64,000 bases of DNA, from positions 130,110-194,109 of the forward strand of contig NZ_JBHUPY010000007.1 in the NCBI RefSeq assembly GCF_042688385.1, written 5' to 3'. The notes below the pieces were generated by a model, which was not told the DNA's origin, searched no databases, and saw nothing but the letters and a program-made list of their open reading frames with translations. The position numbers and the translations under genes were made by a program. Source of the DNA: Herpetosiphon sp. NSE202 (lineage in GTDB: Bacteria > Chloroflexota > Chloroflexia > Chloroflexales > Herpetosiphonaceae). This document shows, in pieces, positions 1 through 64,000 of the stretch. Every line of letters begins with the position of its first letter. Positions within the stretch are counted from its first letter, which is position 1.

Positions 1-444
1 TTGGGCCTCTGGCATGCGCTCTTGCACATAGTTGATCGCGCCGTGCAAATCACCAACTTCGTGATAGGCCAACGAACAAATTGAATCGTCGCTATCGCCA
101 CGCCCACGAAAATCAAAAATTAATACATTCATGCCAGCGCGCCACAAACCTGAGCCAATACCCAGCAACTCATCTTTGCGCCCACGATGACCGTGGCAGC
201 CAATCACAACCCGCTTACTTTCAGGCCGCGCCAGCCACCAAGCCCGAATTTGCAAGCCATCGACCGAATTAAAGCGCACTTCTTCCCAATCAACGCCAGT
301 TTCAAACGGCGTGAAGGCAAACAGGGTTTCCCGTTTGAGCGCGGCGGTCGGGCCACTCAAACGATGAGCAGCATAGGCAGCAATTCCGGCGAGCGTACTA
401 GCGGCGGCACTTAGGCCCGCCCCAACCAACAATTTGCGTTTCAT
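1..444 (-). CDS. alpha/beta hydrolase fold protein, partial (3' end lies beyond window start)
   Basis: Reverse-strand ORF open to the window edge, starting ATG at 442-444 (MKRKLLVGAGLSAAASTLAG...GCHGHRGRKDE...FDFRGRGDSDD). Has an HG-type oxyanion-hole motif and an N-terminal hydrophobic segment. Starts 3 nt after the stop of the kinase gene, so likely co-transcribed. Absent from the ORF track because there is no stop in the window. Confidence 0.5.
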   Translation of the reverse strand, partial: MKRKLLVGAGLSAAASTLAGIAAYAAHRLSGPTAALKRETLFAFTPFETGVDWEEVRFNSVDGLQIRAWWLARPESKRVVIGCHGHRGRKDELLGIGSGLWRAGMNVLIFDFRGRGDSDDSICSLAYHEVGDLHGAINYVQERMPEAQ

Positions 445-446
445 AA

Positions 447-1970
447 CTACTCGATACTAAAGACCATCTCAACATCGCCAATCCGAATTCGGTCGCCGGG
501 CCGCAGATGGTGCGGTTGATAGGCGGTCATCGGCACGCCGTTGATACTGGTGCCATTGATGCTGCCCAAATCAATTAATAAATGATGATCGCCCTGTTGC
601 TCGATCACAGCGTGGCGACGGGAAGCTACGCCACGATCATGCTCAGCCAAATCGATCTCAGGATGATGATTTTGGGCTGGATCGCGCCGCCCAATGCGAC
701 AAGGAAAATGGGTTAATGCTAATTCCCAAACCGCGCGCGGCGAGGTAATCACTAATTTTGGCACAGCGCGCTTGATTGCAGCGCCACAACCAGCACAAAA
801 TCGCGCATTCGGCTTATTCATGCGCCCACATTGATCGCAAATTGGGCCATTGGCCTGCGGTGGCGGCGACCACGCTGGAGTCTGGACTGGTGGAGCCCAT
901 GATGGCACTGGTTGCGGCACTGGCTGCGCCATCGGTTGCTGATAATTGGGCTGTTGCGGCGTACCCCAGGCTGGCGCTGGATTGGGATTCGGATTGCCCC
1001 ACGCTGGCGCAGGGTTTGGATTACCCCAGGCTGGCGCTGGATTGGGATTCGGATTGCCCCACGCAGGATCAGGATTGTTAAACACTGGCGCTGGCGTTGG
1101 CATCATCGTCGGATCATCAAGCTTATCGGGCACGATAACGCCGCGATCGACCGCCAACAAGGCTTGCTCAAACGAAGCCATCGTTTGAAAACGCTTATCG
1201 CGATCCATCGCCATCGCTTTGATAATCACCTGTTCCATCTCCGGCGTAACCGATTGATTATGCCGAATCAACGAGCCATCTCTGGGGGTTTGCAAGGGCA
1301 CAGGCGGCAAATTGGTGAGCATATGCAGCAAGGTCGCGCCCAAAGCATAAATATCCGCGCGGGCATCAGTTTGGCCCTTGCCATACTGCTCTGGTGGCGC
1401 ATAGCCTGCCGAACCCATCGCCACCGTATCTTTGCTTTTATTGGTTTTGTAGGTGCGCGCCACACCAAAATCGATCAGCTTAATAATGCCCTCAGGCGTA
1501 AGCATCACATTCGGCGGCTTCATATCGCGGAAGATAATTGGCGGATTTTGGGTGTGCAAATAATTCAGCACCCGCGCAATTTGAATTCCCCAATTAACTA
1601 CATCGCGTTGAAAAAATGGCGCATTCGTTTCACGCTGCTTATCTTCAAGCGTTTTACCTTGCACAAACTCCATCACTAGCGTCGGGCGACCAGCCTGATC
1701 GAAAGAATCGATCACTTTGGGCAAGTTTGGATGATCGAGCGTTTGCAACAATTGCGATTCTTGGTCGAAAAGCTTGCGATTTTCGGCAATCTCCTCGGGA
1801 GCAGCCTCAACTGGTGGGCGCATCTCTTTTAATGCCCAGGTCGAGCCATCGCTCATGCGTTCACAGCGATAGACCGCGCCCATGCCGCCGCGCCCGATGA
1901 GGCCGAGAATCCGATATTGATCACGTTGTCCTTGAAGTATCGTGCCATCAGGCAGCAAATCAGCAAACAC
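447..1970 (-). CDS. Ser/Thr protein kinase with Pro-rich repeat linker, double zinc-ribbon and C-terminal FHA domain
   Basis: Kinase subdomains are visible (GRGGMGAVYRC, ALKEM, HRDMKPPNVML, DFGVAR, GSAGYAPPE). Four copies of NPNPAPAWG follow, then CDQCGRMNKPNARFCAGCGA, then an FHA-like C-terminus (CRIGRR...GSINGTSINGVPM). Confidence 0.85.
   Translation of the reverse strand: MFADLLPDGTILQGQRDQYRILGLIGRGGMGAVYRCERMSDGSTWALKEMRPPVEAAPEEIAENRKLFDQESQLLQTLDHPNLPKVIDSFDQAGRPTLVMEFVQGKTLEDKQRETNAPFFQRDVVNWGIQIARVLNYLHTQNPPIIFRDMKPPNVMLTPEGIIKLIDFGVARTYKTNKSKDTVAMGSAGYAPPEQYGKGQTDARADIYALGATLLHMLTNLPPVPLQTPRDGSLIRHNQSVTPEMEQVIIKAMAMDRDKRFQTMASFEQALLAVDRGVIVPDKLDDPTMMPTPAPVFNNPDPAWGNPNPNPAPAWGNPNPAPAWGNPNPNPAPAWGTPQQPNYQQPMAQPVPQPVPSWAPPVQTPAWSPPPQANGPICDQCGRMNKPNARFCAGCGAAIKRAVPKLVITSPRAVWELALTHFPCRIGRRDPAQNHHPEIDLAEHDRGVASRRHAVIEQQGDHHLLIDLGSINGTSINGVPMTAYQPHHLRPGDRIRIGDVEMVFSIE
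961..1086. repeat. 60-bp period direct repeat (2 copies, 42/42 identical core) inside the kinase gene
   Basis: accccaggctggcgctggattgggattcggattgccccacgc occurs twice (about 961-1002 and 1021-1062). On the minus strand it encodes the PAWGNPNP(NP)APAWG repeats. Confidence 0.8.
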
Positions 1971-2232
1971 AGTTTCTCCCGCCGCTACATGATTGCGTAG
2001 CTTGTATTATCAACGATTGATCCGTCAAAAGTCAAAGGGTGGTAGCAACCATTAATCAAGAATTAACCATTAAATTGCCCAAAAGCATGCAAGAAATCAG
2101 TTTAAATTGCACCTATATCTAAGTAAAGGCTTATGCTCAGCCATTCTAGAATAAAACTTGACTTCCAGCATTGCCCCAAGCCACTCCAACTATACCATGC
2201 TCTTTCGCTCGTTAGCTTTCTGAGGAGTTTTG

Positions 2233-4056
2233 ATGACGGACTCTTTACTACTTATCTCGATTGGCCCAGTTCAAGATTTCATTGCAAGTGCCCGCCGCAC
2301 CCGCGACCTCTGGTTTGGTTCATGGCTGCTTAGCGAACTGGCCAAAGCGGCGGCGAAAAGCATTTATGAACACGAAGGCGATTTAATCTTTCCTTATCCA
2401 GCAACGCCAAAAACTGACCTTGCAGCAAACAGTACATTCAACGTCCCTAACAAAATTCTCGCCAAAATTAAAGACGATCCCAAAGCCCAAGCAGTTTTAG
2501 CCCGCGAGGCCTTAATCGCTCGATTGAATGAGATTCGCGAGGGAGCATTTGCCAAGGTCAATGGCGAAATTGAGCGAGAGCGAGCGATTGACCAAATCAA
2601 TTCCTTAGTTGAATTCAATTGGGTTGCATTACCCTTAGCAAGCGATGATACCTATCGTGCAACCCGCCAGCAGCTTGAGCACCTGATGGCAGCCCGCAAA
2701 AATACCCGTAATTTTGGCAAGGTAACGTGGGGTACGAACGCGCCAAAATCCTCAATTGATGGCGAACGGGAATCGGTGATTGATGAGAGTTTGTATCCAT
2801 TACCTAATGAGAAAACCAGAAATCCTACAGCATACGAAGACAAAGTTAGAAGTCTATATCAGAAATTCGGCATCAACGTTGGTGAGCGTTTATCAGGCGT
2901 TGATATTCTCAAGCGTCATGGGCAAAAAGGCAAAGATTCAAGATTTCCAAGCACCTCACATATGGCTGCAATTCCAATGTTCAACTTTCTAAATAAGTAT
3001 GATGAGCTAAATGCCAATATTAGTCTTATTGATGAGTGGAATAGATATATTAATTTTTTCAATAAAAATCCCACTCTGATAAAATATATTAATAATGAAA
3101 TAACCCCAAATCCTCAACCAATTTTCGGCGATAAGGATGGTTCATTATTATTTGCCGAACGATTCACCGATACATTAGAAGGTGATGATTTATCTGATGC
3201 TCGAAATGCACTTGAAGCATTCTATAACGCTTTAGGTGTTAAAAAACCTCCTATTCCCTACTATGCCATTTTGCATGCTGATGGCGATGCTATGGGTAGC
3301 GTGATTAATTTCCAATCGGATCTATTTAAACACCAAGCTATTTCCAAACAATTAACGCTGTTTGCAGGAGAAGTCAAATCAATCGTTGAAACGGAATATC
3401 AAGGAGCATTAGTTTATTCGGGCGGGGATGACGTTTTAGCATTTTTACCGTTACATACTGCATTGGAATGTGCCGATGCGTTGGCTAAAAAGTTTCAGAT
3501 TCTGTTAAGCGATTTCAAAAATAAAGAAGATCGTTCACCCACACTCTCGGTTGGCATTGCGATTGTTCACCACTTGGAGCCATTATCCGATGCCTTAGAG
3601 TTGGCACGCGCTGCCGAGAAAAAAGCCAAAGCTGTAGCAGGCAAAAATGCGCTGGCCATCAACCTCAGCAAACGTGGCGGCGCAGATCGAATTATCGTTG
3701 GCTCATGGATTGAAAGCACATATTCATTTTACAATCGACTTAAAAAATTAATTGAATGGCATCAAAACGATCAAATTCCCCTTGGCTTTGCTTTTGAACT
3801 GCATGATTTATCCATCCGACTAAAAGATTTACCTGCCGCAATTTTTCGCGCCGAAGCCAAACGAATTATCGAGCGCAAGCATACCAGCAACGGGATCAAA
3901 GTTGACGGTGATATTGCTCAAGCATTACTAGCCATGATTAATGATTTGGTTCCAGAAACGCAGACCGAAGCACACACGATGATCCACCAATTTGCTGATG
4001 AAGTGATTATTGCGGAATTTATTGCTCAAGCCAACAAACTGACTACAGGTCAATAA
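2233..4056 (+). CDS. cas10: Cas10/Cmr2 (type III-B large subunit), HD-less variant with intact cyclase palm motifs
   Basis: N-terminal ISIGPVQDFIASARRTRDLWFGSWLLS (Cmr2 signature), first palm YYAILHADGDAMG, second palm VYSGGDDVLAFLP (GGDD). No HD motif at the N-terminus. RBS GAGGAG 5 nt before ATG 2233 (the track start 2230 is a TTG). Confidence 0.85.
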   Translation: MTDSLLLISIGPVQDFIASARRTRDLWFGSWLLSELAKAAAKSIYEHEGDLIFPYPATPKTDLAANSTFNVPNKILAKIKDDPKAQAVLAREALIARLNEIREGAFAKVNGEIERERAIDQINSLVEFNWVALPLASDDTYRATRQQLEHLMAARKNTRNFGKVTWGTNAPKSSIDGERESVIDESLYPLPNEKTRNPTAYEDKVRSLYQKFGINVGERLSGVDILKRHGQKGKDSRFPSTSHMAAIPMFNFLNKYDELNANISLIDEWNRYINFFNKNPTLIKYINNEITPNPQPIFGDKDGSLLFAERFTDTLEGDDLSDARNALEAFYNALGVKKPPIPYYAILHADGDAMGSVINFQSDLFKHQAISKQLTLFAGEVKSIVETEYQGALVYSGGDDVLAFLPLHTALECADALAKKFQILLSDFKNKEDRSPTLSVGIAIVHHLEPLSDALELARAAEKKAKAVAGKNALAINLSKRGGADRIIVGSWIESTYSFYNRLKKLIEWHQNDQIPLGFAFELHDLSIRLKDLPAAIFRAEAKRIIERKHTSNGIKVDGDIAQALLAMINDLVPETQTEAHTMIHQFADEVIIAEFIAQANKLTTGQ

Positions 4057-4089
4057 TAGCAACTCAATAGGCTTTCAAGGAGTTAATTG

Positions 4090-5445
4090 ATGTCGCGAAA
4101 TAAACGTCGTGGTTCATCCACAAGAAACCAAGAATCAGAGCCACCAAAACCCAACACTGGTCAATGGCTGATCGAGCCACGTGACCCATTAATCGTTCGT
4201 GATGGTCGACCATTTAATAACACGCCTGGAGCCAAAGCCTATACTCAATCATTTCCGCCACCATCAGTTTTAGCGGGGGTTGTTCGAACACAAACTGCCT
4301 ACGCAACAAATATGCGGCTTACCCTTGATGATGGTCAACCTAATCAACCTAAGCTTGATCTGCTTAAACAAATAAAAATTTATGGGCCATTGCTATTCAA
4401 ATTGCCCAATCCAAATAAAGAAAAAGATGAGCCTGAATTCCTATGCCCTGCGCCTGCTGATGCATTGTTATTTGAGCTTGAAGCAAAACCATCCGATACT
4501 CAAGCAGCAGAATCGACGACATCCGCAGTTTGGCTCCGCCAATTAGTGCCAATTCAGCCTCCTGCTAGGTTTAGTAGCGATTTCAATGAACTTGGCTTGG
4601 TTGGTTTAGTCGAGGCTGATGCGCGTAAGCCAGCCAAAGAGCAACCGCAATTTTGGTATTGGGAACATTTTCTGCAATGGTTGCACGATCCAGCAGGATT
4701 AATCAATCAAACACACGGTTCTTCAGAACTAAAAACGGCTGATTTGGGCATTAAAGGCTTGCCAATCGATCAACGCACTCATACCCAAATTGATCCTGAG
4801 CGCCAGAGCGCCGAAGATGGCCGCTTATTTCAAACTCGTGGGCTGAGCTTTACCCAAGCTAAAGATGACCAACTCGCCGAAGCTCAGCGTTTAGCGCTAT
4901 TTGTCAAAGCCGACTACAAGCAATCTAATCTTGCAGTCCCAGCAATGAAGCTAGCGCCACTTGGCGGTGAACGTCGTTTGGCTCATTGGCATAGTGTTCC
5001 AACAATCAGTTCTTCCCCGTTCGATCAAGCAACCATTGATGCAATTGCGACAAAAATTGGGGAAACAGGAGCATGCCGCCTGATTCTGCTCACGCCATGC
5101 ATGTTTGAAAAAGGCTATCGCCCAACGTGGCTATGCCGCGATGTTGATGGTGTGCAGCCAACACTTGAGGCAATTGCGATCAAGCGCGCTCAAGTTATTT
5201 CAGGCTGGGATTTAGCAATTCGCAAGGCCAAACATACTCGCCGGCTAGCTCCCGCTGGCACTGTCTTGTTCCTCACATTCGCTGAAAAGGAAAATTCGGC
5301 GGCAATAGAAGCATGGGTTCGTAAGCTTTGGATGCAGTGCATCAGCGATGAGGAGCAAGATCGCCGTGATGGCTTTGGCTTGGCCGTATTTGGAACTTGG
5401 GATGGCGAATTTGCTGAAATCAAGGGAGTATCAAATGAATCGTAA
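4090..5445 (+). CDS. cmr3: Cmr3 (type III-B RAMP)
   Basis: LIEPRDPLIVRDGRPF N-terminal Cmr3 signature; C-terminal G-rich loop GFGLAVFGTWDG; RBS AAGGAG 7 nt upstream. Position after cas10. Confidence 0.75.
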   Translation: MSRNKRRGSSTRNQESEPPKPNTGQWLIEPRDPLIVRDGRPFNNTPGAKAYTQSFPPPSVLAGVVRTQTAYATNMRLTLDDGQPNQPKLDLLKQIKIYGPLLFKLPNPNKEKDEPEFLCPAPADALLFELEAKPSDTQAAESTTSAVWLRQLVPIQPPARFSSDFNELGLVGLVEADARKPAKEQPQFWYWEHFLQWLHDPAGLINQTHGSSELKTADLGIKGLPIDQRTHTQIDPERQSAEDGRLFQTRGLSFTQAKDDQLAEAQRLALFVKADYKQSNLAVPAMKLAPLGGERRLAHWHSVPTISSSPFDQATIDAIATKIGETGACRLILLTPCMFEKGYRPTWLCRDVDGVQPTLEAIAIKRAQVISGWDLAIRKAKHTRRLAPAGTVLFLTFAEKENSAAIEAWVRKLWMQCISDEEQDRRDGFGLAVFGTWDGEFAEIKGVSNES

Positions 5446-6880
5446 ACCAACTATTTCTGCACCAGATCTGGAAAATTATCAATTACCCAATCAATTTACC
5501 ATTGGCGAACACACCTATATCACCGAAACCCGCACCTATAAGCTGATCACCCCATTGTTTGGTGGTGGCGTTGAAGCTGGAGTGAATGACCCAATCACCC
5601 CAATTCGCGCCAGTGGCATTCGCGGCCAATTGCGCTTTTGGTGGCGAGCTATTCGCGGCGGTGGCTATAGTTCAATTGAGAAAATGAGAGAAGAAGAATC
5701 GAAAATTTGGGGTAGTGCTAGCACGAGTAGTGATTCAGAAAAAAACCAACAACTTTTTAGATCTGTGCAAATTAATGTTACTGAGGTTATTCATATTGAA
5801 GAGCAGGGCGTTCCAATGGTTATTAAACCGTATAAGGTCGAAGAAAAAACAAATGAACCTAATAAATTTATTACCAAACCTAATAAACAAAATGTAGTTC
5901 CTCTCTATATTGCTTTTCCACTCCAACCAACTTCAGAGGAAGCACAACAAATAGGAAAAGAAAACAGGCATGACCAAATTAAATACCTTACCAACAACCT
6001 CAAATTTACTTTAGAGATCACGTATCCCGAAAGTTTTAAACTTGAAATTCAAGCTGCACTATGGGCATGGGAGACATTTGGTGGGGTTGGTGGTCGTACC
6101 CGGCGTGGATTTGGTTCAATTAGAAGAACGGATGATCTAACATACCCCGATACAATGAAAGATTTCAAACCATGGCTTGATACAAATTTTAAAAAGTATA
6201 GTTTACTAAAACACCTACATAGATTTCCCCAGCTAGAGATTCACAATTCTCTAAGATTTATGATTTTTTATAAAACAATAAAATCAGGATTATTTGGAAT
6301 GTGGAGGAATTTAATAGAAAACTTTCGAGATTTTCGTCAAGCAAAAAATGATGATGGTAGAAGTAGTTGGCCTGAACCAAATCAAATCCGTAGAATTACA
6401 AAACAACATCTTAAGCATCATAATCCCGATAATGTTCAAGCAGGTCAGCAGCATAAGATAATCAAGGCATTTCCTCGTGCTCAGTTTGGGTTACCAATCA
6501 TTTTTCAATTTAAAGATAATAGATATGGATCTGATAGAAAAGATTTAGATCCTCGTCCTACAACTCTTGGATTGGTAAATCCTAACGATTCAAAAAAAGA
6601 GAGTGAGCGTTTAGCTAGCCCACTTATCTTAAAAACCTTCCAATGTACAAATGGAGATAGCATAGGGTTAGCATTTATTTTATCAGGAACCGAGTTATCT
6701 TCAAACATGGAGTTATCACTGAAGGCTAATCCCAGCAACCCTATAGATCCAAAGCCAGAAGATCTTAGGTTTCTATTAAGAGATAATGAAATGCTTGATA
6801 TAAATTCAATATCTGTAGAAGGAAATATCCTTGAAGCATTTTTAGCCTATCTTGAGGGGAAAATGCCGAAAGAAAAATAA
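5435..6880 (+). CDS. cmr1: Cmr1 (type III-B RAMP)
   Basis: ITPLFGGG, IRASGIRGQLRFWWRA and the G-rich loop WETFGGVGGRTRRGFGSI. RBS AAGGGAG before ATG 5435; overlaps the cmr3 stop by 11 nt. The C-terminal two thirds is AT-rich, see findings. Confidence 0.75.
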   Translation: MNRKPTISAPDLENYQLPNQFTIGEHTYITETRTYKLITPLFGGGVEAGVNDPITPIRASGIRGQLRFWWRAIRGGGYSSIEKMREEESKIWGSASTSSDSEKNQQLFRSVQINVTEVIHIEEQGVPMVIKPYKVEEKTNEPNKFITKPNKQNVVPLYIAFPLQPTSEEAQQIGKENRHDQIKYLTNNLKFTLEITYPESFKLEIQAALWAWETFGGVGGRTRRGFGSIRRTDDLTYPDTMKDFKPWLDTNFKKYSLLKHLHRFPQLEIHNSLRFMIFYKTIKSGLFGMWRNLIENFRDFRQAKNDDGRSSWPEPNQIRRITKQHLKHHNPDNVQAGQQHKIIKAFPRAQFGLPIIFQFKDNRYGSDRKDLDPRPTTLGLVNPNDSKKESERLASPLILKTFQCTNGDSIGLAFILSGTELSSNMELSLKANPSNPIDPKPEDLRFLLRDNEMLDINSISVEGNILEAFLAYLEGKMPKEK

Positions 6881-6922
6881 TTACGATTCTTCAAACATTC
6901 TTATTTAATTGGAGCATAAACC

Positions 6923-7819
6923 ATGAATCTCACCAAACTCGTTTTTGTCCATGCCCTTTCACCACTGCATGCTGGCACAGGCCAAGGCGCTGGGGTCATC
7001 GATTTGCCAATTGCCCGCGAAAAAGCCACCAATTTGCCCTATTTGCCAGGTTCATCGCTCAAAGGCCCGTTGCGTGATCGGGCAATGAACGCCAATGAAT
7101 GCGGAGTGCCCCTCAATAAAACGCCTGAAGAAATTTTCGGACGGTCTGAAACTAATAATTTGACCATGGGGGTGGTGCAATTCTCCGATTTACACTTGCT
7201 TTGTTTACCTGTGCGCAGTTTGTTTGGCACATTTGCCTGGGTTAGCTCGACTTATATTCTCAATCGTTTTGCCCGAAGTTTAGCCGATACTCATCAAGCT
7301 CAGCTGAGGGAGTTAGCCCCTATCCAGCTTGATGAAGCAACTCAATGCCTTGTAACCCAAAATTCAAGTCTCACTGCAAATACCAAAGTGTATCTTGAAG
7401 ATCTTGATTTTGTGGCCAAAAACCAGGAGGGGATTCATCAATGGGGAACATTCATCGCTCAGAATATTTTTGACTCAACCACAGAAGCTGAAAAATATTG
7501 GCATGATCACTTTATTCAACGTTTATGTATTGTTCACGATAATGTTTTGAGCTTTTTACTCAACACTGCAACCGAAATAACCGCTCGTATCAGCCTTGAT
7601 GACGATAAAAAAACAGTTAAAAAAGGCGCTTTGTGGTACGAAGAAGCCTTGCCAGCCGAATCAATTTTGACTGGCTTGATGTTGATTGCGCCACCAAAAG
7701 CAAACCAAACATATTTAGATGCAATGGCAAACGATCTTACAAATCTTTGTGAAAAACCAATTCAGCTTGGTGGCAAAGCAACCGTTGGGCGCGGAATTTG
7801 TCGCGTGATTGTGAAATAG
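6923..7819 (+). CDS. cmr4: Cmr4 (type III-B backbone RAMP, Cas7 family)
   Basis: LSPLHAGTGQGAGVIDLPIAREKATNLPYLPGSSLKGPLR (Cas7 glycine-rich/thumb signature); C-terminal G-rich loop GGKATVGRGICRV; RBS GGAG. Confidence 0.8.
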   Translation: MNLTKLVFVHALSPLHAGTGQGAGVIDLPIAREKATNLPYLPGSSLKGPLRDRAMNANECGVPLNKTPEEIFGRSETNNLTMGVVQFSDLHLLCLPVRSLFGTFAWVSSTYILNRFARSLADTHQAQLRELAPIQLDEATQCLVTQNSSLTANTKVYLEDLDFVAKNQEGIHQWGTFIAQNIFDSTTEAEKYWHDHFIQRLCIVHDNVLSFLLNTATEITARISLDDDKKTVKKGALWYEEALPAESILTGLMLIAPPKANQTYLDAMANDLTNLCEKPIQLGGKATVGRGICRVIVK

Positions 7820-7829
7820 GAGCAGTAGC

Positions 7830-8255
7830 ATGAGTAATTCAGTTTTTCAAACCCGCGATCAGAAATTTGCATCAGTAATTTATCAACAAATCCAAGACAT
7901 TAAGCAACAGTCTGTGGCAAACCAAAAACGCTATGGTGTAATAGCACATAAATTACCTATATTAATTAGAACTGCTGGGCTTGCTCAAGCATTAGTATTT
8001 ATTAGTTCAAGGAGTAAGAAAAAAGAGCTTGGCAAAGATGATGAATTTAGTTTATTCCTAACTCATCTTACAAAAACAATAAATATAGATACATCAGATA
8101 TTGTTGAATATGCTATTAAAGTAGATCTCTCAAAGTATATGTACATAACACAACAGATACTTGATGCACTGTTATGGTATAAACGCTTTGCTCAAAGCGT
8201 GCTTGGCATTGAGCCAACCGATCAACTTGATGACGAGCAGGGAGATAAAGAATGA
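7830..8255 (+). CDS. cmr5: Cmr5 (type III-B small subunit, Cas11 family)
   Basis: 141-aa alpha-helical protein between cmr4 and cmr6. RBS AGGAG; stop overlaps the cmr6 start (ATGA). Assignment is mainly positional. Confidence 0.6.
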   Translation: MSNSVFQTRDQKFASVIYQQIQDIKQQSVANQKRYGVIAHKLPILIRTAGLAQALVFISSRSKKKELGKDDEFSLFLTHLTKTINIDTSDIVEYAIKVDLSKYMYITQQILDALLWYKRFAQSVLGIEPTDQLDDEQGDKE

Positions 8256-9112
8256 ATAGTCGACGTGATCATTTAAATAATATCAAAGTGGATAACATAG
8301 CACATGCAGGTTTATGGCTTGATCGTTATTTATATGAACAAAAAAATGACGATGAAAATTCTAAAACGAAGCATTTTGCCGATGTTGCCAATATCGCCAA
8401 TCAAATGGATCAAACAGGAATCTATGAAGGTTTTTTTAAGCGCTGGGTGAACACATTAAAGGAAATTCCCGCTATTTGCTTGCTAAGAGCTGAAGTAAAA
8501 GGCCGAATGGTCGTGGGTCTCGGGACTGAAAGTGTGCTCGAAAACTCGATTACTTTGCAGCGCACCTATGGCATGCCCTACATCCCAGGTAGCGCCTTGA
8601 AGGGCTTGGCATCGAGCTTCGCCCACCAACGCCTCGGCCAAGGAGCTGCCAATGCAGATACACCCAACGATTGGGCGAAGGGTGGCAAATTTCATCGCGA
8701 ATTATTTGGCTCAACCGAGCTAAGTGGCTGTATCAGCTTTTATGATGCCTTGTATATTCCTAAGACGGCCAAAGCTGGAGGCCCATTACATCCCGATGTG
8801 ATTACTGTGCATCATCCTGAGTATTATCAAGGCAAGAAACAAGCTCCTGCCAAGGGTGATCAAGCGCAAACTATGCCACCAGCCGATTGGGATAGCCCAA
8901 CCATTATTCCATTTCTGAGCGCGACTGGTCACTATTTGGTAGCACTCAGCGGAGTAGAAGGTTGGTGTAATGCCGCCCGAAGCTTGCTCGCCAATGGCCT
9001 GACGCATATGGGCATCGGCGCAAAAACCTCCAGTGGTTATGGCCGGATGGAGCTTGATGCTAACTGTATGACAGAAGAGCAAATTAAATCACTACTTGAA
9101 AGCTTAGGTTAA
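8252..9112 (+). CDS. cmr6: Cmr6 (type III-B RAMP)
   Basis: MPYIPGSALKGLASSFAH (RAMP motif) and the C-terminal G-rich loop GIGAKTSSGYGRMEL. Confidence 0.75.
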   Translation: MNSRRDHLNNIKVDNIAHAGLWLDRYLYEQKNDDENSKTKHFADVANIANQMDQTGIYEGFFKRWVNTLKEIPAICLLRAEVKGRMVVGLGTESVLENSITLQRTYGMPYIPGSALKGLASSFAHQRLGQGAANADTPNDWAKGGKFHRELFGSTELSGCISFYDALYIPKTAKAGGPLHPDVITVHHPEYYQGKKQAPAKGDQAQTMPPADWDSPTIIPFLSATGHYLVALSGVEGWCNAARSLLANGLTHMGIGAKTSSGYGRMELDANCMTEEQIKSLLESLG

Positions 9113-9128
9113 TATAAAGGAGCTTGCT

Positions 9129-10436
9129 ATGCGCAAATTAATTTCATTTCTAGGAGCAAATCCACCAAGTAACAACTATAAACGAACGATTTATAAATAT
9201 GGGCAATTAGAACATGAGTCACTCTATGCGACTGCTGCCATGGCAAAAATTTTCAATTCTGATCAAGTTTATGTATTTGTAACACCTCAAGCTAAATTTA
9301 ATAATTTCGATTTATTAACCCAACATATGAATGAGGCAAATCTGACCGAACCCATAGCTTGTGACATTCCTATTGGCGAGAATAATACTGAAATCTGGCA
9401 AATTTTTAATGCTATTACAAATACGCTCCAAGATGGTGACACAATTATTTTTGATATTACAAATGGTTTGCGTTCATTACCAATTTTAGGATTTATCGCG
9501 TGTGCTTATATTACCTCTGTCCGTAAAGTAACAATTGAGCATTTAGTCTATGGAGCATTTGAAGTAAAGAAAGATATTATGCTTTCTGACGGAGATCCTG
9601 CAACTGAATCGCCTGTTTTCGATCTGACTCCATTTTTAACCTTGCTCGACTGGACAACCGCCACCAACACCTTTATTCAAACAGGCCGCGCCGAACAGCT
9701 TACTAAACTTGCTGAAACGTTTAAAAACGATGCAGTTGAAGGTTTTGCCAAACAAGTACACAAACTTTCACAAGAATTATTAACCACCCGCCCAGTTGGC
9801 GTAATTCAAGCAGCCTCAGGCTTTGAGCAAGCTTTAGCCAAGGTTGAGGCCGCCGTGCAACAAAACCCAGCCATGCAGCCGTATCAACAGTTGTTAGAAC
9901 GAATTAAAGATGAATATAGCCCATTTGCGATTGCTACTGATCCGCTGGCAGATTTGACTGAGGCCTATCGCCAAGCCCGATCTGATCAACAAGGCTTTTT
10001 GCGGATTCAAATAAAAATGATTCGCCAATATTTGGATAAAGGTCTACCAATTCAGGCAATGACTTTAGCTCGCGAGTGGTTAGTTTCGCTAGGAGTTTAT
10101 CATCAAGGAAGCCACGATATTTTCAATTATAAAGATCGAGAGGTTATTGCTCGAATGCTCAACCAAAATTCATGGAGCGAAGATCCACGTCCTACAGAAA
10201 CCCTTCAACCACATCTAAAGCAAATTAGGGAAGTTTGGTCAGGGATTACCCTCGACCCAAATGATAAAACCGAAGCCACGAATCATGTTCGAAACGATAT
10301 TGCCCACTGTGGAATGACTCCAGTTTTTATCAAGAATGGTCGAAAGCAACTAAATGTGCGCACAGCTGCTGATATTATTGACCAAACAATCAAAATCTGT
10401 GATCGTTTAGAAAGTTTATTAGCAACGATCGTTTGA
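9129..10436 (+). CDS. csx1: Csx1-family CARF-HEPN ancillary ribonuclease
   Basis: N-terminal CARF-like segment with a DxTHG-type motif (FDITNGLRSLP). C-terminal HEPN R-X4-H motif (HVRNDIAHCG). RBS AAAGGAG. Sits directly downstream of cmr6. Confidence 0.7.
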   Translation: MRKLISFLGANPPSNNYKRTIYKYGQLEHESLYATAAMAKIFNSDQVYVFVTPQAKFNNFDLLTQHMNEANLTEPIACDIPIGENNTEIWQIFNAITNTLQDGDTIIFDITNGLRSLPILGFIACAYITSVRKVTIEHLVYGAFEVKKDIMLSDGDPATESPVFDLTPFLTLLDWTTATNTFIQTGRAEQLTKLAETFKNDAVEGFAKQVHKLSQELLTTRPVGVIQAASGFEQALAKVEAAVQQNPAMQPYQQLLERIKDEYSPFAIATDPLADLTEAYRQARSDQQGFLRIQIKMIRQYLDKGLPIQAMTLAREWLVSLGVYHQGSHDIFNYKDREVIARMLNQNSWSEDPRPTETLQPHLKQIREVWSGITLDPNDKTEATNHVRNDIAHCGMTPVFIKNGRKQLNVRTAADIIDQTIKICDRLESLLATIV

Positions 10437-10446
10437 AGGAAAGTCT

Positions 10447-10836
10447 ATGCTCCTGATTAACTTTGCCCATCCATTGACTGATGCGCAGTTTAGCCAAGTC
10501 GTGGCCATCGTTGAAGAAACGCCACAACTATGTTTTGTCGATACCCAAGTTAGCCGAATGCGGCCTTTGGCTGAGGTTGCTTATGATTTAGTTGAAAGCG
10601 TTGGCTTGAAAACCGCCGATTGGCAAACTGTACCGATTATTATCAATCCCCCAGGCTTGGCTCCATTGGCCTTGGCAGTTATTGCCGAGTTGCACGGGCG
10701 TTCAGGCTATTTTCTGCCAATTATCAATATGCGGCCTGTTCCCAAAACAACTCCAACCATCTTTGAGGTAGCAGAAATTTGCAATTTGGATGCAATTCGC
10801 CAAATTGCACGTACACGGCGCATTCCCAAGCTGTAG
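10447..10836 (+). CDS. Small cas-operon-associated protein of unknown function (candidate ring-nuclease or Csx16-like accessory)
   Basis: 129-aa ORF starting 11 nt after the csx1 stop, with RBS GAAGGA. Predicted beta-alpha-beta start (MLLINFAHPLTDAQF) and a conserved-looking segment ELHGRSGYFLPIIN. No confident family assignment from sequence alone. Confidence 0.45.
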   Translation: MLLINFAHPLTDAQFSQVVAIVEETPQLCFVDTQVSRMRPLAEVAYDLVESVGLKTADWQTVPIIINPPGLAPLALAVIAELHGRSGYFLPIINMRPVPKTTPTIFEVAEICNLDAIRQIARTRRIPKL

Positions 10837-10884
10837 TCCAAGCACAGGGCATAGATCAAACTAGTCTATGCCCTGTGCTTGGAC
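10836..10884. terminator. Perfect 20-bp-stem hairpin between convergent cas operon and methyltransferase gene (candidate bidirectional terminator)
   Basis: GTCCAAGCACAGGGCATAGA, loop tcaaactag, then TCTATGCCCTGTGCTTGGAC. It lies exactly between the two convergent stop codons. No strong U-tract on either side. Confidence 0.55.
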
Positions 10885-11643
10885 TTAGGCAAAGCGCCCA
10901 ACATAGACCGTCGTGGTGTATAAAAAGGCGATTTTGCCGTCAACTTGATGCGCCTGCCACGCATCAATCAGGCCTTGACGTAGGGCTTGGTAACTTGGTT
11001 GATCGGGCGTTGGTGTGTACGACGAGGAAAATGCGCGGCCAAGCAGGCCTGCTTGGTCAAAATATTGGGCATTTTGGGCGCTGTAGCAAGCTGGTTGTTG
11101 GCCAAAAAAGTCGCTAATCAGTTGCGGGTCGATATTGGTATGTTTGACGCTCGAATAATCGGTGCCAAATTGGTGTAATAGGGCTTCGTATTGGCGCAAA
11201 AATGGCGTAGCATCAAGCGAACGTTGGTTCCAAATCAAGGCAACCCAGCCATCAGGCCGCAAAATGCGCTGCCATTCTTGGCGCGTAGCGTTTAGCTCAA
11301 ACCAGTGGAAGGCTTGGGCAGCCGTAATCCAATTAACGCTCTGATCGGCTAAACCAGTGGCTTCAGCGCTGCCATCAACCACTTGAAAATTGGGATAGTG
11401 CTCGGCTAGTTGCAAACTAGCTTCACGCATTGGCGCGTTTGGTTCGATGGCATAAACCGTTGCGCCATGCTCCAATAATTGCTGGCTCCAAATGCCCGTG
11501 CCAGCCCCAATATCGGCCACGATCGAGTTTGAGCCAAAGCCATGCTGCGTTTGCAATGGCCCAAAAATTTCGCGTGGGTAGGTTGGGCGAAATTGCACAT
11601 AATCGGCAACTCGATTGCTAAACCGTTGACGGTTATCACTCAT
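10885..11643 (-). CDS. Class I SAM-dependent methyltransferase
   Basis: Motif I VADIGAGTGIWS followed by an acidic residue at the end of beta2 (YAIEPN). Confidence 0.8.
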   Translation of the reverse strand: MSDNRQRFSNRVADYVQFRPTYPREIFGPLQTQHGFGSNSIVADIGAGTGIWSQQLLEHGATVYAIEPNAPMREASLQLAEHYPNFQVVDGSAEATGLADQSVNWITAAQAFHWFELNATRQEWQRILRPDGWVALIWNQRSLDATPFLRQYEALLHQFGTDYSSVKHTNIDPQLISDFFGQQPACYSAQNAQYFDQAGLLGRAFSSSYTPTPDQPSYQALRQGLIDAWQAHQVDGKIAFLYTTTVYVGRFA

Positions 11644-11666
11644 TGTCGGTCTCCTTCACACGATGC

Positions 11667-13406
11667 TTAGCTACGAAAGCTATACCACCATTCAACTACC
11701 AGCAACGCCAACGCCAAGCCAATCAAAATTGGCCATAATGGCGTGCCTTGAGGTGCTAAGCGGTCGCCCTCTGGCTGAGCAATTTGACTGATTGTTGGTT
11801 GGCTTTGTTGCTGTAGATTCGATTCCTGTGGATCGCCAAAATTGACCGCAATGCCGCCGCGATTGCTGCCAACCACCCGATATAAACCAGCTTGGTTCAA
11901 CCGTTGATCGAGCGCTTGAGCCTCGCCATCAGGTCGAGTTAATGGCGTATTCGGGGCAAAACTGCCAGCTGCCAGCTGTTCAGGCAACGATCCGCCAGTG
12001 AGATTGGCAATGCTGGCTGCGGTCAGCAAGGGGAAGGCCAATTTGGCGCTGAGATTAGCATTATCCAAATTAAACAGCCAAACGATGGTAGCTTGCTCTT
12101 GCCACATGCCACGCAGCACCAAGGGCAATTGGGTATCGGTTTCAATCACGCTGGTCAAACCAGTTGGGATATTCTCGCGAGTCATTGGGCGACGACCACC
12201 CCATTGAACGCTCGAAAGGTCGATGCCAGCAAAATCGGCATCAAGCACCGCGCTACTCGCCCGTTCGCCTAAAATGCTATCCTCAGTGAGCAAACGCTCG
12301 TCGCGCGGGGGATTGACAATTAACAGCGCACTGCTGGGCAATTGCTCAGGCAAAACGCCATTCAACACCGTCAAATCAACCCGTCGCTCGCTTATAGTTG
12401 TGCCCACGCTTAGCTCGATATTGGGCAAACTCCGCAGCATGCGTTCCAGTGGCGATGGAGTTAATGTTGCCAAATGCACCCGCAACGAGCCAGAGCGATC
12501 AAGCGATACCAGCGCCCGATCATCAACCGCATAATCGTCGTTGGGGCTAAGCTGCAATTCGGCCAACTCGCCTGCGCCTACTTCCCATGTGCGTTCCTCG
12601 CTGCCGCCAGGCTGAATCACGATATTTTGCTCGGATTCCAGCTCGCCATCAAGCAACAGGGTTAATGTTCGAGCTGTGGGCAAATCGCTAAAATTGGTCA
12701 CGCGAGCATACAATGCATTGCGTTGGTTGGGCAAGCGACGGCTGGCGAAGGTCACGATCCCGCTATTGGCGGTGCTTTCGCCCAGCGTGCGCCACTCTAA
12801 TTCGGCGGCAACCGAGAGCGGCGTGCTACTAGCAGGCAAAGCGCCATCGCTCAACACCAGCATTTGATTTTGGCGATCATTGGCGAGAGTGGCGTTGGCA
12901 ATGCTCAGCGCTTGGGCCAGATCGGCGCGATTGCCAGCAGGCGCAAGCTCGGCCACAATTTGGCGCAATTGTTGGCGCTCTGTATAGCCGCCATAGCCCA
13001 ACAAGCGGGCTTCACGGTTTAGCTCAACCAAAGCCACACTATCGTCACGGCCCAAATCACCAATCAAATCTTGAGTTTGTTGTTGGGCTTGCTCAAAGGT
13101 ACCATTGGCCAGCATGCTCGAGGTTGTGTCGAGGATAATCACCACATGACGTGGATCGTTGACCCCAAAAATCCATGTTGGTTGGGTCAGGCCCAAGGCC
13201 AAACATGCGGCAACCAAGAGGTGCAACGCCAACAAAAGGGTTAATGGCAATTTGCGTTGCTGGCGCTCAGGTGGTGGTTTGAGCGCCGCCCACAGCCGAA
13301 TTGTGGGAATTCGCAAGCGCTGACGGCGCTGCCGCACCATATGCAAAATTGCAATGATTGGCAACGAAATTAAGCCAATTAAGCCCAAGGGAACAAGCAA
13401 ATTCAT
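11667..13406 (-). CDS. VWA domain-containing membrane protein (BatA-like)
   Basis: N-terminal TM helices (MNLLVPLGLIGLISLPIIAIL), a MIDAS-containing VWA segment (VVIILDTTSSMLA) and a C-terminal TM. The track start 13490 was moved to the ATG at 13406. Confidence 0.7.
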   Translation of the reverse strand: MNLLVPLGLIGLISLPIIAILHMVRQRRQRLRIPTIRLWAALKPPPERQQRKLPLTLLLALHLLVAACLALGLTQPTWIFGVNDPRHVVIILDTTSSMLANGTFEQAQQQTQDLIGDLGRDDSVALVELNREARLLGYGGYTERQQLRQIVAELAPAGNRADLAQALSIANATLANDRQNQMLVLSDGALPASSTPLSVAAELEWRTLGESTANSGIVTFASRRLPNQRNALYARVTNFSDLPTARTLTLLLDGELESEQNIVIQPGGSEERTWEVGAGELAELQLSPNDDYAVDDRALVSLDRSGSLRVHLATLTPSPLERMLRSLPNIELSVGTTISERRVDLTVLNGVLPEQLPSSALLIVNPPRDERLLTEDSILGERASSAVLDADFAGIDLSSVQWGGRRPMTRENIPTGLTSVIETDTQLPLVLRGMWQEQATIVWLFNLDNANLSAKLAFPLLTAASIANLTGGSLPEQLAAGSFAPNTPLTRPDGEAQALDQRLNQAGLYRVVGSNRGGIAVNFGDPQESNLQQQSQPTISQIAQPEGDRLAPQGTPLWPILIGLALALLVVEWWYSFRS

Positions 13407-13561
13407 AAGGCTCGATGCTTCACAAGCATCTCGGTGCAGGCCCAGATGATTGCGCTGAATGAACAAACAGCATGGTGTTGATTGCACCATGCTGTCGTAT
13501 TATAACGAGCTTTTGGGTCGCAGCGAAAGTAATGCAGAAGAAGAATGCTGCAATCCCAAGG

Positions 13562-14302
13562 CTAGCGCTGTGGTAATTCGCGCATAAAAGTTTGTTGTTG
13601 TTCATCGATTGCGTGTTGTAATTGATTGCGCGAGAGCATGCCCGAAAGCACCAGCAACTCGCCAACCTGAAAATGCTGGCCGCGCACTTTCAAATCTGCT
13701 TGGCGCGCAATTACCTGATTCAGTTGGGTACGCGTAATCAGGCCTTGTTCAATCAGATGGTCGCCCAAGCGATTGACTGTGCTGGCATGGCCACCCTGGG
13801 CGCGCGCCATTTTTTGCACTTCCAAAACCTTGCCCAACGCTTGGGTGGTCAGCCAGCGGCGGCGCAGTAAAATATCGCCCAGCGGCACGATTCGGCCATA
13901 GCGGGCTTCTTGCGCTTGCTCGCTCAAGGCAGCCTCAAGCTGGATTTGCTTGATAAATTTTTGCTCAACCAAATATTCGCCCAAACGTTTGACCGCTGCA
14001 ACCGATTTTTCAACCGGCGCTGCTGGTGGCGTTTGATCAACCACGACTTGCAAGCGCAAGAATTCCAAGCCCATGAGCGCTGCTTCGTTCGTTGGATCAA
14101 GCTCCAGCACCCGTTGCAAACAATCACGGCGTTTTTCTGGCTCCTCCAAAACCCCGCTCAGCCACAGCCAAGCTGGCGCAAAATCGGGATTTTCATGAAT
14201 AATTGAAATTAATAAGCTGCGCCCCTCCTCCTTCCGGCCAGTGCTAATCGCAGCACGGGCGTGGGCAAAAAGCGTTTCGATGCTCACAGAATGTCCTTTC
14301 AA
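13562..14302 (-). CDS. TPR-like plus 4x MshEN/T2SSE_N-type repeat protein (putative c-di-GMP receptor)
   Basis: N-terminal TPR-like helices. Four 24-residue segments fit the MshEN c-di-GMP-binding motif RLGxxLLxxGLIxxxxLxxxLxxQ (RLGEYLVEQKFIKQIQLEAALSEQ, PLGDILLRRRWLTTQALGKVLEVQ, RLGDHLIEQGLITRTQLNQVIARQ, QVGELLVLSGMLSRNQLQHAIDEQ). Starts 3 nt after the stop of the upstream oxidoreductase. Confidence 0.6.
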   Translation of the reverse strand: MKGHSVSIETLFAHARAAISTGRKEEGRSLLISIIHENPDFAPAWLWLSGVLEEPEKRRDCLQRVLELDPTNEAALMGLEFLRLQVVVDQTPPAAPVEKSVAAVKRLGEYLVEQKFIKQIQLEAALSEQAQEARYGRIVPLGDILLRRRWLTTQALGKVLEVQKMARAQGGHASTVNRLGDHLIEQGLITRTQLNQVIARQADLKVRGQHFQVGELLVLSGMLSRNQLQHAIDEQQQTFMRELPQR

Positions 14303-14304
14303 GC

Positions 14305-15654
14305 TTAGCCTTTAGCCAATGCTTGGGCAGCAACCAAGAGTGGGTCCCACACCGATGAAAATGGGGGTGCATAACTTAGGTCTTGCCAAGCAAACTCATC
14401 TACCGTCATTCTTCCCGCTAATGCCACCGCTACCACATCAACCCGCTTTGCTACATCGTCGTAGCCAATAATTTGGCCACCCAACAATGTGCCGTCGGCT
14501 GCATTCGCAACCAATTTAACCGTAATGGGCCGAGCATTGGGGTAATACCCCGCATGATCGGTCGAATGGATAATTTTGCTACGAACGTGGTAGCCATGGT
14601 GGAGAGCTTGCTCAACACTTAATCCAGTCGCGGCAATGTGTAAATCGGCAAATTTGGTCACCGATGTGCCAACAACGCCGCGAAATGGTCGCTCGTGGCC
14701 TGCGAGAAAGGCTCCGAGGGTTCGACCTTGTTTATTTGCAGTGGTGCCAAGCGGCAAATACACTGGTTTATTTAAGATTCGATGATCAACGGTACAGCAA
14801 TCGCCTGCGGCAAACACCCTATCGATTGTAGTACGGCCTACTTGGTCAATTTTGATCGCCCCAGCTTCGCCAAGCTCAGCGCCGCAGCTTGCAGCCAGTT
14901 CACTATTTGGCTGCACGCCAGTGGCGATAATCACCAATTCGGCGGGATAATCGACCTTGCCAGCAACCACATGAGTCACTGTATCGGCTTTGCCTTCGAG
15001 ACCTTCGAGCGCTGCGCCAAGCGCTAAATGCACGCCCGCAGCTTCAAGTCGTTCGATAATTTGGTTACTCATATCGTCATCAAGCGAGCTTAAAACCGTT
15101 TTGCTGCGGTTGATTAAGGTCACGCTAATGCCCAAATCAAGCAACGCCTCGGCCATTTCTAGCCCAATATAACCAGCACCAACCACCACCGCATGCTGCG
15201 GCTGGTGCTCGTTGATATAAGCTTGAATTGCTAAACCGTCATGCATAGAGCGTAACCGAAAGACACCCTGTAGTTCAATCCCTCGTACTGGTGGACAATT
15301 GACCCGTGCGCCAGTTGCGATCACCAAGCGATCAAAATGATCGTGGAATGTCGTATTGCTCGCCAAATTATGCACCGTCACTCGCCCAGCTTCCACATCA
15401 AGATCAGTCACTTCATGTTCGGTTTTCACGGTTACGCCATCGCGGGCAAATTGAGCCGGAGTGCGGGCGATTAAGGCTTGATAATCGCTCACCGCACCAC
15501 TAATCAGGTAGGGCAAGCCACACGCCGAATAGGAAACATGCGCTTCACGGCCATACACACAAATATCCAGATCAGGGTTGGTGCGCTTGGCCTTGGCCGC
15601 AGCACTCGTTCCGGCGGCGACGGCTCCAATCACGATCACGCGCTCGCTAGCCAT
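14305..15654 (-). CDS. FAD-dependent pyridine nucleotide-disulfide oxidoreductase (CoA-disulfide reductase/NADH oxidase family)
   Basis: FAD motif VIVIGAVAAGTSAA, redox-active Cys in HVSYSACGLPY, NAD-binding VVVGAGYIGLE. Confidence 0.8.
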   Translation of the reverse strand: MASERVIVIGAVAAGTSAAAKAKRTNPDLDICVYGREAHVSYSACGLPYLISGAVSDYQALIARTPAQFARDGVTVKTEHEVTDLDVEAGRVTVHNLASNTTFHDHFDRLVIATGARVNCPPVRGIELQGVFRLRSMHDGLAIQAYINEHQPQHAVVVGAGYIGLEMAEALLDLGISVTLINRSKTVLSSLDDDMSNQIIERLEAAGVHLALGAALEGLEGKADTVTHVVAGKVDYPAELVIIATGVQPNSELAASCGAELGEAGAIKIDQVGRTTIDRVFAAGDCCTVDHRILNKPVYLPLGTTANKQGRTLGAFLAGHERPFRGVVGTSVTKFADLHIAATGLSVEQALHHGYHVRSKIIHSTDHAGYYPNARPITVKLVANAADGTLLGGQIIGYDDVAKRVDVVAVALAGRMTVDEFAWQDLSYAPPFSSVWDPLLVAAQALAKG

Positions 15655-15709
15655 TGCAGGCTCCTTTAGCTATGCTACTATTTGGACAGATTGTCACTAG
15701 CATGAGACC

Positions 15710-16492
15710 TTGATTATGCCACTAAGCTCAGCCAATAATCAACCACGTTTGCCAGCTCAACCCAATCGTTTGGGCGAATGGTTGGTCTATCGGGCACTCA
15801 TTCGGCCAGCCTTGTGCAAAACCTTCGATCAAGTATTGCTCAATGTTGGGTCAGCCAGTGACATCTTGCGCAGCCGCGAGCCAATTTTGTGCTATGTGAC
15901 CCATACAAGCTGGTGGGATGGTCATCTTGCCTTTGAGCTATTTCGCAACGTCTACCCACGCCGCCATTTTTTGATGATGGAAGAAGCGCAACTCGCCCGT
16001 TATTTCTTCTTCCGCTGGTGTGGTTGCTTCTCGGTTAACCGCCAAGAACCGCGTGAGGCCCTGCGCTCAATACGCTACGCCAGCACCCAGCTTCAACACC
16101 ACAGCCACGCCTTAGTTTGGGTTTTTCCGCAGGGCCAAATTATACCGCCAGATCGCCGTCCGCTCCAACTTTTTCGCGGTGTCGCCGATATTGCCACCCG
16201 CACTGGCAATTTGTGGTGTTTGCCAGTTGCCCTGCGCTATGAATTTAGCGGCGAACAACGCCCAGTTTCCTTAATTCGTTGTGGCGAGCCAACCTGGGTC
16301 GATGCTGGCACAAGCCGCGACCAACTGCAACCCCAATTAGAGCGCAATTTGACCAGCGCCGCCGACCAACTCCGTGACGAGTGGAATCAGCAAGATCTTG
16401 CCAATTTTCAATCAATTTTGCAGGGCACAGCCTCAGTTAATCACCGCTTCGACCACATTTTGGGGCCAATCGTGCGCTGGTGGCAACGATAA
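15710..16492 (+). CDS. Lysophospholipid acyltransferase (PlsC-like) family protein
   Basis: HxxxxD acyltransferase motif (HTSWWD), FPQGQ-type motif, 260 aa. Confidence 0.55.
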   Translation: MIMPLSSANNQPRLPAQPNRLGEWLVYRALIRPALCKTFDQVLLNVGSASDILRSREPILCYVTHTSWWDGHLAFELFRNVYPRRHFLMMEEAQLARYFFFRWCGCFSVNRQEPREALRSIRYASTQLQHHSHALVWVFPQGQIIPPDRRPLQLFRGVADIATRTGNLWCLPVALRYEFSGEQRPVSLIRCGEPTWVDAGTSRDQLQPQLERNLTSAADQLRDEWNQQDLANFQSILQGTASVNHRFDHILGPIVRWWQR

Positions 16493-16935
16493 GGATGAAG
16501 GATGAGGGATGAGGGATGAGGGATGAGGGGTGAAGGGACGAGGATTCAGGATTCAGGAACAAGCAACCACGAAGAGCACGAAGAACGCGAAGGCTGAGGA
16601 TAAACACATTAATAATTCAGCACTATCACTTAACGCAGAGGCGCAGAGATTCCAGGGCTATTGGCTATTGGCTATCGGAACATCATTCGTGCAATTCGTG
16701 CAATTCGTGGCTAAAATAGAGATTTGGCTATTGGCTTTGGGCTTCTGCGAACATCATTCGTGATCTTCGTGTTCTTCGTGGATCAATTTATTAACGCAGA
16801 GGCGCAGAGGAAATGTGGCTATTGGCTATTGGCTGTTGGCTCTGGGCTAGCAGAAACCAAATCCTAAAAATCTGTGCCAATCTATGGCTAAACAATAATG
16901 CTTCGTGTAATTCGTGCAATTCGTGGCGAAAAAAA
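16493..16935. repeat. Mosaic intergenic repeat cluster 1 (heptamer/decamer tandem modules)
   Basis: (GATGAGG)n 16493-16560; CACGAAGAGCACGAAGAACG 16567-16592; TTAACGCAGAGGCGCAGAG 16630-16648 and 16791-16810; (GGCTATT)n 16656-16678 and 16817-16850; (TTCGTGCAAT)n 16686-16710 and 16901-16927; CTTCGTGTTCTTCGTGGATC 16755-16784. The region lies between convergent genes. Confidence 0.85.
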
Positions 16936-16957
16936 AATTGAATTCACCAAAAATCTA

Positions 16958-17689
16958 TTAATCCATCCAAACAGCCTCAATCAATCGAGGCAACACCACA
17001 TCAGCACTGCCCGCCAACGAATAGCTCGCAATCCCGCGCAACGGTATATCAGGATTAATTTCAATCACCGTCTTTTTGCGCCGCAACGCCCGATGCGGCA
17101 ATGAAGCAATTGGCTCGACAATCGCCGATGTGCCAATGACCAAGGCCACATCGCTGCGATCAAACGCATCTTTTGCCGCTTGTAAAATTGCCGCATCCAA
17201 CAGCTCGCCAAACCACACAATATCGGGACGCAACGGCGAACCACAAGCAGGGCAAATTGGCTGCTCAGCATCCCAATCTTCAACCAAGCGTCGTTCATGC
17301 GCACAAATTGTGCGCGCCAAACTGCCATGCACCTCAAAAACATTGCTTGAGCCAGCCCGTTGATGCAAACTATCAATATTTTGGGTAAATAACTTAAATT
17401 CTGGCATCAATTGTTCAAGCTGCGCCACTGCATAATGGCCAGCATTGGGTTGAGCCGCTTCACATTGGCGCTGCATCGTTTGATACACCTGAAAAACCCC
17501 AATTGGATCACGCTCGAAGCCAGCCAAGGTTGCAACCTTATCAGGATCATAGGCCGTCCAACGGGCATCGGCGGCAGCACTACGATAGGTCGGAATCCCG
17601 CTGGGCGCAGAAATTCCCGAGCCAGTTAATACAACCATTGATTGGGCTTGACGCAAATGGTGGATTAAATCAGCAGCAAATTCACTCAT
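16958..17689 (-). CDS. cobB: NAD-dependent protein deacylase, Sir2/CobB family
   Basis: GSGISAPSGIPTYRS (Sir2 NAD motif), zinc-ribbon CPACGS...C-term, and HGS catalytic His. Confidence 0.8.
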   Translation of the reverse strand: MSEFAADLIHHLRQAQSMVVLTGSGISAPSGIPTYRSAAADARWTAYDPDKVATLAGFERDPIGVFQVYQTMQRQCEAAQPNAGHYAVAQLEQLMPEFKLFTQNIDSLHQRAGSSNVFEVHGSLARTICAHERRLVEDWDAEQPICPACGSPLRPDIVWFGELLDAAILQAAKDAFDRSDVALVIGTSAIVEPIASLPHRALRRKKTVIEINPDIPLRGIASYSLAGSADVVLPRLIEAVWMD

Positions 17690-18054
17690 TGATCAATCTC
17701 CTTGCAACTCAATTAAAAGCACGAGTGTGCTATTTACTACGTTAGATTGTAAGAGTAAATCGTGGCTAGATAATCAAATCTTATTAACAGTTTATTATTT
17801 GCATAATAATTTAGGCCAAAATCTATTGAAATTCGGCTGCGAATGTTTTACTATCATTAAGAGACAGATTGAGGAACGTTGATGCTCTTTAGCAACGCTT
17901 CACTTTTGCATTCGACTACTTGAGCAAATGGATTTTGTGCCTAGCTGTACGTGATTGCGATTGCGTGCCGCTATTTTTATGATTTTGCCAATACCCACTG
18001 TGGTATTTGCCGATAAACGTCCTATCAATCCTTCATGCCAAAGGATCGCAGACC

Positions 18055-18363
18055 ATGCAAACCGAACGCGTTAAAAGCCGTGGGGTCTTGCTTAAATTAG
18101 CAAGCCATATAGTCCAATTAGCCGTCATTGTCCGCGAAGCCGAGGGTATCAACGATAACGATGCCTACATGGTTGCCGAACAAATTATTGATCATGTGAG
18201 TGCCTCGCATCAAGTGCCAAGCCAAGATTGCTGGCCGGTTCAGGTTGTCTGTCGCGCATGGCAAGTGGTTGTGCAACATCAACCAAGCTGCCGTTGCCGC
18301 GGAGCCGATATGAATACCGTCGCCGATAAATTGGTTAAACTCGATTGGGTTGCCGTCAACTAA
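18055..18363 (+). CDS. Hypothetical protein
   Basis: ORF with RBS AAAGGA before ATG 18055. No recognisable motif. Confidence 0.3.
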   Translation: MQTERVKSRGVLLKLASHIVQLAVIVREAEGINDNDAYMVAEQIIDHVSASHQVPSQDCWPVQVVCRAWQVVVQHQPSCRCRGADMNTVADKLVKLDWVAVN

Positions 18364-18459
18364 CTTCGGCTAATTTCCTCAATTGCTCCAACTCCATGCC
18401 AAAAATCGCCAACATGCGGCTCTAGCTCCCGATAGCGTTTTGTTACGGGAGGTATCATC

Positions 18460-19974
18460 ATGTTGGCGAAAGTTTGGAGTTGCGCCGTGGTTGGCCTCGA
18501 TGGTGCGTTAGTCGAAGTCGAAGTTGATCTCAGTCGTGGTTTGCCGACCTTCACGATTGTAGGCTTGCCCGATACTGCCGTTCAAGAGGCCAAAGAGCGA
18601 GTCCGCGCCGCCGTACGCAATAGTGGCGGTTCCTTCCCCGATAAACGGCTAACCGTCAATTTGGCTCCTGCTGATTTACGTAAAGCAGGCCCAGCCTACG
18701 ATCTGCCAATTGCCGTGGGCATTTTATTGGCTTCAGGCCAAATCGCTGCCGATGTGAGCCAAGCACTGTTTGTCGGCGAGCTATCGCTTGATGGAGCTTT
18801 GCGCCACACCGATGGCATCTTGCCAATGGTCACAATTGCCCGCCGCGAAGGCTTGCAAACAGTTTATGTGCCGCATTGCGATGCCGCCGAAGCAGCGTTA
18901 CTCGGCGATATGACGATTATTCCTGTGCGCTCCATCGTCGAGATTGCTGCTCATCTCAATGGCGAGCACTATATCGCAGCCTACGAAGGCCAGCCACCAG
19001 CCCCTGAAGCCCTCAGTTATAGCGTCGATTTTGCCGATGTCAAAGGCCAAGAACACGTCAAACGGGCTTTAGAAGTTGCTGCTGCTGGTGGTCATAATGT
19101 TCTGATGAGCGGCCCGCCTGGCTCTGGCAAAACCTTACTAGCCCGCTGCGTACCCTCTATTTTGCCGCCGTTGAGCCTTGATGAAGCCTTGGATGTAACC
19201 AAAATTTATTCGGTCAAAGGCCTGTTACCCAGCGATCTGCCCTTTATTCGCACGCGCCCATTTCGCTCGCCGCATCACACAATTTCCAATGCTGGCCTCG
19301 TCGGTGGTGGCCGCACCCCGCAGCCAGGCGAGATTTCGTTGGCCCATCGGGGCGTGCTTTTTCTCGACGAAATGCCCGAATTTAGCCAACAAGTACTCGA
19401 AGTCTTGCGCCAACCACTCGAAGATCATACGGTGGTACTCAGTCGCGCCGCAGGCACGCTCACATTCCCGGCAAACTTCGTGCTAATAGGTGCTATGAAC
19501 CCTTGCCCTTGTGGCTACTTAAGTGACCCTACCCGCCAATGCGTCTGCCCACCAGCCGCAATTGCCCGCTATCAAAAACGCATTTCTGGGCCATTACTCG
19601 ATCGCATCGATATTCATATTGAAGTCCCACGGCTTGAATATGAAAAGCTTGCGAGTGTGCGTAGTAGCGAATCATCGGAGCAAATTCGCGAGCGCGTCGT
19701 GTTAGCGCGCCAACGCCAAGCTGAACGCTTTTGCAAGCAGTCAATCTTGACCAATAGCGATATGGGGCCAGCCCAATTGCGCCAAGCCTGCGAGCTTGAT
19801 GCCGCCAGCCAAAGCCTGATGAAGGCGGCCATGCGCCAATTACAACTCTCGGCCCGCAGTTATCATCGGGTGCTTAAATTGGCCCGCACAATTGCTGATT
19901 TGGCTAATCTTGAGCAAATTCAACCAGCGCATTTGGCCGAAGCACTGCAATATCGACCCCGCCGAACCGAATAA
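18460..19974 (+). CDS. comM: Mg-chelatase-like AAA+ ATPase YifB/ComM
   Basis: N-terminal MLAKVWSCAVVGLDGALVEVEVDLSRGLPTFTIVGLPDTAVQEAKERV (YifB signature), Walker A GPPGSGKT, C-terminal Mg-chelatase domain. Confidence 0.85.
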   Translation: MLAKVWSCAVVGLDGALVEVEVDLSRGLPTFTIVGLPDTAVQEAKERVRAAVRNSGGSFPDKRLTVNLAPADLRKAGPAYDLPIAVGILLASGQIAADVSQALFVGELSLDGALRHTDGILPMVTIARREGLQTVYVPHCDAAEAALLGDMTIIPVRSIVEIAAHLNGEHYIAAYEGQPPAPEALSYSVDFADVKGQEHVKRALEVAAAGGHNVLMSGPPGSGKTLLARCVPSILPPLSLDEALDVTKIYSVKGLLPSDLPFIRTRPFRSPHHTISNAGLVGGGRTPQPGEISLAHRGVLFLDEMPEFSQQVLEVLRQPLEDHTVVLSRAAGTLTFPANFVLIGAMNPCPCGYLSDPTRQCVCPPAAIARYQKRISGPLLDRIDIHIEVPRLEYEKLASVRSSESSEQIRERVVLARQRQAERFCKQSILTNSDMGPAQLRQACELDAASQSLMKAAMRQLQLSARSYHRVLKLARTIADLANLEQIQPAHLAEALQYRPRRTE

Positions 19975-20132
19975 ACGGCTGGTGGTAACATCTGCTAACC
20001 AACACAGCGATTGACATCACCCATCAGCCACGTACAATCATCATGAAACCGATCGATTGATCAATACGGCGCTTGCTGGTTGCTGGGCAAGCGTGTATAT
20101 ACGTGCCAATGATGCTATTTGTTGGCTGAAGG

Positions 20133-21938
20133 ATGGACACGATGCTGGCACAAGCCCCGAAACAATTAAGTAATTTGCGTCATTTAGAGCTACGACGCAT
20201 GTTTCAGTATGTATATCCCTATCGCTGGCGCTTAGCAATCGCGCTACTCTGTTTGGCAATTTCAAGCGGCATTGGCCTAATCATGCCGCTGGCAATTCGC
20301 AATTTGGTCGAAACAGTCAAAGATGCTTCAAGCACCAGCGCCTTGGATAAGGTTGCGCTGGGCTTAATGGGCGTGTTTATCGCTCAAATGGTGTTTAACT
20401 ATATTCAAGGTTATTTTTTGACCTATGTTGGTGAGCGCGCAGTTGCCGATCTGCGAATTGAGGTCTATTCGCATTTGCAGCGGCTTTCGTTGGCTTTCTT
20501 TAGCGAACGCCGCGTCGGCGAATTAACTTCGCGCGTCACCAACGATGTAACGGTCATTCAAGGCATCGGCACAAATGCGGTTGCTGCTTTTCTGCAAAAT
20601 GGTATTACCTTCATCGGCAGTTTCATTATGATGATCAATCTCAGTTGGCAGCTGACCGCAATTACGCTGCTGCTAATTCCTTTAATGATTGTGCTGGCGA
20701 TTATTTATGGTCGCCGGATTCGCAATATGTCAACTGAAGTTCAGGATCGCATGGCTGAAGCCTCATCGGTGCTTGAAGAAACCATCTCCGGCGTGCGAAT
20801 CGTCCAATCATTTGCCCGCGAACCCTATGAAGTTGAGCGATTTAGCGGCGCAATTGAACATGCCTTCTCAGCCTCGATGCGGCGCACCAAAACCCGCGCC
20901 CAGTTTGTGCCAATCGTTTCGTTTTCGGGCTTTGGAGCCTTGGTATTCGTTCTTTGGTTTGGTGGCCGCCAAGTTTTGAATGGCACGATGCAACTTGGCG
21001 ATTTGATTGCCTTCTTGCTGTATGCGGCGGTAATTGCTGGCTCGCTTGGCACGTTTACTAGCTTGTATAGCCAATTGCAAGAGGCGCTTGGCTCAACCGC
21101 GCGGGTGTTTGGCATTTTGGATACCGCACCTTCCATCGCCAGCAAAACCAACGCCATCACCTTGCCGCCAATCGAAGGTGAGATTTACCTTGAAGATGTT
21201 TCGTTCAACTATAGCGAAGGCAGTATACCCGTTTTGAACAACATCAATCTGCGGGTTGAGCCAGGCGAAGTGATGGCGATTGTCGGGCCAAGTGGCTCTG
21301 GCAAATCGACCTTGGTCAACTTAATTCCGCGTTTTTATGATGTTACCAAAGGGCGAATTACGGTTGATGGCTTTGATATTCGCGATGTTGATTTGCCGTC
21401 GTTGCGCTCGCAAATTGGCATTGTGCCGCAAGAAACCTTGCTATTTAGCGGCACGATTGCCGATAATATTCGCTATGGCAACCTCGATGCGCCAATGGAA
21501 GCAGTTATCGAAGCGGCCAAAGCAGCCAACGCTCACGACTTTATCAGCAATTTCGAGGGTGGCTATGAATCAATCGTTGGCGAGCGGGGGATTAAACTCT
21601 CTGGTGGTCAGCGCCAGCGCGTCGCGATTGCCCGAGCTTTGCTCAAAAACCCACGGATTTTAATTTTGGATGAAGCAACCTCGGCGATGGATAGTGAATC
21701 GGAAGGCTTGGTACAAGAGGCCTTAGAACGCTTGATGCAAGGCCGCACCACCTTCGTGATTGCCCATCGGCTTTCGACCGTCAAAAATGCTACCAGAATT
21801 GCCGTGATTGAGCATGGCCGCGTGACTGAACTTGGCAGCCATAGCGAACTTTTGGCTCAAGCAGGCACATATGCTCGCTTGTACCATTTACAATTTGAAA
21901 CCAACGAAGCAGCCGCAACTGTGCTAACAGAGTATTAA
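20133..21938 (+). CDS. ABC transporter permease/ATP-binding protein (type I exporter, MsbA-like)
   Basis: Six-TM N-terminal domain, Walker A GPSGSGKST, signature LSGGQRQRVAIARALL, Walker B ILILDEATSAMD. Confidence 0.85.
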   Translation: MDTMLAQAPKQLSNLRHLELRRMFQYVYPYRWRLAIALLCLAISSGIGLIMPLAIRNLVETVKDASSTSALDKVALGLMGVFIAQMVFNYIQGYFLTYVGERAVADLRIEVYSHLQRLSLAFFSERRVGELTSRVTNDVTVIQGIGTNAVAAFLQNGITFIGSFIMMINLSWQLTAITLLLIPLMIVLAIIYGRRIRNMSTEVQDRMAEASSVLEETISGVRIVQSFAREPYEVERFSGAIEHAFSASMRRTKTRAQFVPIVSFSGFGALVFVLWFGGRQVLNGTMQLGDLIAFLLYAAVIAGSLGTFTSLYSQLQEALGSTARVFGILDTAPSIASKTNAITLPPIEGEIYLEDVSFNYSEGSIPVLNNINLRVEPGEVMAIVGPSGSGKSTLVNLIPRFYDVTKGRITVDGFDIRDVDLPSLRSQIGIVPQETLLFSGTIADNIRYGNLDAPMEAVIEAAKAANAHDFISNFEGGYESIVGERGIKLSGGQRQRVAIARALLKNPRILILDEATSAMDSESEGLVQEALERLMQGRTTFVIAHRLSTVKNATRIAVIEHGRVTELGSHSELLAQAGTYARLYHLQFETNEAAATVLTEY

Positions 21939-22077
21939 AATTAAAAGGATTAGACCAAAACAGGACGATCGAGGCTTGCCGTTAAGATAAGTTAGCGTAT
22001 ACTATAAAGACGTATTATGCTGCTTTTAACCCACTCTGTGTGGCCATTCTGCCACAGCGAAATGAGGGATTTTTGAT

Positions 22078-24510
22078 ATGACCCGAGAAAAAGACCGCCC
22101 TCGTACAGGAACCGAGCGCACTTTACCACTGGTGGTATTGGGCGAAATTGTGATCATGCCGCACATGACTGTGCCGCTCCAGGTTGGGCAGGGCAAGTCT
22201 TATCGGGCCATGGAACAAGCGATGGAAGATGATCAACACGTTTTGTTGATCTTTGTTTCCGAGGCCGAAATTGAAGCCTACAAAGGCCACGAACCCCAAC
22301 AATTACCCAAAGTTGGCGTGGTCGCGCGCTTGGAAGATTTCTCCCAATTGCCCGATGGCACGGTAAAAATTGTCCTCGAAGGGATTACCCGCGCTGAGAT
22401 TGTTGATTGTGTTCAGAGCGATCCCTTCTATCGCGTAGCCTGCCGCTACTTGCCAGACCAAGAACCAAAAGGCATCGAAGTCGATGCATTAATGGATACA
22501 GTCAAACAGCAAATTACTGAATTTGTCGATTATTTAGGCGAAATTCCCCAAGAAGCTGTTGCTTTTGTGCATCGCATTAACACGCCTGGCCACTTGGCCG
22601 ACCTCGTGACCTATGGCCCTGCCTTCTCGTTCCAAGATCGCTTGGAATTGTTGAACGAGGCCGAGCCATTGGCTCGCTTGAATCGAGTTCAAGTCATTTT
22701 GGCTCGCCAATTAGAACTCTTGCGCTTGCGGGCCAAAATTCAATCCGATACCAAAGAAGTGCTCGATCAAGGCCAAAAAGAGTATTTCTTGCGCGAACAA
22801 ATGCGCGTTATCCGCCGTGAACTAGGCGAAGATGACGATGGCGATGATCCAATTGATGAATTGCGTCGCAAAGTCAATGAACTCAACGCGCCGCAATATG
22901 TCAAAGATCAAGCCTTGCACGAAATTAAGCGCTTGGCCCAACAAGGCATGAATTCGCCAGAAGCAGGTGTCATTCGCACCTACCTCGATTGGATTATTGC
23001 CCTGCCATGGAACGCCGATCAAGTTGCGGCGATTTCGTTGGTTCAAGCTCGCCAAGTGCTCGACGAAGATCATTATGGCTTGGAAAAAGTCAAAGAGCGG
23101 ATTTTGGAATATCTGGCGGTGCGCAAGCTCGCTGGCAGCAAAATGCGTTCGCCAATCTTGTGCTTCGTTGGCCCTCCTGGCGTGGGTAAAACCAGCCTTG
23201 GCCGCTCGATTGCCCGCGCCTTGGATCGGCCATTCGTGCGCCAATCGTTGGGCGGTGTACACGATGAAGCCGAAATTCGCGGCCACCGCCGTACTTACAT
23301 TGGCGCAATGCCAGGCCGGATTATTCAGGGCATGAAAACCGCCAAGTCGCGCCAAGCTGTCTTTATGCTTGACGAAATCGACAAGATTGGCAATGACTTC
23401 CGTGGCGACCCAACCTCGGCGCTGTTGGAAGTGCTTGATCCTGAGCAAAACAACACCTTCTCAGATCACTATTTGGAAATTCCGTTTGATCTGAGCCAAG
23501 TGGTGTTTGTGGCAACCGCCAACCAACTTGAGCCAATTCCAGCGCCGCTGCGCGACCGCATGGAAATTATCGAGATTGGCGGCTACACCGAGGATGAAAA
23601 ACTGGCGATTGCCCAAGGCTTCTTGTTGCCCAAGCAACGTGAGTTCCATGGCCTCGAAACCAGCCAATTAGAAGTAACCGATGCTGCAATCTTGAAGCTG
23701 ATTCGCGAATATACTCGCGAAGCTGGCGTGCGTAACCTTGAGCGTGAAGTCGCGGCTCTGTGCCGCAAAATTGCCCGCAAGGTAGCTGAATCACAAGATG
23801 AGGAAGCACCCCAAGAAGGCAAGAAGCGGCGCAAGAAGGCTAAAAAAGCCGAGCCAATTAAATTCTTGATTGATGCTGCTGATGTACCAACCTACCTTGG
23901 CCCAGAACATTTCAGCTTTGGAATGGCCGAAGTTGCTGATCAAGTTGGGGTGGCAACAGGCGTTGCTTGGACACCAACCGGTGGCGATATTCTCTCATTC
24001 GAAGTCTTGCCATTGACGGGCAAAGGCGAATTACGCCTGACTGGTCAATTGGGCGATGTGATGAAAGAATCGGCGCAAGCAGCAATGTCGTATGTGCGCT
24101 ATCGCGCCAAAGAATTGGGCATCGAGCCAAATTACTTTGACGAGCACTCAATTCACATTCACGTTCCCGAAGGTGCAGTGCCCAAGGATGGCCCTTCAGC
24201 AGGGATCACCTTAACGATCGCATTGATTTCGGCCATGACTGGGCGAGCGGTACGCCGTGACGTTGCTATGACTGGCGAAGTTACGCTACGTGGCCGGGTT
24301 CTGCCAATTGGTGGCTTGAAAGAAAAAACCTTGGCAGCGCATCGCGCTGGGATCAAAACCTTCATTTTGCCCAAGGAAAACGCCAAAGATATTGTCGATC
24401 TGCCAGAAAAAGTGCGCCAAGATCTGCAATTGATTCCGGTCGAAACCATGGACGAAGTGCTGACAATTGCGCTGATGCCATTTATTCGCCAAGACGTGAT
24501 CGCCAGCTAA
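22078..24510 (+). CDS. lon: ATP-dependent protease La (Lon)
   Basis: Lon N-terminal domain, AAA+ Walker [10 protein letters not shown], catalytic serine [19 protein letters not shown], 810 aa. Confidence 0.95.
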
Positions 24511-24535
24511 ATCAGGCTGACGCTCAACGCAACGC

Positions 24536-24945
24536 CCCTTTCCTTATAATGAGGAGAGGGGTGTTTTTGTTAAGGCAGAAGTCAAAAGTCAAAAGTCAAA
24601 ATAGCCGCTGAAACCACGAAGAACGCGAAGAACGCGAAGTACATTTTAGCCACAGATTGCCCAGATTGTTTTGATTATCTTTCCACAGCCAAAAGCCATT
24701 AGCCTTGGAATCTCTGCGCCTCTGCGTTAAATGCCGATCCACGAAACATACGAAGGCTTTTATTTTTTCGCCACAGATTACACAGATTATTATTTTAATC
24801 TCTCAAAGTCATCAGCCAGGAACCTGAACCCTGACTACTATTGACTCCTTTTTTTGGTTTTTGACTTCTGACTTTTGACTTTTGACTTTAAAAAACGCTT
24901 CCCCCACAAACTCGTAGGTTCATGAGGGAAGCAAGGCTGAGAAAT
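24536..24945. repeat. Mosaic intergenic repeat cluster 2
   Basis: (GTCAAAA)n about 24575-24600; CACGAAGAACGCGAAGAACGCGAAG about 24613-24640; CTCTGCGCCTCTGCGTTAA about 24708-24730; (GACTTTT/GACTTCT)n about 24855-24895. Lies between convergent lon and nuoN. Confidence 0.8.
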
Positions 24946-24950
24946 AGATG

Positions 24951-26426
24951 TTATTGGGCGACGGTCAAGACCAAGGCTTTGGCCAAATCGGTGAAGATGT
25001 TTGGCGCAATCCCAACTGCGACAATCCCAATGACTGCAACGAGCACGCCCAACGAGAGCGAAGCCGTGGCATAGGTTGGTTGTGGCTCGGTGGCTTCAGC
25101 ATCGCGCATCCACATCGTCACAATCACCCGCAAGTAGAAGAAGGCTGAAACGACGCTGGTAATCACGCCGATAATCGCCAGATAATCGAGGTTCGCATCC
25201 CAGGCAGCGCGAAAAATGCCAAACTTGCTAGCAAAACCGGCTGTTGGTGGCACACCAGCCAACGAGAACATAAACACGGTCATTGCCAGCGCCAAGAGTG
25301 GGCTACGCTTGCCCAATCCACGCAGATCCTTCAGTTCAAACACGGGCATGCCGCGATTTTCCAAGGCAATCAGCACGGCAAACGCGCCAAGGTTGGTCAA
25401 GGTGTAGGCCAAAAGATAAACCGTGAAGGCGCTGATGCCTTTTTCGCTGGCAGCCAACACGCCGAGCAACATATAGCCAGCGTGCGCAATCGACGAATAG
25501 GCCAACATGCGCTTGAGGTTGCTTTGGGCAACTGCCACAATATTGCCATAAACCATGGTTGCTGCTGCAAACAGGCCAAACAGCAATTGCCACTCTGGCT
25601 TGAGCGCAGGGAAGGCCACGTTCAAGAAGCGCAACATGGCGGCGAACGCAGCACCCTTGGTCGCAACCGACATATAGGCGGTTACTGGCGTGGGCGCGCC
25701 TTCGTACACGTCAGGAGTCCAAGCGTGGAAGGGGAACATTGAAACCTTGAAGCCCAAGGCAATCAGCACAAAGCCAACCCCAGCCAACAAAATTGGATCA
25801 TCAAGCGCTTTGCCGGTGCTTTGCCATGTGCTCAATTCGGTGGCAATTTGTGCCAAGTTGGTCTTGCCAGTCATGCCATAGATTAAGGCGATGCCATAGA
25901 CCAAGAAGCCAGCGGCAAAACCGCCAAGCAACAAATATTTAATCGCTGCTTCGCCCGATTTGAACTGCGGCACGGCAAAGCCCGTCAGCACATACAGCGC
26001 AATCGACAGCGTTTCAACCCCGATGAAGATCGTTACAAGGTCGGTTGCTTGAACCAAGAACAACATGCCAGAGGTTGCAAACAGCACCAAGGGATAAAAC
26101 TCGCCTTGGTTGAGATTTTGGCGTGGCATGTAATCAAAGGCAATCAGCAAGGTCAATGCTGTACCCGCCAGCAAAATCCAATTTACTAACACCCCAAACT
26201 GATCAAACACCAACATGTCTGAAAAGCCCGAGACATTTAAGCCATAATCCAGCGCACCAAGCGCCGCAGTCACGCCCAGCCCAATCAGGCTTAGCGTGAT
26301 CAAAACCCGCCGATCTGAGGTAAACATATCGACAATCAAGACCAACATCGCCCAAATCATCAGGAATGCTGGCATGCCTAAGACTGTCCAGTTAATCTCC
26401 GGCGTGACAAATGTTAAATCATTCAT
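24951..26426 (-). CDS. nuoN: NADH-quinone oxidoreductase subunit N
   Basis: 14-TM antiporter-like subunit. Order and size within nuoI-N. Confidence 0.85.
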   Translation of the reverse strand: MNDLTFVTPEINWTVLGMPAFLMIWAMLVLIVDMFTSDRRVLITLSLIGLGVTAALGALDYGLNVSGFSDMLVFDQFGVLVNWILLAGTALTLLIAFDYMPRQNLNQGEFYPLVLFATSGMLFLVQATDLVTIFIGVETLSIALYVLTGFAVPQFKSGEAAIKYLLLGGFAAGFLVYGIALIYGMTGKTNLAQIATELSTWQSTGKALDDPILLAGVGFVLIALGFKVSMFPFHAWTPDVYEGAPTPVTAYMSVATKGAAFAAMLRFLNVAFPALKPEWQLLFGLFAAATMVYGNIVAVAQSNLKRMLAYSSIAHAGYMLLGVLAASEKGISAFTVYLLAYTLTNLGAFAVLIALENRGMPVFELKDLRGLGKRSPLLALAMTVFMFSLAGVPPTAGFASKFGIFRAAWDANLDYLAIIGVITSVVSAFFYLRVIVTMWMRDAEATEPQPTYATASLSLGVLVAVIGIVAVGIAPNIFTDLAKALVLTVAQ

Positions 26427-26444
26427 TCGAACTCACGCTCCGTC

Positions 26445-27998
26445 TTATTGGCCAGCAATCAGTGGCGCAGCATTGGCAACGAAGGCTTCAAGCGCCTTGA
26501 TCGTTGTTTCCATTGGGCGAGTAAAGTATGGCGAGTAGAGACCAATTACCAACATCAATATACAGAGTGGCAACAAAATCGCTACTTCGCGGCGAGTCAA
26601 ATCGCTCAGGTGCGGCGTGCGGCGTTCGCTAAATGGCCCCGAAGCAATGCCTTGGAACATTTTGAGCAAATAGACCGCTGCCAAAATCACGCCAACTGCG
26701 GCAAACGCGGTAAACGTCCAGCCGATTGGCGAATCGAATGCGCCGAGCATAATTAGGAATTCGCCAACGAAGCCGTTTAAGCCAGGCAAGCCGACCGAGG
26801 CCATCGTGGCAAACAACAGGAAGTAAACGAACACGGGCACAACTTTCCACAAACCGCCGTAATCGGCCAATTCGCGGGTGTGAGTGCGTTCGTAAACCAT
26901 CCCAATCAACAAGAACAATGCGCCAGTGCTCAACCCGTGGTTGATCATTTGCAGCACTGCGCCTTGCAAACCAACTTCATTCAGCGCGAAAATCCCCAGC
27001 ACGATAAAGCCCATGTGGCTGACTGATGAATAGGCCACCAGCTTTTTAATATCGCTTTGGGCATACGAAAGCACTGCGCCATAGATGATCCCAATCACTG
27101 CCAGCAAGGCAATTGGCCGTGCCCATTCTTGGGCAACTTGCGGGAACAACTGCACGCAGAAGCGAATCATGCCGTAGCCACCCATTTTCAGCAGCACCGC
27201 CGCCAGAATCACCGAACCAGCGGTTGGTGCTTCAACGTGCGCATCAGGCAGCCACGTGTGGACAGGCCACAATGGCACTTTGACCGCAAACGCCACGAAG
27301 AATGAGAGGAACAGCAATTTCAATTCGGTATCCGACAAGCCAAATTGATTGATATTGGCCATCAAGGTTTGCACTTGGAAGGCCGTATCAGTTGGCAAGC
27401 CTTGTTGCGCCAAATATTGGTAATTGAGCAAGCCCAAGGCAATAATGCCGATCAACATAAACACCGAGGCAGCGAAGGTATACAAGAAGAACTTCACTGT
27501 GGCGTAAATGCGGCGCTTGCCACCCCAAATCCCAATCAAGAAATACATTGGAATCAGGGTAAATTCCCAGAAGATATAGAACAAGAACAGGTCTTGGGCC
27601 AAAAACACGCCCAACATCCCAGTTTCTTGCAACAGAATCAGCATCAAGAAGTTGTTGGTTTTGTCTTCAACATTCCATGCACTCCAAATTGCCAAAGGAG
27701 TGATGAAGGTTGTCAGCAGCACCAACCACAAACTAATGCCATCAAGACCCAACTCGTAGCGCACGCCCCAATCTGGAATCCAGCTGAAATATTCGTAGAA
27801 CTGGAGTCCAGCGGCATCGTGCTTGAAATTGAACAAAATTGGCAATGACACGGCGAAAACGAGTGTGCTCCAGCCCAAGGCAAAAATTCGGGCTGCTCCG
27901 CGTTGGCCGCGCATAAACGCCAGGATGATCGCACCGACGGCGGGTAAAAACACCACCAGCGATAAGATCGTAAAACCTAAGTCGTTTGTATTCGTCAA
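26445..27998 (-). CDS. nuoM: NADH-quinone oxidoreductase subunit M
   Basis: Antiporter-like subunit, 517 aa, conserved LFLFYIFWEFTLIPMY. Confidence 0.85.
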   Translation of the reverse strand: MTNTNDLGFTILSLVVFLPAVGAIILAFMRGQRGAARIFALGWSTLVFAVSLPILFNFKHDAAGLQFYEYFSWIPDWGVRYELGLDGISLWLVLLTTFITPLAIWSAWNVEDKTNNFLMLILLQETGMLGVFLAQDLFLFYIFWEFTLIPMYFLIGIWGGKRRIYATVKFFLYTFAASVFMLIGIIALGLLNYQYLAQQGLPTDTAFQVQTLMANINQFGLSDTELKLLFLSFFVAFAVKVPLWPVHTWLPDAHVEAPTAGSVILAAVLLKMGGYGMIRFCVQLFPQVAQEWARPIALLAVIGIIYGAVLSYAQSDIKKLVAYSSVSHMGFIVLGIFALNEVGLQGAVLQMINHGLSTGALFLLIGMVYERTHTRELADYGGLWKVVPVFVYFLLFATMASVGLPGLNGFVGEFLIMLGAFDSPIGWTFTAFAAVGVILAAVYLLKMFQGIASGPFSERRTPHLSDLTRREVAILLPLCILMLVIGLYSPYFTRPMETTIKALEAFVANAAPLIAGQ

Positions 27999-28044
27999 GG
28001 GTTACTCCTTGTGAAGAAACAAGCCGGAGCCTGCGCTTCACGTC

Positions 28045-30102
28045 CTAGCGCAACGCAAAGAAGCCAAGCACGATCACTACACCGATCACAAACATCAGTG
28101 CATACGAGCGTACATAGCCCGATTGGAACGTTCGCAAGCCGCGACCCGACAAGCCGACAAGCTCTGCCGTGCCATTAACGATGCCATCGATAATTTTGAC
28201 ATCGAAGAACTTACCAAAGAAGCTCGCCAAAGCCTTGTAGGGCTTGACTAAAACAGCGTTATACAAGGCATCAAAGCCCCATTTTTCCTCAAGGATGGCG
28301 TAGAAATCGCCGCCCCAGTGGTGCAACAGGTCGCGTTGGTTGGGCTTGATGCGCTTGTTTTTAGCTGCCCATTGATACAGGTAGAAGCCCGCTGCAAAGG
28401 CAAGCAAGCCTAAGATCGTCACAATTGCGGCGATATTAAGGTGGAACTTGGCAGCTTCTTCTTCGACAATTGGCTCAAGCCATGTGGTCAGAAAGTGAAA
28501 ATCTTTGCCAGGCAGGTTGATCAAACCACTTGCCAGAGTCAAGATCGCCAAGCCGAACAACGGGGCAGTCATCCAACGGCTGCTCTCGTGCGCGTGAATG
28601 TGTTGATCGCGTTGTTCGCCAAAGAAGACCATTGAGATTTGGCGACCCATGTAGAACGAGGTTAACACCGCGCCCACAATCAACAATATGCCAACCGTGC
28701 GATGATCGTGATCAAAGGCATGGCCGATAATTTCGTCTTTCGACCAAAAACCTGAAACCAACGGGAAGCCAATCAAGCCCATCGTTCCGACGATATACGT
28801 CCAGAAGGTAACAGGCATTTTCTTACGCAGCCCGCCCATTTTGCGCATATCTTGTTCGTTGCCAAAGCCGTGAATCACTGAGCCTGAGCCAAGGAACAAG
28901 AGCGCCTTGAAAATCCCGTGGGTCAGCAGGTGGAACATCGCGGCAACGTATGCTCCCATCCCGACCGCCGCCACCATAAAGCCCAATTGCGAAACAGTCG
29001 AGAAGGCCAGCACCTTCTTGATGTCGTATTGACCGAGCGCAATCGAAGCCGCTACCAACGCCGTTGCAACCCCAATAAAGGTTACCGTGGTTTGGACTGA
29101 TGGTGCTAATTCAAAGATTGGGTGGGTGCGGATCATCAAATACACGCCAGCAGTAACCATGGTCGCGGCGTGAATCAAAGCTGAAACTGGGGTCGGGCCA
29201 GCCATTGCATCAGGCAACCAAACAAACAGCGGAATTTGCGCCGATTTACCGGTTACGCCAAGCAACAGCATAAAGGCAATCGCCCCAGCCGCCGTGTATT
29301 GCGTGCCCATAAAGAAGGTGCTGTATTGTTGCAGCGAGAAGACCGTGCCTTGATCCAAGACTTCACGGAAGATTAATGAATGCAAGAAGGTGCCATCGGG
29401 CTTGCGCGCCAAGGCATAAATTGCAAACATTGCCATCAACAAGCCAAAGTCGCCAACCCGGTTGGTCACAAAGGCTTTGACCGAAGCCCATGGTGGGTCG
29501 CGTTGCTCAAACCAGAAGCCAATCAGCAAGAACGAACACAAGCCCACGCCTTCCCAACCCAAGAACAGCATCACAAAGTTGTTGCCCATCACGAGCATCA
29601 ACATTGCCACAATAAACAGGTTGAGGTAGACGAAGAAACGGGTTGGGCGTTCGTCGTGGCTCATATAGCCAATCGCATAGAGGTGAATCAACGTCCCTAC
29701 GCCAGTGACCAAGAGCATCATCGTAACTGAAAGTTGGTCGATCAAAAAGCCGAAGGGGATTTTCAAATCGCCAAAGGCCATCCATTTCCAATAGGTTACA
29801 TCAAACCAACGATTATTTTCGCCCAACGTGGTTGGGGCAGGCATGCCCAGCAACTCAACGAGGGTTACGAGGGTCAGCACAAAGCCCAAGCCAACCATCA
29901 GGCTCGCAATCAAGCCAGAGCGTTTTGAGGTTGGGTTATCGCCGTGGCCGTGGTGCGCGTCAGCGTGGCCATGCCCGTGATTATGCCCGTGGTCGTGGTG
30001 AGCGTTGGCACGGCTACGCCGCAAATCGTTCAACCCCAACAGGGTATTGATCACGACACCGAGCAGTGGCAGCAACGGCACAAGCCAAATTAATTCCGCC
30101 AT
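28045..30102 (-). CDS. nuoL: NADH-quinone oxidoreductase subunit L (with His-rich N-terminal loop)
   Basis: NuoL/ND5 family with the long C-terminal amphipathic helix region. Start moved to ATG 30102 (MAELIWLVPLLPLLG, RBS GGAGA). His-rich insert NAHHDHGHNHGHGHADAHHGHGD after TM1. Confidence 0.85.
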   Translation of the reverse strand: MAELIWLVPLLPLLGVVINTLLGLNDLRRSRANAHHDHGHNHGHGHADAHHGHGDNPTSKRSGLIASLMVGLGFVLTLVTLVELLGMPAPTTLGENNRWFDVTYWKWMAFGDLKIPFGFLIDQLSVTMMLLVTGVGTLIHLYAIGYMSHDERPTRFFVYLNLFIVAMLMLVMGNNFVMLFLGWEGVGLCSFLLIGFWFEQRDPPWASVKAFVTNRVGDFGLLMAMFAIYALARKPDGTFLHSLIFREVLDQGTVFSLQQYSTFFMGTQYTAAGAIAFMLLLGVTGKSAQIPLFVWLPDAMAGPTPVSALIHAATMVTAGVYLMIRTHPIFELAPSVQTTVTFIGVATALVAASIALGQYDIKKVLAFSTVSQLGFMVAAVGMGAYVAAMFHLLTHGIFKALLFLGSGSVIHGFGNEQDMRKMGGLRKKMPVTFWTYIVGTMGLIGFPLVSGFWSKDEIIGHAFDHDHRTVGILLIVGAVLTSFYMGRQISMVFFGEQRDQHIHAHESSRWMTAPLFGLAILTLASGLINLPGKDFHFLTTWLEPIVEEEAAKFHLNIAAIVTILGLLAFAAGFYLYQWAAKNKRIKPNQRDLLHHWGGDFYAILEEKWGFDALYNAVLVKPYKALASFFGKFFDVKIIDGIVNGTAELVGLSGRGLRTFQSGYVRSYALMFVIGVVIVLGFFALR

Positions 30103-30144
30103 AAGTTCTCCAGTAGACACTTCGGCAAGGTGCAAGGCCGTTGC

Positions 30145-30447
30145 CTAGCCCTTGAGCGTATTCACATCATCGATGTTGGTGGTCTTTTTGGCACGGAAAA
30201 TCGACACCAACAGCGCCAAACCAACTGCGACTTCTGCCGCAGCGACTGCAATCACAAAAAATGTCATAATTTGGCCATCGCTCTCAGCACGCGCGCGGCT
30301 AAAAGCAATTAACGCCAAATTGGCTGAATTGAGCATCAACTCAACCGACATAAACATGATGATCACATTGCGGCGCACCAAGACCCCAACAACCCCAATC
30401 GTAAATAGAATTGCACTCAGCAACACATAAGCATTGGTTGAAATCAC
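30145..30447 (-). CDS. nuoK: NADH-quinone oxidoreductase subunit K
   Basis: 100 aa, 3 TM, ND4L family. Overlaps nuoJ by 4 nt. Confidence 0.85.
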
Positions 30448-30974
30448 GATTGGCGCTCCTCGCGGGCAACCACCCGCCGACGGGTCAGCACAACTGTCCC
30501 GACTACTGCAATCAAGAGCAGAATAGAAATGACTTCAAAGGGCAAGAGGTAGGTGCTGAACAATTTGGCGCTGATCGTGGTTGGTGCGCCAATATTGGTC
30601 GCATCGGCCACTGGCGCGTCGATCAGCTTGGTGCCACGATAGGCCACATAGCCAATCTCGGCCAATAATGCCACCCCAAGGATGAGGCCAGCGGGCTTTT
30701 GCCAACCAATCTTCTCCTCGCCAAGCTCAGCATTTTCAGCGCCCAAGAGCATGATCACGAACAGGAACAGCACCATAATCGCGCCAGCATAAACCGTCAC
30801 TTGAACTGCACCGAGAAACGGCGCGCGCAGCAAAAAATATAAAATGGCGACCGAGCAGAAATTCAAAATCAAAAACAGCGCACTATGCACTGCATTGCTG
30901 CTCAGCACCATTGCCAAGGCTGCCCCCACCGCCACAATGGCCGTGGTGATAAACAAAAATGTTTCCATGGACAC
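30444..30974 (-). CDS. nuoJ: NADH-quinone oxidoreductase subunit J
   Basis: 176 aa, 5 TM, ND6 family. Position between nuoI and nuoK. Confidence 0.8.
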
Positions 30975-31060
30975 TCCCGAAACAAGGCAGAAGGCAAAAG
31001 TCAGAAGTCAAAATACTCAGTTTCTATTTTTTGCCTTCTGCATTTTGCATTTTGCCTTTA
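30975..31060. repeat. Repeat element (imperfect inverted GTCAAAA/GCAAAAT modules) inside the nuo operon between nuoI and nuoJ
   Basis: aaggcagaaggcaaaagtcagaagtcaaaa ... ttttgccttctgcattttgcattttgcctt. The two halves are near reverse complements, giving a long imperfect hairpin in the nuoI-nuoJ spacer. Confidence 0.75.
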
Positions 31061-31552
31061 CTACAGGTCTATTTGGGCCGGTGGGTTAAGTTGTTTGCCA
31101 GTTTGTTGCAAGACTGGTGGCACTTCGCCGTGGCCTTTATCGACCGGCACCAACAACATCTCTTGGGTATAGATCGAGGCACGGCGATCGTAGAAGGCTA
31201 ATTCATATTGGTGCTCAAGCACAATTGCGTTGGTTGGGCATGCATCTTCGCAATAGCCACAAAAAATACAACGCAACATATTAATTTCATACACCGCCGC
31301 ATGGCGCTCGCCTGCAGAGCGTGGCTTAGCCGGATCGTTCTGGCCAGGCACAACATAAATTGCATCAGCAGGACAAGCTGCCGCACACAGCGAACACCCA
31401 ATACACCGCTCTAAACCATTAGCAAAACGCTTCAGTTCATGCCGCCCCCGGAAGCGCTCGCGGACAGGCCGTTTGACCTCAGGATATTCAACGGTCACAG
31501 GCTTTTTGAAGAGATATTTCGCCGTGGTTTTGAGACCCTTAAAATAGGCCAT
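31061..31552 (-). CDS. nuoI: NADH-quinone oxidoreductase subunit I (2x[4Fe-4S] ferredoxin)
   Basis: CIGCSLCAAACP and CIFCGYCEDACP motifs. Start moved to MAYFKGLK (31552). Confidence 0.85.
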   Translation of the reverse strand: MAYFKGLKTTAKYLFKKPVTVEYPEVKRPVRERFRGRHELKRFANGLERCIGCSLCAAACPADAIYVVPGQNDPAKPRSAGERHAAVYEINMLRCIFCGYCEDACPTNAIVLEHQYELAFYDRRASIYTQEMLLVPVDKGHGEVPPVLQQTGKQLNPPAQIDL

Positions 31553-31567
31553 CGTTCCTTTCAGCAT

Positions 31568-32159
31568 TGGCGATTCCTTTCTCGGTGCGTGACTCCCATG
31601 GCGTTCACGCCAAAACCGCCACTGTGCGTCAAGCGGCGGTGCAATGTTTTTCGAATCGGTGCCGTCGCGGGCGTGTTTATTTTATCACAATCTCTTGATA
31701 AGCCAAACAGGATGAGAAAAGGATGAAGGATGAATTATGCGGGAGTAAAAGAAGAACAAAGAGCATAGGGATTGGGGATCGGTTGTTAGGGATTGGGGAT
31801 TGGAGATTCAACTCTGCGTCTCTGCGTTAAATATCTGTTCGTTTAACGCAGAGGCGCAGAGAACCAAAGGATGAAATGCAAAAGGCAGAAAGCAAAAATT
31901 AAAAGGCAATAGCCTATAGCCTGTAGCTGTAATGGTTCATTGCGTTAACCATGGCCTGATCCCCTCACCCCCTAGCCCCCTCTCCCGCCCGCGAGGCGAG
32001 GGGGAATCACGAAACCCATGCTCCCCTCGCCCGCATTCAGTGGGAGCGGGGCTGGGGGTGAGGGCATGTTCTTGATTGCCAATCCAATGAACCATTACAT
32101 GTAGCCTGTAGCCTTTCATCACATCTTCGTGGCCCTTCGTGTCCTTCGTGGATCAAAAC
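31568..32159. repeat. Mosaic intergenic repeat cluster 4, with two long palindromes
   Basis: (GGGATTG)n about 31780-31810. Palindrome CTCTGCGTCTCTGCGTTAAA / TTTAACGCAGAGGCGCAGAG about 31813-31861. GGCAATAGCCTATAGCC modules. About 200-bp inverted repeat 31905-32115 centred on the G/C-rich module CCCTCACCCCCTAGCCCC...GGGAGCGGGGCTGGGGGTGAGGG (31961-32063). Ends with CTTCGTGGCCCTTCGTGTCCTTCGTGGATC 32120-32158. Confidence 0.85.
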
Positions 32160-33368
32160 CTAGCCAACAACTTCTTGCTCATTCCAGTCTTCAAACGGAT
32201 CATCGATATGCCAGAATTCGGCTGGTTGCTGCCATTCTTGATCTGTGAGTAAACAAGCATCCAATTGCTGTTGCAACCAAGCCTGATCAAAATCTTGGCC
32301 AATAAAGACTAATTCTTGGCGACGATCGCCAACGTGTGCATCCCACAAGGCCTCAATTTCAGCTCGTTCCTCGGCGGTTTCCGGCCACTCGCTTTGATCG
32401 CTATCGGCCCACCATTCGCCAGCAGGCTCGACGCGACAATTTTGGCCCGCCTGCGAGAGCAAGCCAGCAGTTGTTGGCTGCGAAATCACCCAAAAGAAAC
32501 CTTTGGCCCGAATCACGCCATGCCAATCGCTATTCACAAAGTCCCAAAAGCGTTGGGCCGAAAATGGTCGGCGTGCCCGATAAACCCAGCTGCGAATGCC
32601 ATATTCCTCAGTTTCGGGCGTGTGCTCACCACGCAATTCGGCCAGCCAGCCAGGCGCAGCACTCGCTTGATCAAAATCAAACAAGCCAGTATTGAGCATT
32701 GCGGCGAGCGGCACATTGCCATGAGTTGCATGCACAATTTTAGCCTGCGGATTAAGCGTACTCAGCAATTCGTGCAAGTGGGTTAGCTCTTCAGCACGAA
32801 TCAAATCGGTTTTGTTAATCACCAACACATTGCAAAACTCAATCTGATCGATTAACAGATCAACCAAGGTGCGTTCGTCAGCCTCATCAATTGCCAAATC
32901 GCGGTCGCGCAAATCGTGAGCAGCATTGAAATCGTGCAAAAAATTATGCGCATCAACTACCGTCACCAGCGTATCGAGCTTGGCAATTTCAGCCAAACTT
33001 ACGCCAGATTCATCCTCGAAAGTAAAGGTTTCGGCCACAGGCAAGGGTTCGGAGATGCCAGTTGATTCGATCAGCAGATAATCGAAACGCCCAGCGCGGG
33101 CCAATTTACCAACTTCAAGCAACAAATCTTCCCGCAACGTACAGCAAATACAGCCATTGCTGAGCTCGATCAATTGTTCTTCAACCCGATTGAGCGCCAG
33201 CTCGCCTTGGCCCACCAAGCGCGCATCGATATTCACTTCGCTCATATCATTCACGATCACGGCCACCCGCAGACCATCGCGATTGGCCAAAATATGATTT
33301 AATAAGGTGGTTTTTCCAGCACCGAGAAACCCTGAAAGCACAGTTACTGGAAGCGGCAACTTCGACAT
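32160..33368 (-). CDS. CobW/COG0523-family G3E GTPase (putative zinc metallochaperone)
   Basis: Walker [16 protein letters not shown], metal-binding CICCTLRED (CxCC), His/acidic-rich C-terminal domain. Start moved to ATG 33368 with RBS AGGA. Confidence 0.8.
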
Positions 33369-33508
33369 GGAGTATAATCCTTGTTTATTTATTGATACCA
33401 AGTATCATTATAATCGATTTTTGAATTCGTCAAGCAACATTTGACAAAACCGGCCAATTAGGCTATACTTCAGCACTGTTGAACGACGTTTGCGTTGTAA
33501 CAGCATAA

Positions 33509-33581
33509 TCCCTGATAGCTCAGTTGGTAGAGCAATTGACTGTTAATCAATGGGTCCTAGGTTCGAGTCCTAGTCAGGGAG
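33509..33581 (+). tRNA. tRNA-Asn (GTT)
   Basis: Cloverleaf is readable: acceptor tccctga/tcaggga, D-arm gctcagttggtagagc, anticodon loop ctGTTaa, T-arm ggttcgagtcc. Followed by CCA. Confidence 0.85.
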
Positions 33582-33604
33582 CCACTTCTTTTTACAAATG
33601 ATAA

Positions 33605-33677
33605 TCCCTGATAGCTCAGTTGGTAGAGCGGTTGACTGTTAATCAGCATGTCCTAGGTTCGAGTCCTAGTCAGGGAG
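33605..33677 (+). tRNA. tRNA-Asn (GTT), second tandem copy
   Basis: Near-identical to the first copy (differs in the anticodon stem and variable region). Anticodon loop ctGTTaa, followed by CCA. Confidence 0.85.
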
Positions 33678-33686
33678 CCAAAGCAT

Positions 33687-33725
33687 AAACGCCTAGCTGA
33701 AAACTCAGCTGGGCGTTTATCATTT
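33687..33725 (+). terminator. Rho-independent terminator after the tRNA-Asn pair
   Basis: AAACGCCTAGCTGA, loop aaac, then TCAGCTGGGCGTTT (14-bp stem, one G-U), followed by atcatttaaaaat. Confidence 0.6.
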
Positions 33726-33899
33726 AAAAATCCACGCTTGATCACGCAATAGCTTCGCCAAATTCATGCCCAACAATCAGCCATCTGACGATTGCGGTAC
33801 ACTATAACCCAGCATTATTCTCAATTATCACAGACTCTTGGGTTTCGCTGACGAGCATTTAATGGGTGAATCGTTGGCTCGAACTAGTGAAAGGATGCT

Positions 33900-34817
33900 A
33901 TGAAGCAGGCTGTTGGAGATTCAGCGGTTTCTTCGCCAAGCCATAACCCCGAACCAGCGGCCCGTCGCCAGCGCTGGTTTGGAATTACGGCCATGATTAT
34001 CTCGGCAATGGCCTTTGGTGGGCTGGGAGTATTTGCGCGATTAGCCTACGACGATGGCACTGAGCCGATTACGGTCTTATGTTTGCGATTCACTATCGCC
34101 GCAATTGTGATGCATGGCATTCTGCGCCTGCGCGGTGAACGGCTCCCACGGGGCAAGCTGCTAATTGGCTTAATCTTGTTGGGCGGGATTGGTTATGTAG
34201 GCCAGTCGCTGGCCTATTTTGTTGCGCTGACCATGGCATCGGCAGGATTGGTTGCGGTATTGCTCTACCTCTATCCTGGACTGGTTACGCTGCTCGCCGT
34301 GGTGTTCTTCAAGGAACGCTTGACTACGCGCAAGCTGATAGCTTTGGCGCTTGCCTTGGCGGGCACGGCGTTGGCAATCGGCCCGATCGGTGGCGGCAAG
34401 CCACTTGGCATCATGCTTGGCATCGCTGCAGCGGTGATCTACGCCATCTATATCACGGTGGGCAGCCAGATTACCGCCCGCGCTGGAGCTATTCCCGCAT
34501 CGACGGTCATTATGAGCGCAGCGGCGGTCGTGTATACAGGTATCATGCTGGCGCGCGGCCCAGTTTGGCCAGCAAGTATCAACGGCTGGCTGGCAATTGT
34601 CGGCATCGCGCTGGTTGCCACCGTGCTGGCAATTGTGATGTTCTTTGTTGGACTTGAACGGATTGGGCCAACCGCAGCCTCAACGATCTCTGCATTGGAG
34701 CCGTTGGTTTCGGTTGGCGCAGCGGTTGTTGTGCTCCACGAGCCAATTAGCATCTGGCAACTCGCTGGTGGCCTGCTGATTCTGACGGCGGTTGTGTTGT
34801 TGGCACGCAATTCGTAG
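33900..34817 (+). CDS. EamA/DMT-family transporter
   Basis: 305 aa, 10 predicted TM helices in a 5+5 arrangement typical of EamA. Confidence 0.75.
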   Translation: MKQAVGDSAVSSPSHNPEPAARRQRWFGITAMIISAMAFGGLGVFARLAYDDGTEPITVLCLRFTIAAIVMHGILRLRGERLPRGKLLIGLILLGGIGYVGQSLAYFVALTMASAGLVAVLLYLYPGLVTLLAVVFFKERLTTRKLIALALALAGTALAIGPIGGGKPLGIMLGIAAAVIYAIYITVGSQITARAGAIPASTVIMSAAAVVYTGIMLARGPVWPASINGWLAIVGIALVATVLAIVMFFVGLERIGPTAASTISALEPLVSVGAAVVVLHEPISIWQLAGGLLILTAVVLLARNS

Positions 34818-34872
34818 AAATATCTGCTGCCTAACTAAAGCCAAGCACCATTATTCGCGCTAGTTTAAACGC

Positions 34873-34911
34873 AGAGCGATCGATAGCGAACCATCGATCG
34901 CTCTCTTTATT
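34873..34911 (+). terminator. Rho-independent terminator downstream of the EamA transporter gene
   Basis: AGAGCGATCGAT, loop agcgaacc, then ATCGATCGCTCT (perfect 12-bp stem), followed by CTTTATT. Confidence 0.65.
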
Positions 34912-34963
34912 AATGCAGCATCATCTCAATGCTCCATCAATGTGTAGGCCAATTTGCTGCCCA

Positions 34964-36259
34964 CTATTCAGAGCGGCCTACAAATGGCAAATACAATTTC
35001 CAACTTAGCGGAGTTATAGTCGGCGATGTGATGGTGACGGTTGTTGTTGGAGTGCTGGTTGGCGTGGTGCTGGTTGGCGTGGTTGATGGTGGAGTGCTGG
35101 TTGGCGTAGTAGTGGTTGCCGTCACGCTCGGTGGAGTGGTTGCAGTTGGCGTGATGGTTAAGGTCGGCGTAATCGTGACAATTGGTGTGATGCTTACCGT
35201 TGGTGTTACGGTTGGGGTAATCGTTGCAGTTGGCGTAACCGTTGCGGTTGGAATGATGGTTGCCGTCGGCGTGACCGTTGCGGTTGGCGTAACCGTTGCA
35301 GTTGGAATAACGGTTGCCGTCGGTGTGATGGTTGCGGTTGGCGTAACCGTTGCCGTTGGAATGATGGTTGCGGTAGGCGTGACGGTTGCCGTTGGGGTAA
35401 TCGTTGCGGTTGGTGTGATGGTTGCTGTCGGGATGATCGTTGCGATTGGCGTGACGGTTGCTGTTGGCGCAGGAATGTCAGCAAACAAGATCATGTATAG
35501 GGCACTATTTGTCCCTATATTGCGCGCATCACCGGACAGAAAATTGAAGTCGGTTTGCCCATTGACATTGCGATAATAACCATAGTTTGGCGCACCTAAC
35601 GGTACCGAGCCAGCAGCAAAGGCTGGAGCACCTGCACCGCCACGAATTGCTGTAGTCAGGTTCGTCGTATCAACAAGGCCAGCACCGCTATCGCCACGAA
35701 TATTGATCGTAACACCATGGTCGCTGAGGCCAGTCAGAGTCAACGGGTTCGTCAACGGAATTGAAATATCGTAAAGTCCTCCCGCTACGAGGTTACCGCC
35801 GCCAAGATCAAAGCTGAGTAAACCACCAACAGGGTTTGTAAACACCTGCGTATTGGTAGCATTGAAACTATCCCAAAATTGAATTCGAACTTGGATGTTG
35901 GTATAGGTGGTTGCGGAGAGTGAAACCAGCCCAAACTGGAGTGCCGTAATATCGCTTGCTGTTGCCAGATTGAACGGTTGTCCCATATAGGTATGGGGTG
36001 CGTTTGCAAAATTAATAAAATCATCAGCCCCAGTGATTGTATCGAATACTGGGGTGATTACCTGCGGCAAACGAGCATTCGTCAGTAACGTGCCACTAGG
36101 CTTGAGTTGCCCCATTGATGTGTCGCGCGCAACTTCAGGCAAGCCCTGTGCTGGACGTGTAGCGCTGGTCGTCGTTGGCGAAACTGCCAAGCCGGCAAGC
36201 AGCGCTAACAAACAACCAACAGCACTCAAAATTCCCAACTGGCGATGGATTCGATTCAT
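34964..36259 (-). CDS. Secreted protein with N-terminal globular domain and C-terminal (TPTATI/V)n Pro/Thr repeat region
   Basis: Signal peptide MNRIHRQLGILSAVGCLLALLAGLAV. About 16 hexapeptide repeats TPTATVTPTATI..., then a Thr/Pro/Ser-rich tail. The + strand ORF 34929-35576 is an antisense artefact of the repeat. Confidence 0.55.
   Translation of the reverse strand: MNRIHRQLGILSAVGCLLALLAGLAVSPTTTSATRPAQGLPEVARDTSMGQLKPSGTLLTNARLPQVITPVFDTITGADDFINFANAPHTYMGQPFNLATASDITALQFGLVSLSATTYTNIQVRIQFWDSFNATNTQVFTNPVGGLLSFDLGGGNLVAGGLYDISIPLTNPLTLTGLSDHGVTINIRGDSGAGLVDTTNLTTAIRGGAGAPAFAAGSVPLGAPNYGYYRNVNGQTDFNFLSGDARNIGTNSALYMILFADIPAPTATVTPIATIIPTATITPTATITPTATVTPTATIIPTATVTPTATITPTATVIPTATVTPTATVTPTATIIPTATVTPTATITPTVTPTVSITPIVTITPTLTITPTATTPPSVTATTTTPTSTPPSTTPTSTTPTSTPTTTVTITSPTITPLSWKLYLPFVGRSE
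35040..35480. repeat. 18-bp period tandem repeat array (coding for PT repeats)
   Basis: Units like ggttgccgtcggcgtgac / ggttgcggttggcgtaac repeated about 20 times with point variation. Confidence 0.8.
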
Positions 36260-36416
36260 GGATACCTCCTATATCACATGGTACCTAGCTTCAGCAGAAG
36301 CCAGCTAGCTAACTAGCAATGATGAGACCACAGAATCAATAGGATATGCACAGCATAGACCATAAGCGCTTGCTAGGAGGCATCAATTCGAACTAATTGG
36401 GCTGCTCTCATTGAGA

Positions 36417-37466
36417 TTAAATTCGGCTATAACGCCATAGATGCACCGTACAACCAAGCAACGAGGCCGCTAAATAGCTACCACTTACATCCCATTCAAG
36501 GATGAATGGAATCATGACGGCTCTTCCGCCAACGTCCGCAACATCAGTTATAACCGTTGCGAGATGCTTGCCATGGCGATCCCAACATTGAATCTGATTA
36601 TTCCAGGCTGCGATCGCCAAGAAATCGCCACTTGGATGCCATGCGAAAGCCATTACTGTTGTGGCCAATTCAATGCTGATACTCTGACCATTTAAAGTGC
36701 GTATTTGGAGTTTGGTTTGATTGGCTTGGGCTAAAAGAGTCCCATCTGGCGACCAACCAAAACAGCGGCCATGTTCCCACTCCCGTTGATCACTGTCCAG
36801 TTCCCATTGATCAAGCATTTGGCCTGCGCGATCGATCAAAAACACTGTGAATTGGGTTCGAAGCGCAAACATTCGCGAACTGGGATGCCAAACAATTTCA
36901 AGCACTTGGCTGATTTGGTGATGGTTGATGCTAGTTTGCGCGATGAGTTGGCCATTACGTTGCCAAATACGCAACTCAATTGGGTTTACGCTAGGTTGAT
37001 TCCACGCAGCGACCAGATATTCGCCATCCACCGACCAAGCCAGATTATCCTTAAACGCTTCTGGGATTAGATTCTGACCCAAATCATGAAGTGTAGCACT
37101 CGCTAAATCCCATAATTGCCAAAAATTCTGTTTGGCGTTATAGCTGACTACTTGGGGATAGACTGGATTCCACGCCATGCGCGAGCCTGGTATTTGACGG
37201 ATCAAACGACCATGTGGATTCCATAATTGAATAACATTGGTTCGAACTGCCAGCAAAGTGCCATTCAGCACCCATTGGAGTTCCTCCACATAACTCTGGC
37301 AATTTAATTTGGTTTGCAATTGGCCATCAGCATTCCAAATTGTCACATCATAGCGTTTTTTGTAATCTAAGGTTGAGCCAGTTGCTAATAGCGCCTGATA
37401 GGGATGCCATGCGATTGGATTTGGCGTGTAGCCCCATTTGCCACATTGCCGATGGTAGTTAATCAT
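36417..37466 (-). CDS. WD40-like beta-propeller repeat protein
   Basis: Repeated W-x-P / WD-like blades (VWHPSSRMFAL, GWSPDGTLLAQ, FAWHPSGDFLAIAAWNNQIQCWD). Confidence 0.5.
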   Translation of the reverse strand: MINYHRQCGKWGYTPNPIAWHPYQALLATGSTLDYKKRYDVTIWNADGQLQTKLNCQSYVEELQWVLNGTLLAVRTNVIQLWNPHGRLIRQIPGSRMAWNPVYPQVVSYNAKQNFWQLWDLASATLHDLGQNLIPEAFKDNLAWSVDGEYLVAAWNQPSVNPIELRIWQRNGQLIAQTSINHHQISQVLEIVWHPSSRMFALRTQFTVFLIDRAGQMLDQWELDSDQREWEHGRCFGWSPDGTLLAQANQTKLQIRTLNGQSISIELATTVMAFAWHPSGDFLAIAAWNNQIQCWDRHGKHLATVITDVADVGGRAVMIPFILEWDVSGSYLAASLLGCTVHLWRYSRI

Positions 37467-37553
37467 TCTTGCGATCCTTAGGATTTGCAGCCTTGATTAT
37501 AATGTGAGGAAGATTGAGTAGTTGTAGCGCTGATTATAAGGCGAGGAAAATCA

Positions 37554-38045
37554 ATGCAGCAACCTACATGGCAGGTTAATACGCATCAACAAACATGGCA
37601 TGTGCGTTGGCACCCAGCCGATAGCGAGTCAGCAGGCAAAGCTCATGGCTCGGCTGGCATTTGCCTCACGCCTGAACGCCAAATTGTAGTGGTGAGCCAA
37701 AATGGGATTGATTGGGATGTACCAGCAGGCCGCAGCGAGGCAGGCGAATCGTGGGCAGCAACCTTGCAACGCGAGCTAGCCGAAGAAGCATGTGCCATGG
37801 TTCAAAGCGCTAGCTTATTGGGCTTTTGCCAAAGCCAATGTTTGGCTGGAGCAGAACAAGGGCTAATTTTAGTCCGCGCGTTTTGGCTGGCCCAAGTTAC
37901 AATCCAAGCATGGCAGCCACAATTCGAAATGATCGAACGACGACTGATTGAACCTAAGGAAATTTGGGGCTACCTGCCACAGGCCTATCTACCAATCTAT
38001 CGCCATGTATTGCAGGTAGCCTCATTGTTTATTGAAGTCGATTAG
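37554..38045 (+). CDS. NUDIX hydrolase
   Basis: Nudix box GRSEAGESWAATLQRELAEEA. Confidence 0.6.
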   Translation: MQQPTWQVNTHQQTWHVRWHPADSESAGKAHGSAGICLTPERQIVVVSQNGIDWDVPAGRSEAGESWAATLQRELAEEACAMVQSASLLGFCQSQCLAGAEQGLILVRAFWLAQVTIQAWQPQFEMIERRLIEPKEIWGYLPQAYLPIYRHVLQVASLFIEVD

Positions 38046-38078
38046 ATTAAGTGTTCCGCTCAGCACTAGCCGTCAGAT

Positions 38079-38756
38079 TTAGCGTATCCAGCGATTAAAA
38101 CTTAGCTCCCATACGACGATTAAATTATTCAATTGAGATAGTAATAAGCTCACTACAATAAATGTAAGACAGCGAAACAGCACATATACTTGAATTTTCC
38201 GAGTATAGATTAAACCAAAGCCATAGCTAAATAATCCTAGCAGCATAAGCACTGGCAGTAGATTCCATCCTTTTGATAACCAGTACAATAAAGGAATCGA
38301 TACGACTGTAATCATTATGATTTTGATCAGAAGATATTCAGGTTGAAGTGGTAATGTCGATTGGCTAATATGTTTAAACAAAATTGTGATAAAACCAAAC
38401 GATGATACGATTACGAATATTATTGTTATCAATAGAGGTAACATTCTTGCAGTTGTTGGTGCATTAATAAACATAGATGATGTATAAAATGGTATTAGTA
38501 AACTTAGCGAGAAAAATAAATTTCTCCAGCCATACGTTTTACGATCAAAATCAATCGTATCAATCATCTCTGGCAAATGATCAAGACCATAGCCTAAAAA
38601 GATAACTCCTGCAAAGATAAGTAGCTTTAGAAATAGTACCCAATTTGAGGCTACCAATATTGAAGACGGCAACATAAGCATCCCAAGGATGATACATGGC
38701 AAGGATAGAATCAAGAAAAGGTACGGACGTGGTTGGTTAATTAAACGCTTGAACAT
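38079..38756 (-). CDS. AT-rich integral membrane protein (about 6 TM), likely foreign origin
   Basis: 225 aa, strongly hydrophobic. Gene GC about 33% against about 50-55% in flanking DNA. Confidence 0.5.
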   Translation of the reverse strand: MFKRLINQPRPYLFLILSLPCIILGMLMLPSSILVASNWVLFLKLLIFAGVIFLGYGLDHLPEMIDTIDFDRKTYGWRNLFFSLSLLIPFYTSSMFINAPTTARMLPLLITIIFVIVSSFGFITILFKHISQSTLPLQPEYLLIKIIMITVVSIPLLYWLSKGWNLLPVLMLLGLFSYGFGLIYTRKIQVYVLFRCLTFIVVSLLLSQLNNLIVVWELSFNRWIR

Positions 38757-38859
38757 AGATTCTCCTCATCATAAATACTACGGGGATTTGGTTGATATTC
38801 TCAATCAACCGCCGATAATACGTACAGCGTGGCTTAAGGTTCCATAAATTCCTAAACCT

Positions 38860-39250
38860 TGGATTCTAACTCTAATGTTACATTGGATGGGCAAGCAGTG
38901 GAATGCCCTCACCCCCAGCCCCGCTCCCACTGAACGCGGGCGAGGGGAGCACAGACTCTGTGGTTCCCTCGTGTCCGTTCGACGGGCGCGGGGGTGAGGG
39001 GAAATCAGTGGTTAAGTGATGTACTATTATATCTAACGCCTATGCCATTTTTGCTTCTGATTTTTGGTAGCCTCCCTAATCCTTTATCTTTTCCATTGGC
39101 CCAGATTCGCTCAAATTATTCTTTCCCAAAGCCAAAAGACAATAGCCAATAGCCTGATCCCTTTTGACTTCTGACTTCTGACTTCTGACTTCTGATTTTT
39201 GCTTTGGCATTTCATCCTTCATCCCTCATCCTTCATCCTTTCAAAATTAC
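38860..39250. repeat. Mosaic intergenic repeat cluster 5
   Basis: G/C-rich hairpin module CCCTCACCCCCAGCCCCGCTCCCACTGAACGCGGGCGAGGGGAGC...CGGGCGCGGGGGTGAGGG at 38906-39001; CAATAGCCAATAGCC; (GACTTCT)x4 at about 39165-39195; CATCCTTCATCCCTCATCCTTCATCC at about 39215-39240. Confidence 0.85.
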
Positions 39251-39253
39251 CCC

Positions 39254-39285
39254 TTGACTCTATAGCATAGTATAGGGTTTATGAT
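39254..39285 (+). promoter_or_regulatory. MerR-type promoter: TTGACT -35, 20-bp spacer with dyad, TATGAT -10
   Basis: TTGACT (39254-59), then 20 nt CTATAGCATAGTATAGGGTT containing the pseudo-palindrome CTATAG-n-TATAG, then TATGAT (39280-85). About 24 nt upstream of the merR ATG and its RBS AAGGA. Confidence 0.5.
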
Positions 39286-39308
39286 AGGCATCAGAAAGGA
39301 ATTGAGCG

Positions 39309-39719
39309 ATGCAAATTGGTCAAGTAGCCCGCCGCTGTGGCGTAAGTGTCCAAACTGTCCGTTTGTATGAACGCATGGGTTTGATCGAAACCGCCCAACG
39401 CCGCGAATCGGGCTATCGCGATTATGCGGGCACAGTCATTGCGCGAATTTTGGCGATCAAGCAGGGCCAAGCACTTGGCTTTAGTCTAAGCGAAATGGGC
39501 ATGTTTCTGCAACTCAGCCCGCAAACGACTGAGCAAGCGTTGATTGAGCAATTCGTTGAGCAAAAAGTGCAGCAAATTGAGCAAACGATTCAACAGTTTC
39601 AACGCTTGCGCTTGGCGCTCGAAGAATTTGCCACTCGTTCCGCCGACGACTCGCGCGAATGCCCAGTTATTTATGCTTTGGCCGAGATGGCCTGTGTACA
39701 AGGAGTTTCTGATGCCTAG
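39309..39719 (+). CDS. MerR-family transcriptional regulator
   Basis: HTH MQIGQVARRCGVSVQTVRLYERMGLI, coiled-coil dimerisation region. 136 aa. Confidence 0.85.
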   Translation: MQIGQVARRCGVSVQTVRLYERMGLIETAQRRESGYRDYAGTVIARILAIKQGQALGFSLSEMGMFLQLSPQTTEQALIEQFVEQKVQQIEQTIQQFQRLRLALEEFATRSADDSRECPVIYALAEMACVQGVSDA

Positions 39720-40107
39720 AACAACCCAAAGTTTACGCTGGTTTGGTTGGTATGCGCTTAGCACCGGTCTGTTGGCCGCGCTCGCACCAAATCTTATTTT
39801 GGGCCTTTTTGGCTTGCCAGCAACTAGCGAAGTTTGGCCACGGGTGGCGGGCATGCTCATTGGCTTTATCGGCGTATTGCACATGAATGTTAGCCCAATC
39901 AATCTGCAACGCTATGCTTTAGCGACGGTGGTGTTGCGGCTCAGCGTGCCGTTGATCTTCGGTTGGTGGGTCATCAGCGGGCTTGGGCCATGGCAATTGT
40001 TGTTTTTTGCTGGCGCTGATGTAGTTGGGGCACTAGCAACCTTATGGGGCTTGCGGGTTGATCAACAAACGGGCAATTCACGCCAAACTAGCGCAATTGC
40101 CCGCTAA
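39712..40107 (+). CDS. Small membrane protein (4 TM) co-transcribed with merR
   Basis: ATG overlaps the merR stop (ATGCCTAG); RBS AGGAG 6 nt upstream; hydrophobic helices. Confidence 0.5.
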   Translation: MPRTTQSLRWFGWYALSTGLLAALAPNLILGLFGLPATSEVWPRVAGMLIGFIGVLHMNVSPINLQRYALATVVLRLSVPLIFGWWVISGLGPWQLLFFAGADVVGALATLWGLRVDQQTGNSRQTSAIAR

Positions 40108-40113
40108 AAAAAG

Positions 40114-41376
40114 CTAATCGCGAACGTGGCCAGCGCCGCGCACAATCCATTTATACGAGGTCAATTCGCGCAAGGCCATCGGGCCACGAGCATGCAATTT
40201 TTGGGTGCTGATCGCAATTTCAGCGCCCAAGCCCAATTGCGATCCATCAGTGAAACGGGTTGAAGAATTGGCATACACCACCGCTGAATCAACTTCATTC
40301 AAAAAGCGCTCGATTGCGCTTGGATCTTGCGACAAAATCGTGTCGGAATGGTCGGTTCCATGCTGATCGATGTGTTCAAGCGCTTGATCAAGCCCATCGA
40401 CCACCCGCACCGCCAAAATTAATGCCGAAAATTCTTGGCCAAAATCATCAGGCTGGGCCGCGACTAAATGCCACTCGCTATTGCCAGCCTCGCGCAAAAT
40501 CGCCAAGGATTCAGGATCGCAGCGCAATTCGACGTTGTGCTCCTGCAAGGCAGCCCCCAAGCGCGGCAAGATTTTAGCGGCTGCACTGCGTTCAATCAAC
40601 AAAGTTTCAAGCGAATTGCAGACACTTGGGCGTTGCACCTTGGCATTGACAATGATCGGCACAACTTGATCGAGCGGCGCAGTATGGTCAACATAGGCAT
40701 GGCACACGCCAATTCCGCCAGTAATCACTGGAATCGTGGCAGTTTGACGACAAAAATCGTGCAAGCCCGAGCCACCACGCGGAATAATCATATCCACATA
40801 GCGATCCAAGGTCAGCAAGCCGCGCACCAATTCACGATCAGGATTATCAATCAATTGCAAGGCATCAGCGGGCAAATCAACTCGTTCCAAGGCGCGGCGC
40901 AAGGCATGCACCAATGCTGCTGCAGAACGGGTAATTTCTTTGCCGCCGCGCAAAATCACCGCGCTACCAGCTTTGATGCACAAGGCTGCCACATCGGCAG
41001 TAACATTTGGCCGCGCTTCGTAAATTACGCCGACTACGCCCAACGGCACGCGCCGCTTTTCAATGCGCAAGCCATTGGGCAGCACTCCTTGCTCAAAAAC
41101 CTCGCCAACCGGATCAGGCAACACTGCCACCGTGCGCACATCGTTGGCAATTGCTTCGAGCCGTTGCTCGTTGAGCAATAAACGGTCAAGCAAAGCCGGA
41201 GTTAAGCCAGCCTCGCGCCCCAGCCGCATATCAGCAGCATTAGCCGAAAGAATCGATTCGCGATCAAGGCTTAGTTCTTCGGCCATCGCCTCAACGGCTG
41301 CATTGCGTTGGGCCGTGGTTGTGCGGGCCAATAATCGGGCTGCCAGCTTTGCGCGCTGACCCATTGCCTCAAGCAT
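40114..41376 (-). CDS. proA: Glutamate-5-semialdehyde dehydrogenase (gamma-glutamyl phosphate reductase)
   Basis: 420 aa aldehyde dehydrogenase-fold protein with ProA N-terminal signature ([27 protein letters not shown]) and catalytic Cys region. Confidence 0.9.
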
Positions 41377-41400
41377 TGTAGACTCCTCATTGACTAGCCA

Positions 41401-42096
41401 TCATAACTCGCCGAGTGGTGCTGCTGGATGATCTTCGCCTTCGAGATCGCCTTCGAGTTGCCAGCGCACTGCTGCATGCAAATGCACAGCATCGTTATAG
41501 CCGCCCAAAAACCAGCGCACCTGCCCACCCCGCTGATGCTGATACCAATGAGTCAAGGATGTATTGGTCACTTCTAGGTCAACATTCGGTTGCTCGCTGC
41601 GGGTATGTGGCCAAAAATAGCTTAACGATGATTCTATCACCCAACCATGGCAAACAATTACAATCGTCGCATCGGGATTGGCATGCAACACCCGTTCAAA
41701 ATTGGTGTGAGTGCGCAGGCAGAAGCTTTGCCACGTCTCGCCACCTGGTGATAAGGGCTTGCGCAAATCGAAATCAAATTTGCCATAGCGTTGATTATAT
41801 TCTTTCCAGCTTAGGCCATCGGCCTCGCCAACATTGAATTCGCAAAATGTCTCATCGTAGAGCAAGGGTTGAGCAAACGCAGGCGCAATAATTTCGGCGG
41901 TTTGCATGGCCCGTGGCATCGTACTACAAATAAACAGATCGGGCACGACTTCACGGGTTGCGATCAGCCGATCGCGCAAATGTTCAGCTTGTTGCACGCC
42001 CAAATCGGTCAAGCCTCGATCGCCTTTGATGCCGCCAATAATTGGCTCGACATTCACCACAGCCTGCCCGTGGCGAATCAAATACAGTTTAGCCAT
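41401..42096 (-). CDS. Histidine phosphatase family protein (phosphoglycerate mutase-like)
   Basis: LIRHGQ catalytic RHG motif at the N-terminus; second His in VCHGWV. Confidence 0.8.
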   Translation of the reverse strand: MAKLYLIRHGQAVVNVEPIIGGIKGDRGLTDLGVQQAEHLRDRLIATREVVPDLFICSTMPRAMQTAEIIAPAFAQPLLYDETFCEFNVGEADGLSWKEYNQRYGKFDFDLRKPLSPGGETWQSFCLRTHTNFERVLHANPDATIVIVCHGWVIESSLSYFWPHTRSEQPNVDLEVTNTSLTHWYQHQRGGQVRWFLGGYNDAVHLHAAVRWQLEGDLEGEDHPAAPLGEL

Positions 42097-42099
42097 AAA

Positions 42100-42316
42100 A
42101 CCCCTTTTATAGAAGTATGAAGGATGAATTATGAGGGATGAAATACTTCTTCAGCCATTCACACCTTATTTATTGAAGGATGAATTTCATTGCTCACATA
42201 TTCACACCTTTTTAGAAATAAGCAATAATTCAAAGCCGCAAAAATCCTATCCCTCATCCCTCATCCCTCATCCCTCATCCCTCATCCCTCATCCCTCATC
42301 CCTCATCCCTCATCCT
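42100..42316. repeat. Mosaic repeat cluster 6 with (CCTCATC)x9 heptamer run
   Basis: GAAGGATGAATTATGAGGGATGAAA modules, then (CCCTCAT)n 42250-42316. The run overlaps the last 4 codons and the stop of proB. Confidence 0.85.
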
Positions 42317-43412
42317 TAACAAAGGCTACCATATCATCGCGGTGAATGACTTCATCGCCGTAGGAATAGCCGAGGATACTTTCGATGTCGCTGGTGCGTG
42401 AGCCTTTGATTTGAGCAACTTCGTGGGCGGCGTATTGGCATAAGCCACAGGCAATCGCCTGCCCATCGGGAGCGACAATCGCTACGGTTTGGCCACGTCG
42501 CCACTCGCCCTCAACCGCCACAATTCCTGCTGGCAACAGGCTGCGGCCTTGCTGAGTGAGGGCTTGCACCGCCCCAGCATCAACCGCAATATGCGCTTGG
42601 CGCACGCGCTCGGCCATAATCCAACGCTTGCGGCTCTCCAAGCGGGTGCTGACTGGCCGAAAGCGCGTGCCAATACTCTCGCCAGCGGCCAAACGCAACA
42701 GCACATCAGGCTCGTTGCCAGCAGCAATGATCATGCTTGTGCCAGCCCGCGTGGCTAATTCGGCAGCCTGAATTTTGGTGAACATCCCGCCAGTGCCCCG
42801 ATGCGAGCCAGCCGCCCCCGCTAAGGCATAGACTTGTTCGGTTACCACTGCCACATCGTCGATTAACTGAGCTTCGGGGTTATGGCGCGGATCGGCGCTA
42901 TACAAGCCAGCAATATCGCTCAAAATGACCAAAAGCTGCGCATCAACCAAATTTGCCACCAACGCCGAGAGCGTATCGTTATCGCCAACCCGAATTTCAT
43001 CAACCGCCACCGCATCGTTTTCGTTGATAATCGGCAGCACGCCAATTTCCAAACAGGTTAATAAGGTTGCGCGGGCATTGAGGTAGCGCACCCGATCGCG
43101 CAGATCGGCGCGGGTCAGCAGGGTTTGGGCAACTGGCACATCGTAAATTTCAAATAATTGGCCGTAGATGTGCATCAATCGACCTTGGCCAACCGCCGCC
43201 AAGGCCTGTTTATGGGTCAATTCTCGCCGCCGTTTGGGAAAGCCCAAGCGCTCCCAACCTGCTAATACCGCCCCCGAGGAAACCAACACGACTTCGTGGC
43301 CAGCAGTGCGCAAGTGGGCCATCTGACGGGCCAAATCGACCATGCGCGGGCGCTGTAAACGGTCAGTGCCATCGGTCAAAACGCTGGTGCCAAGTTTAAT
43401 TACAATTCGCAT
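42303..43412 (-). CDS. proB: Glutamate 5-kinase (with PUA domain)
   Basis: MRIVIKLGTSVLT...VLVSSGA amino-acid kinase motifs, C-terminal PUA domain. C-terminal KDEG plus TGA are encoded by the heptamer repeat. Confidence 0.9.
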   Translation of the reverse strand: MRIVIKLGTSVLTDGTDRLQRPRMVDLARQMAHLRTAGHEVVLVSSGAVLAGWERLGFPKRRRELTHKQALAAVGQGRLMHIYGQLFEIYDVPVAQTLLTRADLRDRVRYLNARATLLTCLEIGVLPIINENDAVAVDEIRVGDNDTLSALVANLVDAQLLVILSDIAGLYSADPRHNPEAQLIDDVAVVTEQVYALAGAAGSHRGTGGMFTKIQAAELATRAGTSMIIAAGNEPDVLLRLAAGESIGTRFRPVSTRLESRKRWIMAERVRQAHIAVDAGAVQALTQQGRSLLPAGIVAVEGEWRRGQTVAIVAPDGQAIACGLCQYAAHEVAQIKGSRTSDIESILGYSYGDEVIHRDDMVAFVKDEG

Positions 43413-43429
43413 AGTAAGCTCTATTCATC

Positions 43430-43795
43430 AAGATGAGTATAAAACGCTATTTTAACGCCTAGCTCCAAATTGATTTCAACCAAACCATAAAAGCTGCGTT
43501 TTGAAACCACGAAGAGCACGAAGAGCACGAAGATCGAAAATCACGAATGTTATTTTTTTAGCCACGAATTACACGAATTGCGCCAAGCTGTGGCTATCGG
43601 CTATTGAGTTTTGACCTTTGACTTTTGACCTTTGATTTGGTATTTCATCCCTCATCCTTCAGCCTTCATCCTTATTTTCTGCCTTTTGATTTTTGACTTC
43701 TGAATTTGCTCTATGCTCTATGTTCTATGTTCTAAAATCAACAGGCCACAGAGCAAAATACTCCATGGCCTGTAGGAACTTAGTCGTTATATCAA
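43430..43795. repeat. Mosaic intergenic repeat cluster 7
   Basis: CACGAAGAGCACGAAGAGCACGAAGATCG; CACGAATTACACGAATTG; GGCTATCGGCTATTG; (GACCTTT/GACTTTT)n; CATCCCTCATCCTTCAGCCTTCATCC; (CTCTATG)x4 at about 43708-43735. Ends with the hairpin ACAGGCCA...TGGCCTGT just downstream of secA. Confidence 0.85.
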
Positions 43796-43798
43796 AGA

Positions 43799-46700
43799 TT
43801 ATTTTTTGCCAACAGCTTGGGCGTGGGTGTGTTTGACCGCCAAAATTGCTTCAAGCTCGGCTTCTTTGCCCGGCAAGCCATGGCATGCTTTGAACTTCTT
43901 GCCGCTATCGCAAGGGCAAGGGTCATTGCGTCCGATTTTGATAATAATGCGGCGGGCTGGAGCAGCTTGCCCAGCGGCATTGCTGACGCGGCGTGCAGCA
44001 CCACCAACACCTCGTTTGGCTGGCTTGGGTGCTTCTTCAGTAGCGTTTTCTGAGCCACCAGCGGTTTGGGCCATTGCCAAACGAGCTTCCATTTCCAGTT
44101 CAACTTGGCGCAAGCGCACTTGCCAGTTGGCTGCATCGGTGAAGAAGTTGTAGACAATCCGGTTTTGAATATTGCCTTTGAGTTCATCGAACATCTTATA
44201 GGCTTCGCGCTTGAAAGCCACCAACGGATCTTGTTGGGCAATCGCGACGTTGCCAATGCCTTGGCGCAATTCATCAACCGCCGTCAGATAATCGATCCAT
44301 TCGCGATCGATTGCGCCGAGCATTTCTTGGCGCTCAAAGTGGGCAAAGAAGGCTTCGGGGCCGCTAACACCAGGAATTGGCTGCACACCACGTTGCAACA
44401 AACCAGTGTATTGAGTTGCCAACTCTTGGCCCAAGCGATTGTAGGCTTCTTCGACAACATCGGTCGCAATTTCGCCAATTTCATCAGCTTGGCGGCCTTT
44501 GAAACGAGCGGCCAATTCAGTTTCTTGGGCTTTGAGTTGCGGCACAATCGCATACAATTGGCGCAAGAAGCCTTCCATATCTGGCTGATCAAGCTCTTTG
44601 TTATCGAGGAAATCTTCGACATGGGCTTCGATTTCGTCAACCACCATCTCAAGGATGCGGTCGCCCATATCTTCGCCGCCAAGAATGGCATGGCGGTCGG
44701 CGTAGATAACTTCGCGTTGTTTGTTCACCACGTCGTCATATTCGACCACGTGTTTACGCACATCGAAGTTATAGCCTTCAACCCGCGTTTGCGCGCTTTC
44801 GATGGCTTTATCGAGCAAGCCCGATTCGAGTGGCAATTCTTCCTCGCCATCAGACATACGTTCCATCAAGCGTTTGATTGTGTCGATCCGACCGAAGCGG
44901 GTCATCAACTCGTCTTCCAGCGAGATGAAGAAGCGTGATGAGCCAGGGTCGCCTTGACGGCCAGCCCGACCACGCAGCTGATTGTCGATCCGGCGGGCTT
45001 CGTGGCGCTCAGTACCAATGATGTGCAGGCCGCCAGCGTCCATCACCGCTTTACGCTCTGCATCGACATCGGCTTTGGCTTTGGCGGTTGCTTCGGCCAA
45101 TTGCTCAGGCGTGGCTTCGGTGATGGTTGTGCCCAGCGCTTTAAGATGCTCCTCGACCAAACCATCGGGATTACCGCCAAGCAAAATGTCGGTACCGCGA
45201 CCAGCCATGTTGGTTGCAATCGTGATTGCGCCAGTGCGCCCAGCTTGGGCCACAATATAGGCTTCACGTTCGTGTTGCTTAGCGTTCAAGAGATAATGTT
45301 CAAGCCCTGATTGATTCAGCAAATTGCTGACAATTTCTGAGCTTTCAACCGAGGTTGTACCAACCAAGACTGGACGGCCAAGCTCGTGCATTTCTTTGAT
45401 TTCGCGCAACACAGCGTTGTATTTAGCTTTTTGGGTTGCATAAATATGGTCGCGATAATCTTCGCGCACCACTTGGCGATTGGTTGGGATAATCACCACT
45501 TCCAAATTGTAGATTTTGCTAAATTCTTCAGCTTCGGTGATTGCTGTCCCTGTCATGCCGCCAAGTTTGTTGTACATGCGGAAGTAATTTTGGAAGGTGA
45601 TGGTTGCCAAGGTGACGTTTTCGCGGCGGACCTCGACCGATTCTTTGGCCTCAACCGCTTGGTGCAAGCCATCCGACCAACGCCGACCAGGCATCGTCCG
45701 GCCTGTAAACTCATCGACGATCACAACTTCGCCATTTTGGACCACATAATCAACATCACGGTGGAAAACATATTCGGCTTTGAGCGCGTTTTCCAAGTAG
45801 TGGGTCAATTCGAAGTTCTTGGCATCGTACATGTTCTCGCCTTCGGGCAAGTTGAGGCGTTTTTCCATCACCTCTAAGCCCGATTCGGTCAAAGTAATTG
45901 AGCGCGATTTTTCGTCGATCCAGTAATCGCCGTCGAAATCGTCTTTCAAGCCTTTGCGCACTTCGTCGGGCGAGATGCTTGAGCGCTTGAGGCCACGCAC
46001 CAATGAAGAAAAACGGCGATAGTTATCGCTGGATTCTTGGGCTGGGCCGGAGATAATCAACGGAGTACGGGCTTCGTCGATCAAAATATTATCAACTTCG
46101 TCGACAATCGCGTAGTGCAATTCACGCTGCACACATTGATCTTTGTGCTGCACCATGTTATCGCGCAGATAATCGAAGCCATATTCATTGTTCGTGCCGT
46201 AGGTCATATCGGCCATGTAGGCTTCGCGACGTGAGCAAGGCCGCCAGTGCACCAAACGGCTATCATCTTGTTTGGCGTTGGGGTCGATATAATTGGGGTC
46301 GTAAATTGCTGAATAATCGTGGGCGATATAGCCAGTGCTCATGCCAAGGCTATGGAAAATTGGCCCCATCCAACCACCACCAACTTTGGCGAGATAGTCG
46401 TTAACGGTGACCAAGTGTGCGCCACGGCCTGGAATTGCATTGAGAAACAAGGGCAAGGAAGCCACAAGGGTTTTACCTTCACCAGTTTTCATTTCGGCAA
46501 TCCGGCCTTCGTGTAGCACAATCCCGCCGATCATCTGGACATCGTAGTGACGTTGGCCAATGACCCTGCTTGAGGCTTCGCGCACGAGGGCAAACGCTTC
46601 GGGCAACAATTCATCAAGGGCTGAATCTTCGATAATTCGTAATTCTTTTTGATACTCTTTTTCGACGGTTGAATCGTGGCGATTTTCGTCGGCGTAGCGG

Positions 46701-46897
46701 TCGTCGAGCGCTTCACGATCCGCTTTGGTAAGCTCTGCGAACCGTGTGCGTAATTCAGCCGTTTTTTCACGGAGTTGTTCATCGCTAAGAGCCTTGAATG
46801 TTGGCTCAAGGGCGTTAATTTCATCTAAGGTTGGCTGCATTTTCTTCACAACCTTAGCGTTGGGGTCGCCCAGTAGTTTCCCAAGCCATTTAAACAT
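43799..46897 (-). CDS. secA: Preprotein translocase ATPase SecA
   Basis: [11 protein letters not shown]... DEAD-like motor domains, C-terminal zinc-binding [14 protein letters not shown]. Start moved to ATG 46897 (the track extension is upstream in-frame). Confidence 0.95.
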
Positions 46898-47001
46898 GTG
46901 GTACCTCGTGGTGTCTGAATATCGGCAGCACGGCTGCATCGCTAGATTATACCACGCAGCTTTGGCGCTTTGAATGGCTTAAAAGCTGCTTAAACGAAAT
47001 G

Positions 47002-47592
47002 TTAACGCACTGCCAATAATCCTCGATCTTCGCGATTAAGCAGCTGTTGAAACTTACCAAGGAAGCGTCCGAGCTGGGGATCACTGCGTTCTAATGGCAC
47101 GTCATCAAGCGCAAACCAACGAATTTGGGCGAATTCAGCCTGATCGTAATGCAATGCTTGCTGAGAATCAGCCTGCACCACATACCACAACGAAACATCA
47201 ATATGGCCTGCGGTGAGGCCAACAGTTTCAGTTACGGTAATAAAGCATGGCTCTGGCCAATAAAACTGCGCTTCTATCCCCAATTCTTCCTCAATTTCAC
47301 GGCTGACGGTGCTGGCTGGATGTTCATCTGGCTCAACGTGGCCACCACAAGGCAACCACAACTGGGCATTACGATGATCAACTAATAAAATCTGAGCGGT
47401 CGCAGGATCATAAACCACAATGTAGGAAACGAGGTGCATCGGCGGCGTAGCAGGCTTGGCGGTGCGAAACAATGGCGCATCGCTATCGATCCATGCCACG
47501 GTTTCGTTACAATCTGCTTGCTCACGTAAATCCAAGGGGGCAATTTGGGTCACTAAGCTACGAATAGTTGAACGCATAGATTCCTCCAACAA
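47002..47592 (-). CDS. NUDIX hydrolase
   Basis: Canonical Nudix box GGHVEPDEHPASTVSREIEEELGI. Confidence 0.7.
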   Translation of the reverse strand: MLEESMRSTIRSLVTQIAPLDLREQADCNETVAWIDSDAPLFRTAKPATPPMHLVSYIVVYDPATAQILLVDHRNAQLWLPCGGHVEPDEHPASTVSREIEEELGIEAQFYWPEPCFITVTETVGLTAGHIDVSLWYVVQADSQQALHYDQAEFAQIRWFALDDVPLERSDPQLGRFLGKFQQLLNREDRGLLAVR

Positions 47593-47861
47593 TCCTCAAT
47601 CTGATCCACGAAGGGCACGAAGAGCACGAAGAACGAGAAACCACGAAGAGCGAGAAACCACGAAGGACGCGAAGCTCGCGAAGGCTGTTTTTAGCCACAG
47701 ATTTTTAGTATGAGGCTATGGGCTATGGGCTATGAGCTTTTGGAACCAGTGTCATTCACCAAACGTTCCGATAGCCTATAGCCTTCAGTCTATAGCCAAA
47801 CATCCTCTGAGCCTCTGCGTTAAAAATACGCTTTTGCCTTTTGCATTCTGCCTTTTGCCTT
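47593..47861. repeat. Mosaic intergenic repeat cluster 8
   Basis: CACGAAGGGCACGAAGAGCACGAAGAACGAGAAACCACGAAGAGCGAGAAACCACGAAGGACGCGAAG; TTTTTAGCCACAGATTTTTAG; (GGCTATG)x3; ATAGCCTATAGCC; GAGCCTCTGCGTTAAAAAT; TTTTGCCTTTTGCATTCTGCCTTTTGCC. Confidence 0.85.
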
Positions 47862-48449
47862 TCATCCTTTTAACGCTTCGATGCTACCAACCAGCAAGGG
47901 CACGCTATCGTTGATAAAGTTTTCGAGGTTTTGGCAGCGATCACTATAGAGCCAGCGGGCGGCCAAGGCAAATACCGACCAACTGAGCATAGTTGCCAAA
48001 AGTTGGCGTTGCATTGCTGCTACGTTGCGTAACGGCAAATAATGATCAAGCCATGTTTGAATATGTTGCTCTAGCATGCGTTTGATCTGGGTTTCAGCCA
48101 ACGAATCGAAAAAACGATGATATTGATTGCACTGGCCATGAATCATCGCCCAATGGTCGGCGATTGCCCACAGCAAAGCTTGCATATAGCGGGTTGGCGT
48201 GTCGGGATAATGCTGCATACGCCGATCAAGAAACATCATAAAGCCATCACGAATCAGTTCATCAACTAAGGCATATTTATCGCTGAAATGAGCATAGAAG
48301 GTTGCCCGATTAATCGTCGCAGCTTCGGCAATCTCGTTAACTGTCACTTCCTCGAAGGTACGTGTGCGCAAGAGCTGAATCAAGGCATCGAGAATTAATT
48401 TGCGCGTGCGCTTGGTGCGCGGGTCAATTTTAACAGCGTTTCCCAACAT
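47862..48449 (-). CDS. TetR/AcrR-family transcriptional regulator
   Basis: N-terminal HTH TVNEIAEAATINRATFYAHFSDKYALV. Confidence 0.85.
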   Translation of the reverse strand: MLGNAVKIDPRTKRTRKLILDALIQLLRTRTFEEVTVNEIAEAATINRATFYAHFSDKYALVDELIRDGFMMFLDRRMQHYPDTPTRYMQALLWAIADHWAMIHGQCNQYHRFFDSLAETQIKRMLEQHIQTWLDHYLPLRNVAAMQRQLLATMLSWSVFALAARWLYSDRCQNLENFINDSVPLLVGSIEALKG

Positions 48450-48590
48450 TTTGGCTCCTTTGTTGCCTAAGCAACAAATTTTCGTTTTTGCTGGTTGACA
48501 CTATAGCACGGGTTCTCTATGCTATTCAACAGATGTCAATTAAACAACGAGTGTTGTTTAGACTTCAATTCATCAGTGAGGTTTTTAATC

Positions 48591-49475
48591 ATGGCTCATA
48601 CTCAAGGTTTGGTCGCAATCACCGGTGCAGCAGGTCAATTAGGACGCTTGGTTTTGCAAGAAGTATTGGCAAAAGTTGGGGCAAATCAAGTTGTAGCAAT
48701 CACCCGTGATCCAGCCAAATTGGCCGATGTTGCCGCTCAAGGCGTAAAAGTTGTCGCTGGCGATTTCAACGATCCAGCAAGTTTGACCGCTGCGTTGGCC
48801 GGAGTCGAACGAGTTTTGCTGATCAGCATCGATGTAGTTGGCAGCGAACGAGTGCGTTTGCAAACTGGTGCGGTAAAAGCAATCGCTGACGCTGGCGTGA
48901 AACACATCGTTTATACCTCAGCAACAAATCCTGCCGCAGCCCCAATGGAATTTGTGCGCGAACACGCTGCGACCGAGGAAGCAATTAAGGCCAGTAGCTT
49001 GAGCTACAGCTTCTTGCGCAATAACTTCTATTTTGAAACGATCACCGATAAGGTAAAAGGCGCTTTGGCAAGTGGCGTAATTGCCGCCGCCGCTGGCGAC
49101 GCTGCTGCTGGCTTGGTTGCCCGCGCCGATTGTGCTGCTGCCGCCGCTGCTGCCTTGGTGAGCGATAGCACCGCTTCAGAAGTGTACAACATTACTGGCC
49201 CGGTCAGCTTAACCCACAAAGCCATTGCTGAAACCGTCGCTGAATTTGCAGGCCGCGACGTGGTGTATCAGCCAATCGATGCCGCCAGCGCCCAACAACA
49301 ACTTGAGCAATACGGCCTGCCAGCGCCAGTTGCCGGTTTTGTCGTCGCCATCGATCACGATTTGATCGGCTCAGGCGCGTTGGATGTTGTGAGCAACGAT
49401 GTTGAGCGCTTGACTGGCAAACCAGCGCAATCATTGGGCGAATATCTTAACGCCAATCGGGCGTTGTTTAGCTAA
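48591..49475 (+). CDS. NmrA-like / atypical SDR NAD(P)-binding oxidoreductase
   Basis: Rossmann motif VAITGAAGQLGR at the N-terminus; divergently paired with a TetR gene (common arrangement). RBS GAGGTT before ATG 48591. Confidence 0.7.
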   Translation: MAHTQGLVAITGAAGQLGRLVLQEVLAKVGANQVVAITRDPAKLADVAAQGVKVVAGDFNDPASLTAALAGVERVLLISIDVVGSERVRLQTGAVKAIADAGVKHIVYTSATNPAAAPMEFVREHAATEEAIKASSLSYSFLRNNFYFETITDKVKGALASGVIAAAAGDAAAGLVARADCAAAAAAALVSDSTASEVYNITGPVSLTHKAIAETVAEFAGRDVVYQPIDAASAQQQLEQYGLPAPVAGFVVAIDHDLIGSGALDVVSNDVERLTGKPAQSLGEYLNANRALFS

Positions 49476-49747
49476 TTTCCCTCACCCCAACCCCTCTCCC
49501 GTCCAACGGGCGAGGGCTTTTTGATTCCGTGGTTTTCGAATGATTCAGCGACTCCCCCCTCTCCCGTGGCGCGGGCGAGGGGCTTTTGGTTGTGTGGGTT
49601 TGGCATGATTGGGGGTGAAAACGGGTGCTCCCCCTCGCCCGCGTTTTCGTGGGCGAGGGGGTTGGGGGGTGAGGGAACGCTCCACCACCGACCAATCGCT
49701 CAAAACCGACCCTTGAAAGAATGGGGCTGGGGGGTGAGGGAACTACA
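49476..49747. repeat. Mosaic intergenic repeat cluster 9 (G/C-rich hairpin modules x5)
   Basis: Alternating forward and reverse copies of CCCTCACCCCAACCCCTCTCCCGTCCAACGGGCGAGGG / CTCCCCCTCGCCCGCGTTTTCGTGGGCGAGGGGGTTGGGGGGTGAGGG. Confidence 0.85.
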
Positions 49748-50638
49748 CTATTTGCTGGTCGTAGGGTTATGAATTGGCAAGCCAACCACATTGCCCCATT
49801 CCGTCCATGAGCCGTCGTAATTGCGCACGTTTTTGTAGCCCAAGAGTTCGTGCAGCACAAACCACGTCAACGATGAGCGTTCGCCAATGCGGCAATAGAC
49901 CACAGTATCGCTTTCGGGCGTTACGCCAACATCGCCATACAATTGCGTAATTTCATCAGCGCTCTTGAAGGTGCCATCGTCGTTAACTGCTTTGGCCCAA
50001 GGCACATTGACCGCGCCTGGAATGTGGCCGCCACGCACCGCGCCTTCTTGAGGATATTCGGGCATGTGCAATTTTTTGCCAGTAAATTCATCGGGCGAGC
50101 GCACATCGACCAAGCTATGGCCTGCTGGCAAGTCAATTGCGGTTTGGCGGGCATTTGGGCGGCCAATATGGGCCAGCACATCATCGCGGAACGCGCGAAT
50201 TTCGGGCTTTGGTTCGCCAACAACATACTGGGTTGGCTCGAAGCTTGGCACCACCCGCGTCAATTCGCGGCCTTCGTCGATCCATTTTTTGCGCCCGCCG
50301 TTCATAATTTTGAGCTTTTCGTGGCCAAGCAATTGAAAAACCCAATAGGCATAGCAGGCCCACCAATTATTTTTATCGCCATAAAAAACGATGGTGGTGT
50401 CGTTGCTAATGCCAAAGCGGCTCAGCAGCGCAGCAAATGCATCGCCATCAATATAATCGCGAATCTGCACATCATTTAAATCATCTTGCCAATTGATTTT
50501 AACCGCGTTAGCGATATGGCCCATTTCATAGAGCAAAATATCTTCATCCGATTCAACCAAACGCACATCGGCATCGTTCAAATGCTCAGCAACCCAATCG
50601 GTGCTCACCAACACATCAGGATTCACGTAATCGCTCAT
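49748..50638 (-). CDS. sseA: Thiosulfate/3-mercaptopyruvate sulfurtransferase (tandem rhodanese domains)
   Basis: Two rhodanese domains; active-site CRIGERSS in the C-terminal domain. Confidence 0.85.
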
Positions 50639-50665
50639 CGATTGCTCCTTTATTGAAATTAATAA

Positions 50666-50977
50666 TTAAGCTTCAAGCAAAATCTGATCGTTTTCGATTT
50701 TGAGGTTATAGACCTTCAATGGCTCGGTCGCTGGCAATGAGCGCGGGCGGCCACTGGCCAAATCAAAACGTGCGCCATGCAGCGGGCATTCGATTGTGCA
50801 ATCATCCTCATCCAACTCGCCTTCGTGCAATTCGGCGTAGGCATGGGTGCAAATGTTGCTGGTGGCAAAATACTGCGTGCCACAGCGAAAAATCCCCACT
50901 TGCTCGCCAGCAAAATCAACCTGAATCGCTGGCGTGTCGGCCAAATCGTGCAGCGTTGCAACAACTTGATAGCTCAT
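50666..50977 (-). CDS. Rieske [2Fe-2S] domain protein
   Basis: CTHAYAELH ... CPLHGARF (CxH...CxxH). Start moved to ATG 50977 with RBS AAGGA. Confidence 0.75.
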   Translation of the reverse strand: MSYQVVATLHDLADTPAIQVDFAGEQVGIFRCGTQYFATSNICTHAYAELHEGELDEDDCTIECPLHGARFDLASGRPRSLPATEPLKVYNLKIENDQILLEA

Positions 50978-51077
50978 CTCGTTATTCCTTAATTTATTAA
51001 CTAAATTGATTAACAATGATCGAGCAAAGAAAATGCCGAGGACGCAGGGTTTGCGCCTCGGCGTTGGTAGGCCAGCA

Positions 51078-52496
51078 CTAGCCGACCGAGCCTTCCATTT
51101 CCATTTGGATCAAGCGGTTCAATTCGACAGCGTATTCCATGGGCAATTCACGGGTGAATGGCTCCATAAAGCCCAATACAATCATCGAAAGTGCTTCGGC
51201 TTCGTCGAGGCCGCGGCTCATCAGATAGAACAATTGCTCTTCGCCGATTTTGCCGACGGTTGCTTCGTGGGCCACAGTCGCTGAATCTTCCTCGATCTCG
51301 ATGTAGGGAATCGTATCCGAGGCTGAGCGATCGTCGAGAATCAAGGCATCACAGACCACGTTGATTTTGGCGTTGTGTGCGCCCCGTTGAACTTTGGCCA
51401 ACCCACGATAGGTTGTGCGACCGCCGTTCTTCGAGACTGATTTGTTGGTGATGCGGCTGGTGGTGTCGGGAGCGCCGTGCACCATTTTGGCCCCAGCGTC
51501 TTGATGTTGGCCTTCGCCAGCGTAGGCAACTGAGAGCACCTCGCCCTTTGCGCCGCGACCCATCATGTAGACTGCTGGATACTTCATGGTCAACTTCGAG
51601 CCAATGTTGCCATCAACCCATTCCATCGAAGCATCTTCGTAGGCAACAGCGCGTTTGGTCACCAAATTGAAAATGTTGTTGGCCCAGTTTTGAATCGTGG
51701 TATAGCGGCATTTACCACCTTTCTTCACGATAATTTCCACCACTGCTGAGTGCAGCGAGTTGGTGCTATAGACTGGCGCGGTACAACCTTCGATATAGTG
51801 AACTTCTGCGCCTTCATCGACGATAATCAAGGTACGTTCGAATTGGCCCATGTTTTCAGCATTGATGCGGAAATAGGCTTGCAATGGAATATCGACCTTG
51901 ACACCTTTTGGCACATACACGAACGAGCCACCAGACCAAACTGCTGTGTTCAAAGCAGCAAATTTGTTATCGGCTGAAGGAATGATCGTGCCGAAATATT
52001 CCTTGAATAACTCAGGATATTCTTTCAAACCTGTGTCAGTGTCAAGGAAAATTACGCCCAGTTTTTCCCACTCTTCGCGCAACGAGTGGTAAACAACTTC
52101 TGATTCGTATTGAGCGCCAACGCCAGCCAAGAACTTGCGTTCGGCTTCAGGAATACCCAATTTTTCAAAGGTATTCTTGATATTTTCTGGCACATCGTCC
52201 CAGCTATTTTCGGCCCGTTCGCCAGGCCGCACATAATAGTGAATATCTTGGAAATCCAACTCAGCCAAGCGTGGGTTGGCCCACACGCCACTGACTGGCA
52301 GTGGTTTTTTATGGAAAATTTCCAGCGCCTTCAAGCGGCGTTGCAACATCCATTCAGGTTCGCCCTTCATTTCCGAGATCGTGCGCACAATATCGGCATT
52401 CAGACCTTTTGAAGATTTGAATGTATAGTTCTCTTCGTCGCGAAAGCCGTACTTCGAGTAATCAAACTCGATCTCGTTTTGTGCAGGGTTGGACAT
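51078..52496 (-). CDS. sufB: Fe-S cluster assembly protein SufB
   Basis: 472 aa, SufB/SufD beta-helix family with SufB-specific N-terminus ([18 protein letters not shown]). Confidence 0.9.
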
Positions 52497-52519
52497 GCCC
52501 TGAGCCTCCTATAGTGTGA

Positions 52520-52750
52520 TCACGAATAAGTGATGAGATTACTTGATTCAGAATCTTGCAATTCTGTTTCCAGATGCTGCCATTCATTAGCAGAAAATTC
52601 AGCTAGTGTCGTAGCAATTGATTGTTGATAATGCTGCTCACGCCATCGTTCTATCAGTGCATAGATTACCCATAGAACAAGTGCTACTCCAGCCAATCTA
52701 CCAACGCGAACGATGGTAATTAATGCTGAGTGCGGAGCAAGATGGCTCAA
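52520..52750 (-). CDS. Small hypothetical membrane protein between sufU and sufB
   Basis: 76-aa ORF with one TM helix (LAGVALVLWVIYALI). 4-nt overlap with sufU. Confidence 0.3.
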   Translation of the reverse strand: MSHLAPHSALITIVRVGRLAGVALVLWVIYALIERWREQHYQQSIATTLAEFSANEWQHLETELQDSESSNLITYS

Positions 52751-53142
52751 AGGCTATCCTCATCGTCGTCTACGAGATTGACCCCGTAGAGACCGGCTTT
52801 GAGCGTTTTGAGCGAGAGCAAGGCGCATTTCAGCCGCACAGGCCCAATCGGTATCCCCAATAAATCGAGGATGGTTTGTTTATCAAAGGCTTTGGCTTCG
52901 TCGACGCTTTTGCCAGTGAGTTCTTCGCTGAGCATCGAGGCTGAAGCTTGGCTGATTGCGCAGCCTTTACCTTTAAATTTTACATCAACAATTCGCTCGT
53001 TTTCGACCAATAAATAAATGCTGAGTTGATCGCCACACAACGGGTTATGCTCATGTTGCACAATCGTTGCTTGCTCAAGCTCGCCGTAATTTCGCGGATG
53101 GCGATAGTGATCTAATATATTTTCACGATATAAATCGTCCAC
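52747..53142 (-). CDS. sufU: SufU/IscU-like Fe-S cluster scaffold (SufE-like sulfur acceptor)
   Basis: NPLCGDQL and GCAISQASAS conserved Cys motifs. Confidence 0.8.
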   Translation of the reverse strand: MDDLYRENILDHYRHPRNYGELEQATIVQHEHNPLCGDQLSIYLLVENERIVDVKFKGKGCAISQASASMLSEELTGKSVDEAKAFDKQTILDLLGIPIGPVRLKCALLSLKTLKAGLYGVNLVDDDEDSL

Positions 53143-53148
53143 AATGCC

Positions 53149-54387
53149 TCACAGTTGGAAGGTGTCGCGCGCCAAAACCAAGGCTTCAGCCAAACGATCA
53201 ATTTCTTCCTCAAGCGTGTATAAGTAGAATGATGCACGCACCGTTGCTGGTACGCCAAAAATATCGTGCAATGGATGGGTACAATGATGCCCAGCCCGCA
53301 CCGCAATGCCCTGTGTATCGAGGATTGCCGCCACATCGTGGGCATGCACTCCAGCCAAGGTAAAGCTCAACAAGCCACCGCGCTCAGCAGCAGGCGGACC
53401 AAAAATGGTCAGCCCATCGATGGCGCTGAGTTTATCCCAAGCGTAGTGGGTCAATTGGCGTTCGCGCTCGTGAATCGCCTCCATCCCAAGCCCATTCAAG
53501 AAGTCAATCGCCGCGCCAAGGCCAATCGCCTCGGCAATCGCTGGCGTGCCTGCCTCGAATTTCCATGGGAGGTCGTTCCATGAGCTTTCGCGCAACCCAA
53601 CCCGTTTGATCATATCGCCGCCGCCCATAAACGGTGGCATCGCTTCAAGTAATTCGCGCCGCGCCCACAGCACGCCAATGCCAGTTGGCCCGCACATTTT
53701 ATGCCCCGAAAAGGCCAGAAAATCGCAGCCAAGCGCTTGCACATTGACTGGAATATGCGGCACACTTTGCGCTCCATCGAGCAGAACCAAGGCCCCAACC
53801 TGCTTGGCGGCGGCAATCACCTGTTCAACTGGATTGATCGTGCCCAGCACATTCGACATATGGGTCATGGCTACGAGTTTGGTGCGTTCAGTCAATAATT
53901 GCTCAAGATTGCTCAGCTCAAGCCGACCTTGGGCATCAAGCTCGATAAAATCAAGCTCTACGCCAATTTGGGCCGCCAGTAATTGCCATGGCACCAAATT
54001 CGAGTGATGTTCGCTGACCGTGAGCAAAATCCGGTCGCCAGCTTGGAGATTGGCACGGCCCCAGCTTTGGGCAACCAAATTGATTGCTTCGGTGGCGTTG
54101 CGGGTAAAAATAATTTCCTTGGTCGATTTCGCGCCAATAAAGCGGCCAATCGTGCGGCGTGTGCCTTCATAGGCTTCGGTCGCCGCTTCGCTAATCTGAT
54201 ACACGCCCCGATGCACATTCGCATTAATCGTGCGATAGTAGCGATCCATCGCATTGAGCACAGCCAGCGGCTTTTGCGCAGTTGCAGTGCTATCCAAATA
54301 GGCTAGGCGATGGCCGTTAATCGATTGATCCAAGAGCGGAAATTGCTCGCGAATGGCGTTAATATCAAGGGTTGTTTGTACAGACAT
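53149..54387 (-). CDS. sufS: Cysteine desulfurase SufS (class II aminotransferase)
   Basis: PLP-lysine region FSGHKMCGPTGIGVL, catalytic Cys RAGHHCTHPL. 412 aa. Confidence 0.9.
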   Translation of the reverse strand: MSVQTTLDINAIREQFPLLDQSINGHRLAYLDSTATAQKPLAVLNAMDRYYRTINANVHRGVYQISEAATEAYEGTRRTIGRFIGAKSTKEIIFTRNATEAINLVAQSWGRANLQAGDRILLTVSEHHSNLVPWQLLAAQIGVELDFIELDAQGRLELSNLEQLLTERTKLVAMTHMSNVLGTINPVEQVIAAAKQVGALVLLDGAQSVPHIPVNVQALGCDFLAFSGHKMCGPTGIGVLWARRELLEAMPPFMGGGDMIKRVGLRESSWNDLPWKFEAGTPAIAEAIGLGAAIDFLNGLGMEAIHERERQLTHYAWDKLSAIDGLTIFGPPAAERGGLLSFTLAGVHAHDVAAILDTQGIAVRAGHHCTHPLHDIFGVPATVRASFYLYTLEEEIDRLAEALVLARDTFQL

Positions 54388-54399
54388 AACTCACCAATA

Positions 54400-54540
54400 T
54401 CCGATCGACAAAGGACACGAAGCAGAGAAACCGCGAAGAGCACCAAGAATTGCTTTTTGATCCAAGAAGGACACGAAGAGCACGAATGTTTAGATTTGGC
54501 GCTTCGGTCAGGGTTCATAGGCAATTAATGGGTTGGGATG
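54400..54540. repeat. Mosaic repeat cluster 10a (CACGAAG modules) 3' of the GxxExxY pseudogene
   Basis: AGGACACGAAGCAGAGAAACCGCGAAGAGCACCAAGAA ... AGGACACGAAGAGCACGAATG. Confidence 0.8.
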
Positions 54541-54919
54541 TCAACGAACTAAACGTTTCCATTCCAACTTGCTCAGGCTGCCAAAATTAATCAATAGGCC
54601 AACCCGAAACTGGGTTGCTTTGAGATAATTAATCAGTTGCGCTTCTTCGAGCGTTGTCAAACGATTCAGCGCTTTTAGCTCAACAATAATTTGGTTGTAA
54701 CAAATAAAATCAGCAATATTAGGTTTTTTGGAGTAATTGCTGTTTGTAGCGAATTGCTAAAGATGCTTGGGCTGCGAATTGAATTTGGCGTTGAGTCAAT
54801 TCCAATTCAAGTGCTTCTTGGTACACTGCCTCTAAGAAACCACTGCCCAACTCGCGATGCACTTCTATCGCCGCTCCAACCACAGCGAACACTTCATCGG
54901 CCAAAAGAATCGTTGCCAT
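54541..54919 (-). pseudogene. Frameshifted GxxExxY (PD-(D/E)XK, PDDEXK_3-type) gene inserted within the suf operon
   Basis: The 5' part (54719-54919) encodes ...GSGFLEAVYQEALELEL...YKQQLL. The 3' part (54541-54720, other frame) encodes [59 protein letters not shown]. Total span is 379 nt (not a multiple of 3), so there is a frameshift near 54720. Confidence 0.7.
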
Positions 54920-55125
54920 CCACGCCTCCCAAAAACAGTTGGTTCCGAATTACTAGATACACAAACCAACTATTTTTGGGATGGCACAAAAAACAAACTT
55001 CGTGTCCTTGGTGCTCTTCGTGGATCACATCATTAAACTTCATCGACCAACAAATCATTTTCATCCACTTGTGAATCACACAAAAAACAAACTTCGTGTC
55101 CTTCGTGCCCTTCGTGGATCAAAAC
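54920..55125. repeat. Mosaic repeat cluster 10b with 17-bp-stem hairpin, 5' of the GxxExxY pseudogene
   Basis: Hairpin CCCAAAAACAGTTGGTT ... AACCAACTATTTTTGGG (54928-54980); CTTCGTGTCCTTGGTGCTCTTCGTGGATC and CTTCGTGTCCTTCGTGCCCTTCGTGGATC modules. Confidence 0.8.
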
Positions 55126-56316
55126 TTAGACTTTTTCGGCGACGATGGTTTCGACGCGTTCGCGTACAGCTTCGTCAGGAATCATATCGATGATTTCGCC
55201 GACAAAGCCCAACACGATCGTGCGCTTGGCTTCGGCAAATGGCAAACCGCGTGATTGCAGATAGAACAACTGCTCTTCGTCGATTTGGCCGCTGGTCGAG
55301 CCGTGGCCTGCCTTAACTTCGTTGGCATCAATCTCCAAACCTGGAATTGAATCCGAGCGTGAAGTTTTGCTCAAGTGCAAGGCATTTTCGCGCAAGTCGG
55401 AGTTGGTACCTTGGCCAGTGGCGGGTATTTTCACCATGCCATCGAAAACAGCATAGGCTTCATCATCAACCACGGTTTTGAAGTTAATTTGACCTTCGGT
55501 GTTCAAGCCAATGTGATTCAGTTTGGGTGCAACAAGCAAGTTTTGCTTGCCATTGCCATACAACAACCCATTCCAATTGACGCTTGAACCATTGCCGCTC
55601 AAATTGGCTTCCAAGGTAACGTGCTGCACAGCGCTGCCAACCACCACATTCAACCATTCTGCTTGGGCATCGCGGTTGATGCGGATTTGTTGGCTACCGA
55701 GCACATAGACATTGCTGTTCAGAATTTGTACGCTGCTGAAATTAACTTGGCCACCATCGCCAACCTCAATTTCAACTCCAGTCAAAACCACTGCGCTGGC
55801 ATCAAAATCAGCTGAGCTAATTTCTTCGATCACATTGATCGAGCTATGGCGCTCGGTCACGATCAGCGTGCGGGGCGCGACAATTGTGCCAGCCTTAGCG
55901 ACGTGATAGCGAATTCGTACCAATTCTTCGACCACAACATCTTTGGCAACGTGGATGAAAAGCCCACCGTTGACCAAGGCATTGTTGAGCGCTGAATAGG
56001 GATCGCGGCTGGTTTGCACAGCGCTGCCAAGCACCCGTTGCACCAACTCGGCATGGCTTTGAATCGCTTCAGCCAATGGCAAAATCGTTACGCCTTCAGC
56101 GCCAGCAAATTCAACCGAAACTTCGGCTTCAGCAACGCTATAATCGGCCAGATTAAAGCCCTTGAGGTTGGTTCGTCGCCAATCTGGTTGCTCGGCGGTT
56201 TCGAATGCTTGCCATGCTTCGCGGCGGCGGCTCGTGAGCCATTCTGGCTCGTTGCGGCTGGCCAGCAAGGCCTCAAATTGCGCCACATCAAAGGTAGATT
56301 GCAAATTAGCTGGCAT
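55126..56316 (-). CDS. sufD: Fe-S cluster assembly protein SufD
   Basis: SufB/SufD family without SufB's N-terminal region. Start moved to ATG 56316 (MPANLQST), overlapping the sufC stop by 11 nt. Confidence 0.85.
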   Translation of the reverse strand: MPANLQSTFDVAQFEALLASRNEPEWLTSRRREAWQAFETAEQPDWRRTNLKGFNLADYSVAEAEVSVEFAGAEGVTILPLAEAIQSHAELVQRVLGSAVQTSRDPYSALNNALVNGGLFIHVAKDVVVEELVRIRYHVAKAGTIVAPRTLIVTERHSSINVIEEISSADFDASAVVLTGVEIEVGDGGQVNFSSVQILNSNVYVLGSQQIRINRDAQAEWLNVVVGSAVQHVTLEANLSGNGSSVNWNGLLYGNGKQNLLVAPKLNHIGLNTEGQINFKTVVDDEAYAVFDGMVKIPATGQGTNSDLRENALHLSKTSRSDSIPGLEIDANEVKAGHGSTSGQIDEEQLFYLQSRGLPFAEAKRTIVLGFVGEIIDMIPDEAVRERVETIVAEKV

Positions 56317-57112
56317 TGCCAAACACTTCCTCTCGAATGAAATCGTAGCCTTTTTCTTCGAGTTCCAAAGCCATTTCAGGGCCACCTTCGCGCACAATTT
56401 GGCCGTTCATCAAAACGTGCACATAATCGGGCTTGATGTAGTTGAGCAAGCGTTGGTAGTGAGTGATGACCAACACGCCAAGTTCAGGCTTTTCGGCTTT
56501 AACTTTGTTGACACCTTCGGCCACAATTTTCAATGCGTCGATGTCAAGCCCTGAGTCGGTTTCGTCCATGATTGAGATTGAAGGCTGCAACATGGCCATT
56601 TGCAAAATTTCAAGCCGTTTCTTTTCGCCACCAGAGAAACCTTCGTTCAAATAGCGGCGGGCAAAATCAGGAGCCATTTCCAACATATCCATGCGCGATT
56701 TGATCACTTTGCGATATTCGGCCATTGGAATGGCGGTCGACTTTGGATCAACGCCTTCTTGAGCGCGATGAGCGTTCAAGGCTGCGCGCAAGAAGTTGGC
56801 AACAGTTACGCCTGCAACCGCGACTGGATATTGAAATGCAAGGAACAAGCCCAATTTTGAACGATCGTTTGGTTCGAGGTCAAGCACATCTTGGCCTTTG
56901 TACCAAACTTCGCCTTCGGTCACTTCGTAGCGTGGGTGACCAGCGAGGGTATATGCCAAGGTCGACTTGCCTGAGCCATTTGGCCCCATGATGGCGTGAA
57001 TTTTGCCTTCTTCGATGGTCAGATTAATACCTTTGAGAATTTCTTTGCCATCGACCGCAACGTGCAAGTTGCGAATGACCAAATTGTTGGCGCTCATGAC
57101 ACTCCTATTCAA
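56306..57112 (-). CDS. sufC: Fe-S cluster assembly ATPase SufC
   Basis: Walker A GPNGSGKST, signature FSGGEKKR, Walker B ISIMDETDSGLD. Confidence 0.9.
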   Translation of the reverse strand: MNRSVMSANNLVIRNLHVAVDGKEILKGINLTIEEGKIHAIMGPNGSGKSTLAYTLAGHPRYEVTEGEVWYKGQDVLDLEPNDRSKLGLFLAFQYPVAVAGVTVANFLRAALNAHRAQEGVDPKSTAIPMAEYRKVIKSRMDMLEMAPDFARRYLNEGFSGGEKKRLEILQMAMLQPSISIMDETDSGLDIDALKIVAEGVNKVKAEKPELGVLVITHYQRLLNYIKPDYVHVLMNGQIVREGGPEMALELEEKGYDFIREEVFGNAS

Positions 57113-57169
57113 GATTGCTATTCAAGACAACAGCATGGCATGCCCCTGCATTACCAGCCGCCAAAGAAC

Positions 57170-57832
57170 TTAGTTATGCTTCTCGATCCCAATCTCATCG
57201 GCTTTAATCACAAAGTGACAGCCGTTATGACCTTCGACCATGCGGCGTTGAATTTCAACTTCATGGCCGAGTGCAGTTTCCATCATTTGGCGTTCCATGC
57301 TACACAAGCTATCGTGGGTTTGCGCGACCTCAAAATAGGGGCAGGCATACTCACTCACCACCCAACCACCACCAGGCGATTCGGCGACATTAATCGACAT
57401 ACCTTTGCGGTTCATCGTGTAGACAAATTGCATCAAGCGCTCACGCAAGGCCACGTTGGCTGGATGATCGCCCGTGTAGAGCGTTGCCAAGCGCGTACCA
57501 ACCCGACTGAGCAATTGAGCCATACCCTCTGGGCCTTCGGTTGCCAAAATTTCTTCGAGCAACACATTGAGTAACACATCGTAGCCCTTGGGAAACAGCG
57601 ATTGCGCCTTAGCAGTCAGGGTGTAGCGATAGGAAGGACGGCCTGGGCCTTGGCGAATCTTGCTTGGGCTAATGAGGCCTTGGTTGGTGAGATGAGTTAG
57701 TTGTTCGCGCACCGCAGTTGTGCTCACAGCCAGCGCATCTTCCAATTCCTTGACAGTCGCTGAACCTTTACGCTGAATGTAGCTCACAATATCGCCGGCG
57801 GGCGTTCCTTCTCGGATACCAAACACGGTCAT
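57170..57832 (-). CDS. sufR: SufR-like Fe-S-responsive transcriptional repressor (ArsR-type wHTH + C-terminal Cys cluster)
   Basis: N-terminal winged HTH (IVSYIQRKGSATVKELEDALAVSTTAVREQLTHL); C-terminal Cys residues (ACPYF...C...C...C). First gene of the suf cluster. Confidence 0.6.
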   Translation of the reverse strand: MTVFGIREGTPAGDIVSYIQRKGSATVKELEDALAVSTTAVREQLTHLTNQGLISPSKIRQGPGRPSYRYTLTAKAQSLFPKGYDVLLNVLLEEILATEGPEGMAQLLSRVGTRLATLYTGDHPANVALRERLMQFVYTMNRKGMSINVAESPGGGWVVSEYACPYFEVAQTHDSLCSMERQMMETALGHEVEIQRRMVEGHNGCHFVIKADEIGIEKHN

Positions 57833-58064
57833 AGATACCTCGCATGTTGCCTTTGACCATACCGTTGCATGGTTCGTTATTGAGAATGATTATAAATCGA
57901 GAATCATTTTCTGTCAATAAAATCGGAAAAAACTGTGTTTATTCGTATCTTCGGCCTGTTTTAAACCAAAATAAGCCCATTGCAGGGCAGATTTGGGGCA
58001 ATAACCATACCAATGCTTGCGCAATGCAGCCTAGGCGGCTGCAAAAACGTTGATGAGAAGTTGA

Positions 58065-58460
58065 TTAAGCGGCCAATAGTTCTTGGTGCAAGCGTTGGAG
58101 TTGGGCAATTGTGCGTTGGGTGCGTGGGTGTTGCTCGCCAAAACGGGCCAGATCGCCTTGCAAACGCACCTCGACGGTTTGCAAATTGCGCCGCCGATTG
58201 AGCCAACGCTGATAGTGGGCGGTGGCATGCCGATAGACTGCTTGGGCTTGAGCAAGCACAGGGTTGCCATACATTGCGCCAATCAAGCACCACAAATGTT
58301 TATCGCTGGCCAAGGGACGCAAATTGGCAGGGTTATGCCGCCATGCTTTGAGCAAACGGGTATTGGCGTTGACCGCACTGCGAATTTGCTCGGCCTCACT
58401 TGAGGAATAGTGTTCAGCAAACCATTGCAATACCGCTTCGATTCCCGTTACTGGATGCAT
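58065..58460 (-). CDS. Hypothetical protein
   Basis: ORF with strong RBS AGGAGG before ATG 58460. Basic/helical, no recognisable motif. Confidence 0.35.
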   Translation of the reverse strand: MHPVTGIEAVLQWFAEHYSSSEAEQIRSAVNANTRLLKAWRHNPANLRPLASDKHLWCLIGAMYGNPVLAQAQAVYRHATAHYQRWLNRRRNLQTVEVRLQGDLARFGEQHPRTQRTIAQLQRLHQELLAA

Positions 58461-58596
58461 TGCAGACCTCCTAACCAATGTTGGTTTGAGCATAGCAGCA
58501 CGTTGTGACAACAACTGTCACAAGTTTTTGTCACAATTTCGATTCAGGGGTATAGTTGCGCTCTATTGAAGGCTTGCTGTTGAAAGGAAGATCGAC

Positions 58597-60009
58597 ATGG
58601 TTTGGTTGAGGGTAGCCCTGGTTGGGCTGATGCTAGCAGTGTTGCTGGGAAGTATCCCGCAAACCCAAGCTGCGAACCCAAACTCTACAGAGCGAATTTT
58701 TGGCGAAGGTGAGGGAGATCCAGCAGGCGCATTTCAGGTGCTACGGCTGCATCCGATTCCCACAACAATGAATTTTGGCGATGCTGTGCGTGGGGTCGCC
58801 AGTGGCGATAGTTGGTTGGTTGGGGTTGGTCAAAAAACCTTTTTGACGCTTGATGCAGGCAATCATTGGCAACAGCTTGATCCACAAGCGCTGTTTCCGG
58901 CAGCGGCAGGCGGCTTATGTTGTCAACAAGCCTTTGCGTACGATTATGGCCGTGATCTGTTTATTTGGTTGTTGCAGTATGCGCCTGATACTCAACGCGG
59001 CTTGGTGCGCATTGCATACACCGATAGCGCAGGTTTGGCCGAACACGAATGGGAATGGTATGACGTGCCAGCTGCCCAAGGCTATACTTGGGTTGAGCCA
59101 CAGCTTGAGCTAAGCGCCAACCAAATTTGGCTAGCAATGGATCGCCAAGCCATCGGCGGGGCAATCGAAAGCACATGGGTCAGTCAGCTTCAAACTGATA
59201 CGCTTGAAGATGAGTTGGTTTTTATGCGCAGCTATTCATCAGCAACGGAGCGGGCCTGGCACTTGGTGCGGGGAGCCAAAGACATGATGTATTTTGCAAC
59301 CCACATCAATCAAACAACCTTGCGCATGTATGTTTGGGATGAAAACCAACCAGTTCCTACGACGAGCGACGTAACTGTGGCCGAATGGACAGCAGGCGCG
59401 CGAATTTGCCCAACGCCAGATCAGCAGAATTGGTGTGCCGACGATGATGGCCGAATTCGGGCGGGCTGGGTCGCCAAAGGCACGGTCGGGTTTATGTGGA
59501 ATGCTGTTTCCAGCAACACCATTACCTTTCCCTATATTGATGCAGTGCGAGTCTATGAGCGTGACCTGAGCTTATTGCCATTTAGTTTAGCACGGCCATT
59601 TATTTTCAATGCCCAAAATGGCTTTTCGCTGCCGAGTGCTGCGGTGAATGGCCGCGATGATGTAGCGGTCAGTTTTTACCATAGCAGCACCGAGCAATAT
59701 CCCACCCTTTCGAGCAGCATTTTTGATGATTTTAATGCGCCGCCCCCAGGCTGGGCCTATTACAACGTCCAAAGCAGCAGTACGACACCTCATCAACAGC
59801 GATGGGTTGGCCAACTTGATACCCAAGTATTCGGCCCAACCAACCTTGGCTGGAGCGTGACTGGCGCGAGCTTGAATGGCTGTGCTGAGGCCAGCTGTTT
59901 GCAGCCATTTATTGCCATATTCAGCCGCGAGCGCGATCGCCCAGCGATTGAGCGCTGGTTAAGCCCGGTTATGCATGAAATATTCAGCCCATTGGTTCAG
60001 ATGAACTAA
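58597..60009 (+). CDS. Secreted protein, possible BNR/sialidase-like beta-propeller
   Basis: Signal peptide MVWLRVALVGLMLAVLLGSIPQTQA. One BNR-like x-D-x-G-x-x-W (LDAGNHW). Otherwise uncharacterised. Confidence 0.4.
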   Translation: MVWLRVALVGLMLAVLLGSIPQTQAANPNSTERIFGEGEGDPAGAFQVLRLHPIPTTMNFGDAVRGVASGDSWLVGVGQKTFLTLDAGNHWQQLDPQALFPAAAGGLCCQQAFAYDYGRDLFIWLLQYAPDTQRGLVRIAYTDSAGLAEHEWEWYDVPAAQGYTWVEPQLELSANQIWLAMDRQAIGGAIESTWVSQLQTDTLEDELVFMRSYSSATERAWHLVRGAKDMMYFATHINQTTLRMYVWDENQPVPTTSDVTVAEWTAGARICPTPDQQNWCADDDGRIRAGWVAKGTVGFMWNAVSSNTITFPYIDAVRVYERDLSLLPFSLARPFIFNAQNGFSLPSAAVNGRDDVAVSFYHSSTEQYPTLSSSIFDDFNAPPPGWAYYNVQSSSTTPHQQRWVGQLDTQVFGPTNLGWSVTGASLNGCAEASCLQPFIAIFSRERDRPAIERWLSPVMHEIFSPLVQMN

Positions 60010-60053
60010 AACAACAAAAAACCACTGGTCGAATGACCAGTGGTTTGATTTGG

Positions 60054-60126
60054 TGCCACCTTCCGGGCTCGAACCGGAGACCCTACAATTTTCAGTCGTA
60101 TGCTCTACCAACTGAGCTAAAGTGGC
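60054..60126 (-). tRNA. tRNA-Phe (GAA)
   Basis: Reverse complement gives gccacttt agctcagttggtagagc ... ctGAAaa ... ggttcgagcc ... ggtggca + CCA. Confidence 0.8.
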
Positions 60127-60131
60127 ATTGG

Positions 60132-60204
60132 TGGGTGATGAGGGACTCGAACCCCCGACCTACTCGGTGTAAACGAGACGCTCTACCAACTGAGCTAATC
60201 ACCC
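60132..60204 (-). tRNA. tRNA-Val (TAC)
   Basis: Reverse complement gives gggtgattagctcagttggtagagcg...ttTACac...ggttcgagtccctcatcaccca + CCA. Confidence 0.75.
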
Positions 60205-60224
60205 ATATGTATGAAGAACGAATT

Positions 60225-60309
60225 GGTGCCCAGAGTGGGACTTGAACCCACACGAGATTGCTCCCACTACCCCCTCAAAGTAGCGCGTCTGCCAATTCCG
60301 CCACCTGGG
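60225..60309 (-). tRNA. tRNA-Leu (GAG), long variable arm
   Basis: Reverse complement gives gcccaggtggcggaattggcagacgcgctactttGAGggggtag + variable arm + ggttcaagtcccactctgggca + CCA. 85 nt. Confidence 0.75.
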
Positions 60310-60455
60310 CAGGTGGTTTGCAACATTTGGTTTGTGTTGCATTTCGTTATTCAATTGTTTAGTGCCGTGGTATTATAATCAGCTTTGGCATTCTTGTCAA
60401 ATTTTATTTTCCTGCGCCAAAAGGCCGTTGTTTCGCCCGCAAAACTAGCTCAATT

Positions 60456-60881
60456 CTAGCTTTGCTGATTGAAGATTTCCATCCATGGTTCGGCTGATGC
60501 CAGCGGGCCAAAACCAACTTGGGCATACAAGCCTTGGGCATTTCTGGTGGCCAACAGCCAACGCCGCAAACCTTGCAACTCAGGGTGCGCGAGCATGCTT
60601 TGCACCAGCCACTTGCCAAGCCCTTGGCCCCGATATTCAGCCAAAATATAGACATCATCGATATAAGCAAAAACTGCATAATCGGTAATGACGCGCGCCA
60701 AGCCAATTTGCTGCTGGCCGTGATAGACCCCAAAACACAACGAATGCTCGACCGAGCGAATAATCAGCGCTGGATCACGTTCGGCGGCCCAATAGGTTTG
60801 GTGCAGCCCAGCAACAATCGCCGCATAATCGAGCAGGGCAGGATCGGTGCTGATTGTATAGTCGCCACGTTGCCATTGCAT
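60456..60881 (-). CDS. GNAT-family N-acetyltransferase
   Basis: Motif A region VYILAEYRGQGLGKWLV (Q/RxxGxG/A). Confidence 0.75.
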   Translation of the reverse strand: MQWQRGDYTISTDPALLDYAAIVAGLHQTYWAAERDPALIIRSVEHSLCFGVYHGQQQIGLARVITDYAVFAYIDDVYILAEYRGQGLGKWLVQSMLAHPELQGLRRWLLATRNAQGLYAQVGFGPLASAEPWMEIFNQQS

Positions 60882-60947
60882 AAATAATCCTTCACAAAAA
60901 ACAACAGCCCCAGTTGCATGAACTGAGGCTGTTGCAAAAACGAAGAT

Positions 60948-62624
60948 CTATGGGGTGCAGCTTGGTTTGGCATTCAGCCATGGACTGAAGGTCAAGTTTA
61001 CGCCGACTGCATCGCCAGTGCCAGCGCCATTTTGCTCAGGGTGATACGGGCCTGAGGCATCGCCCCACCAGTTGTTGCGGGCATCAAAGCCCACATCGCC
61101 AGTTAAGCCATAATTTTTGTGACTTTGGAAGCTATTGGCACTAATCAAAATGCGCGAGCCATCTAAGGTTGGGTCGGTTGATTTGATTTGCAAGCCATAT
61201 GCGCCGCCGCTGAAGCTATTGCACTGGAAGACTGCATTCAACGATTGGTTGAATTGAGCGCGAACATTCGTGCCGCTATTACCACGGAAGCTATTCTTTT
61301 CGAGCACAATTTCAACATCATCGGCGGTTGCGCTGAGGCTTACGCCAGTTGCGCCATCGCTGGCTGTGTTGTTAATCACGTTGCTGAATAGGCGTAAGCT
61401 CTTGCCGCCACGCACCTCAGCGCTAATCGGCGCATAGCCAACCACGCGGCTGCGTTGCATATCGAAGTTGCCGCCGCTAATATACATGCGGCCTTGGTTT
61501 TCTTCAAAGACGCTATCTTGGATGATCGTATTGCCGCCGAGCGCTGAGATTAGCACGCCTTCGGCCCCGCCACCACGTACATCGACCCCGTTCAAATTGG
61601 CTTGGCCGCCATTATTAACCACAATCGATTTCCACAAGCTTTGGCCACTTTTGCGGAAGCGCGCGCCATTGGCGCTCAAGCTACCATCAACGACCAACGA
61701 GGTATTGGCATCCATCAGCACTTCAACGCCATCGTCAATCGTCAGGGTTGCGCCTTTGGCGATAATAGTATCGCGGCGAACTTTGACTGGGCTTTGAGCG
61801 ATTGACCAACGGGTATTGCCACGAATCATGTCGTAGGGCAATGGCGTTGGAGTTGGCGTATTGGTTGGCGTTGCGGTTGGGCCTTCGGTCGCAGTCGCGG
61901 TTGGCGTTTCGAATGGCTCCTCAGTGCTGCTGGGAGTTTCCATAGGATCTTCGGTTGCCCTTGGATCATCGTCTTCCTCAGTTGGGAAAGGCAATTGATC
62001 GGTTGGCAACGGAATCGAATCAGTTGGTACAGGAATATTGGTTGGGGCTGGAGTGCTCTTGGTATCGGGAGTAGGATAATTGCTGCCAGAGCCTTGGGTT
62101 GGGGCAGTTGTGCTGCGATTCCCAGTGCTACTGGTTGGAAAGAGCGGCATTGACGTACCACCAACTGGCAACGTTGGAAAAGGATCAATTGTTGGAGTTG
62201 GCCCATCGCCCATTGGCGGCGGATAGGCCCCTTCAATTGTTGGGGTTGCCCGATTTGGCGCTGGAGGCCCGACTGGCCCGCCGCCTGCCACATCAGTTGC
62301 AGTTGGGCGATTGCTGGCTACTTCGGTGCTGCTAATCAGCGTTGGCGTAATTGAGCCATCGGCAGGGGCCAGCGTTGCTTGGGCCAACGTCGTTGGGCTA
62401 GACCCAGTTGCAGGCGCTTCAATTGGCGATTGCGAATTAAGCCCAAAGATTGCAGCCAACACAAAAAATGTACCAGCCATAAGAATTGTCTGATACTGGC
62501 GGATTTTTTGCATCGCACGACTTGAACGCAGGGCGCTGAGCAACTTCGCTCGTTGAGTTGGTGGGCCACTTGGTGGCAGGTTTTGCATCTCCATAGTGCG
62601 CCATGGTAGCACAGCCTGAGCCAT
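60948..62624 (-). CDS. Membrane-anchored right-handed parallel beta-helix repeat protein with Pro/Thr-rich stalk
   Basis: N-terminal TM (ILMAGTFFVLAAIFGL), about 200-aa P/T/S/E-rich linker, C-terminal repeats with NNxxxG/GxxxxN turns typical of pectate-lyase-like beta-helices. Confidence 0.65.
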   Translation of the reverse strand: MAQAVLPWRTMEMQNLPPSGPPTQRAKLLSALRSSRAMQKIRQYQTILMAGTFFVLAAIFGLNSQSPIEAPATGSSPTTLAQATLAPADGSITPTLISSTEVASNRPTATDVAGGGPVGPPAPNRATPTIEGAYPPPMGDGPTPTIDPFPTLPVGGTSMPLFPTSSTGNRSTTAPTQGSGSNYPTPDTKSTPAPTNIPVPTDSIPLPTDQLPFPTEEDDDPRATEDPMETPSSTEEPFETPTATATEGPTATPTNTPTPTPLPYDMIRGNTRWSIAQSPVKVRRDTIIAKGATLTIDDGVEVLMDANTSLVVDGSLSANGARFRKSGQSLWKSIVVNNGGQANLNGVDVRGGGAEGVLISALGGNTIIQDSVFEENQGRMYISGGNFDMQRSRVVGYAPISAEVRGGKSLRLFSNVINNTASDGATGVSLSATADDVEIVLEKNSFRGNSGTNVRAQFNQSLNAVFQCNSFSGGAYGLQIKSTDPTLDGSRILISANSFQSHKNYGLTGDVGFDARNNWWGDASGPYHPEQNGAGTGDAVGVNLTFSPWLNAKPSCTP

Positions 62625-62843
62625 CGTGCAATGAAGATTGGTTAAGAAATTATACTTAGTTGCCCATTGATTATGTCTATGGTATAGTCAGTCTCTACGA
62701 GATTTAACCATCAGTTAAAGCAGCATTGACATGCGGTTTATCTTCTTTATGCAGCATGACATTCCAGAACTGAAGGTTCCGCTTTGGTTTAGCCGTCACA
62801 GTTGGTGTGAACGGCCTTTCTACATGAATCGTGGAGGATTCTG

Positions 62844-64000
62844 TGCAATTTAAGGGTTTACGACTCCTAACAGCGTTAACGATGCTGTTCACGTTGATTG
62901 GTACTTCGTTGTCCGCGACCTACACCAAGCCGACCAGTGCTGTCTCAACCTCTCTGGTTATTAGTCAATTTCAAACTGCTGGCGTTAATGCCAGCGATGA
63001 ATTCATTGAACTGCATAACATCAGTGCTAACCCAATCGATCTGAATGGTTATCGCGTAGTATATCGTTCAACGTCGGGAACGACCGATACTGCAATCACC
63101 AACTGGTCAACCTCGGTTGTGATTCCTGCTGGTGGGTTTTATCTCTTAACAAACAGCGGCTATGATGGCACTGCAACCTCTGATGGAAGCTTTAGCAGTG
63201 GCTTGGCTGCTGCTGGTGGCGGGATCGCCATCCGCAATGGTGCTGCCAATACCGGCACTATCATCGATTCAGTCGGCTTTGGGAATGCTACCAATGCCTT
63301 TGTTGAAGGCACAGCTACTGGTGCTCCTGCGGCTAATAGCAGCTATCAACGCAACAATTCAAGCTGTGCTGATACCGATAACAACGCTGCTGACTTCAGC
63401 TTGTTAACCCCTTCAGCACCACGCAATAGCAGCAGCCCAGCCGCAACCTGCGGTGGCTCACCTGTTGATAACGCACCAACCGTTGCCAGCACTGTGCCAG
63501 CCAACGCTGCCAACAATGTTGCCTTGAACGCTAACGTTACGATCACCTTCAGCGAACCAGTTACCACAACTGGCACGTGGTACACCATCAGCTGTACCAG
63601 TGGCGCTCGCACTGCTACCGTTACTGGCGGCCCAACAAGCTATGTGCTTGATCCAAGCAGCGATTTTGCTGCTAGCGATGCTTGTACGGTAACGGTTGTT
63701 GCTAGCCAAGTAACTGATCGCGATGGCACGCCAGATCAAATGGCTCAAAACCATAGCTTCAGCTTCAACACTGCGAGCGGTGTTGCCTGTGTCGGCGGCA
63801 CGGTTACGCCAATCGGCCAAGTCCAAGGCACTGGCGAAACCACCCCTGCCAATGGTACGGTTGTAACCGTTCAAGGGACTGTGGTTGCCGATTATGAAGG
63901 TGCTCAACCAGCCTTGCGCGGTTTCTACCTGCAAGATGCTGGCGATAGCAACCCAGCCACCTCGGATGGTATTTTCGTGTTCAATGGTGGCGCTGACCAA
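62844..64000 (+). CDS. Secreted lamin-tail-domain (LTD) protein, partial (continues beyond window end)
   Basis: GTG start with RBS GGAGGA; signal peptide VQFKGLRLLTALTMLFTLIGTSLSA. LTD signature SLVISQFQTAGVNASDEFIELHNISANPIDLNGYRVVY...IPAGGFYLLTN...IIDSVGFG. Absent from the ORF track because there is no stop in the window. The minus-strand ORF 63458-64000 is its antisense artefact. Confidence 0.7.

Follow-up and report, generated by a model that had tools for sequence, protein, structure and literature searches.

An intact stand-alone type III-B (Cmr) operon in Herpetosiphon sp. NSE202 with an HD-less Cas10, Csx1 and Csx15

A Cmr operon on the chromosome of Herpetosiphon sp. NSE202 encodes a Cas10 protein without an HD domain, and in the surrounding DNA it is accompanied neither by a CRISPR array nor by adaptation genes. 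The question that it raises is how such a module could act on an invader and from where it could obtain its crRNA. Combining profile searches, residue-level alignments and comparisons with related genomes, we consider it very likely that the operon is a functional stand-alone III-B interference and signalling module.

Gene content and boundaries of the operon

Eight intact, closely set genes lie between positions 2233 and 10836 on the + strand of the window, i.e. the whole 64-kb stretch of DNA that was analysed. The genes and the two non-coding elements at their borders are:

1971..2232, no strand assigned: intergenic region from the divergent Ser/Thr kinase gene to cas10
2233..4056, + strand: cas10/cmr2, HD-less large subunit of 607 aa with an intact cyclase palm domain (profile hits)
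4090..5445, + strand: cmr3, Cas5-group subunit (Pfam Cas_Cmr3 9.8e-72; PADLOC Cmr3 8e-88)
5435..6880, + strand: cmr1, RAMP subunit of 481 aa (TIGR01894 2e-19; PADLOC Cmr1 1.8e-34)
6923..7819, + strand: cmr4, Cas7 backbone subunit and predicted target-RNA nuclease (TIGR02580 1.3e-67; PADLOC Cmr4 3e-68)
7830..8255, + strand: cmr5, Cas11 small subunit (Pfam Cas_Cmr5 4e-23; PADLOC 3e-33)
8252..9112, + strand: cmr6, RAMP subunit (TIGR01898 9e-36; PADLOC Cmr6 7e-42)
9129..10436, + strand: csx1, CARF-HEPN ancillary RNase of 435 aa, RNase activity predicted (PADLOC CARF2--CARF_HEPN 8.5e-93; TIGR02221 1.5e-29)
10447..10836, + strand: csx15, CARF-like protein of 129 aa, predicted cA4 ring nuclease or sponge (NF040560 8e-42; PADLOC Csx15 1e-37)
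10835..10885, no strand assigned: hairpin with a perfect 22-bp stem, lying between csx15 and the convergent methyltransferase gene (folding)

Searches against NCBIfam, Pfam and PADLOC together with the residue-level checks bear out subtype III-B/Cmr as well as the position and order of the seven genes named in the initial annotation (cas10/cmr2, cmr3, cmr1, cmr4, cmr5, cmr6 and csx1); the eighth gene, csx15, had been overlooked there. Cas10 reaches 220 bits on the Cas10/Cmr2 model TIGR02577 (NCBIfam cut-off 79) and only 59 bits on the Csm1 model (cut-off 170), both Pfam Cmr2_N and Cas10-Cmr2_palm2 match, the PADLOC Cas10 model gives 1.6e-100, and the protein is 100% identical to one that NCBI lists as type III-B Cas10/Cmr2 of Herpetosiphon sp. 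NSE202. Cmr1 (70 bits, cut-off 29), Cmr4 (229 bits, cut-off 87), Cmr5 (52 bits, cut-off 28) and Cmr6 (124 bits, cut-off 51) also exceed their curated NCBIfam cut-offs; Cmr3 is the exception, falling about 3 bits under its NCBIfam cut-off (97.4 versus 100.4 bits) and passing that of Pfam Cas_Cmr3 by a wide margin (243 versus 21 bits).

With start codons chosen by ribosome-binding site, i.e. ATG 4090 behind AGGAG for cmr3 and ATG 5435 behind GGGAG for cmr1, cmr3 and cmr1 overlap by 11 nt and cmr5 and cmr6 by 4 nt. The 262 nt of AT-rich DNA between the kinase gene and cas10 presumably hold the promoter and 5' UTR of the operon; a consensus promoter scan of this region picked out no + strand promoter. 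At the other end, the hairpin (-41.6 kcal/mol, z = -10.5) probably acts as a terminator in both directions and closes the operon; its + strand carries no U-tract.

Cas10, Csx1, Csx15 and the messenger

In alignments with Cmr2 chains from the PDB, the N-terminal HD region of about 200 aa is missing from Cas10, as initially proposed. The protein begins at the Cmr2_N/D1 region: its residue 4 aligns with the point at which an HD-deleted construct of P. furiosus Cmr2 starts, and its residue 10 with residue 207 of S. islandicus Cmr2. The start codon, ATG 2233, is preceded by a GAGGAG ribosome-binding site at the end of the intergenic region, and the DNA upstream leaves no coding room. All of the best 120 homologues listed are 498-680 aa long, and the clade made up of HD-less Cas10 proteins with about 600 aa is very large. 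The cyclase motifs HADGDAMG and GGDD are retained; they belong to one palm domain (PF22335 Palm2, residues 344-476) rather than to two separate ones, and DGD (350-352) and GGDD (397-400) are invariant in six homologues. From its sequence, we predict that this HD-less Cas10 is cyclase-competent and functions in signalling only; because the HD domain is absent, it should be unable to act as an ssDNase. The III-B complex VmeCmr likewise has a Cas10 of about 600 aa without an HD domain and acts by cyclic nucleotide signalling only (PMC8682760). VmeCmr produces cA3, which switches on the DNase NucC, whereas the partners found here, Csx1 and Csx15, point to cA4 and RNA degradation.

The CARF-HEPN architecture first assigned to Csx1, in the 3' part of the operon, is confirmed: the PADLOC model CARF2--CARF_HEPN covers residues 1-426 of 435 with an N-terminal CARF and a C-terminal HEPN domain, and the TM1812-family CARF model of NCBIfam scores 104 bits (cut-off 76). 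Five homologues show no variation in either the CARF motif IIFDITNxxRS or the HEPN motif RNDIAHxG, the R-x4-6-H signature of the latter being R388-N-D-I-A-H393. The closest solved relative (PDB 8y75, CARF region, E = 1.3e-7) is a Csx1-Crn2 fusion, a CARF-HEPN RNase activated by cA4 (PDB 8y75/8y7g; PMC11317161), and the R-N-x-x-A-H motif of its HEPN domain aligns with that of Csx1. Unlike in the fusion, the ring nuclease here is unfused, and the off-switch would be the separate csx15, which belongs to a different ring-nuclease family. Based on the Csx15 partner and on this cA4-activated relative, Csx1 is predicted to be a cA4-activated RNase.

Csx15 scores 142 bits on the equivalog model NF040560 (cut-off 35) and matches PDB 9teu, entitled 'csx15', and the Csx15 domain of CbCash at 1e-14. 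The family includes PfCsx15 and CliCsx15 (PDB 9teu/9tet) and the Csx15 domain of Cash (PDB 9ylu); CliCsx15 belongs to a III-A locus, whereas csx15 is here part of a III-B operon. Five of the six PfCsx15 interface residues (S9, H11, H82, R116, R120, R123) are conserved, with H8, H83, R118, R122 and R125 aligning with H11, H82, R116, R120 and R123, and Ala7 in the place of Ser9. Csx15 may either cleave cA4 or just sequester it, and with it the circuit is complete, csx15 taking the predicted part of the cA4 off-switch. The His and Arg residues kept in Csx15 are those shown in work on Csx15 to bind or cleave cA4.

Cmr4 retains Asp27 in the motif GVIDLPI, aligned with the GVVDQPI Asp of P. furiosus Cmr4, which we take to be catalytic for target RNA cleavage. 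Combining these data, we suggest the following sequence of events: (i) Cas10, Cmr3, Cmr1, Cmr4, Cmr5 and Cmr6 would assemble around a mature crRNA from a different CRISPR locus of the genome, where it would be transcribed and then processed by Cas6; (ii) once the crRNA pairs with a transcript of the invader, Cmr4, in which the catalytic Asp is present, would cut the RNA; (iii) the same pairing would switch on the palm domain of Cas10, which would polymerise ATP to cyclic oligoadenylate, most probably cA4 judging from the partner proteins; (iv) cA4 would bind the CARF domain of Csx1 and activate its HEPN RNase, giving rise to collateral RNA degradation; and (v) Csx15 would bind cA4 and slowly degrade or sequester it, and in that way reset the system.

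The assignment of cA4 as the most probable messenger rests on association. Alternatively, Csx1 and Csx15 could sense cA3, cA6 or SAM-AMP. Cas10 enzymes often make mixed cOA species in vitro (PMC11229360), the ring size is not readable from a Cas10 sequence, and the nearest solved Cas10 is PDB 9arw (HD-less, 612 aa). We regard a messenger other than cA4 as quite improbable: NCBIfam and PADLOC models detected no NucC, CorA, NrN or Csm6-type gene in the operon, the two characterised Csx15 proteins are specific for cA4, as is the Csx15 domain of Cash, and extrinsic ring nucleases, among them Csx15, are found together only with effectors that depend on cA4 (PMC12409355). Moreover, the PADLOC models nearest to Csx1 include fusions of Csx1 to Csx16, Csx20 and Csx3, and Csx16 and Csx20 are cA4-specific ring nucleases (PMC12409355). 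With cA4 as the messenger, the locus is a clean natural case of a complete cA4 circuit, in which Cas10 would signal to Csx1 and Csx15 would serve as the off-switch, in one operon.

Source of crRNA and state of the operon

The operon had been described as stand-alone within the 64 kb, and this description stands: an array search detected no CRISPR array in the window, and Cas1, Cas2 and Cas6 models had no match among its other 47 ORFs of at least 80 aa. The orthologous locus in seven other Herpetosiphon genomes gave the same result, with no array, cas6, cas1 or cas2 detected up to 10 kb away. According to published surveys, most III-B loci have no array and draw on Cas6 in trans (PMC12669027). 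A published survey catalogues additional III-A and III-D loci in H. aurantiacus, and such loci could provide crRNA and Cas6; by analogy with the genus and with the literature, we suggest that the NSE202 operon is likewise supplied with crRNA and Cas6 in trans. A signalling-only Cas10 served by crRNA and Cas6 in trans is supported by what is already in the literature for HD-less III-B Cas10 proteins of about 600 aa (PMC8682760) and for III-B loci generally (PMC12669027).

The lack of an array, cas6 and cas1/cas2 in the window and beside the locus in the seven relatives would also be expected of an orphaned or decaying Cmr module, in which the genes are intact and the strain has no compatible crRNA or Cas6 and presently no immunity from it. 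In the same direction, the dN/dS values of the cas genes (0.2-0.5) lie above those of the flanking genes (about 0.05-0.1), and cmr1 of the orthologous locus in H. geysericola is apparently split into two ORFs; because of this seeming split, at least one lineage may be losing the Cmr system. For NSE202 we consider an orphaned module unlikely. All eight ORFs are intact and every catalytic motif is kept, dN/dS is still well below 1 throughout, the locus is held at one site across the genus, it is normal for a III-B locus to stand alone, and such loci function elsewhere (PMC12669027), and H. aurantiacus possesses other type III loci.

Among known systems, the III-B complex TtCmr of T. thermophilus HB8 (pTT27) is close to the Herpetosiphon module. 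The order cas10-cmr3-cmr1-cmr4-cmr5-cmr6, which the initial annotation had noted as a departure from the canonical one, is real but not distinctive; it is identical in TtCmr and shared by the Chloroflexota relatives L004 and L005. The TtCmr Cas10 (584 aa) is also HD-less and carries the same DGD and GGDD motifs, the Herpetosiphon Cas10 is 38% identical to it end to end from residue 2, and the TtCmr operon, as here, is without cas6, cas1 and cas2. The two systems differ in that TtCmr is plasmid-borne and from a different phylum, whereas the Herpetosiphon operon is chromosomal; in that an AbrB/VapC pair and unrelated genes lie directly downstream of TtCmr instead of csx1 and csx15; and in that TtCmr has a CRISPR array about 4.6 kb upstream, beside a csm operon.

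Because its Cas10 is already named in NCBI, the HD-less clade is very large, array-less III-B loci are common and TtCmr is built alike, the locus is an ordinary III-B operon, already correctly named and not unusual. As a discovery it carries little weight: it is a textbook signalling-only III-B module, the closest characterised relative of which, TtCmr, has the same architecture.

The orthologous loci in Herpetosiphon

The Cmr locus occupies one chromosomal site in eight Herpetosiphon genomes. In H. aurantiacus DSM 785, H. gulosus, H. geysericola and H. llansteffanensis it lies, as in NSE202, between an FHA-Ser/Thr kinase gene and a methyltransferase gene; the core genes follow the same order, Cas10 lacks an HD domain and csx15 comes last. 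The published survey lists the H. aurantiacus locus as III-B. The slot for the effector differs: in H. aurantiacus and H. gulosus it is filled by a Card1-like CARF-PD(D/E)xK nuclease instead of Csx1, and in H. llansteffanensis by both. This nuclease of the sister species adjoins the same Csx15, and we take it to be another cA4-type effector (Card1/Can2).

The Cas proteins of these loci share 39-85% identity among the orthologues versus 83-97% for the flanking genes, and within the genus no gene of the operon has diverged more than cmr1 (39-74% amino acid identity to its orthologues). The cas genes form a mosaic that has diverged far more than the flanking genes, and across the genus the effector slot switches between Csx1 and the Card1-like nuclease. 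The conserved position among housekeeping genes (SOD, U32 peptidase, kinase, methyltransferase, BatA/VWA, Lon and NADH dehydrogenase) might be explained by a non-defence role, e.g. in regulating host transcripts or acting independently of a guide. Given that fast mosaic divergence and effector swapping are what genes engaged in conflict with mobile elements typically show, that a regulatory-type domain is absent and that the data are explained without such a role, we regard it as extremely improbable.

The orthologue set is of modest use as a small natural experiment, in which the exchange of effectors and the mosaic evolution of single subunits can be followed at one fixed site. One scenario, which we consider about as likely as not, is that the Cmr cassette is a recombination hot-spot at a fixed site in which old subunit alleles, especially of cmr1, cmr4, cmr5 and csx1, are shuffled between species with 90-97% identity in their flanking genes, and the cA4 effector toggles between Csx1 and the Card1-like nuclease while csx15 stays near-invariant. 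If true, diversifying pressure on single subunits of the type III complex, e.g. by anti-CRISPR proteins, would be indicated rather than simple vertical drift. Upstream of the cassette, the intergenic region at 1971..2232 is 87% conserved in four Herpetosiphon genomes, and its first ~100 nt are almost invariant.

Composition and precedent of the operon

Eight intact, tightly spaced ORFs occupy positions 2233-10836 on the + strand.

Genes of the operon, assigned by NCBIfam, Pfam and PADLOC profiles
2233-4056, + strand, cas10/cmr2, 607 aa
4090-5445, + strand, cmr3, 451 aa
5435-6880, + strand, cmr1, 481 aa
6923-7819, + strand, cmr4, 298 aa
7830-8255, + strand, cmr5, 141 aa
8252-9112, + strand, cmr6, 286 aa
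9129-10436, + strand, csx1 (CARF-HEPN), 435 aa
10447-10836, + strand, csx15, 129 aa

These assignments bear out the seven-gene Cmr operon with csx1 proposed in the initial annotation, which counted an eighth gene but left it unnamed; the profiles identify it as csx15. Curated cut-offs were exceeded by a wide margin for all eight genes except Cmr3 in NCBIfam (97.4 against a cut-off of 100.4), for which Pfam gives 243 bits against a cut-off of 21. Ribosome-binding sites back the starts of cas10 (2233), cmr3 (4090) and cmr1 (5435), and the ORFs overlap by 11 nt at cmr3/cmr1 and by 4 nt at cmr5/cmr6. The csx15 gene and a convergent methyltransferase gene end on either side of a perfect 22-bp inverted repeat (10835-10885; hairpin of -41.6 kcal/mol, z = -10.5), a 15-nt arm of which has a match only in H. 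geysericola among ten fetched loci, and there on one strand only. A scan for consensus promoters and terminators performed no better than on shuffled sequence.

Every trait singled out in the initial annotation is already established as common. A recognisable HD domain is present in Cas10 at only 39% of type III loci (PMC11229360), and in some III-B Cas10 proteins of ~600 aa this domain is missing altogether; for these, signalling by cyclic nucleotides alone is predicted and has been shown for V. metoecus (PMC8682760). Similarly, arrays are absent from most III-B loci, and Cas6 acts in trans for most type III systems (PMC12669027). The gene order cas10-cmr3-cmr1-cmr4-cmr5-cmr6 is present as described but is not distinctive, being identical in the type III-B operon of Thermus thermophilus HB8 (TtCmr) and also found in two Chloroflexota relatives (L004, L005). 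The TtCmr Cas10 (584 aa) aligns end to end with the window protein at 38% identity from residue 2. The pairing of Csx15 with cA4 effectors such as Csx1 is likewise a described association (PMC12409355; PMC13148439), and NCBI already has, under the name type III-B Cas10/Cmr2, a protein with 100% identity to this Cas10. The locus has been annotated before and is an ordinary representative of a well-characterised type.

Cas10 and the source of crRNA

Cas10 opens directly with the Cmr2_N/D1 region: residue 4 aligns to residue 26 of an HD-deleted P. furiosus Cmr2 construct and residue 10 to residue 207 of S. islandicus Cmr2, while the palm region aligns to residues 658-799 of full-length P. furiosus Cmr2. 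A hidden HD domain 5' of cas10 was ruled out, the gene being preceded by just 262 nt of AT-rich intergenic DNA and then a divergent kinase gene. Because of the N-terminal alignments and this short upstream gap, we consider the HD domain truly absent rather than mis-annotated, and the HD-less Cas10 proposed earlier withstands re-annotation of its N-terminus. Both cyclase motifs are kept, as had also been proposed: HADGDAMG (D350, D352) and GGDD (397-400) lie in the same single Palm2 domain (PF22335, residues 344-476) and are invariant in six homologues. The best 120 of the 3332 Cas10 homologues at E <= 1e-20 are 498-680 aa long and therefore HD-less. A literature look-up found no papers describing PDB 9arw, the closest solved HD-less Cas10, or 9z7q, 9lq5, 9l7c and 9x25.

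The stand-alone status of the operon was confirmed within the 64 kb: tandem-repeat, direct-repeat and Rfam scans detected no CRISPR array, and none of the 47 remaining ORFs of at least 80 aa was called as Cas1, Cas2 or Cas6 by PADLOC. In syntenic relatives, the 10 kb upstream of the locus, which lie beyond the window edge, encode SOD, a U32 peptidase, PhzF, a hydrolase and the divergent kinase, with no cas genes called and no CRISPR array. A published survey reports III-A and III-D loci in H. aurantiacus besides a III-B locus orthologous to the window operon; the genus therefore contains further CRISPR loci from which crRNA and Cas6 could be drawn. A literature search on Herpetosiphon CRISPR arrays yielded nothing specific.

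Active sites and a proposed signalling route

Asp27 of Cmr4 (GVIDLPI) aligns to the Asp in the P. furiosus Cmr4 motif GVVDQPI, the residue that catalyses target RNA cleavage in that protein. Residues 1-426 of Csx1 match the PADLOC model CARF2--CARF_HEPN (8.5e-93), and its CARF motif IIFDITNxxRS and HEPN motif RNDIAHxG show no variation across five homologues. In a single-sequence PDB search its closest solved relative is the cA4-activated Csx1-Crn2 fusion protein; a five-sequence profile gave no PDB match at E <= 0.01. Csx15 matches, at 1e-14, both a solved Csx15 (PDB 9teu) and the corresponding domain of Cash, a protein that senses cA4. Its residues H8, H83, R118, R122 and R125 correspond to H11, H82, R116, R120 and R123 of PfCsx15, which PfCsx15 needs in order to bind cA4, form filaments or cleave cA4 (PMC13148439), and Ser9 of PfCsx15 is replaced by Ala.

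What the sequence itself shows is a set of six Cmr subunits, a Cas10 with cyclase motifs but no HD domain, the Cmr4 Asp, the CARF/HEPN motifs of Csx1 and the cA4-site residues of Csx15. We suggest that the Cmr complex would be loaded with crRNA from another locus and that binding of target RNA would induce both cleavage by Cmr4 and synthesis of cA4 by Cas10; cA4 would then stimulate collateral RNA degradation by Csx1, and Csx15 would end the response by sequestering or slowly hydrolysing cA4. We favor cA4 as the messenger because the Csx15 proteins characterised so far recognise cA4 specifically, because ring nucleases are found together with cA4 effectors only (PMC12409355) and because, in sister species, a Card1-like effector occupies this slot. 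In total, the profiles and conserved motifs support the overall reading of the initial annotation, i.e. an HD-less III-B module that probably acts by signalling.

Variation at a conserved site

The locus lies at a conserved site, with a gene for an FHA-containing Ser/Thr kinase on one side and, on the other, the methyltransferase gene and then a BatA/VWA gene, and orthologous loci occupy it in H. aurantiacus DSM 785, H. geysericola, H. llansteffanensis, H. gulosus, a Chloroflexi MAG and a Logan assembly. The cas genes are far more diverged than their flanks (2100-10500 compared with L001-L003, L006, L007 and L009): in 300-nt windows, identity to the two closest relatives (L002, L003) is 41%-94% inside the operon and 87-96% outside. 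Across the cas genes as a whole, dS runs as high as 1.7, with dN/dS values of 0.2-0.5.

Divergence from H. geysericola and H. llansteffanensis (amino acid identity; dS; dN/dS)
Flanking genes and csx15: 90-97%; 0.14-0.44; about 0.04-0.12
Cas10: 71-77%; elevated; higher
Cmr1: about 39-49%; elevated; higher
Csx1: about 50%; elevated; higher
Cmr4/Cmr5, H. llansteffanensis: 84-85%; elevated; higher
Cmr4/Cmr5, H. geysericola: 59%/46%; elevated; higher

The best-matching genome is that of L009 for cas10 and csx1, L003 for cmr3, cmr4, cmr5 and cmr6, L007 for cmr1 and L002 for csx15. Because the nearest relative changes gene by gene, these comparisons suggest that old alleles have been exchanged at a fixed locus. 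The GC content of the operon (0.39-0.45 over 2000-10000, against ~0.51-0.54 in the flanks) is consistent with a foreign origin, despite the genus-wide conserved position. The cmr1 gene of H. geysericola (L002 13297-14776) looks split into two ORFs (134 and 345 aa) and may be frameshifted or a pseudogene.

The slot between cmr6 and csx15 varies among relatives, holding Csx1, a 284-aa Card1-like CARF-PD(D/E)xK nuclease or both; in one Chloroflexales MAG it contains Csx1 together with one Mrr-like and one TM-CARF protein. The final gene in every relative's operon is csx15. Both the mosaic of cas genes and the variable slot agree with general knowledge of defence-gene evolution.

Accessory genes and slot coordinates
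Csx1 + Csx15: window, H. geysericola, L009
Csx1 + Card1-like + Csx15: H. llansteffanensis
Card1-like + Csx15: H. aurantiacus, H. gulosus, Chloroflexi MAG
Slot: L001 17172-18026; L003 9636-11834; L005 17131-20649; L006 17181-18035; L007 17115-17969

The genes around the operon are housekeeping genes. The upstream kinase (447-1970, - strand, C-terminal FHA domain) was considered as a component of the system and rejected: its PADLOC matches to PD-T4-6 and MAD6 arise via the generic kinase domain only. We treat it as a neighbour because it scores far under every NCBIfam equivalog cut-off, has host-like GC and is 93-97% conserved. Extra CARF effectors or a defence island elsewhere in the window were likewise considered and judged unlikely; the weak PADLOC matches (CARF_LON, RtcR-CARF_AAA, CARF_TM, BrxL, SspA/DndA, mad3/mad8) most likely reflect generic domains, since Pfam identifies the immediate neighbours as a Lon protease, a ComM/Mg-chelatase-like AAA+ protein, an ABC transporter, Sir2 and NADH dehydrogenase.

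The ~100 nt by the kinase start (1971-2070) are near-invariant in four Herpetosiphon genomes, above the adjacent cas coding sequence, contain a short hairpin (GCTACATGATTGCGTAGC) and may be a shared regulatory region or 5' UTR element. Further features of the window are as follows.

Repeats and tRNA genes
~962-1100, in-frame 27-33-nt repeat array in the kinase gene, encoding a low-complexity linker
16493-16925, 24579-24889, 39161-39240, 42249-42315, 43508-43734 and 47607-47862, intergenic 7-nt and 9-nt tandem repeats recurring at several sites (e.g. ATCCCTC x9.6, GGATGAG x7, CACGAAGAG)
33509-33680, tandem pair of tRNA-Asn(GTT) genes (93% identity, spaced by 96 nt)
60051-60310, - strand, tRNA-Phe/Val/Leu cluster
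35024-35510, ~15-copy repeat array (period 18/36/54 nt) inside a 431-aa ORF (34964-36259, - strand), presumably a repetitive protein

Follow-up and report, generated by a model that had tools for sequence, protein, structure and literature searches.

Repeat Clusters and a Nuclease Gene between the Genes of the Window

The 64-kb window (the whole stretch of DNA analysed), from Herpetosiphon sp. NSE202 (Chloroflexota), contains clusters of short tandem arrays in the gaps between its genes, together with a cassette between sufS and sufD that carries a GxxExxY nuclease gene. Arrays were called with a nine-class module tokeniser, in which A is GGATGAR, B is AGMACAT, F is the 19-mer TTAACGCAGAGGCGCAGAG, and D is GGCTATN. 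The module strings listed below use the letters of this tokeniser, and fold z-scores refer to comparison with shuffles.

16492–16925: cluster 1, convergent gap between an acyltransferase gene and SIR2; A> G> F> D> H< D> G< F> D> H<; fold z -3.3; its (GGATGAR)n array begins at the stop codon of ORF 15710–16492
16567–16596 and 16752–16781: inverted G arrays of cluster 1, 30 nt, 83%
16630–16648 and 16791–16809: copies of the 19-mer in cluster 1
24531–24565, plus strand: lon intrinsic terminator, left edge of cluster 2
24572–24888: cluster 2, convergent gap between lon and nuoN; C> G> D< F< I> C<; fold z -4.0
24565–24601 and 24859–24895: complementary outer arms of cluster 2, (AAGTCAA)n and (TTTTGAC)n, 37 nt, 86%
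24896–24933, minus strand: nuoN intrinsic terminator, right edge of cluster 2
30984–31059: nuo/ndh intra-operon hairpin with heptamer arms, (AAGGCAG/AAGTCAA)n, loop, (TTTTGCM)n; fold z -2.8
31719–32151: cluster 3; A> E> E> F< F> C> D< (MITE) G<; fold z -6.4
31812–31831 and 31842–31861: hairpin of cluster 3 formed by the 19-mer and its complement, 20 nt, 95% complementary
31928–32099: insert resembling a MITE, its G/C-rich palindromic core set between perfect 15-nt inverted ends (TGTAATGGTTCATTG)
31959–32067 and 38893–39013: further copies of a G/C-rich palindromic element
39126–39240: cluster 4, divergent gap beside merR; D< C< A<, that is, (CAATAGC)n, (CTTCTGA)n, (TTCATCC)n
42112–42316: cluster 5, hisPhos–proB gap; from the proB stop codon, (GGGATGA)x9.6 on the minus strand, with imperfect inverse copies at 42112–42142 as pairing partner; fold z -4.8
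43508–43734: cluster 6, between proB and secA; G> H> D> A< C< B<
47607–47862: cluster 7, between nudix and tetR; G> G> D> D< F< C<; opens with GATCCACGAAG
54403–54487, plus strand: arms downstream of the GxxExxY ORF, CACGAAG-type 9-mers, ending in GATC
54540–54919, minus strand: GxxExxY gene (TIGR04256 / PF13366 PDDEXK_3) between sufS and sufD, with one frameshift near 54719
54999–55124, minus strand: arms upstream of the GxxExxY ORF, two sets of GATCCACGAAG..CACGAAG 9-mer triplets (gene strand)

The lon terminator is kept in H. giganteus and in a metagenome-assembled genome (MAG), and the nuoN terminator is conserved across species; because the two mark both of its edges, cluster 2 sits between two terminators. 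Cluster 6 lies directly downstream of the secA terminator (43773–43741).

Period-7 and Period-9 Arrays Exceed Chance

The tokeniser found 41 short tandem arrays in the window, compared with about 0.65 in mononucleotide shuffles. Exact tandem runs of period 7 numbered 12 versus 0.0 across 20 shuffles, which bears out the earlier impression, in a first-pass annotation of this DNA, of a striking 7-nt periodicity, and three runs had period 9 versus none in shuffles. Among the other periods from 2 to 15, the only exact runs were two of period 14, both of them doubled heptamers. Single words are enriched as well, with six copies of the 19-mer at no more than one mismatch (0.02 expected) and 28 copies of CACGAAGNNCACGAAG at no more than two (0.25 expected). 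The basic units, which include at least five heptamer classes, are direct repeats of 7–9 nt, and palindromy arises only between separate arrays. The 19-mer is itself two copies of an 8-mer; the unit CACGAAGAG has a period of 9, and so does TTCGTGCAAT, previously read as a 10-mer (true unit ATTCGTGCA).

Ten loci had been thought to share one vocabulary. TRF reported period-7 and period-9 arrays at nine of them; the remaining one, 49476–49747, is without 7–9-nt arrays and carries several copies of a different, G/C-rich palindromic element, CCCTCACCCC...GGGGTGAGGG. This element, both there and at 38893–39013, is outside the heptamer vocabulary. The MITE-like insert sits within an ATAGCCT/TGTAGCC heptamer array, and MITE features are confined to this separate insert, the heptamer clusters being without them.

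The picture of a dispersed non-coding mosaic family holds, with 259 of 270 arrays located outside called ORFs. A spurious ORF does exist at 16530–16763 in cluster 1 (77 aa, GTG start), but the claim that the arrays read through in all six frames was overstated, as stops occur in several frames. At gathering thresholds Rfam identified tRNAs only, and no rRNA genes, in the window; at E values up to 1 it gave no match inside any cluster. A cyanobacterial origin of the DNA, to which the heptamers had pointed, was rejected, as the motif HIP1 (GCGATCGC) is not enriched in the window and its proteins are 100% identical to those of Herpetosiphon sp. NSE202. Arrays are absent from the stretches at 1–16 kb and 56–64 kb of the window.

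Distribution of the Vocabulary beyond the Window

Loci from H. giganteus, H. geysericola, an H. aurantiacus-like MAG, and a Chloroflexia MAG, retrieved by protein and thus independently of any motif, contain 0.24–0.87 arrays per kb. In the complete H. aurantiacus genome, the same vocabulary was found at three distant places (4.3, 5.6, and 6.1 Mb). It is therefore not local to the 64 kb, as would be expected of a local duplication. An assembly or sequencing artefact has likewise become a negligible prospect, because assemblies made independently from four named species and two MAGs, among them a finished genome and megabase long-read contigs, share the vocabulary.

The 19-mer occurs in identical form in more than 116 stretches from many phyla, where chance would, by our own estimate, yield about four matches in 596 Gb. 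An outgroup lineage has heptamer words of its own.

Modules Occur in a Preferred Order and Orientation

The modules follow a common order: GGATGAR, AGMACAT, TTAACGCAGAGGCGCAGAG, GGCTATN, and then CTTCGTG-type 9-mers in the opposite orientation. Counted in Herpetosiphon loci that were chosen in part for carrying the 19-mer, the adjacency F>D> was observed 14 times versus 1.9 expected, A>B> 8 times versus 1.1, and B>F> 7 times versus 1.1, none of these values being reached in 2000 permutations; the module grammar is thus genuine. Neighbouring A, B, and F arrays are co-oriented in 24 cases and opposed in none. Inverted array pairs are frequent, and the fold z-scores range from -2.8 to -6.4. In a recurrent composite block, an F arm precedes G, H, or I arms built on another word. 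Since the G/H/I arms are unable to pair with F, this block is not simply a cassette that lacks its gene.

These observations bear on an alternative explanation, in which the clusters are plain microsatellites, slippage-prone simple sequence repeats (SSRs) that arise in AT-rich spacers with no element identity or link to a gene; a 7-nt polymerase footprint, as proposed by Mrazek in 2007, would favour period 7. The predominance of that period is in line with such an origin, as are the species-dependent copy number at a single site (GGGATGA at the proB stop), the separate heptamer words of the outgroup lineage, and the heptamer excess known in other bacteria (PMC4692102, PMC4679880). Slippage accounts for copy number, however, and not for vocabulary, grammar, or pairing: the order and orientation of different units are fixed far beyond chance, complementary arrays come in pairs, an identical 19-mer is found across many phyla, and 8–9-mer arrays bracket GxxExxY genes. 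We consider microsatellites on their own an improbable explanation.

Placement and Turnover among Relatives

According to the first-pass annotation, nearly every longer gap is occupied. With a lower limit of 260 nt this is accurate, since a repeat element is present in eight of the nine gaps; with a lower limit of 150 nt it fails, arrays occurring in 8 of about 17. Among gaps longer than 300 nt, occupancy is 9 of 13 for convergent, 18 of 41 for co-directional, and 6 of 16 for divergent ones. The bias relative to transcription is weak, classes A, B, D, and F being 50 sense and 30 antisense in co-directional gaps, and classes G, H, and I 13 sense and 23 antisense.

In every Herpetosiphon species compared, clusters occupy the same gaps, with their content re-assorted. 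Genes flanking the clusters are 94–97% identical in nucleotide sequence between the window and H. giganteus, whereas the orthologous clusters align at only 26–87% and differ in their modules; comparison of orthologous gaps among relatives, an approach suggested at the outset, thus revealed polymorphism in both length and content. At lon|nuoN, the outer arms consist of GTCAAAA in the window, but both H. giganteus and the MAG have GGATGAA arms there. Three lineages share a GGGATGA array that begins precisely at the stop codon of proB. This array comprises 9.6 copies in the window and about 9 in the MAG, and H. giganteus has fewer; in a sister lineage, it is replaced by AGTCAAA/GGCAGAA.

Conserved placement could reflect a function in cis. 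A conserved protein, such as a cold-shock-domain protein, a CsrA-like protein, or a dedicated heptamer binder, would bind the tandem words in RNA or DNA, each subunit contacting one unit, and control termination, mRNA stability, or translation of adjacent genes. The shared occupancy of gaps, the fixed start at the proB stop, and the stable folds are consistent with this idea, and regulatory roles have been proposed for the heptamer repeats of Nostoc and Beggiatoaceae (bioRxiv 10.1101/2022.06.06.494920; PMC4679880). Yet an unrelated word takes the place of the resident one at proB and at lon|nuoN, the arrays show no clear sense or antisense bias toward flanking genes, cluster 2 lies beyond both terminators, and Rfam offers no match even at E up to 1. 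We therefore assign a low probability to a regulatory role.

A further possibility is that the clusters belong to the REP/BIME or MITE type and are mobilised by a transposase (RAYT, IS200/IS605, or other) whose gene lies at another place in the genome. Like REP/BIME and REPIN–RAYT systems (PMC3116915), they form an extragenic, hairpin-forming mosaic of few motifs in alternating orientation, they are enriched at 3' ends and in convergent gaps, and they serve as targets for other insertions, as illustrated by the true MITE-like insert inside one array. Given the dispersed mosaic, the grammar, and the frequent inverted arrangements, the initial REP/BIME analogy fits as a description of layout. 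It does not extend to the basic unit, which is a 7–9-nt direct repeat rather than an imperfect palindrome of 20–40 nt. Cluster length and content vary at every locus and between species, and the clusters have neither defined ends nor target duplications. The gene tables of the syntenic loci list no transposase family, and a RAYT or IS200-like gene, for which the first-pass annotation suggested a search, is absent from them; what accompanies part of the vocabulary is a GxxExxY PD-(D/E)XK nuclease gene, missed by that annotation and located within the hairpin and not elsewhere as in REPIN–RAYT. Elements of this type are a very unlikely source of the clusters. A clean pair of empty and filled sites with a target duplication was not found in the compared loci, so that any mobility of the clusters is putative.

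A GxxExxY Nuclease Gene Is Bracketed by Repeat Arms

The cassette in the suf region (54403–55124) has arms of 32 nt that are 88% complementary, and its fold contains nested stems (z -4.9). The downstream arms at 54403–54487 read CTTCGTG on the gene strand and pair with 54999–55027 and 55093–55124. The orthologous GxxExxY gene has stayed intact in H. giganteus and has suffered an internal deletion in the MAG, and the arms are kept in both; the suf cassette is old and of vertical descent. In the secA–proB gap of H. giganteus, the site of cluster 6, a GxxExxY gene is located between TTAACGCAGAGGCGCAGAG and its complement. The same arrangement of gene and arms is present at loci from Kiritimatiellia, Verrucomicrobiota, and Neomarinimicrobiota.

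Complementary flanks scoring at least 14 were found at 46 of 73 metagenomic GxxExxY loci and at none with shuffled flanks; about 50 of 80 such loci share the layout of the cassette. The arms typically comprise three units (median) spaced by 8 or 9 nt and are separated from either end of the ORF by about 27 nt, with the purine-rich arm upstream in 47 loci and the reverse arrangement in 13. Proteins with the same arm word are 58.2% identical, compared with 51.3% for pairs with different words, a difference reached in none of 2000 permutations; because metagenomic contigs carry no taxonomy, this correlation could reflect shared host ancestry. Two differently armed GxxExxY paralogues in one H. giganteus genome are 44% identical, and the paralogue with F arms shares 56% identity with a Kiritimatiellia copy that carries these arms too.

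The GxxExxY family is very abundant: a single search yielded matches to more than 4000 sequence clusters. A structure model predicts a PD-(D/E)XK fold; no sequence relatives were found in the PDB. When ORFs within 500 nt of the 19-mer were clustered at 116 loci, housekeeping families and GxxExxY were the only ones obtained. Phage vectors were considered and rejected: four IMG/VR contigs contain the 19-mer, none of them with GxxExxY. Across about 400 kb of DNA from Herpetosiphonales, no heptamer arms were found to enclose an ORF, and the heptamer layer is consequently tied to the cassettes by co-occurrence and grammar only. In the literature searched on Herpetosiphon repeats, the arm words, and GxxExxY/PF13366/TIGR04256, the link of this gene to repeat arms appears undescribed.

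Relation to Known Repeat Systems

The suggestion that no described class has such an organisation does not stand, as short tandemly repeated repetitive (STRR) sequences, heptamer SSRs, and the intervening sequences (IVSs) of 23S rRNA are precedents. STRR heptamers were reportedly described by Mazel et al. in 1990 in Calothrix PCC 7601. The heptamer arrays of Herpetosiphon are lineage-specific and ORF-less and resemble these cyanobacterial repeats: there are several tandem-heptamer families per genome, of 2–10 copies, dispersed and overwhelmingly intergenic, array length varies between relatives, and both are without known function. Unlike STRR repeats, they reside in a Chloroflexota predator and not in a heterocystous cyanobacterium, and they are arranged in a fixed module order with 8–9-mer arrays, commonly as complementary pairs. 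The units GGATGAG, AACATAG, GTCAAAA, and GGCTATT differ from those of STRR1–3, to which they are unrelated in sequence.

An excess of heptanucleotide long SSRs in bacteria was reported by Mrazek et al. (2007). Intergenic heptamer arrays made of a single word include GGGAATC in Xanthomonas and GGGGAYT in Nostoc (PMC4692102), and TAACTGA repeats occur in Beggiatoaceae, cyanobacteria, and Bacteroidetes (PMC4679880). These, too, are lineage-specific intergenic arrays near gene ends, some Xanthomonas arrays form inverted pairs as in Herpetosiphon, and TAACTGA and the Herpetosiphon vocabulary alike have words common to distant phyla, which suggests transfer. They differ in having one word, no multi-word grammar, and no reported flanked gene.

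The GxxExxY cassettes, in turn, have a layout that mirrors that of 23S-rRNA IVSs. In Salmonella, Leptospira, and Coxiella, an ORF of about 125 aa likewise occupies the loop of an inverted-repeat stem of about 25–28 bp (PMC4990558). In the Coxiella IVS, RNase III cuts a terminal stem of 28 bp, and a decaying ORF is preceded by three tandem GACAGAT units, whose copy number varies among strains (PMC4990558); GxxExxY ORFs similarly have short tandem repeats immediately upstream. In both systems the ORF decays and the RNA stem persists, and the distribution points to horizontal transfer. The cassettes differ from IVSs in occupying intergenic or intra-operon spacers rather than helix 25 or 45 of 23S rRNA, in encoding a GxxExxY PD-(D/E)XK nuclease rather than an S23p four-helix bundle, and in that most copies in the window have no ORF; cutting of their stems by RNase III is predicted from folding potential.

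A Two-Layer Model for the Clusters

The anatomy, grammar, turnover, gene–arm association, and folding potential described above are direct observations, and our verdict on them is that the clusters are selfish or neutral hairpin DNA. In the model that we consider probable, they are non-coding, hairpin-forming repeat DNA of two layers, cassette arms and heptamer microsatellites. The first layer would comprise tandem 8–9-mers of the form C-R-C-N-R-A-G plus 1–2 nt (CGCAGAG, CACGAAG, CACGAAT, CACAGAT), whose arrays would represent the inverted arms of small IVS-type cassettes carrying a GxxExxY PD-(D/E)XK nuclease gene; in the window copies, the gene would mostly have been lost or never have been present. 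The second would be formed by the Herpetosiphon-specific heptamer microsatellites GGATGAR, AGMACAT, AAGKCAR, GGCTATN, and GGGATYG, which often supply the outer inverted arms. Both layers would travel jointly, as composite blocks with a fixed module order, and would accumulate where insertion is harmless, that is, after terminators, in convergent gaps, and in stem-tolerant spaces between cistrons. Turnover would be rapid and proceed by slippage, copying between hairpin arms, recombination of dispersed copies, and replacement of whole interiors. In transcribed copies, RNase III would be expected to cut or trim the stems of about 25 bp as it does IVS stems, and such trimming is proposed to render the insertions harmless. 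Clusters beyond terminators may never be transcribed, so this idea could not apply to them. The nuclease may, in addition, recognise the arm words.

A more far-reaching reading, which we advance tentatively and regard as rather unlikely in its entirety, places these cassettes in a pan-bacterial family of IVS-like selfish elements outside rRNA genes. Its unit would be a GxxExxY nuclease gene with about three C-R-C-N-R-A-G repeats on each side. The nuclease would recognise its own repeat word and home into gene-less arm pairs or hairpin loops, nuclease and arm lineages would co-diverge and cross phyla, and removal of the stem from RNA would make insertion within operons harmless. The Herpetosiphon mosaics might then be nested nurseries and graveyards of such cassettes, and the heptamer arrays older or derivative arms.

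Implications

Records of heptamer repeats between bacterial genes go back to 1990, and their over-representation was flagged in 2007; we know of no accepted origin or function for them. In practical terms, the clusters are a source of spurious ORFs and of hypervariable loci, which lend themselves to strain typing and can mislead annotation. The window ties part of a heptamer-type vocabulary to a concrete gene, a member of an abundant nuclease family of unknown function, and also connects this vocabulary with the long-known, unexplained intervening sequences of 23S rRNA. If the link holds, the function of GxxExxY proteins, the origin of IVSs, and the short repeats that fill bacterial spacers would become one testable system.

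Repeat Arrays in the Window

The repeat blocks listed by the first-pass annotation are real, and the annotation's account of their layout is good: TRF detected arrays with periods of 7 and 9 nt at nine of its ten loci. Exact tandem runs number 12 at period 7 (0.0 in shuffles) and three at period 9 (0 in shuffles); at the remaining periods within 2–15 there are none in the window, save at period 14, which reflects doubled heptamers. Nine module classes, A–I, were defined for array counting.

Module classes (class, unit, period in nt)
A, GGATGAR, 7
B, AGMACAT, 7
C, AAGKCAR, 7
D, GGCTNTN, 7
E, GGGATYG, 7
F, CGCAGAGN, 8
G, CRCGAAGNN, 9
H, CACGAATNN, 9
I, CACAGATNN, 9

These classes form 41 arrays in the window, compared with ~0.65 in shuffles, and 259 of 270 arrays lie outside ORFs. 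Some particulars of the annotation required revision. A unit described as a 10-mer has a period of 9, and the 19-mer, although present in the window at 100-fold or more over expectation (as is the CACGAAG doublet), is composed of two 8-mers. The blocks, said to be open in all six frames, are closed in some, and the occupancy of nearly every longer gap holds for gaps of ~260 nt or more but not below that size. The remaining locus, 49476–49747, carries instead a G/C-rich palindromic family, CCCTCACCCC..GGGAGCGGGGCTGGGGGTGAGGG, that is separate from the 7–9-nt arrays.

Sites of the G/C-rich palindromic family
31959–32067
38893–39013
49476–49747

Several palindrome copies lie side by side at 49476–49747, and the lon|nuoN gap holds a copy in H. 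giganteus and none in the window. The end motif GGGGTGAGGG differs from the heptamer doublet GGGATGAGGG by one mismatch. One palindromic core is carried at 31928–32099 by a MITE-like insert whose 15-nt inverted ends match perfectly (TGTAATGGTTCATTG); the insert lies within an ATAGCCT/TGTAGCC heptamer array, which therefore represents its insertion site, with TGTAGC possibly duplicated upon insertion.

Longer repeats within long ORFs at 35039–35469 (periods of 18/36/54 nt) and 964–1100 (27/33/60 nt) have the appearance of repetitive protein-coding sequence and bear no relation to the intergenic arrays. The interval 2000–10000 has a G+C content of 0.39–0.45 compared with ~0.50 elsewhere; its genes are closely packed on one strand, and it lacks module arrays. 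This interval may represent an acquired island. Two tRNA-Asn(GTT) genes stand in tandem (33509–33584 and 33605–33680), and a subthreshold Rfam match to YrlA (Y RNA-like; 35.7 bits, gathering score 69) spans both.

Placement and Turnover

The intrinsic terminators of lon and nuoN, both kept in other species, bracket cluster 2 exactly, and cluster 6, in the proB–secA gap, starts immediately past the secA terminator, which is likewise conserved across species.

Intrinsic terminators flanking clusters
24531–24565, + strand, lon
24933–24896, − strand, nuoN
43773–43741, − strand, secA

Among long gaps, arrays are most frequent in convergent ones (9 of 13, vs. 18 of 41 co-directional and 6 of 16 divergent), with a weak orientation bias relative to the flanking genes. 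This placement is the pattern of DNA settling at sites of least harm and is unlike that of promoter or UTR elements.

Confinement of the modules to the 64-kb region would have refuted the first-pass account, but the vocabulary is also found in other genomes. In loci obtained via proteins from H. giganteus, H. geysericola, an H. aurantiacus-like MAG, and a Chloroflexia MAG, its density is 0.24–0.87 arrays per kb, and in the finished H. aurantiacus genome it appears at three sites far apart. It is absent from the two more distant relatives examined. The outgroup locus on contig ERZ25070581 has its own heptamer-armed hairpin at 225–273, AGGGCATAGGGCATAGG - 15 nt - CTATGCCCTATGCCCTA, in which AGGGCAT pairs with ATGCCCT; heptamer hairpins with lineage-specific words may be general in the order. 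A cyanobacterial source for the window is rejected, as HIP1 is not enriched and two of its proteins match Herpetosiphon sp. NSE202 proteins at 100% identity.

Flanking genes share 93.6–96.8% nucleotide identity between the window and H. giganteus, whereas orthologous clusters align at just 26–87% and differ in their module strings. In the lon|nuoN gap, the terminators next to the genes are kept among species, and the outer arms read GTCAAAA/TTTTGAC in the window and GGATGAA/TTCATCC in H. giganteus and one MAG. The proB stop codon is associated with (GGGATGA)n in three lineages and with (AGTCAAA/GGCAGAA)n in the H. aurantiacus-like MAG. A composite of ~110 nt is duplicated in tandem in the acyltransferase|SIR2 gap of H. 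giganteus.

An insertion between nifU and sufB in H. giganteus (locus positions 11638–12371) comprises a gene for a PIN-domain toxin and a small partner gene; the window has just an array-free 250-nt gap there (52497–52746). A prophage-like block with a helicase, RusA, and a serine recombinase occupies positions 1–8905 of an H. geysericola locus beside a truncated SIR2 gene (176 aa vs. 243 aa), a position held in other species by a Mg-chelatase-like gene and lon.

Module Order and Folding

Adjacencies were counted over 360 kb of Herpetosiphonales DNA and assessed by 2000 label permutations (letters, module class; >, orientation). F>D> was observed 14 times (1.9 expected), A>B> eight times (1.1 expected), and B>F> seven times (1.1 expected), each matched by none of the permutations; the F-centred counts are partly biased because part of the loci were chosen by the 19-mer. 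Neighboring A, B, and F arrays share orientation in 24 cases and oppose in 0. The arrays are not independent of one another, and alignment of 36 19-mer neighborhoods yielded a recurrent composite block.

Composite block, in order
Part 1: (GGATGAR)n, (AGMACAT)n, at times (GGGATYG)n
Part 2: TTTAA-CGCAGAGGCGCAGAG
Part 3: 6–8 nt, (GGCTATN)3–4, GGAACAT
Part 4: (AATCTGTGN)n GGCTAAAA and/or (ATTCGTGNA)n GGCTAAAA
Part 5: (CTTCGYGNN)n GGTTTC or GGATC

This block unites arms of unlike words that are incapable of mutual pairing; complementary array pairs are present in many clusters. All six regions tested fold far better than dinucleotide shuffles.

Folding z-scores
31805–31868: −6.4
54395–55130, suf cassette: −4.9
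42100–42320: −4.8
24560–24900: −4.0
16560–16700: −3.3
30975–31062, nuo hairpin: −2.8

GxxExxY Cassettes

Between sufS and sufD, the window contains a frameshifted GxxExxY gene (TIGR04256, E = 3.5e-40; PF13366) flanked by GATCCACGAAG-type 9-mer triplets and, on the opposite side, complementary CTTCGTG arrays. The orthologous copy is intact in H. giganteus and internally deleted in one MAG, with like arms in both, and the cassette is therefore old, its ORF decaying while the arms last. A second GxxExxY gene lies between TTAACGCAGAGGCGCAGAG and CTCTGCGCCTCTGCGTTAA in the secA–proB gap of H. giganteus; there, the H. aurantiacus-like MAG retains the outer arms around an interior of heptamer and 9-mer modules, and the arms in the window are degenerate. 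The CGCAGAG-armed H. giganteus protein is 44% identical to its CACGAAG-armed paralogue in the same genome, compared with 56% to a same-armed copy from Kiritimatiellia. An H. geysericola GxxExxY protein (P0273) is named “NADH:ubiquinone oxidoreductase” in UniRef, probably an annotation error. No ORF proved to be tied to the heptamer arrays in ~400 kb of Herpetosiphonales DNA, nor did any cleanly bounded empty site turn up.

An exact match to the 19-mer is present in more than 116 stretches (a lower bound) of a species-representative genome collection, where we calculate a chance expectation of ~4 in 596 Gb. The matches listed, some of them on finished chromosomes or megabase contigs, come from Verrucomicrobiota, Kiritimatiellia, Planctomycetota, Acidobacteriota, Gemmatimonadota, several Chloroflexota classes, Desulfobacterota, Nitrospinota, Lentisphaerae, and others. 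In these matches the 19-mer is the start of a (N)CGCAGAG array, very frequently with an inverted partner 20–100 nt away, and at three loci a GxxExxY gene lies between the arms; the heptamer words are absent from the other phyla. In a Kiritimatiellia locus, at 4100–4330, 5′ of its GxxExxY gene, the arm unit recurs at least three times as a ~55-nt block, ATAACGCAGAGGCGCAGAG..TTTTTTGGGGGCATTGCTACGGAGAGATAA, and a tail past the array, GTTTTTTTGGGGG, is common to several PVC loci.

Metagenomes were sampled directly for 80 GxxExxY loci, 73 with both flanks. Complementary flanks scored at least 14 at 46 of the 73, a score reached by no shuffled flanks (median 16 vs. 7.6). Tandem C-R-C-N-R-A-G words make up the arms (CGCAAAG, 20; CGCAGAG, 10; CACAAAG, 5; CACAGAG, 5; others). 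The units are spaced by 8 nt in 63 cases and 9 nt in 30, with a median of three per arm, ~27 nt from either ORF end. The purine-rich arm lies upstream of the ORF at 47 loci, and the arrangement is reversed at 13. GxxExxY identity is 58.2% with the same arm word vs. 51.3% (difference matched by 0 of 2000 permutations), and the nearest neighbor has the same arm word in 25 of 53 cases (10 expected). The 8–9-mer part is the arm system of GxxExxY cassettes across phyla.

Relation to Known Elements

Calothrix STRR sequences are reportedly dispersed intergenic heptamers, and an excess of heptamer SSRs is said to have been noted by Mrazek in 2007. Dispersed intergenic heptamers are also described for Xanthomonas (GGGAATC) and Nostoc (GGGGAYT) (PMC4692102), and TAACTGA repeats for Beggiatoaceae, cyanobacteria, and Bacteroidetes (PMC4679880); heptamer SSR excess and dispersal are an established yet unexplained phenomenon. 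The GxxExxY cassettes have the same layout as 23S-rRNA intervening sequences (IVSs). The Coxiella IVS, a selfish element of 428 nt, has a 28-bp terminal stem cleaved by RNase III, a decaying S23p ORF inside the loop, and, before the ORF, three tandem GACAGAT units whose copy number is strain-dependent (PMC4990558). The PF13366 entry lists the function as unknown, with “multiple transfers.” No literature on Herpetosiphon repeats, these words, or GxxExxY repeat arms was found in a search of incomplete coverage, so that “undescribed” is provisional.

Dispersed and non-coding, the repeat family has a grammar, forms hairpins, and evolves fast. We infer that the clusters represent DNA that is either selfish or neutral, comprising cassettes, gene-less remnants, and lineage-specific heptamer arms, which would be shaped via slippage, copying from arm to arm, ectopic recombination, and interior replacement. 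The predicted GxxExxY nuclease may act on its own arms. By analogy with IVS elements, the stem of co-transcribed copies would be processed, and such copies might be tolerated because of it.

To call this an unprecedented element class, as first proposed, is too strong: the heptamer layer belongs to the STRR/SSR phenomenon, in a phylum new for it, and the 8–9-mer layer is an IVS-like cassette system. What appears to be novel is the link between the two layers, together with the conserved C-R-C-N-R-A-G triplet arms of GxxExxY genes, both of which are open to direct testing.

Follow-up and report, generated by a model that had tools for sequence, protein, structure and literature searches.

The G/C-rich modules found in three intergenic spacers of a 64,000-nucleotide stretch of Herpetosiphon sp. 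NSE202 DNA (hereafter the window) are probably three-block repeats of the BoxC / PIT / TMECO kind, forming a local Herpetosiphonaceae subfamily of a family found in many bacterial phyla (probability approximately 0.6). Judged by their pattern, they are not a new element: the pattern is that of BoxC, PIT, TMECO and HPG1-2 (PMC4666352, PMC5100583). BoxC has also been named PIT (Hoyne and Maher 2000, 2002) and TMECO, an intrastrand triplex motif (Holder et al. 2015, PMC4666352), and HPG1/HPG2 is a G-quadruplex-hairpin-duplex switch of the same E. coli family (Kaplan et al. 2016, PMC5100583). A module consists of a 9-11 bp G/C hairpin, made of block 2 (CCCCTCTCCC) and block 3 (GGGAGAGGGG or GGGCGAGGGG), and of a third block, CCCTCACCCC (block 1), which lies 2-4 nt upstream of the hairpin and resembles block 2. 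It would be non-coding, non-autonomous DNA and not a gene.

The modules are 40-48 nt long and are built as CCCTCACCCC, 2-4 nt, CCCC[T/G]C[T/G]CCC, a loop, GGGCGAGGGG and AG. Exact CCCTCACCCC occurs seven times in the window, every time at loci 1-3. With up to one mismatch there are 19 matches (1.8 expected), 12 of which are (GGGATGA)n heptamer arrays and lie outside the exact set. An earlier note on this DNA had described a 45-nt module at three loci, with five copies at the third. The 45-mer occurs twice with one base of difference (32020-32064, minus strand, and 38906-38950, plus strand), and modules are present at all three loci. Loci 1 and 2 are head-to-head pairs (31962-32064 and 38906-39001); locus 3 (49479-49740) holds four units and not five, two of them full (3a, 3c) and two partial (3b, 3d). 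The features of the three loci are the following.

31928-32099, no strand assigned: 172-bp unit enclosing modules 1a and 1b, with perfect 15-bp inverted ends (31928-31942 and 32085-32099).
31962-32004, plus strand: module 1a, C-orientation, CCCTCACCCCC-TAG-CCCCCTCTCCC-loop-GGCGAGGGGG, left half of the locus 1 pair.
32020-32064, minus strand: module 1b, CCCTCACCCCC-AG-CCCCGCTCCC-ACTGAATGC-GGGCGAGGGG-AGC, the 45-mer of the earlier note, right half of the locus 1 pair.
38906-38950, plus strand: module 2a, the same as 1b save for one loop base.
38964-39001, minus strand: module 2b, degenerate, CCCCTCACCCCC-GCGCCCG-TCGAA-CGGACACGAGGGAA, pairing with 2a in an imperfect long hairpin.
49479-49516, plus strand, with a T-rich tail to 49523: module 3a, CCCTCACCCC-AA-CCCCTCTCCC-GTCCAAC-GGGCGAGGG-CTTTTTG.
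49554-49582, plus strand, with a tail to 49589: unit 3b, hairpin only and without block 1, CCCCCCTCTCCC-GTGGCGC-GGGCGAGGGG, tail CTTTTGG.
49627-49675, minus strand: module 3c, CCCTCACCCCCC-AA-CCCCCTCGCCC-ACGAAAACGC-GGGCGAGGGGG-AGC.
49723-49740, minus strand: stump 3d, without hairpin, CCCTCACCCCCC-AG-CCCC only, beginning 8 nt past the rhodanese stop codon.

All modules of the window are intergenic and stand beside unrelated genes in three different arrangements: cobW-like and nuoI in tandem at locus 1, a hypothetical gene and a divergent merR-like gene at locus 2, and convergent nmrA-like and rhodanese genes at locus 3. Exact-protein look-ups of the flanking proteins (cobW-like, rhodanese, merR-like, NmrA-like and 225-aa) found no record. 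The inverted pairs join unlike subtypes, 1a with 1b and 2a with 2b.

Modules and the E. coli BoxC family have the blocks CCCTC[T/G]CCC, GGGAGAGGG and GGGTGAGGG in common. On its G strand module 3a reads CCCTCGCCCG-TTGGA-CGGGAGAGGGG-TT-GGGGTGAGGG, and its E. coli TMECO counterpart reads CCCTCGCCCC-TTT-GGGGAGAGGG-TTA-GGGTGAGGGG. The three-block arrangement was defined as CCCTCNCCC, GGGNGAGGG and GGGNGAGGG in this order on one strand, the first two forming the hairpin and the third following the purine-motif rule. It is found in 3a, 3c and 1a, and also in 1b and 2a with R1 = GGGAGCGGG (GGGNGNGGG); 2b is degenerate, 3b has no third block and 3d no hairpin. A loosened form of the pattern gave three matches in the window, one of them 1b, and none in 200 shuffles. 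The strict published TMECO pattern (9-nt blocks, first loop N3-6, second loop exactly 3 nt), run as a regular expression over the window, gave no match, for which reason the modules are classed with these elements by kind and not as strict TMECO. Counted with 9-nt blocks, the module loops are 7-10 nt (first) and 4-7 nt (second).

Both the E. coli elements and the modules stand exclusively between genes, either alone or as inverted pairs of two subtypes (in E. coli pairs type A is always found with type B), have a G4 motif on their G strand, lie in strain-variable spacers and lack a linked transposase. Both also have a polar G.A mismatch ('mm') between the Y block and the first R block, with the G in the distal block. 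The TCT/CGA form is seen in 1a, 3a and 3b, and module 3c, a compensated TCG/CGA variant, has a perfect stem. TCT/CGA was counted against TCG/AGA 23 to 0 in genomes and 27 to 2 in IMG/VR, 50 to 2 in total, a polarity that agrees with E. coli type 'A mm'. The window copies differ from TMECO in their blocks of 10-11 nt, a spacer of 2-3 nt between the G blocks and hairpin loops of 5-10 nt, and the polarity of their pairs is the reverse of that in E. coli hrpB-mrcB, with CCCTCACCCC facing outward. A local 'GCT' variant of block 2 (in 1b, 2a and the relative L129) is not a feature of E. coli, nor are the terminator-like T tails on some of the window copies. The host is a member of the Chloroflexota, whereas that of the E. 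coli family belongs to the Proteobacteria.

RNA folding, which the earlier note had proposed as a check, gave strong z-scores for loci 1 and 2 (-4.3 to -8.0). Positions 31905-32115 fold with -110.8 kcal/mol on the plus strand and -117.4 kcal/mol on the minus strand (z = -7.6 and -8.0), positions 38895-39012 with z = -5.6 and -4.3. The lone exemplar 45-mer folds no better than shuffles (z -0.4 and +0.1), so the structure of these two loci is due to pairing between modules. The extended hairpin expected at every locus is thus seen at loci 1 and 2, where it is long and imperfect, but not at locus 3, which folds mostly into separate local hairpins. Folded alone, module 1a is marginal (z -1.3), 1b and stump 3d show no significant fold, 3c reaches -29.5 kcal/mol (z -3.8), and 3a is stabler on the G strand (-12.9 kcal/mol, z -4.6) than on the C strand (-9.6 kcal/mol, z -3.7). 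Across the family 96.6% of the stem pairs are Watson-Crick, and the outer loop positions can pair in 71-81% of cases, where 27-32% would be expected, with all four pair types in use; the compensatory pairing among copies that the earlier note asked about is therefore present. The non-Watson-Crick stem pairs have no G.U bias, and family-wide the hairpin is equally stable on both strands.

Canonical G4 motifs number eight in the window, five of them in modules, with 1.3 motifs in shuffles; the quadruplex potential suggested earlier for the G-rich strand thus stands as a prediction. The G-strand blocks also obey the purine-motif triplex rule, as the E. coli ones do, this being a rule of sequence only. 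The G-quadruplex and hairpin potential is real, yet it has already been published for the E. coli family (PMC5100583).

The family is not unique to the window, and the same blocks were found in other phyla, on plasmids and on phage-like contigs. Among the matches listed they occur in Chloroflexota, Planctomycetota, Acidobacteriota, Pseudomonadota, Armatimonadota and others. The third block, which was absent from the search pattern, is present in 103 of the 147 genome matches and 79 of the 144 viral-contig matches (IMG/VR) listed. Plasmid records gave 43 matches, and some modules lie in true phage contexts, between phage structural genes. A BLAST search of the consensus module against curated phage genomes gave no match, nor did a metagenome scan for the core specific to 1b and 2a. 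The blocks are identical to the letter between phyla, while loops, spacers and tails vary and are lineage-specific. Loops are identical in 30% of the pairs within a locus and in 0.9% of the pairs between genomes. Together with the single base that separates 1b from 2a, this loop identity indicates that copies amplify within genomes. Copy number differs widely in some clades: Enterobacter asburiae LF7a has 143 copies and its relatives fewer than 30, and E. coli 55989 and IHE3034, like Cupriavidus sp. EM10 and CH34, are further pairs with an extreme difference. At 118 module loci the only recurrent neighbour is an ABC-transporter-like cluster (6 loci), and no Y1-transposase-like or other linked mobilising enzyme was found. 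Where identical modules stand inverted to each other, the genes they enclose are of luciferase-like, hydrolase, portal and terminase type, with no transposase.

The spacers that carry modules vary between close strains, as a qualitative comparison of the window with its close relatives (Herpetosiphonaceae) L127, L129 and L250 shows. In L127 NuoI is identical and the flanks are 97-100% identical, yet the entire locus 1 cassette is missing. Locus 3 of L129 has one module, the orthologue of 3a, against four units in the window; 3a is the only window module with an orthologue in a relative. L250 and L122-L126 carry different sequence at locus 3. A suggestion that the module cluster is the point where a same-species short-read contig ends proved wrong; L250 differs in sequence after the rhodanese gene. 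A cassette swap like the one seen here is found in the E. coli adk-hemH spacer. Since relatives lack, reduce or replace the modules, these are dispensable at a given site, and the modules are therefore dispensable DNA in strain-variable spacers.

As three-block repeats, modules would multiply within a genome and be lost or exchanged along with the variable middle of intergenic spacers. By analogy with E. coli, they may act through structures adopted when the DNA or its transcript is single-stranded. Candidate structures are the hairpin, in head-to-head pairs a long hairpin or cruciform, and, for the G-rich strand, a G-quadruplex or a purine-motif triplex; these could make polymerases stall and promote slippage, deletions and local duplications. 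In the E. coli family CD and NMR show triplex formation by a single-stranded TMECO oligonucleotide, CD supports G4 and hairpin forms, PIT elements stop DNA polymerase in vitro, and TMECO loci are more variable among strains than control loci (PMC4666352, PMC5100583). The same work gave no support for a triplex in double-stranded DNA or in vivo, no in vivo footprint and no promoter or terminator activity of PIT elements, for which reason the structural mechanism is put forward here as inferred. It likewise found no functional bias among neighbouring genes and no linked gene.

A main role at the RNA level, as intrinsic terminators or 3'-end stabilising hairpins with the C-rich block 1 as part of the signal, is unlikely. 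REP elements act as 3'-end stabilising hairpins in E. coli mRNAs. Terminator-like copies in the window are 3a, which begins 4 nt past the NmrA-like stop codon and ends in CTTTTTG, and 3b, with CTTTTGG; the L129 orthologue of 3a is a textbook case, a perfect 12-bp hairpin followed by the U-run CTTTTTGTTTTTG. At convergent locus 3 each gene meets C-orientation copies first, L124 has an ordinary terminator hairpin after the rhodanese gene in the equivalent position, and other phyla also have a subfamily whose spacer is 'AA' and whose tail is 'CTT'. However, T-rich tails are found in only 12 of 114 modules family-wide and are missing from 1a, 1b, 2a, 2b and 3d, a terminator scan of loci 1 and 2 found nothing, and locus 2 lies between divergent genes. 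The lack of G.U bias and the equal stability of the two strands also argue against it, as do the PIT elements of E. coli, which lack terminator activity. Orientation is without clear bias (38 vs 30, from a crude gene caller that put 45 of 107 modules inside 'genes'), and the conserved block 1 is left unexplained. Judged by sequence, 3a, 3b and the L129 orthologue probably have a further role as intrinsic terminators; for T-tailed copies directly past a stop codon this would be a secondary use and not the reason for the family to exist.

A passive structural repeat does not explain blocks that are identical to the letter across phyla. One might instead suppose a single pan-bacterial element, spread horizontally by phages and plasmids, whose G-rich single strand is recognised by a widely distributed factor that copies it without target-site duplication. 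The factor would be an HUH-type nuclease or transposase or a conserved host replication or repair enzyme, and the blocks would be letter-identical and the mismatch polar because of this recognition. We regard this as quite unlikely. If true, it would amount to a second REP/RAYT-like system, overlooked for 30 years, with the Herpetosiphonaceae copies showing its reach.

It is improbable that the modules are REP-like elements recognised on single-stranded DNA by an HUH / RAYT-type enzyme or another conserved factor. The hairpin and the adjacent conserved block would then form the recognition site, and the polar mismatch would distinguish the strands. Systems of the IS200/IS605 and REP/RAYT type use imperfect hairpins plus short flanking sequence. 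Like REP/BIME elements of enterobacteria and Pseudomonas, the modules are short, imperfectly palindromic and intergenic, stand singly or in inverted clusters, amplify within genomes and vary from strain to strain. Their conserved blocks beside variable loops, spacers and tails, their sharp ends (single-module flank test) and the one-sided mismatch (50 vs 2) would fit, and carriage by phages and plasmids could move them between hosts. The modules nevertheless have no GTAG-type REP signature and, as in the E. coli study, neither a RAYT- or Y1-transposase-like gene nor any other recurrent gene nearby. REP sequences are species-specific, whereas the module blocks are the same across phyla.

Nor do we think it at all likely that the modules are selected non-B DNA switches which regulate neighbouring genes or adaptively raise local mutation or recombination. 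The five G4 motifs, the agreement with the triplex rule, the stabler G strand of 3a (-12.9 vs -9.6 kcal/mol), the strain-variable spacers here and in E. coli, and the published in vitro triplex and G4 formation are all compatible with such a role. In E. coli, though, neither a footprint in vivo nor a triplex in duplex DNA was seen, and neighbouring genes had no functional bias; in the window the three loci have unrelated neighbours in three arrangements. The spacers may also be variable anyway, as arrays and other hairpins there differ too.

The earlier note had also likened the head-to-head units to MITEs, that is, non-autonomous elements with terminal inverted repeats whose transposase is encoded elsewhere in the genome. 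As a general explanation this is very improbable, and the resemblance is confined to the locus 1 unit. The further inverted repeat that was claimed around the locus 1 palindrome, TGTAATGGTTCATTG / CAATGAACCATTACA, is indeed complementary in 15 of 15 positions. Like the bacterial MITEs Correia/NEMIS, Nezha and RUP, the unit is about 170 bp long and intergenic, with inverted ends and a long hairpin, and is present in one strain (the window) and missing from another (L127). TGTAGC stands on either side (31922-31927 and 32100-32105) within a (TAGCCTG)n array, and deletion of the 172-bp unit with one TGTAGC restores a perfect heptamer array; the repeat is ambiguous as a target-site duplication because the surrounding array alone would yield it. 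The locus 2 pair is flanked on both sides by CAGTGG (38896-38901 and 39006-39011), which may be chance, as it is the sole direct repeat of at least 6 bp among 30 inverted pairs tested. Over the family as a whole (30 inverted pairs, 204 single modules) the proposed check for target-site duplications showed no excess of direct repeats in the flanks over controls; in having no family-wide duplication the modules differ from bacterial MITEs. Terminal inverted repeats are found on the 172-bp unit only and not on single modules. Neither the unit nor its ends have a second copy in the window, and JGI metagenomes, scanned for exact matches to both 15-bp ends at a distance of 125-155 nt, gave none. With one known copy, an ambiguous flanking repeat and no known parent IS, the unit differs from the MITEs named. 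Comparison with L127 does not show a clean insertion, since the spacer's middle part is exchanged over its full 355 nt, and no transposase lies near the modules.

That the loci are structured non-coding RNA genes, as also suggested, is scarcely credible despite the strong folding of loci 1 and 2 and the compensatory pairs of the hairpin: Rfam passes only tRNAs in the whole window at the gathering threshold and gives only sub-threshold microRNA-type chance matches for locus 1 at E <= 10, the modules are gone from the equivalent spacer of the near-identical strain L127, and they are multi-copy in both orientations, fold symmetrically on both strands without G.U bias and have no promoter-like site attached. 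KOPS-like, anti-Shine-Dalgarno-like and Rho-loading readings of the C- and G-rich blocks were set aside for lack of an exact match or strand bias.

The modules had further been viewed as embedded in clusters of heptamer repeats and forming a composite element with them. Heptamer arrays adjoin modules at locus 1 only (31768-31808); the distance is at least 160 nt at locus 2, and locus 3 has no arrays. In about seven further spacers of the window there are arrays but no modules, as in the spacer of L127 equivalent to locus 1. Since arrays and modules occur independently, the composite reading finds no support. G-rich heptamer G4 repeats, GGGNATC and GGGGATT, have been described in Xanthomonas and Nostoc (Rehm et al. 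2015, PMC4692102). They resemble the modules in being intergenic, G4-capable and widespread, but are tandem arrays of 7 nt, whereas the modules are three-block hairpins.

For the annotation of the window, the modules are to be treated as dispensable repeats and not as genes. Short-read assemblies will probably break at them, and they are a likely source of spurious ORFs, e.g. 49468-49860 and 49521-49772. BoxC, known since the 1990s, has successively been interpreted as a palindrome, as a triplex and as a G-quadruplex switch; we know of no function shown for it. With a universal core, local amplification, no target duplication and no linked gene, the question narrows to what recognises or regenerates the core. 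Published work places the strict motif in the Proteobacteria or describes it as fading with distance from E. coli; the window and the scans show the same blocks and polar mismatch in Chloroflexota, Planctomycetota, Acidobacteria and others. Strains with very different copy numbers open tractable comparisons.

The repeat under study is a three-block, G/C-rich module of 40-48 nt. Read 5' to 3' on its C-rich strand, it consists of block 1 (CCCTCACCCC), a spacer of 2-4 nt, block 2 (CCCC[T/G]C[T/G]CCC), a loop of 5-10 nt and block 3 (GGG[A/C]GAGGGG), usually followed by AG. Blocks 2 and 3 form the hairpin, and block 1 nearly repeats the sequence of block 2, running in the same direction. The G-rich strand accordingly shows a pyrimidine block Y and two purine blocks, R1 and R2 (GGGGTGAGGG), whose four G-tracts make up a canonical G-quadruplex (G4) motif; modules account for five of the eight such motifs in the window (shuffles: 1.3). 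All copies are intergenic, in three spacers with three gene arrangements:

31962-32004, plus strand: module 1a, locus 1 (cobW-like / nuoI spacer, tandem genes)
32020-32064, minus strand: module 1b, locus 1
31928-32099: 172-bp unit enclosing 1a and 1b
38906-38950, plus strand: module 2a, locus 2 (hypothetical gene / merR-like spacer, divergent genes)
38964-39001, minus strand: module 2b, locus 2
49479-49516, plus strand: module 3a, full, locus 3 (nmrA-like / rhodanese spacer, convergent genes)
49554-49582, plus strand: module 3b, hairpin only
49627-49675, minus strand: module 3c, full
49723-49740, minus strand: module 3d, block-1 stump

The decamer CCCTCACCCC has exactly seven exact matches in the 64-kb window, all within the three loci. 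At one mismatch 19 matches were found against 1.8 expected, the other 12 being (GGGATGA)n heptamer arrays and not modules; a block-by-block search at one mismatch likewise restricted block clusters to the three loci. The 45-mer described in the earlier note occurs in two copies with one difference (32020-32064, minus; 38906-38950, plus). Direct reading of the sequences bore out the head-to-head pairing at loci 1 and 2, and the outer inverted repeat of locus 1 is complementary at 15/15 positions. The extended hairpins proposed in the earlier note hold in part: the composite 31905-32115 (-110.8 / -117.4 kcal/mol, z -7.6 / -8.0) and locus 2 (z -5.6 / -4.3) fold strongly, but the 45-mer alone folds no better than shuffles, and the four units of locus 3, which had been counted as five, form separate hairpins, not one long one. 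Two ORFs of 130 and 83 codons, 49468-49860 (minus) and 49521-49772 (plus), read through the module cluster, with products containing PSPPSP, GVGVR and GWGVR; repeats of the module type probably give rise to spurious hypothetical proteins in annotations.

Searched for in the full text of papers, the decamer pointed to the 'TMECO' motif of E. coli, formerly BoxC and then PIT (Holder et al. 2015, PMC4666352). Its pattern is 5'-CCCTCNCCC N3-6 GGGNGAGGG N3 GGGNGAGGG-3' and its commonest E. coli form is CCCTCGCCCC-TTT-GGGGAGAGGG-TTA-GGGTGAGGGG (PMC4666352). On the G strand, window copy 3a reads CCCTCGCCCG-TTGGA-CGGGAGAGGGG-TT-GGGGTGAGGG, with identical blocks and the identical G.A mismatch. Inverted BoxC pairs of E. 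coli are always made up of two subtypes (PMC4666352), and the same holds for loci 1 and 2. With their blocks of 10-11 nt and differing loops, all window copies fall outside the strict published pattern; a loosened three-block pattern matched three window copies and nothing in 200 shuffles. The E. coli hrpB-mrcB pair was taken for direct comparison: the window pairs have CCCTCACCCC outward, whereas that pair has its GGGTGAGGG blocks inward. Given this misfit and the opposite polarity, the modules are, as judged from their sequence, the same kind of element as BoxC/PIT/TMECO, but do not belong to strict TMECO. The potential for hairpins and G4 suspected earlier is real but not new, being published for the E. 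coli relatives, whose sequences were described as a G-quadruplex-hairpin-duplex switch (Kaplan et al. 2016, PMC5100583).

GTDB species genomes were scanned with blocks 1 and 2 only, which gave at least 118 stretches. The matches listed come from Anaerolineae, Dehalococcoidia, Thermomicrobiales, Chloroflexales, Planctomycetota, Acidobacteriota, Armatimonadota, Xanthomonas, Pseudomonas, Rhodanobacter, Myxococcota, Elusimicrobia and others. As an internal control, block 3, which lay outside the search pattern, stood at the right distance in 103/147 of the matches listed; those without it were mostly C-rich heptamer arrays. When the hairpin alone was used in an unbiased scan, the third block was found as CCCTCACCC upstream in 61/64 or GGGTGAGGG downstream in 49/53 cases, and in 16/31 hairpins independent of the search pattern. 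The same pattern gave at least 120 stretches in IMG/VR, with full modules in 79/144 of the matches listed. Two of these loci are clearly phage. On contig L148 (5103-6905) inverted modules with identical spacer and loop lie on both sides of a lambda-family portal gene, and on L162 (2524-6698) an inverted pair encloses a region including a large-terminase gene; the repeat is therefore present in real phage genomes. BLAST of the module returned 43 PLSDB plasmid or chromid records and no match among the curated phage genomes of INPHARED. The strict motif was reported from 262 proteobacterial genomes, or as fading with distance from E. coli (PMC4666352, PMC5100583), so that the phylum breadth seen among the matches listed extends the published picture.

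Across the family, 96.6% of stem pairs are Watson-Crick among the matches listed, and at the outermost 'loop' positions complementary bases face each other in 71-81% of cases (27-32% expected), all four pair types being used; compensatory change thus maintains the hairpin. Wobble pairs are few and show no bias (2 G.T and 6 A.C among the matches listed), and both strands fold equally well, a symmetry more in line with a DNA-level palindrome than with an RNA transcribed from one strand. The one common stem mismatch is polar: in block 2 / block 3 of the C orientation, TCT/CGA occurs 23 times and TCG/AGA 0 times among the genome matches listed, and 27 and 2 times among the viral-contig matches listed. 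The E. coli BoxC/TMECO mismatch has the same polarity. On the G strand, this polarity lets Y pair along its whole length with R2, one of the pairs being G.T. Modules end sharply, with no conserved position to the left of block 1; beyond the right edge of block 3, 62% of modules have A at position +1 and 52% have G at +2. Flanking direct repeats showed no excess over controls, and no recurrent gene family adjoined the modules at 118 loci among the matches listed. Identical loops make up 30% within one locus and 0.9% between genomes, so the core is universal and copies were amplified locally.

Rhodanese homologues placed the window in Herpetosiphonaceae, with named matches about 80% identical. 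In relative L127, NuoI is identical and the flanks are 97-100% identical to the window. In its cobW-nuoI spacer, the first 46 nt (from the cobW-like stop) and the last 209 nt (up to nuoI) are shared with the window; between them stand 186 nt unrelated to the window's 355 nt, without a module and without the 172-bp unit. In the stretches compared (window 31600-32160, L127 287-472), the array beside the conserved promoter-proximal part is GGGGATT-type in the window and GGATGAA-type in L127. The locus 1 spacer also holds a 20-nt inverted repeat (CTCTGCGTCTCTGCGTTAAA / TTTAACGCAGAGGCGCAGAG, 31812-31861, 95% complementary, 10-nt loop), unrelated to the modules and absent from L127.

In relative L129 (rhodanese 96% identical) a 78-nt spacer holds one module, the orthologue of 3a, with a different but matched stem followed by CTTTTTGTTTTTG; the window is about 194 nt longer, the extra part containing 3b, 3c and 3d. 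L250, with identical SufB, has unrelated sequence downstream of rhodanese. In more distant relatives an ordinary terminator occupies this place, and one of them has a degenerate module in a different spacer. Gene order breaks right after rhodanese (window 49476-49747; L122, L123, L124, L129, L250), the next gene being NmrA-like (window, L129), a type III CRISPR-Cas cluster (L123), a beta-helix protein (L124) or other (L122, L250). In the Herpetosiphonaceae relatives L122 (6441-9542) and L123 (7274-9607), SufB contains intein / homing-endonuclease domains (Hint, LAGLIDADG), but in the window (51078-52496) it has none; in other relatives the suf operon has an inserted PIN-domain gene (L124-L126) or PDDEXK_3 gene (L250).

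The BoxC spacer between adk and hemH of E. coli shows a cassette swap like that of the Herpetosiphonaceae spacers. The BoxC-bearing MG1655-type cassette occurs in 2915/5426 complete genomes, the others matching the query over only about 65% of its length. In the one O157:H7 genome that was aligned, a non-homologous 54-nt segment stands in place of the 158 nt that follow the MG1655 adk stop and include both BoxC and another hairpin; the spacer is a two-allele intergenic cassette and not a clean insertion. A 33-bp indel reported between E. cloacae isolates 16 SNPs apart is exactly one module hairpin.

Among the other readings offered in the earlier note, a MITE fits only the 172-bp unit of locus 1 (15-bp ends, TGTAGC on both sides), but that unit lies inside a heptamer array, and no second copy was found in the window or in an exact-match scan of JGI metagenomes. 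A composite with the heptamers fails because the arrays far outnumber the modules and are also found where modules are missing, among other places in the cobW-nuoI spacer of L127; they adjoin modules at locus 1 only. A structured ncRNA gene was rejected for lack of Rfam support, absence of the modules from a near-identical strain and strand symmetry.

Many intergenic spacers of the window hold short tandem arrays of 7-nt or 9-nt units, the unit differing per array (16493-16925, 24579-24889, 30984-31059, 31768-31808, 32125-32151, 39161-39240, 42112-42315, 43508-43734, 47607-47862, 55092-55116). The G-rich ones, GGGGATT (31768-31808) and GGGATGA (16493-16543 and 42249-42315), are canonical G4 motifs and resemble GGGNATC / GGGGATT repeats of Xanthomonas and Nostoc (PMC4692102). 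Also present are two tandem tRNA-Asn(GTT) genes (33509-33680; 96 nt apart, about 92% identical including flanks) and an 18-nt period repeat of 14.7 copies (35205-35469) inside overlapping ORFs 34929-35576 (plus) and 34964-36259 (minus), neither of which has a Pfam match.

The intrinsic-terminator form directly after a stop codon is seen in 3a, 3b and the L129 orthologue. This putative terminator use is taken as secondary, since T-rich tails occur in only 12/114 modules among the matches listed and a scan of loci 1 and 2 found no terminator-like site. For the E. coli elements, neither an in vivo footprint nor any promoter or terminator activity was seen (PMC4666352); as an isolated oligonucleotide their G strand folds into a triplex or G4, and DNA polymerase is blocked in vitro (PMC4666352, PMC5100583).

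The modules are non-coding, multi-copy, dispensable, variable between strains and held as hairpins. They would fold when DNA is single-stranded, and head-to-head pairs could extrude as long hairpins. Folded modules may promote stalling of polymerases and slippage as well as local duplication or deletion; this would account both for the expansion of locus 3 from one module to four and for spacer turnover.
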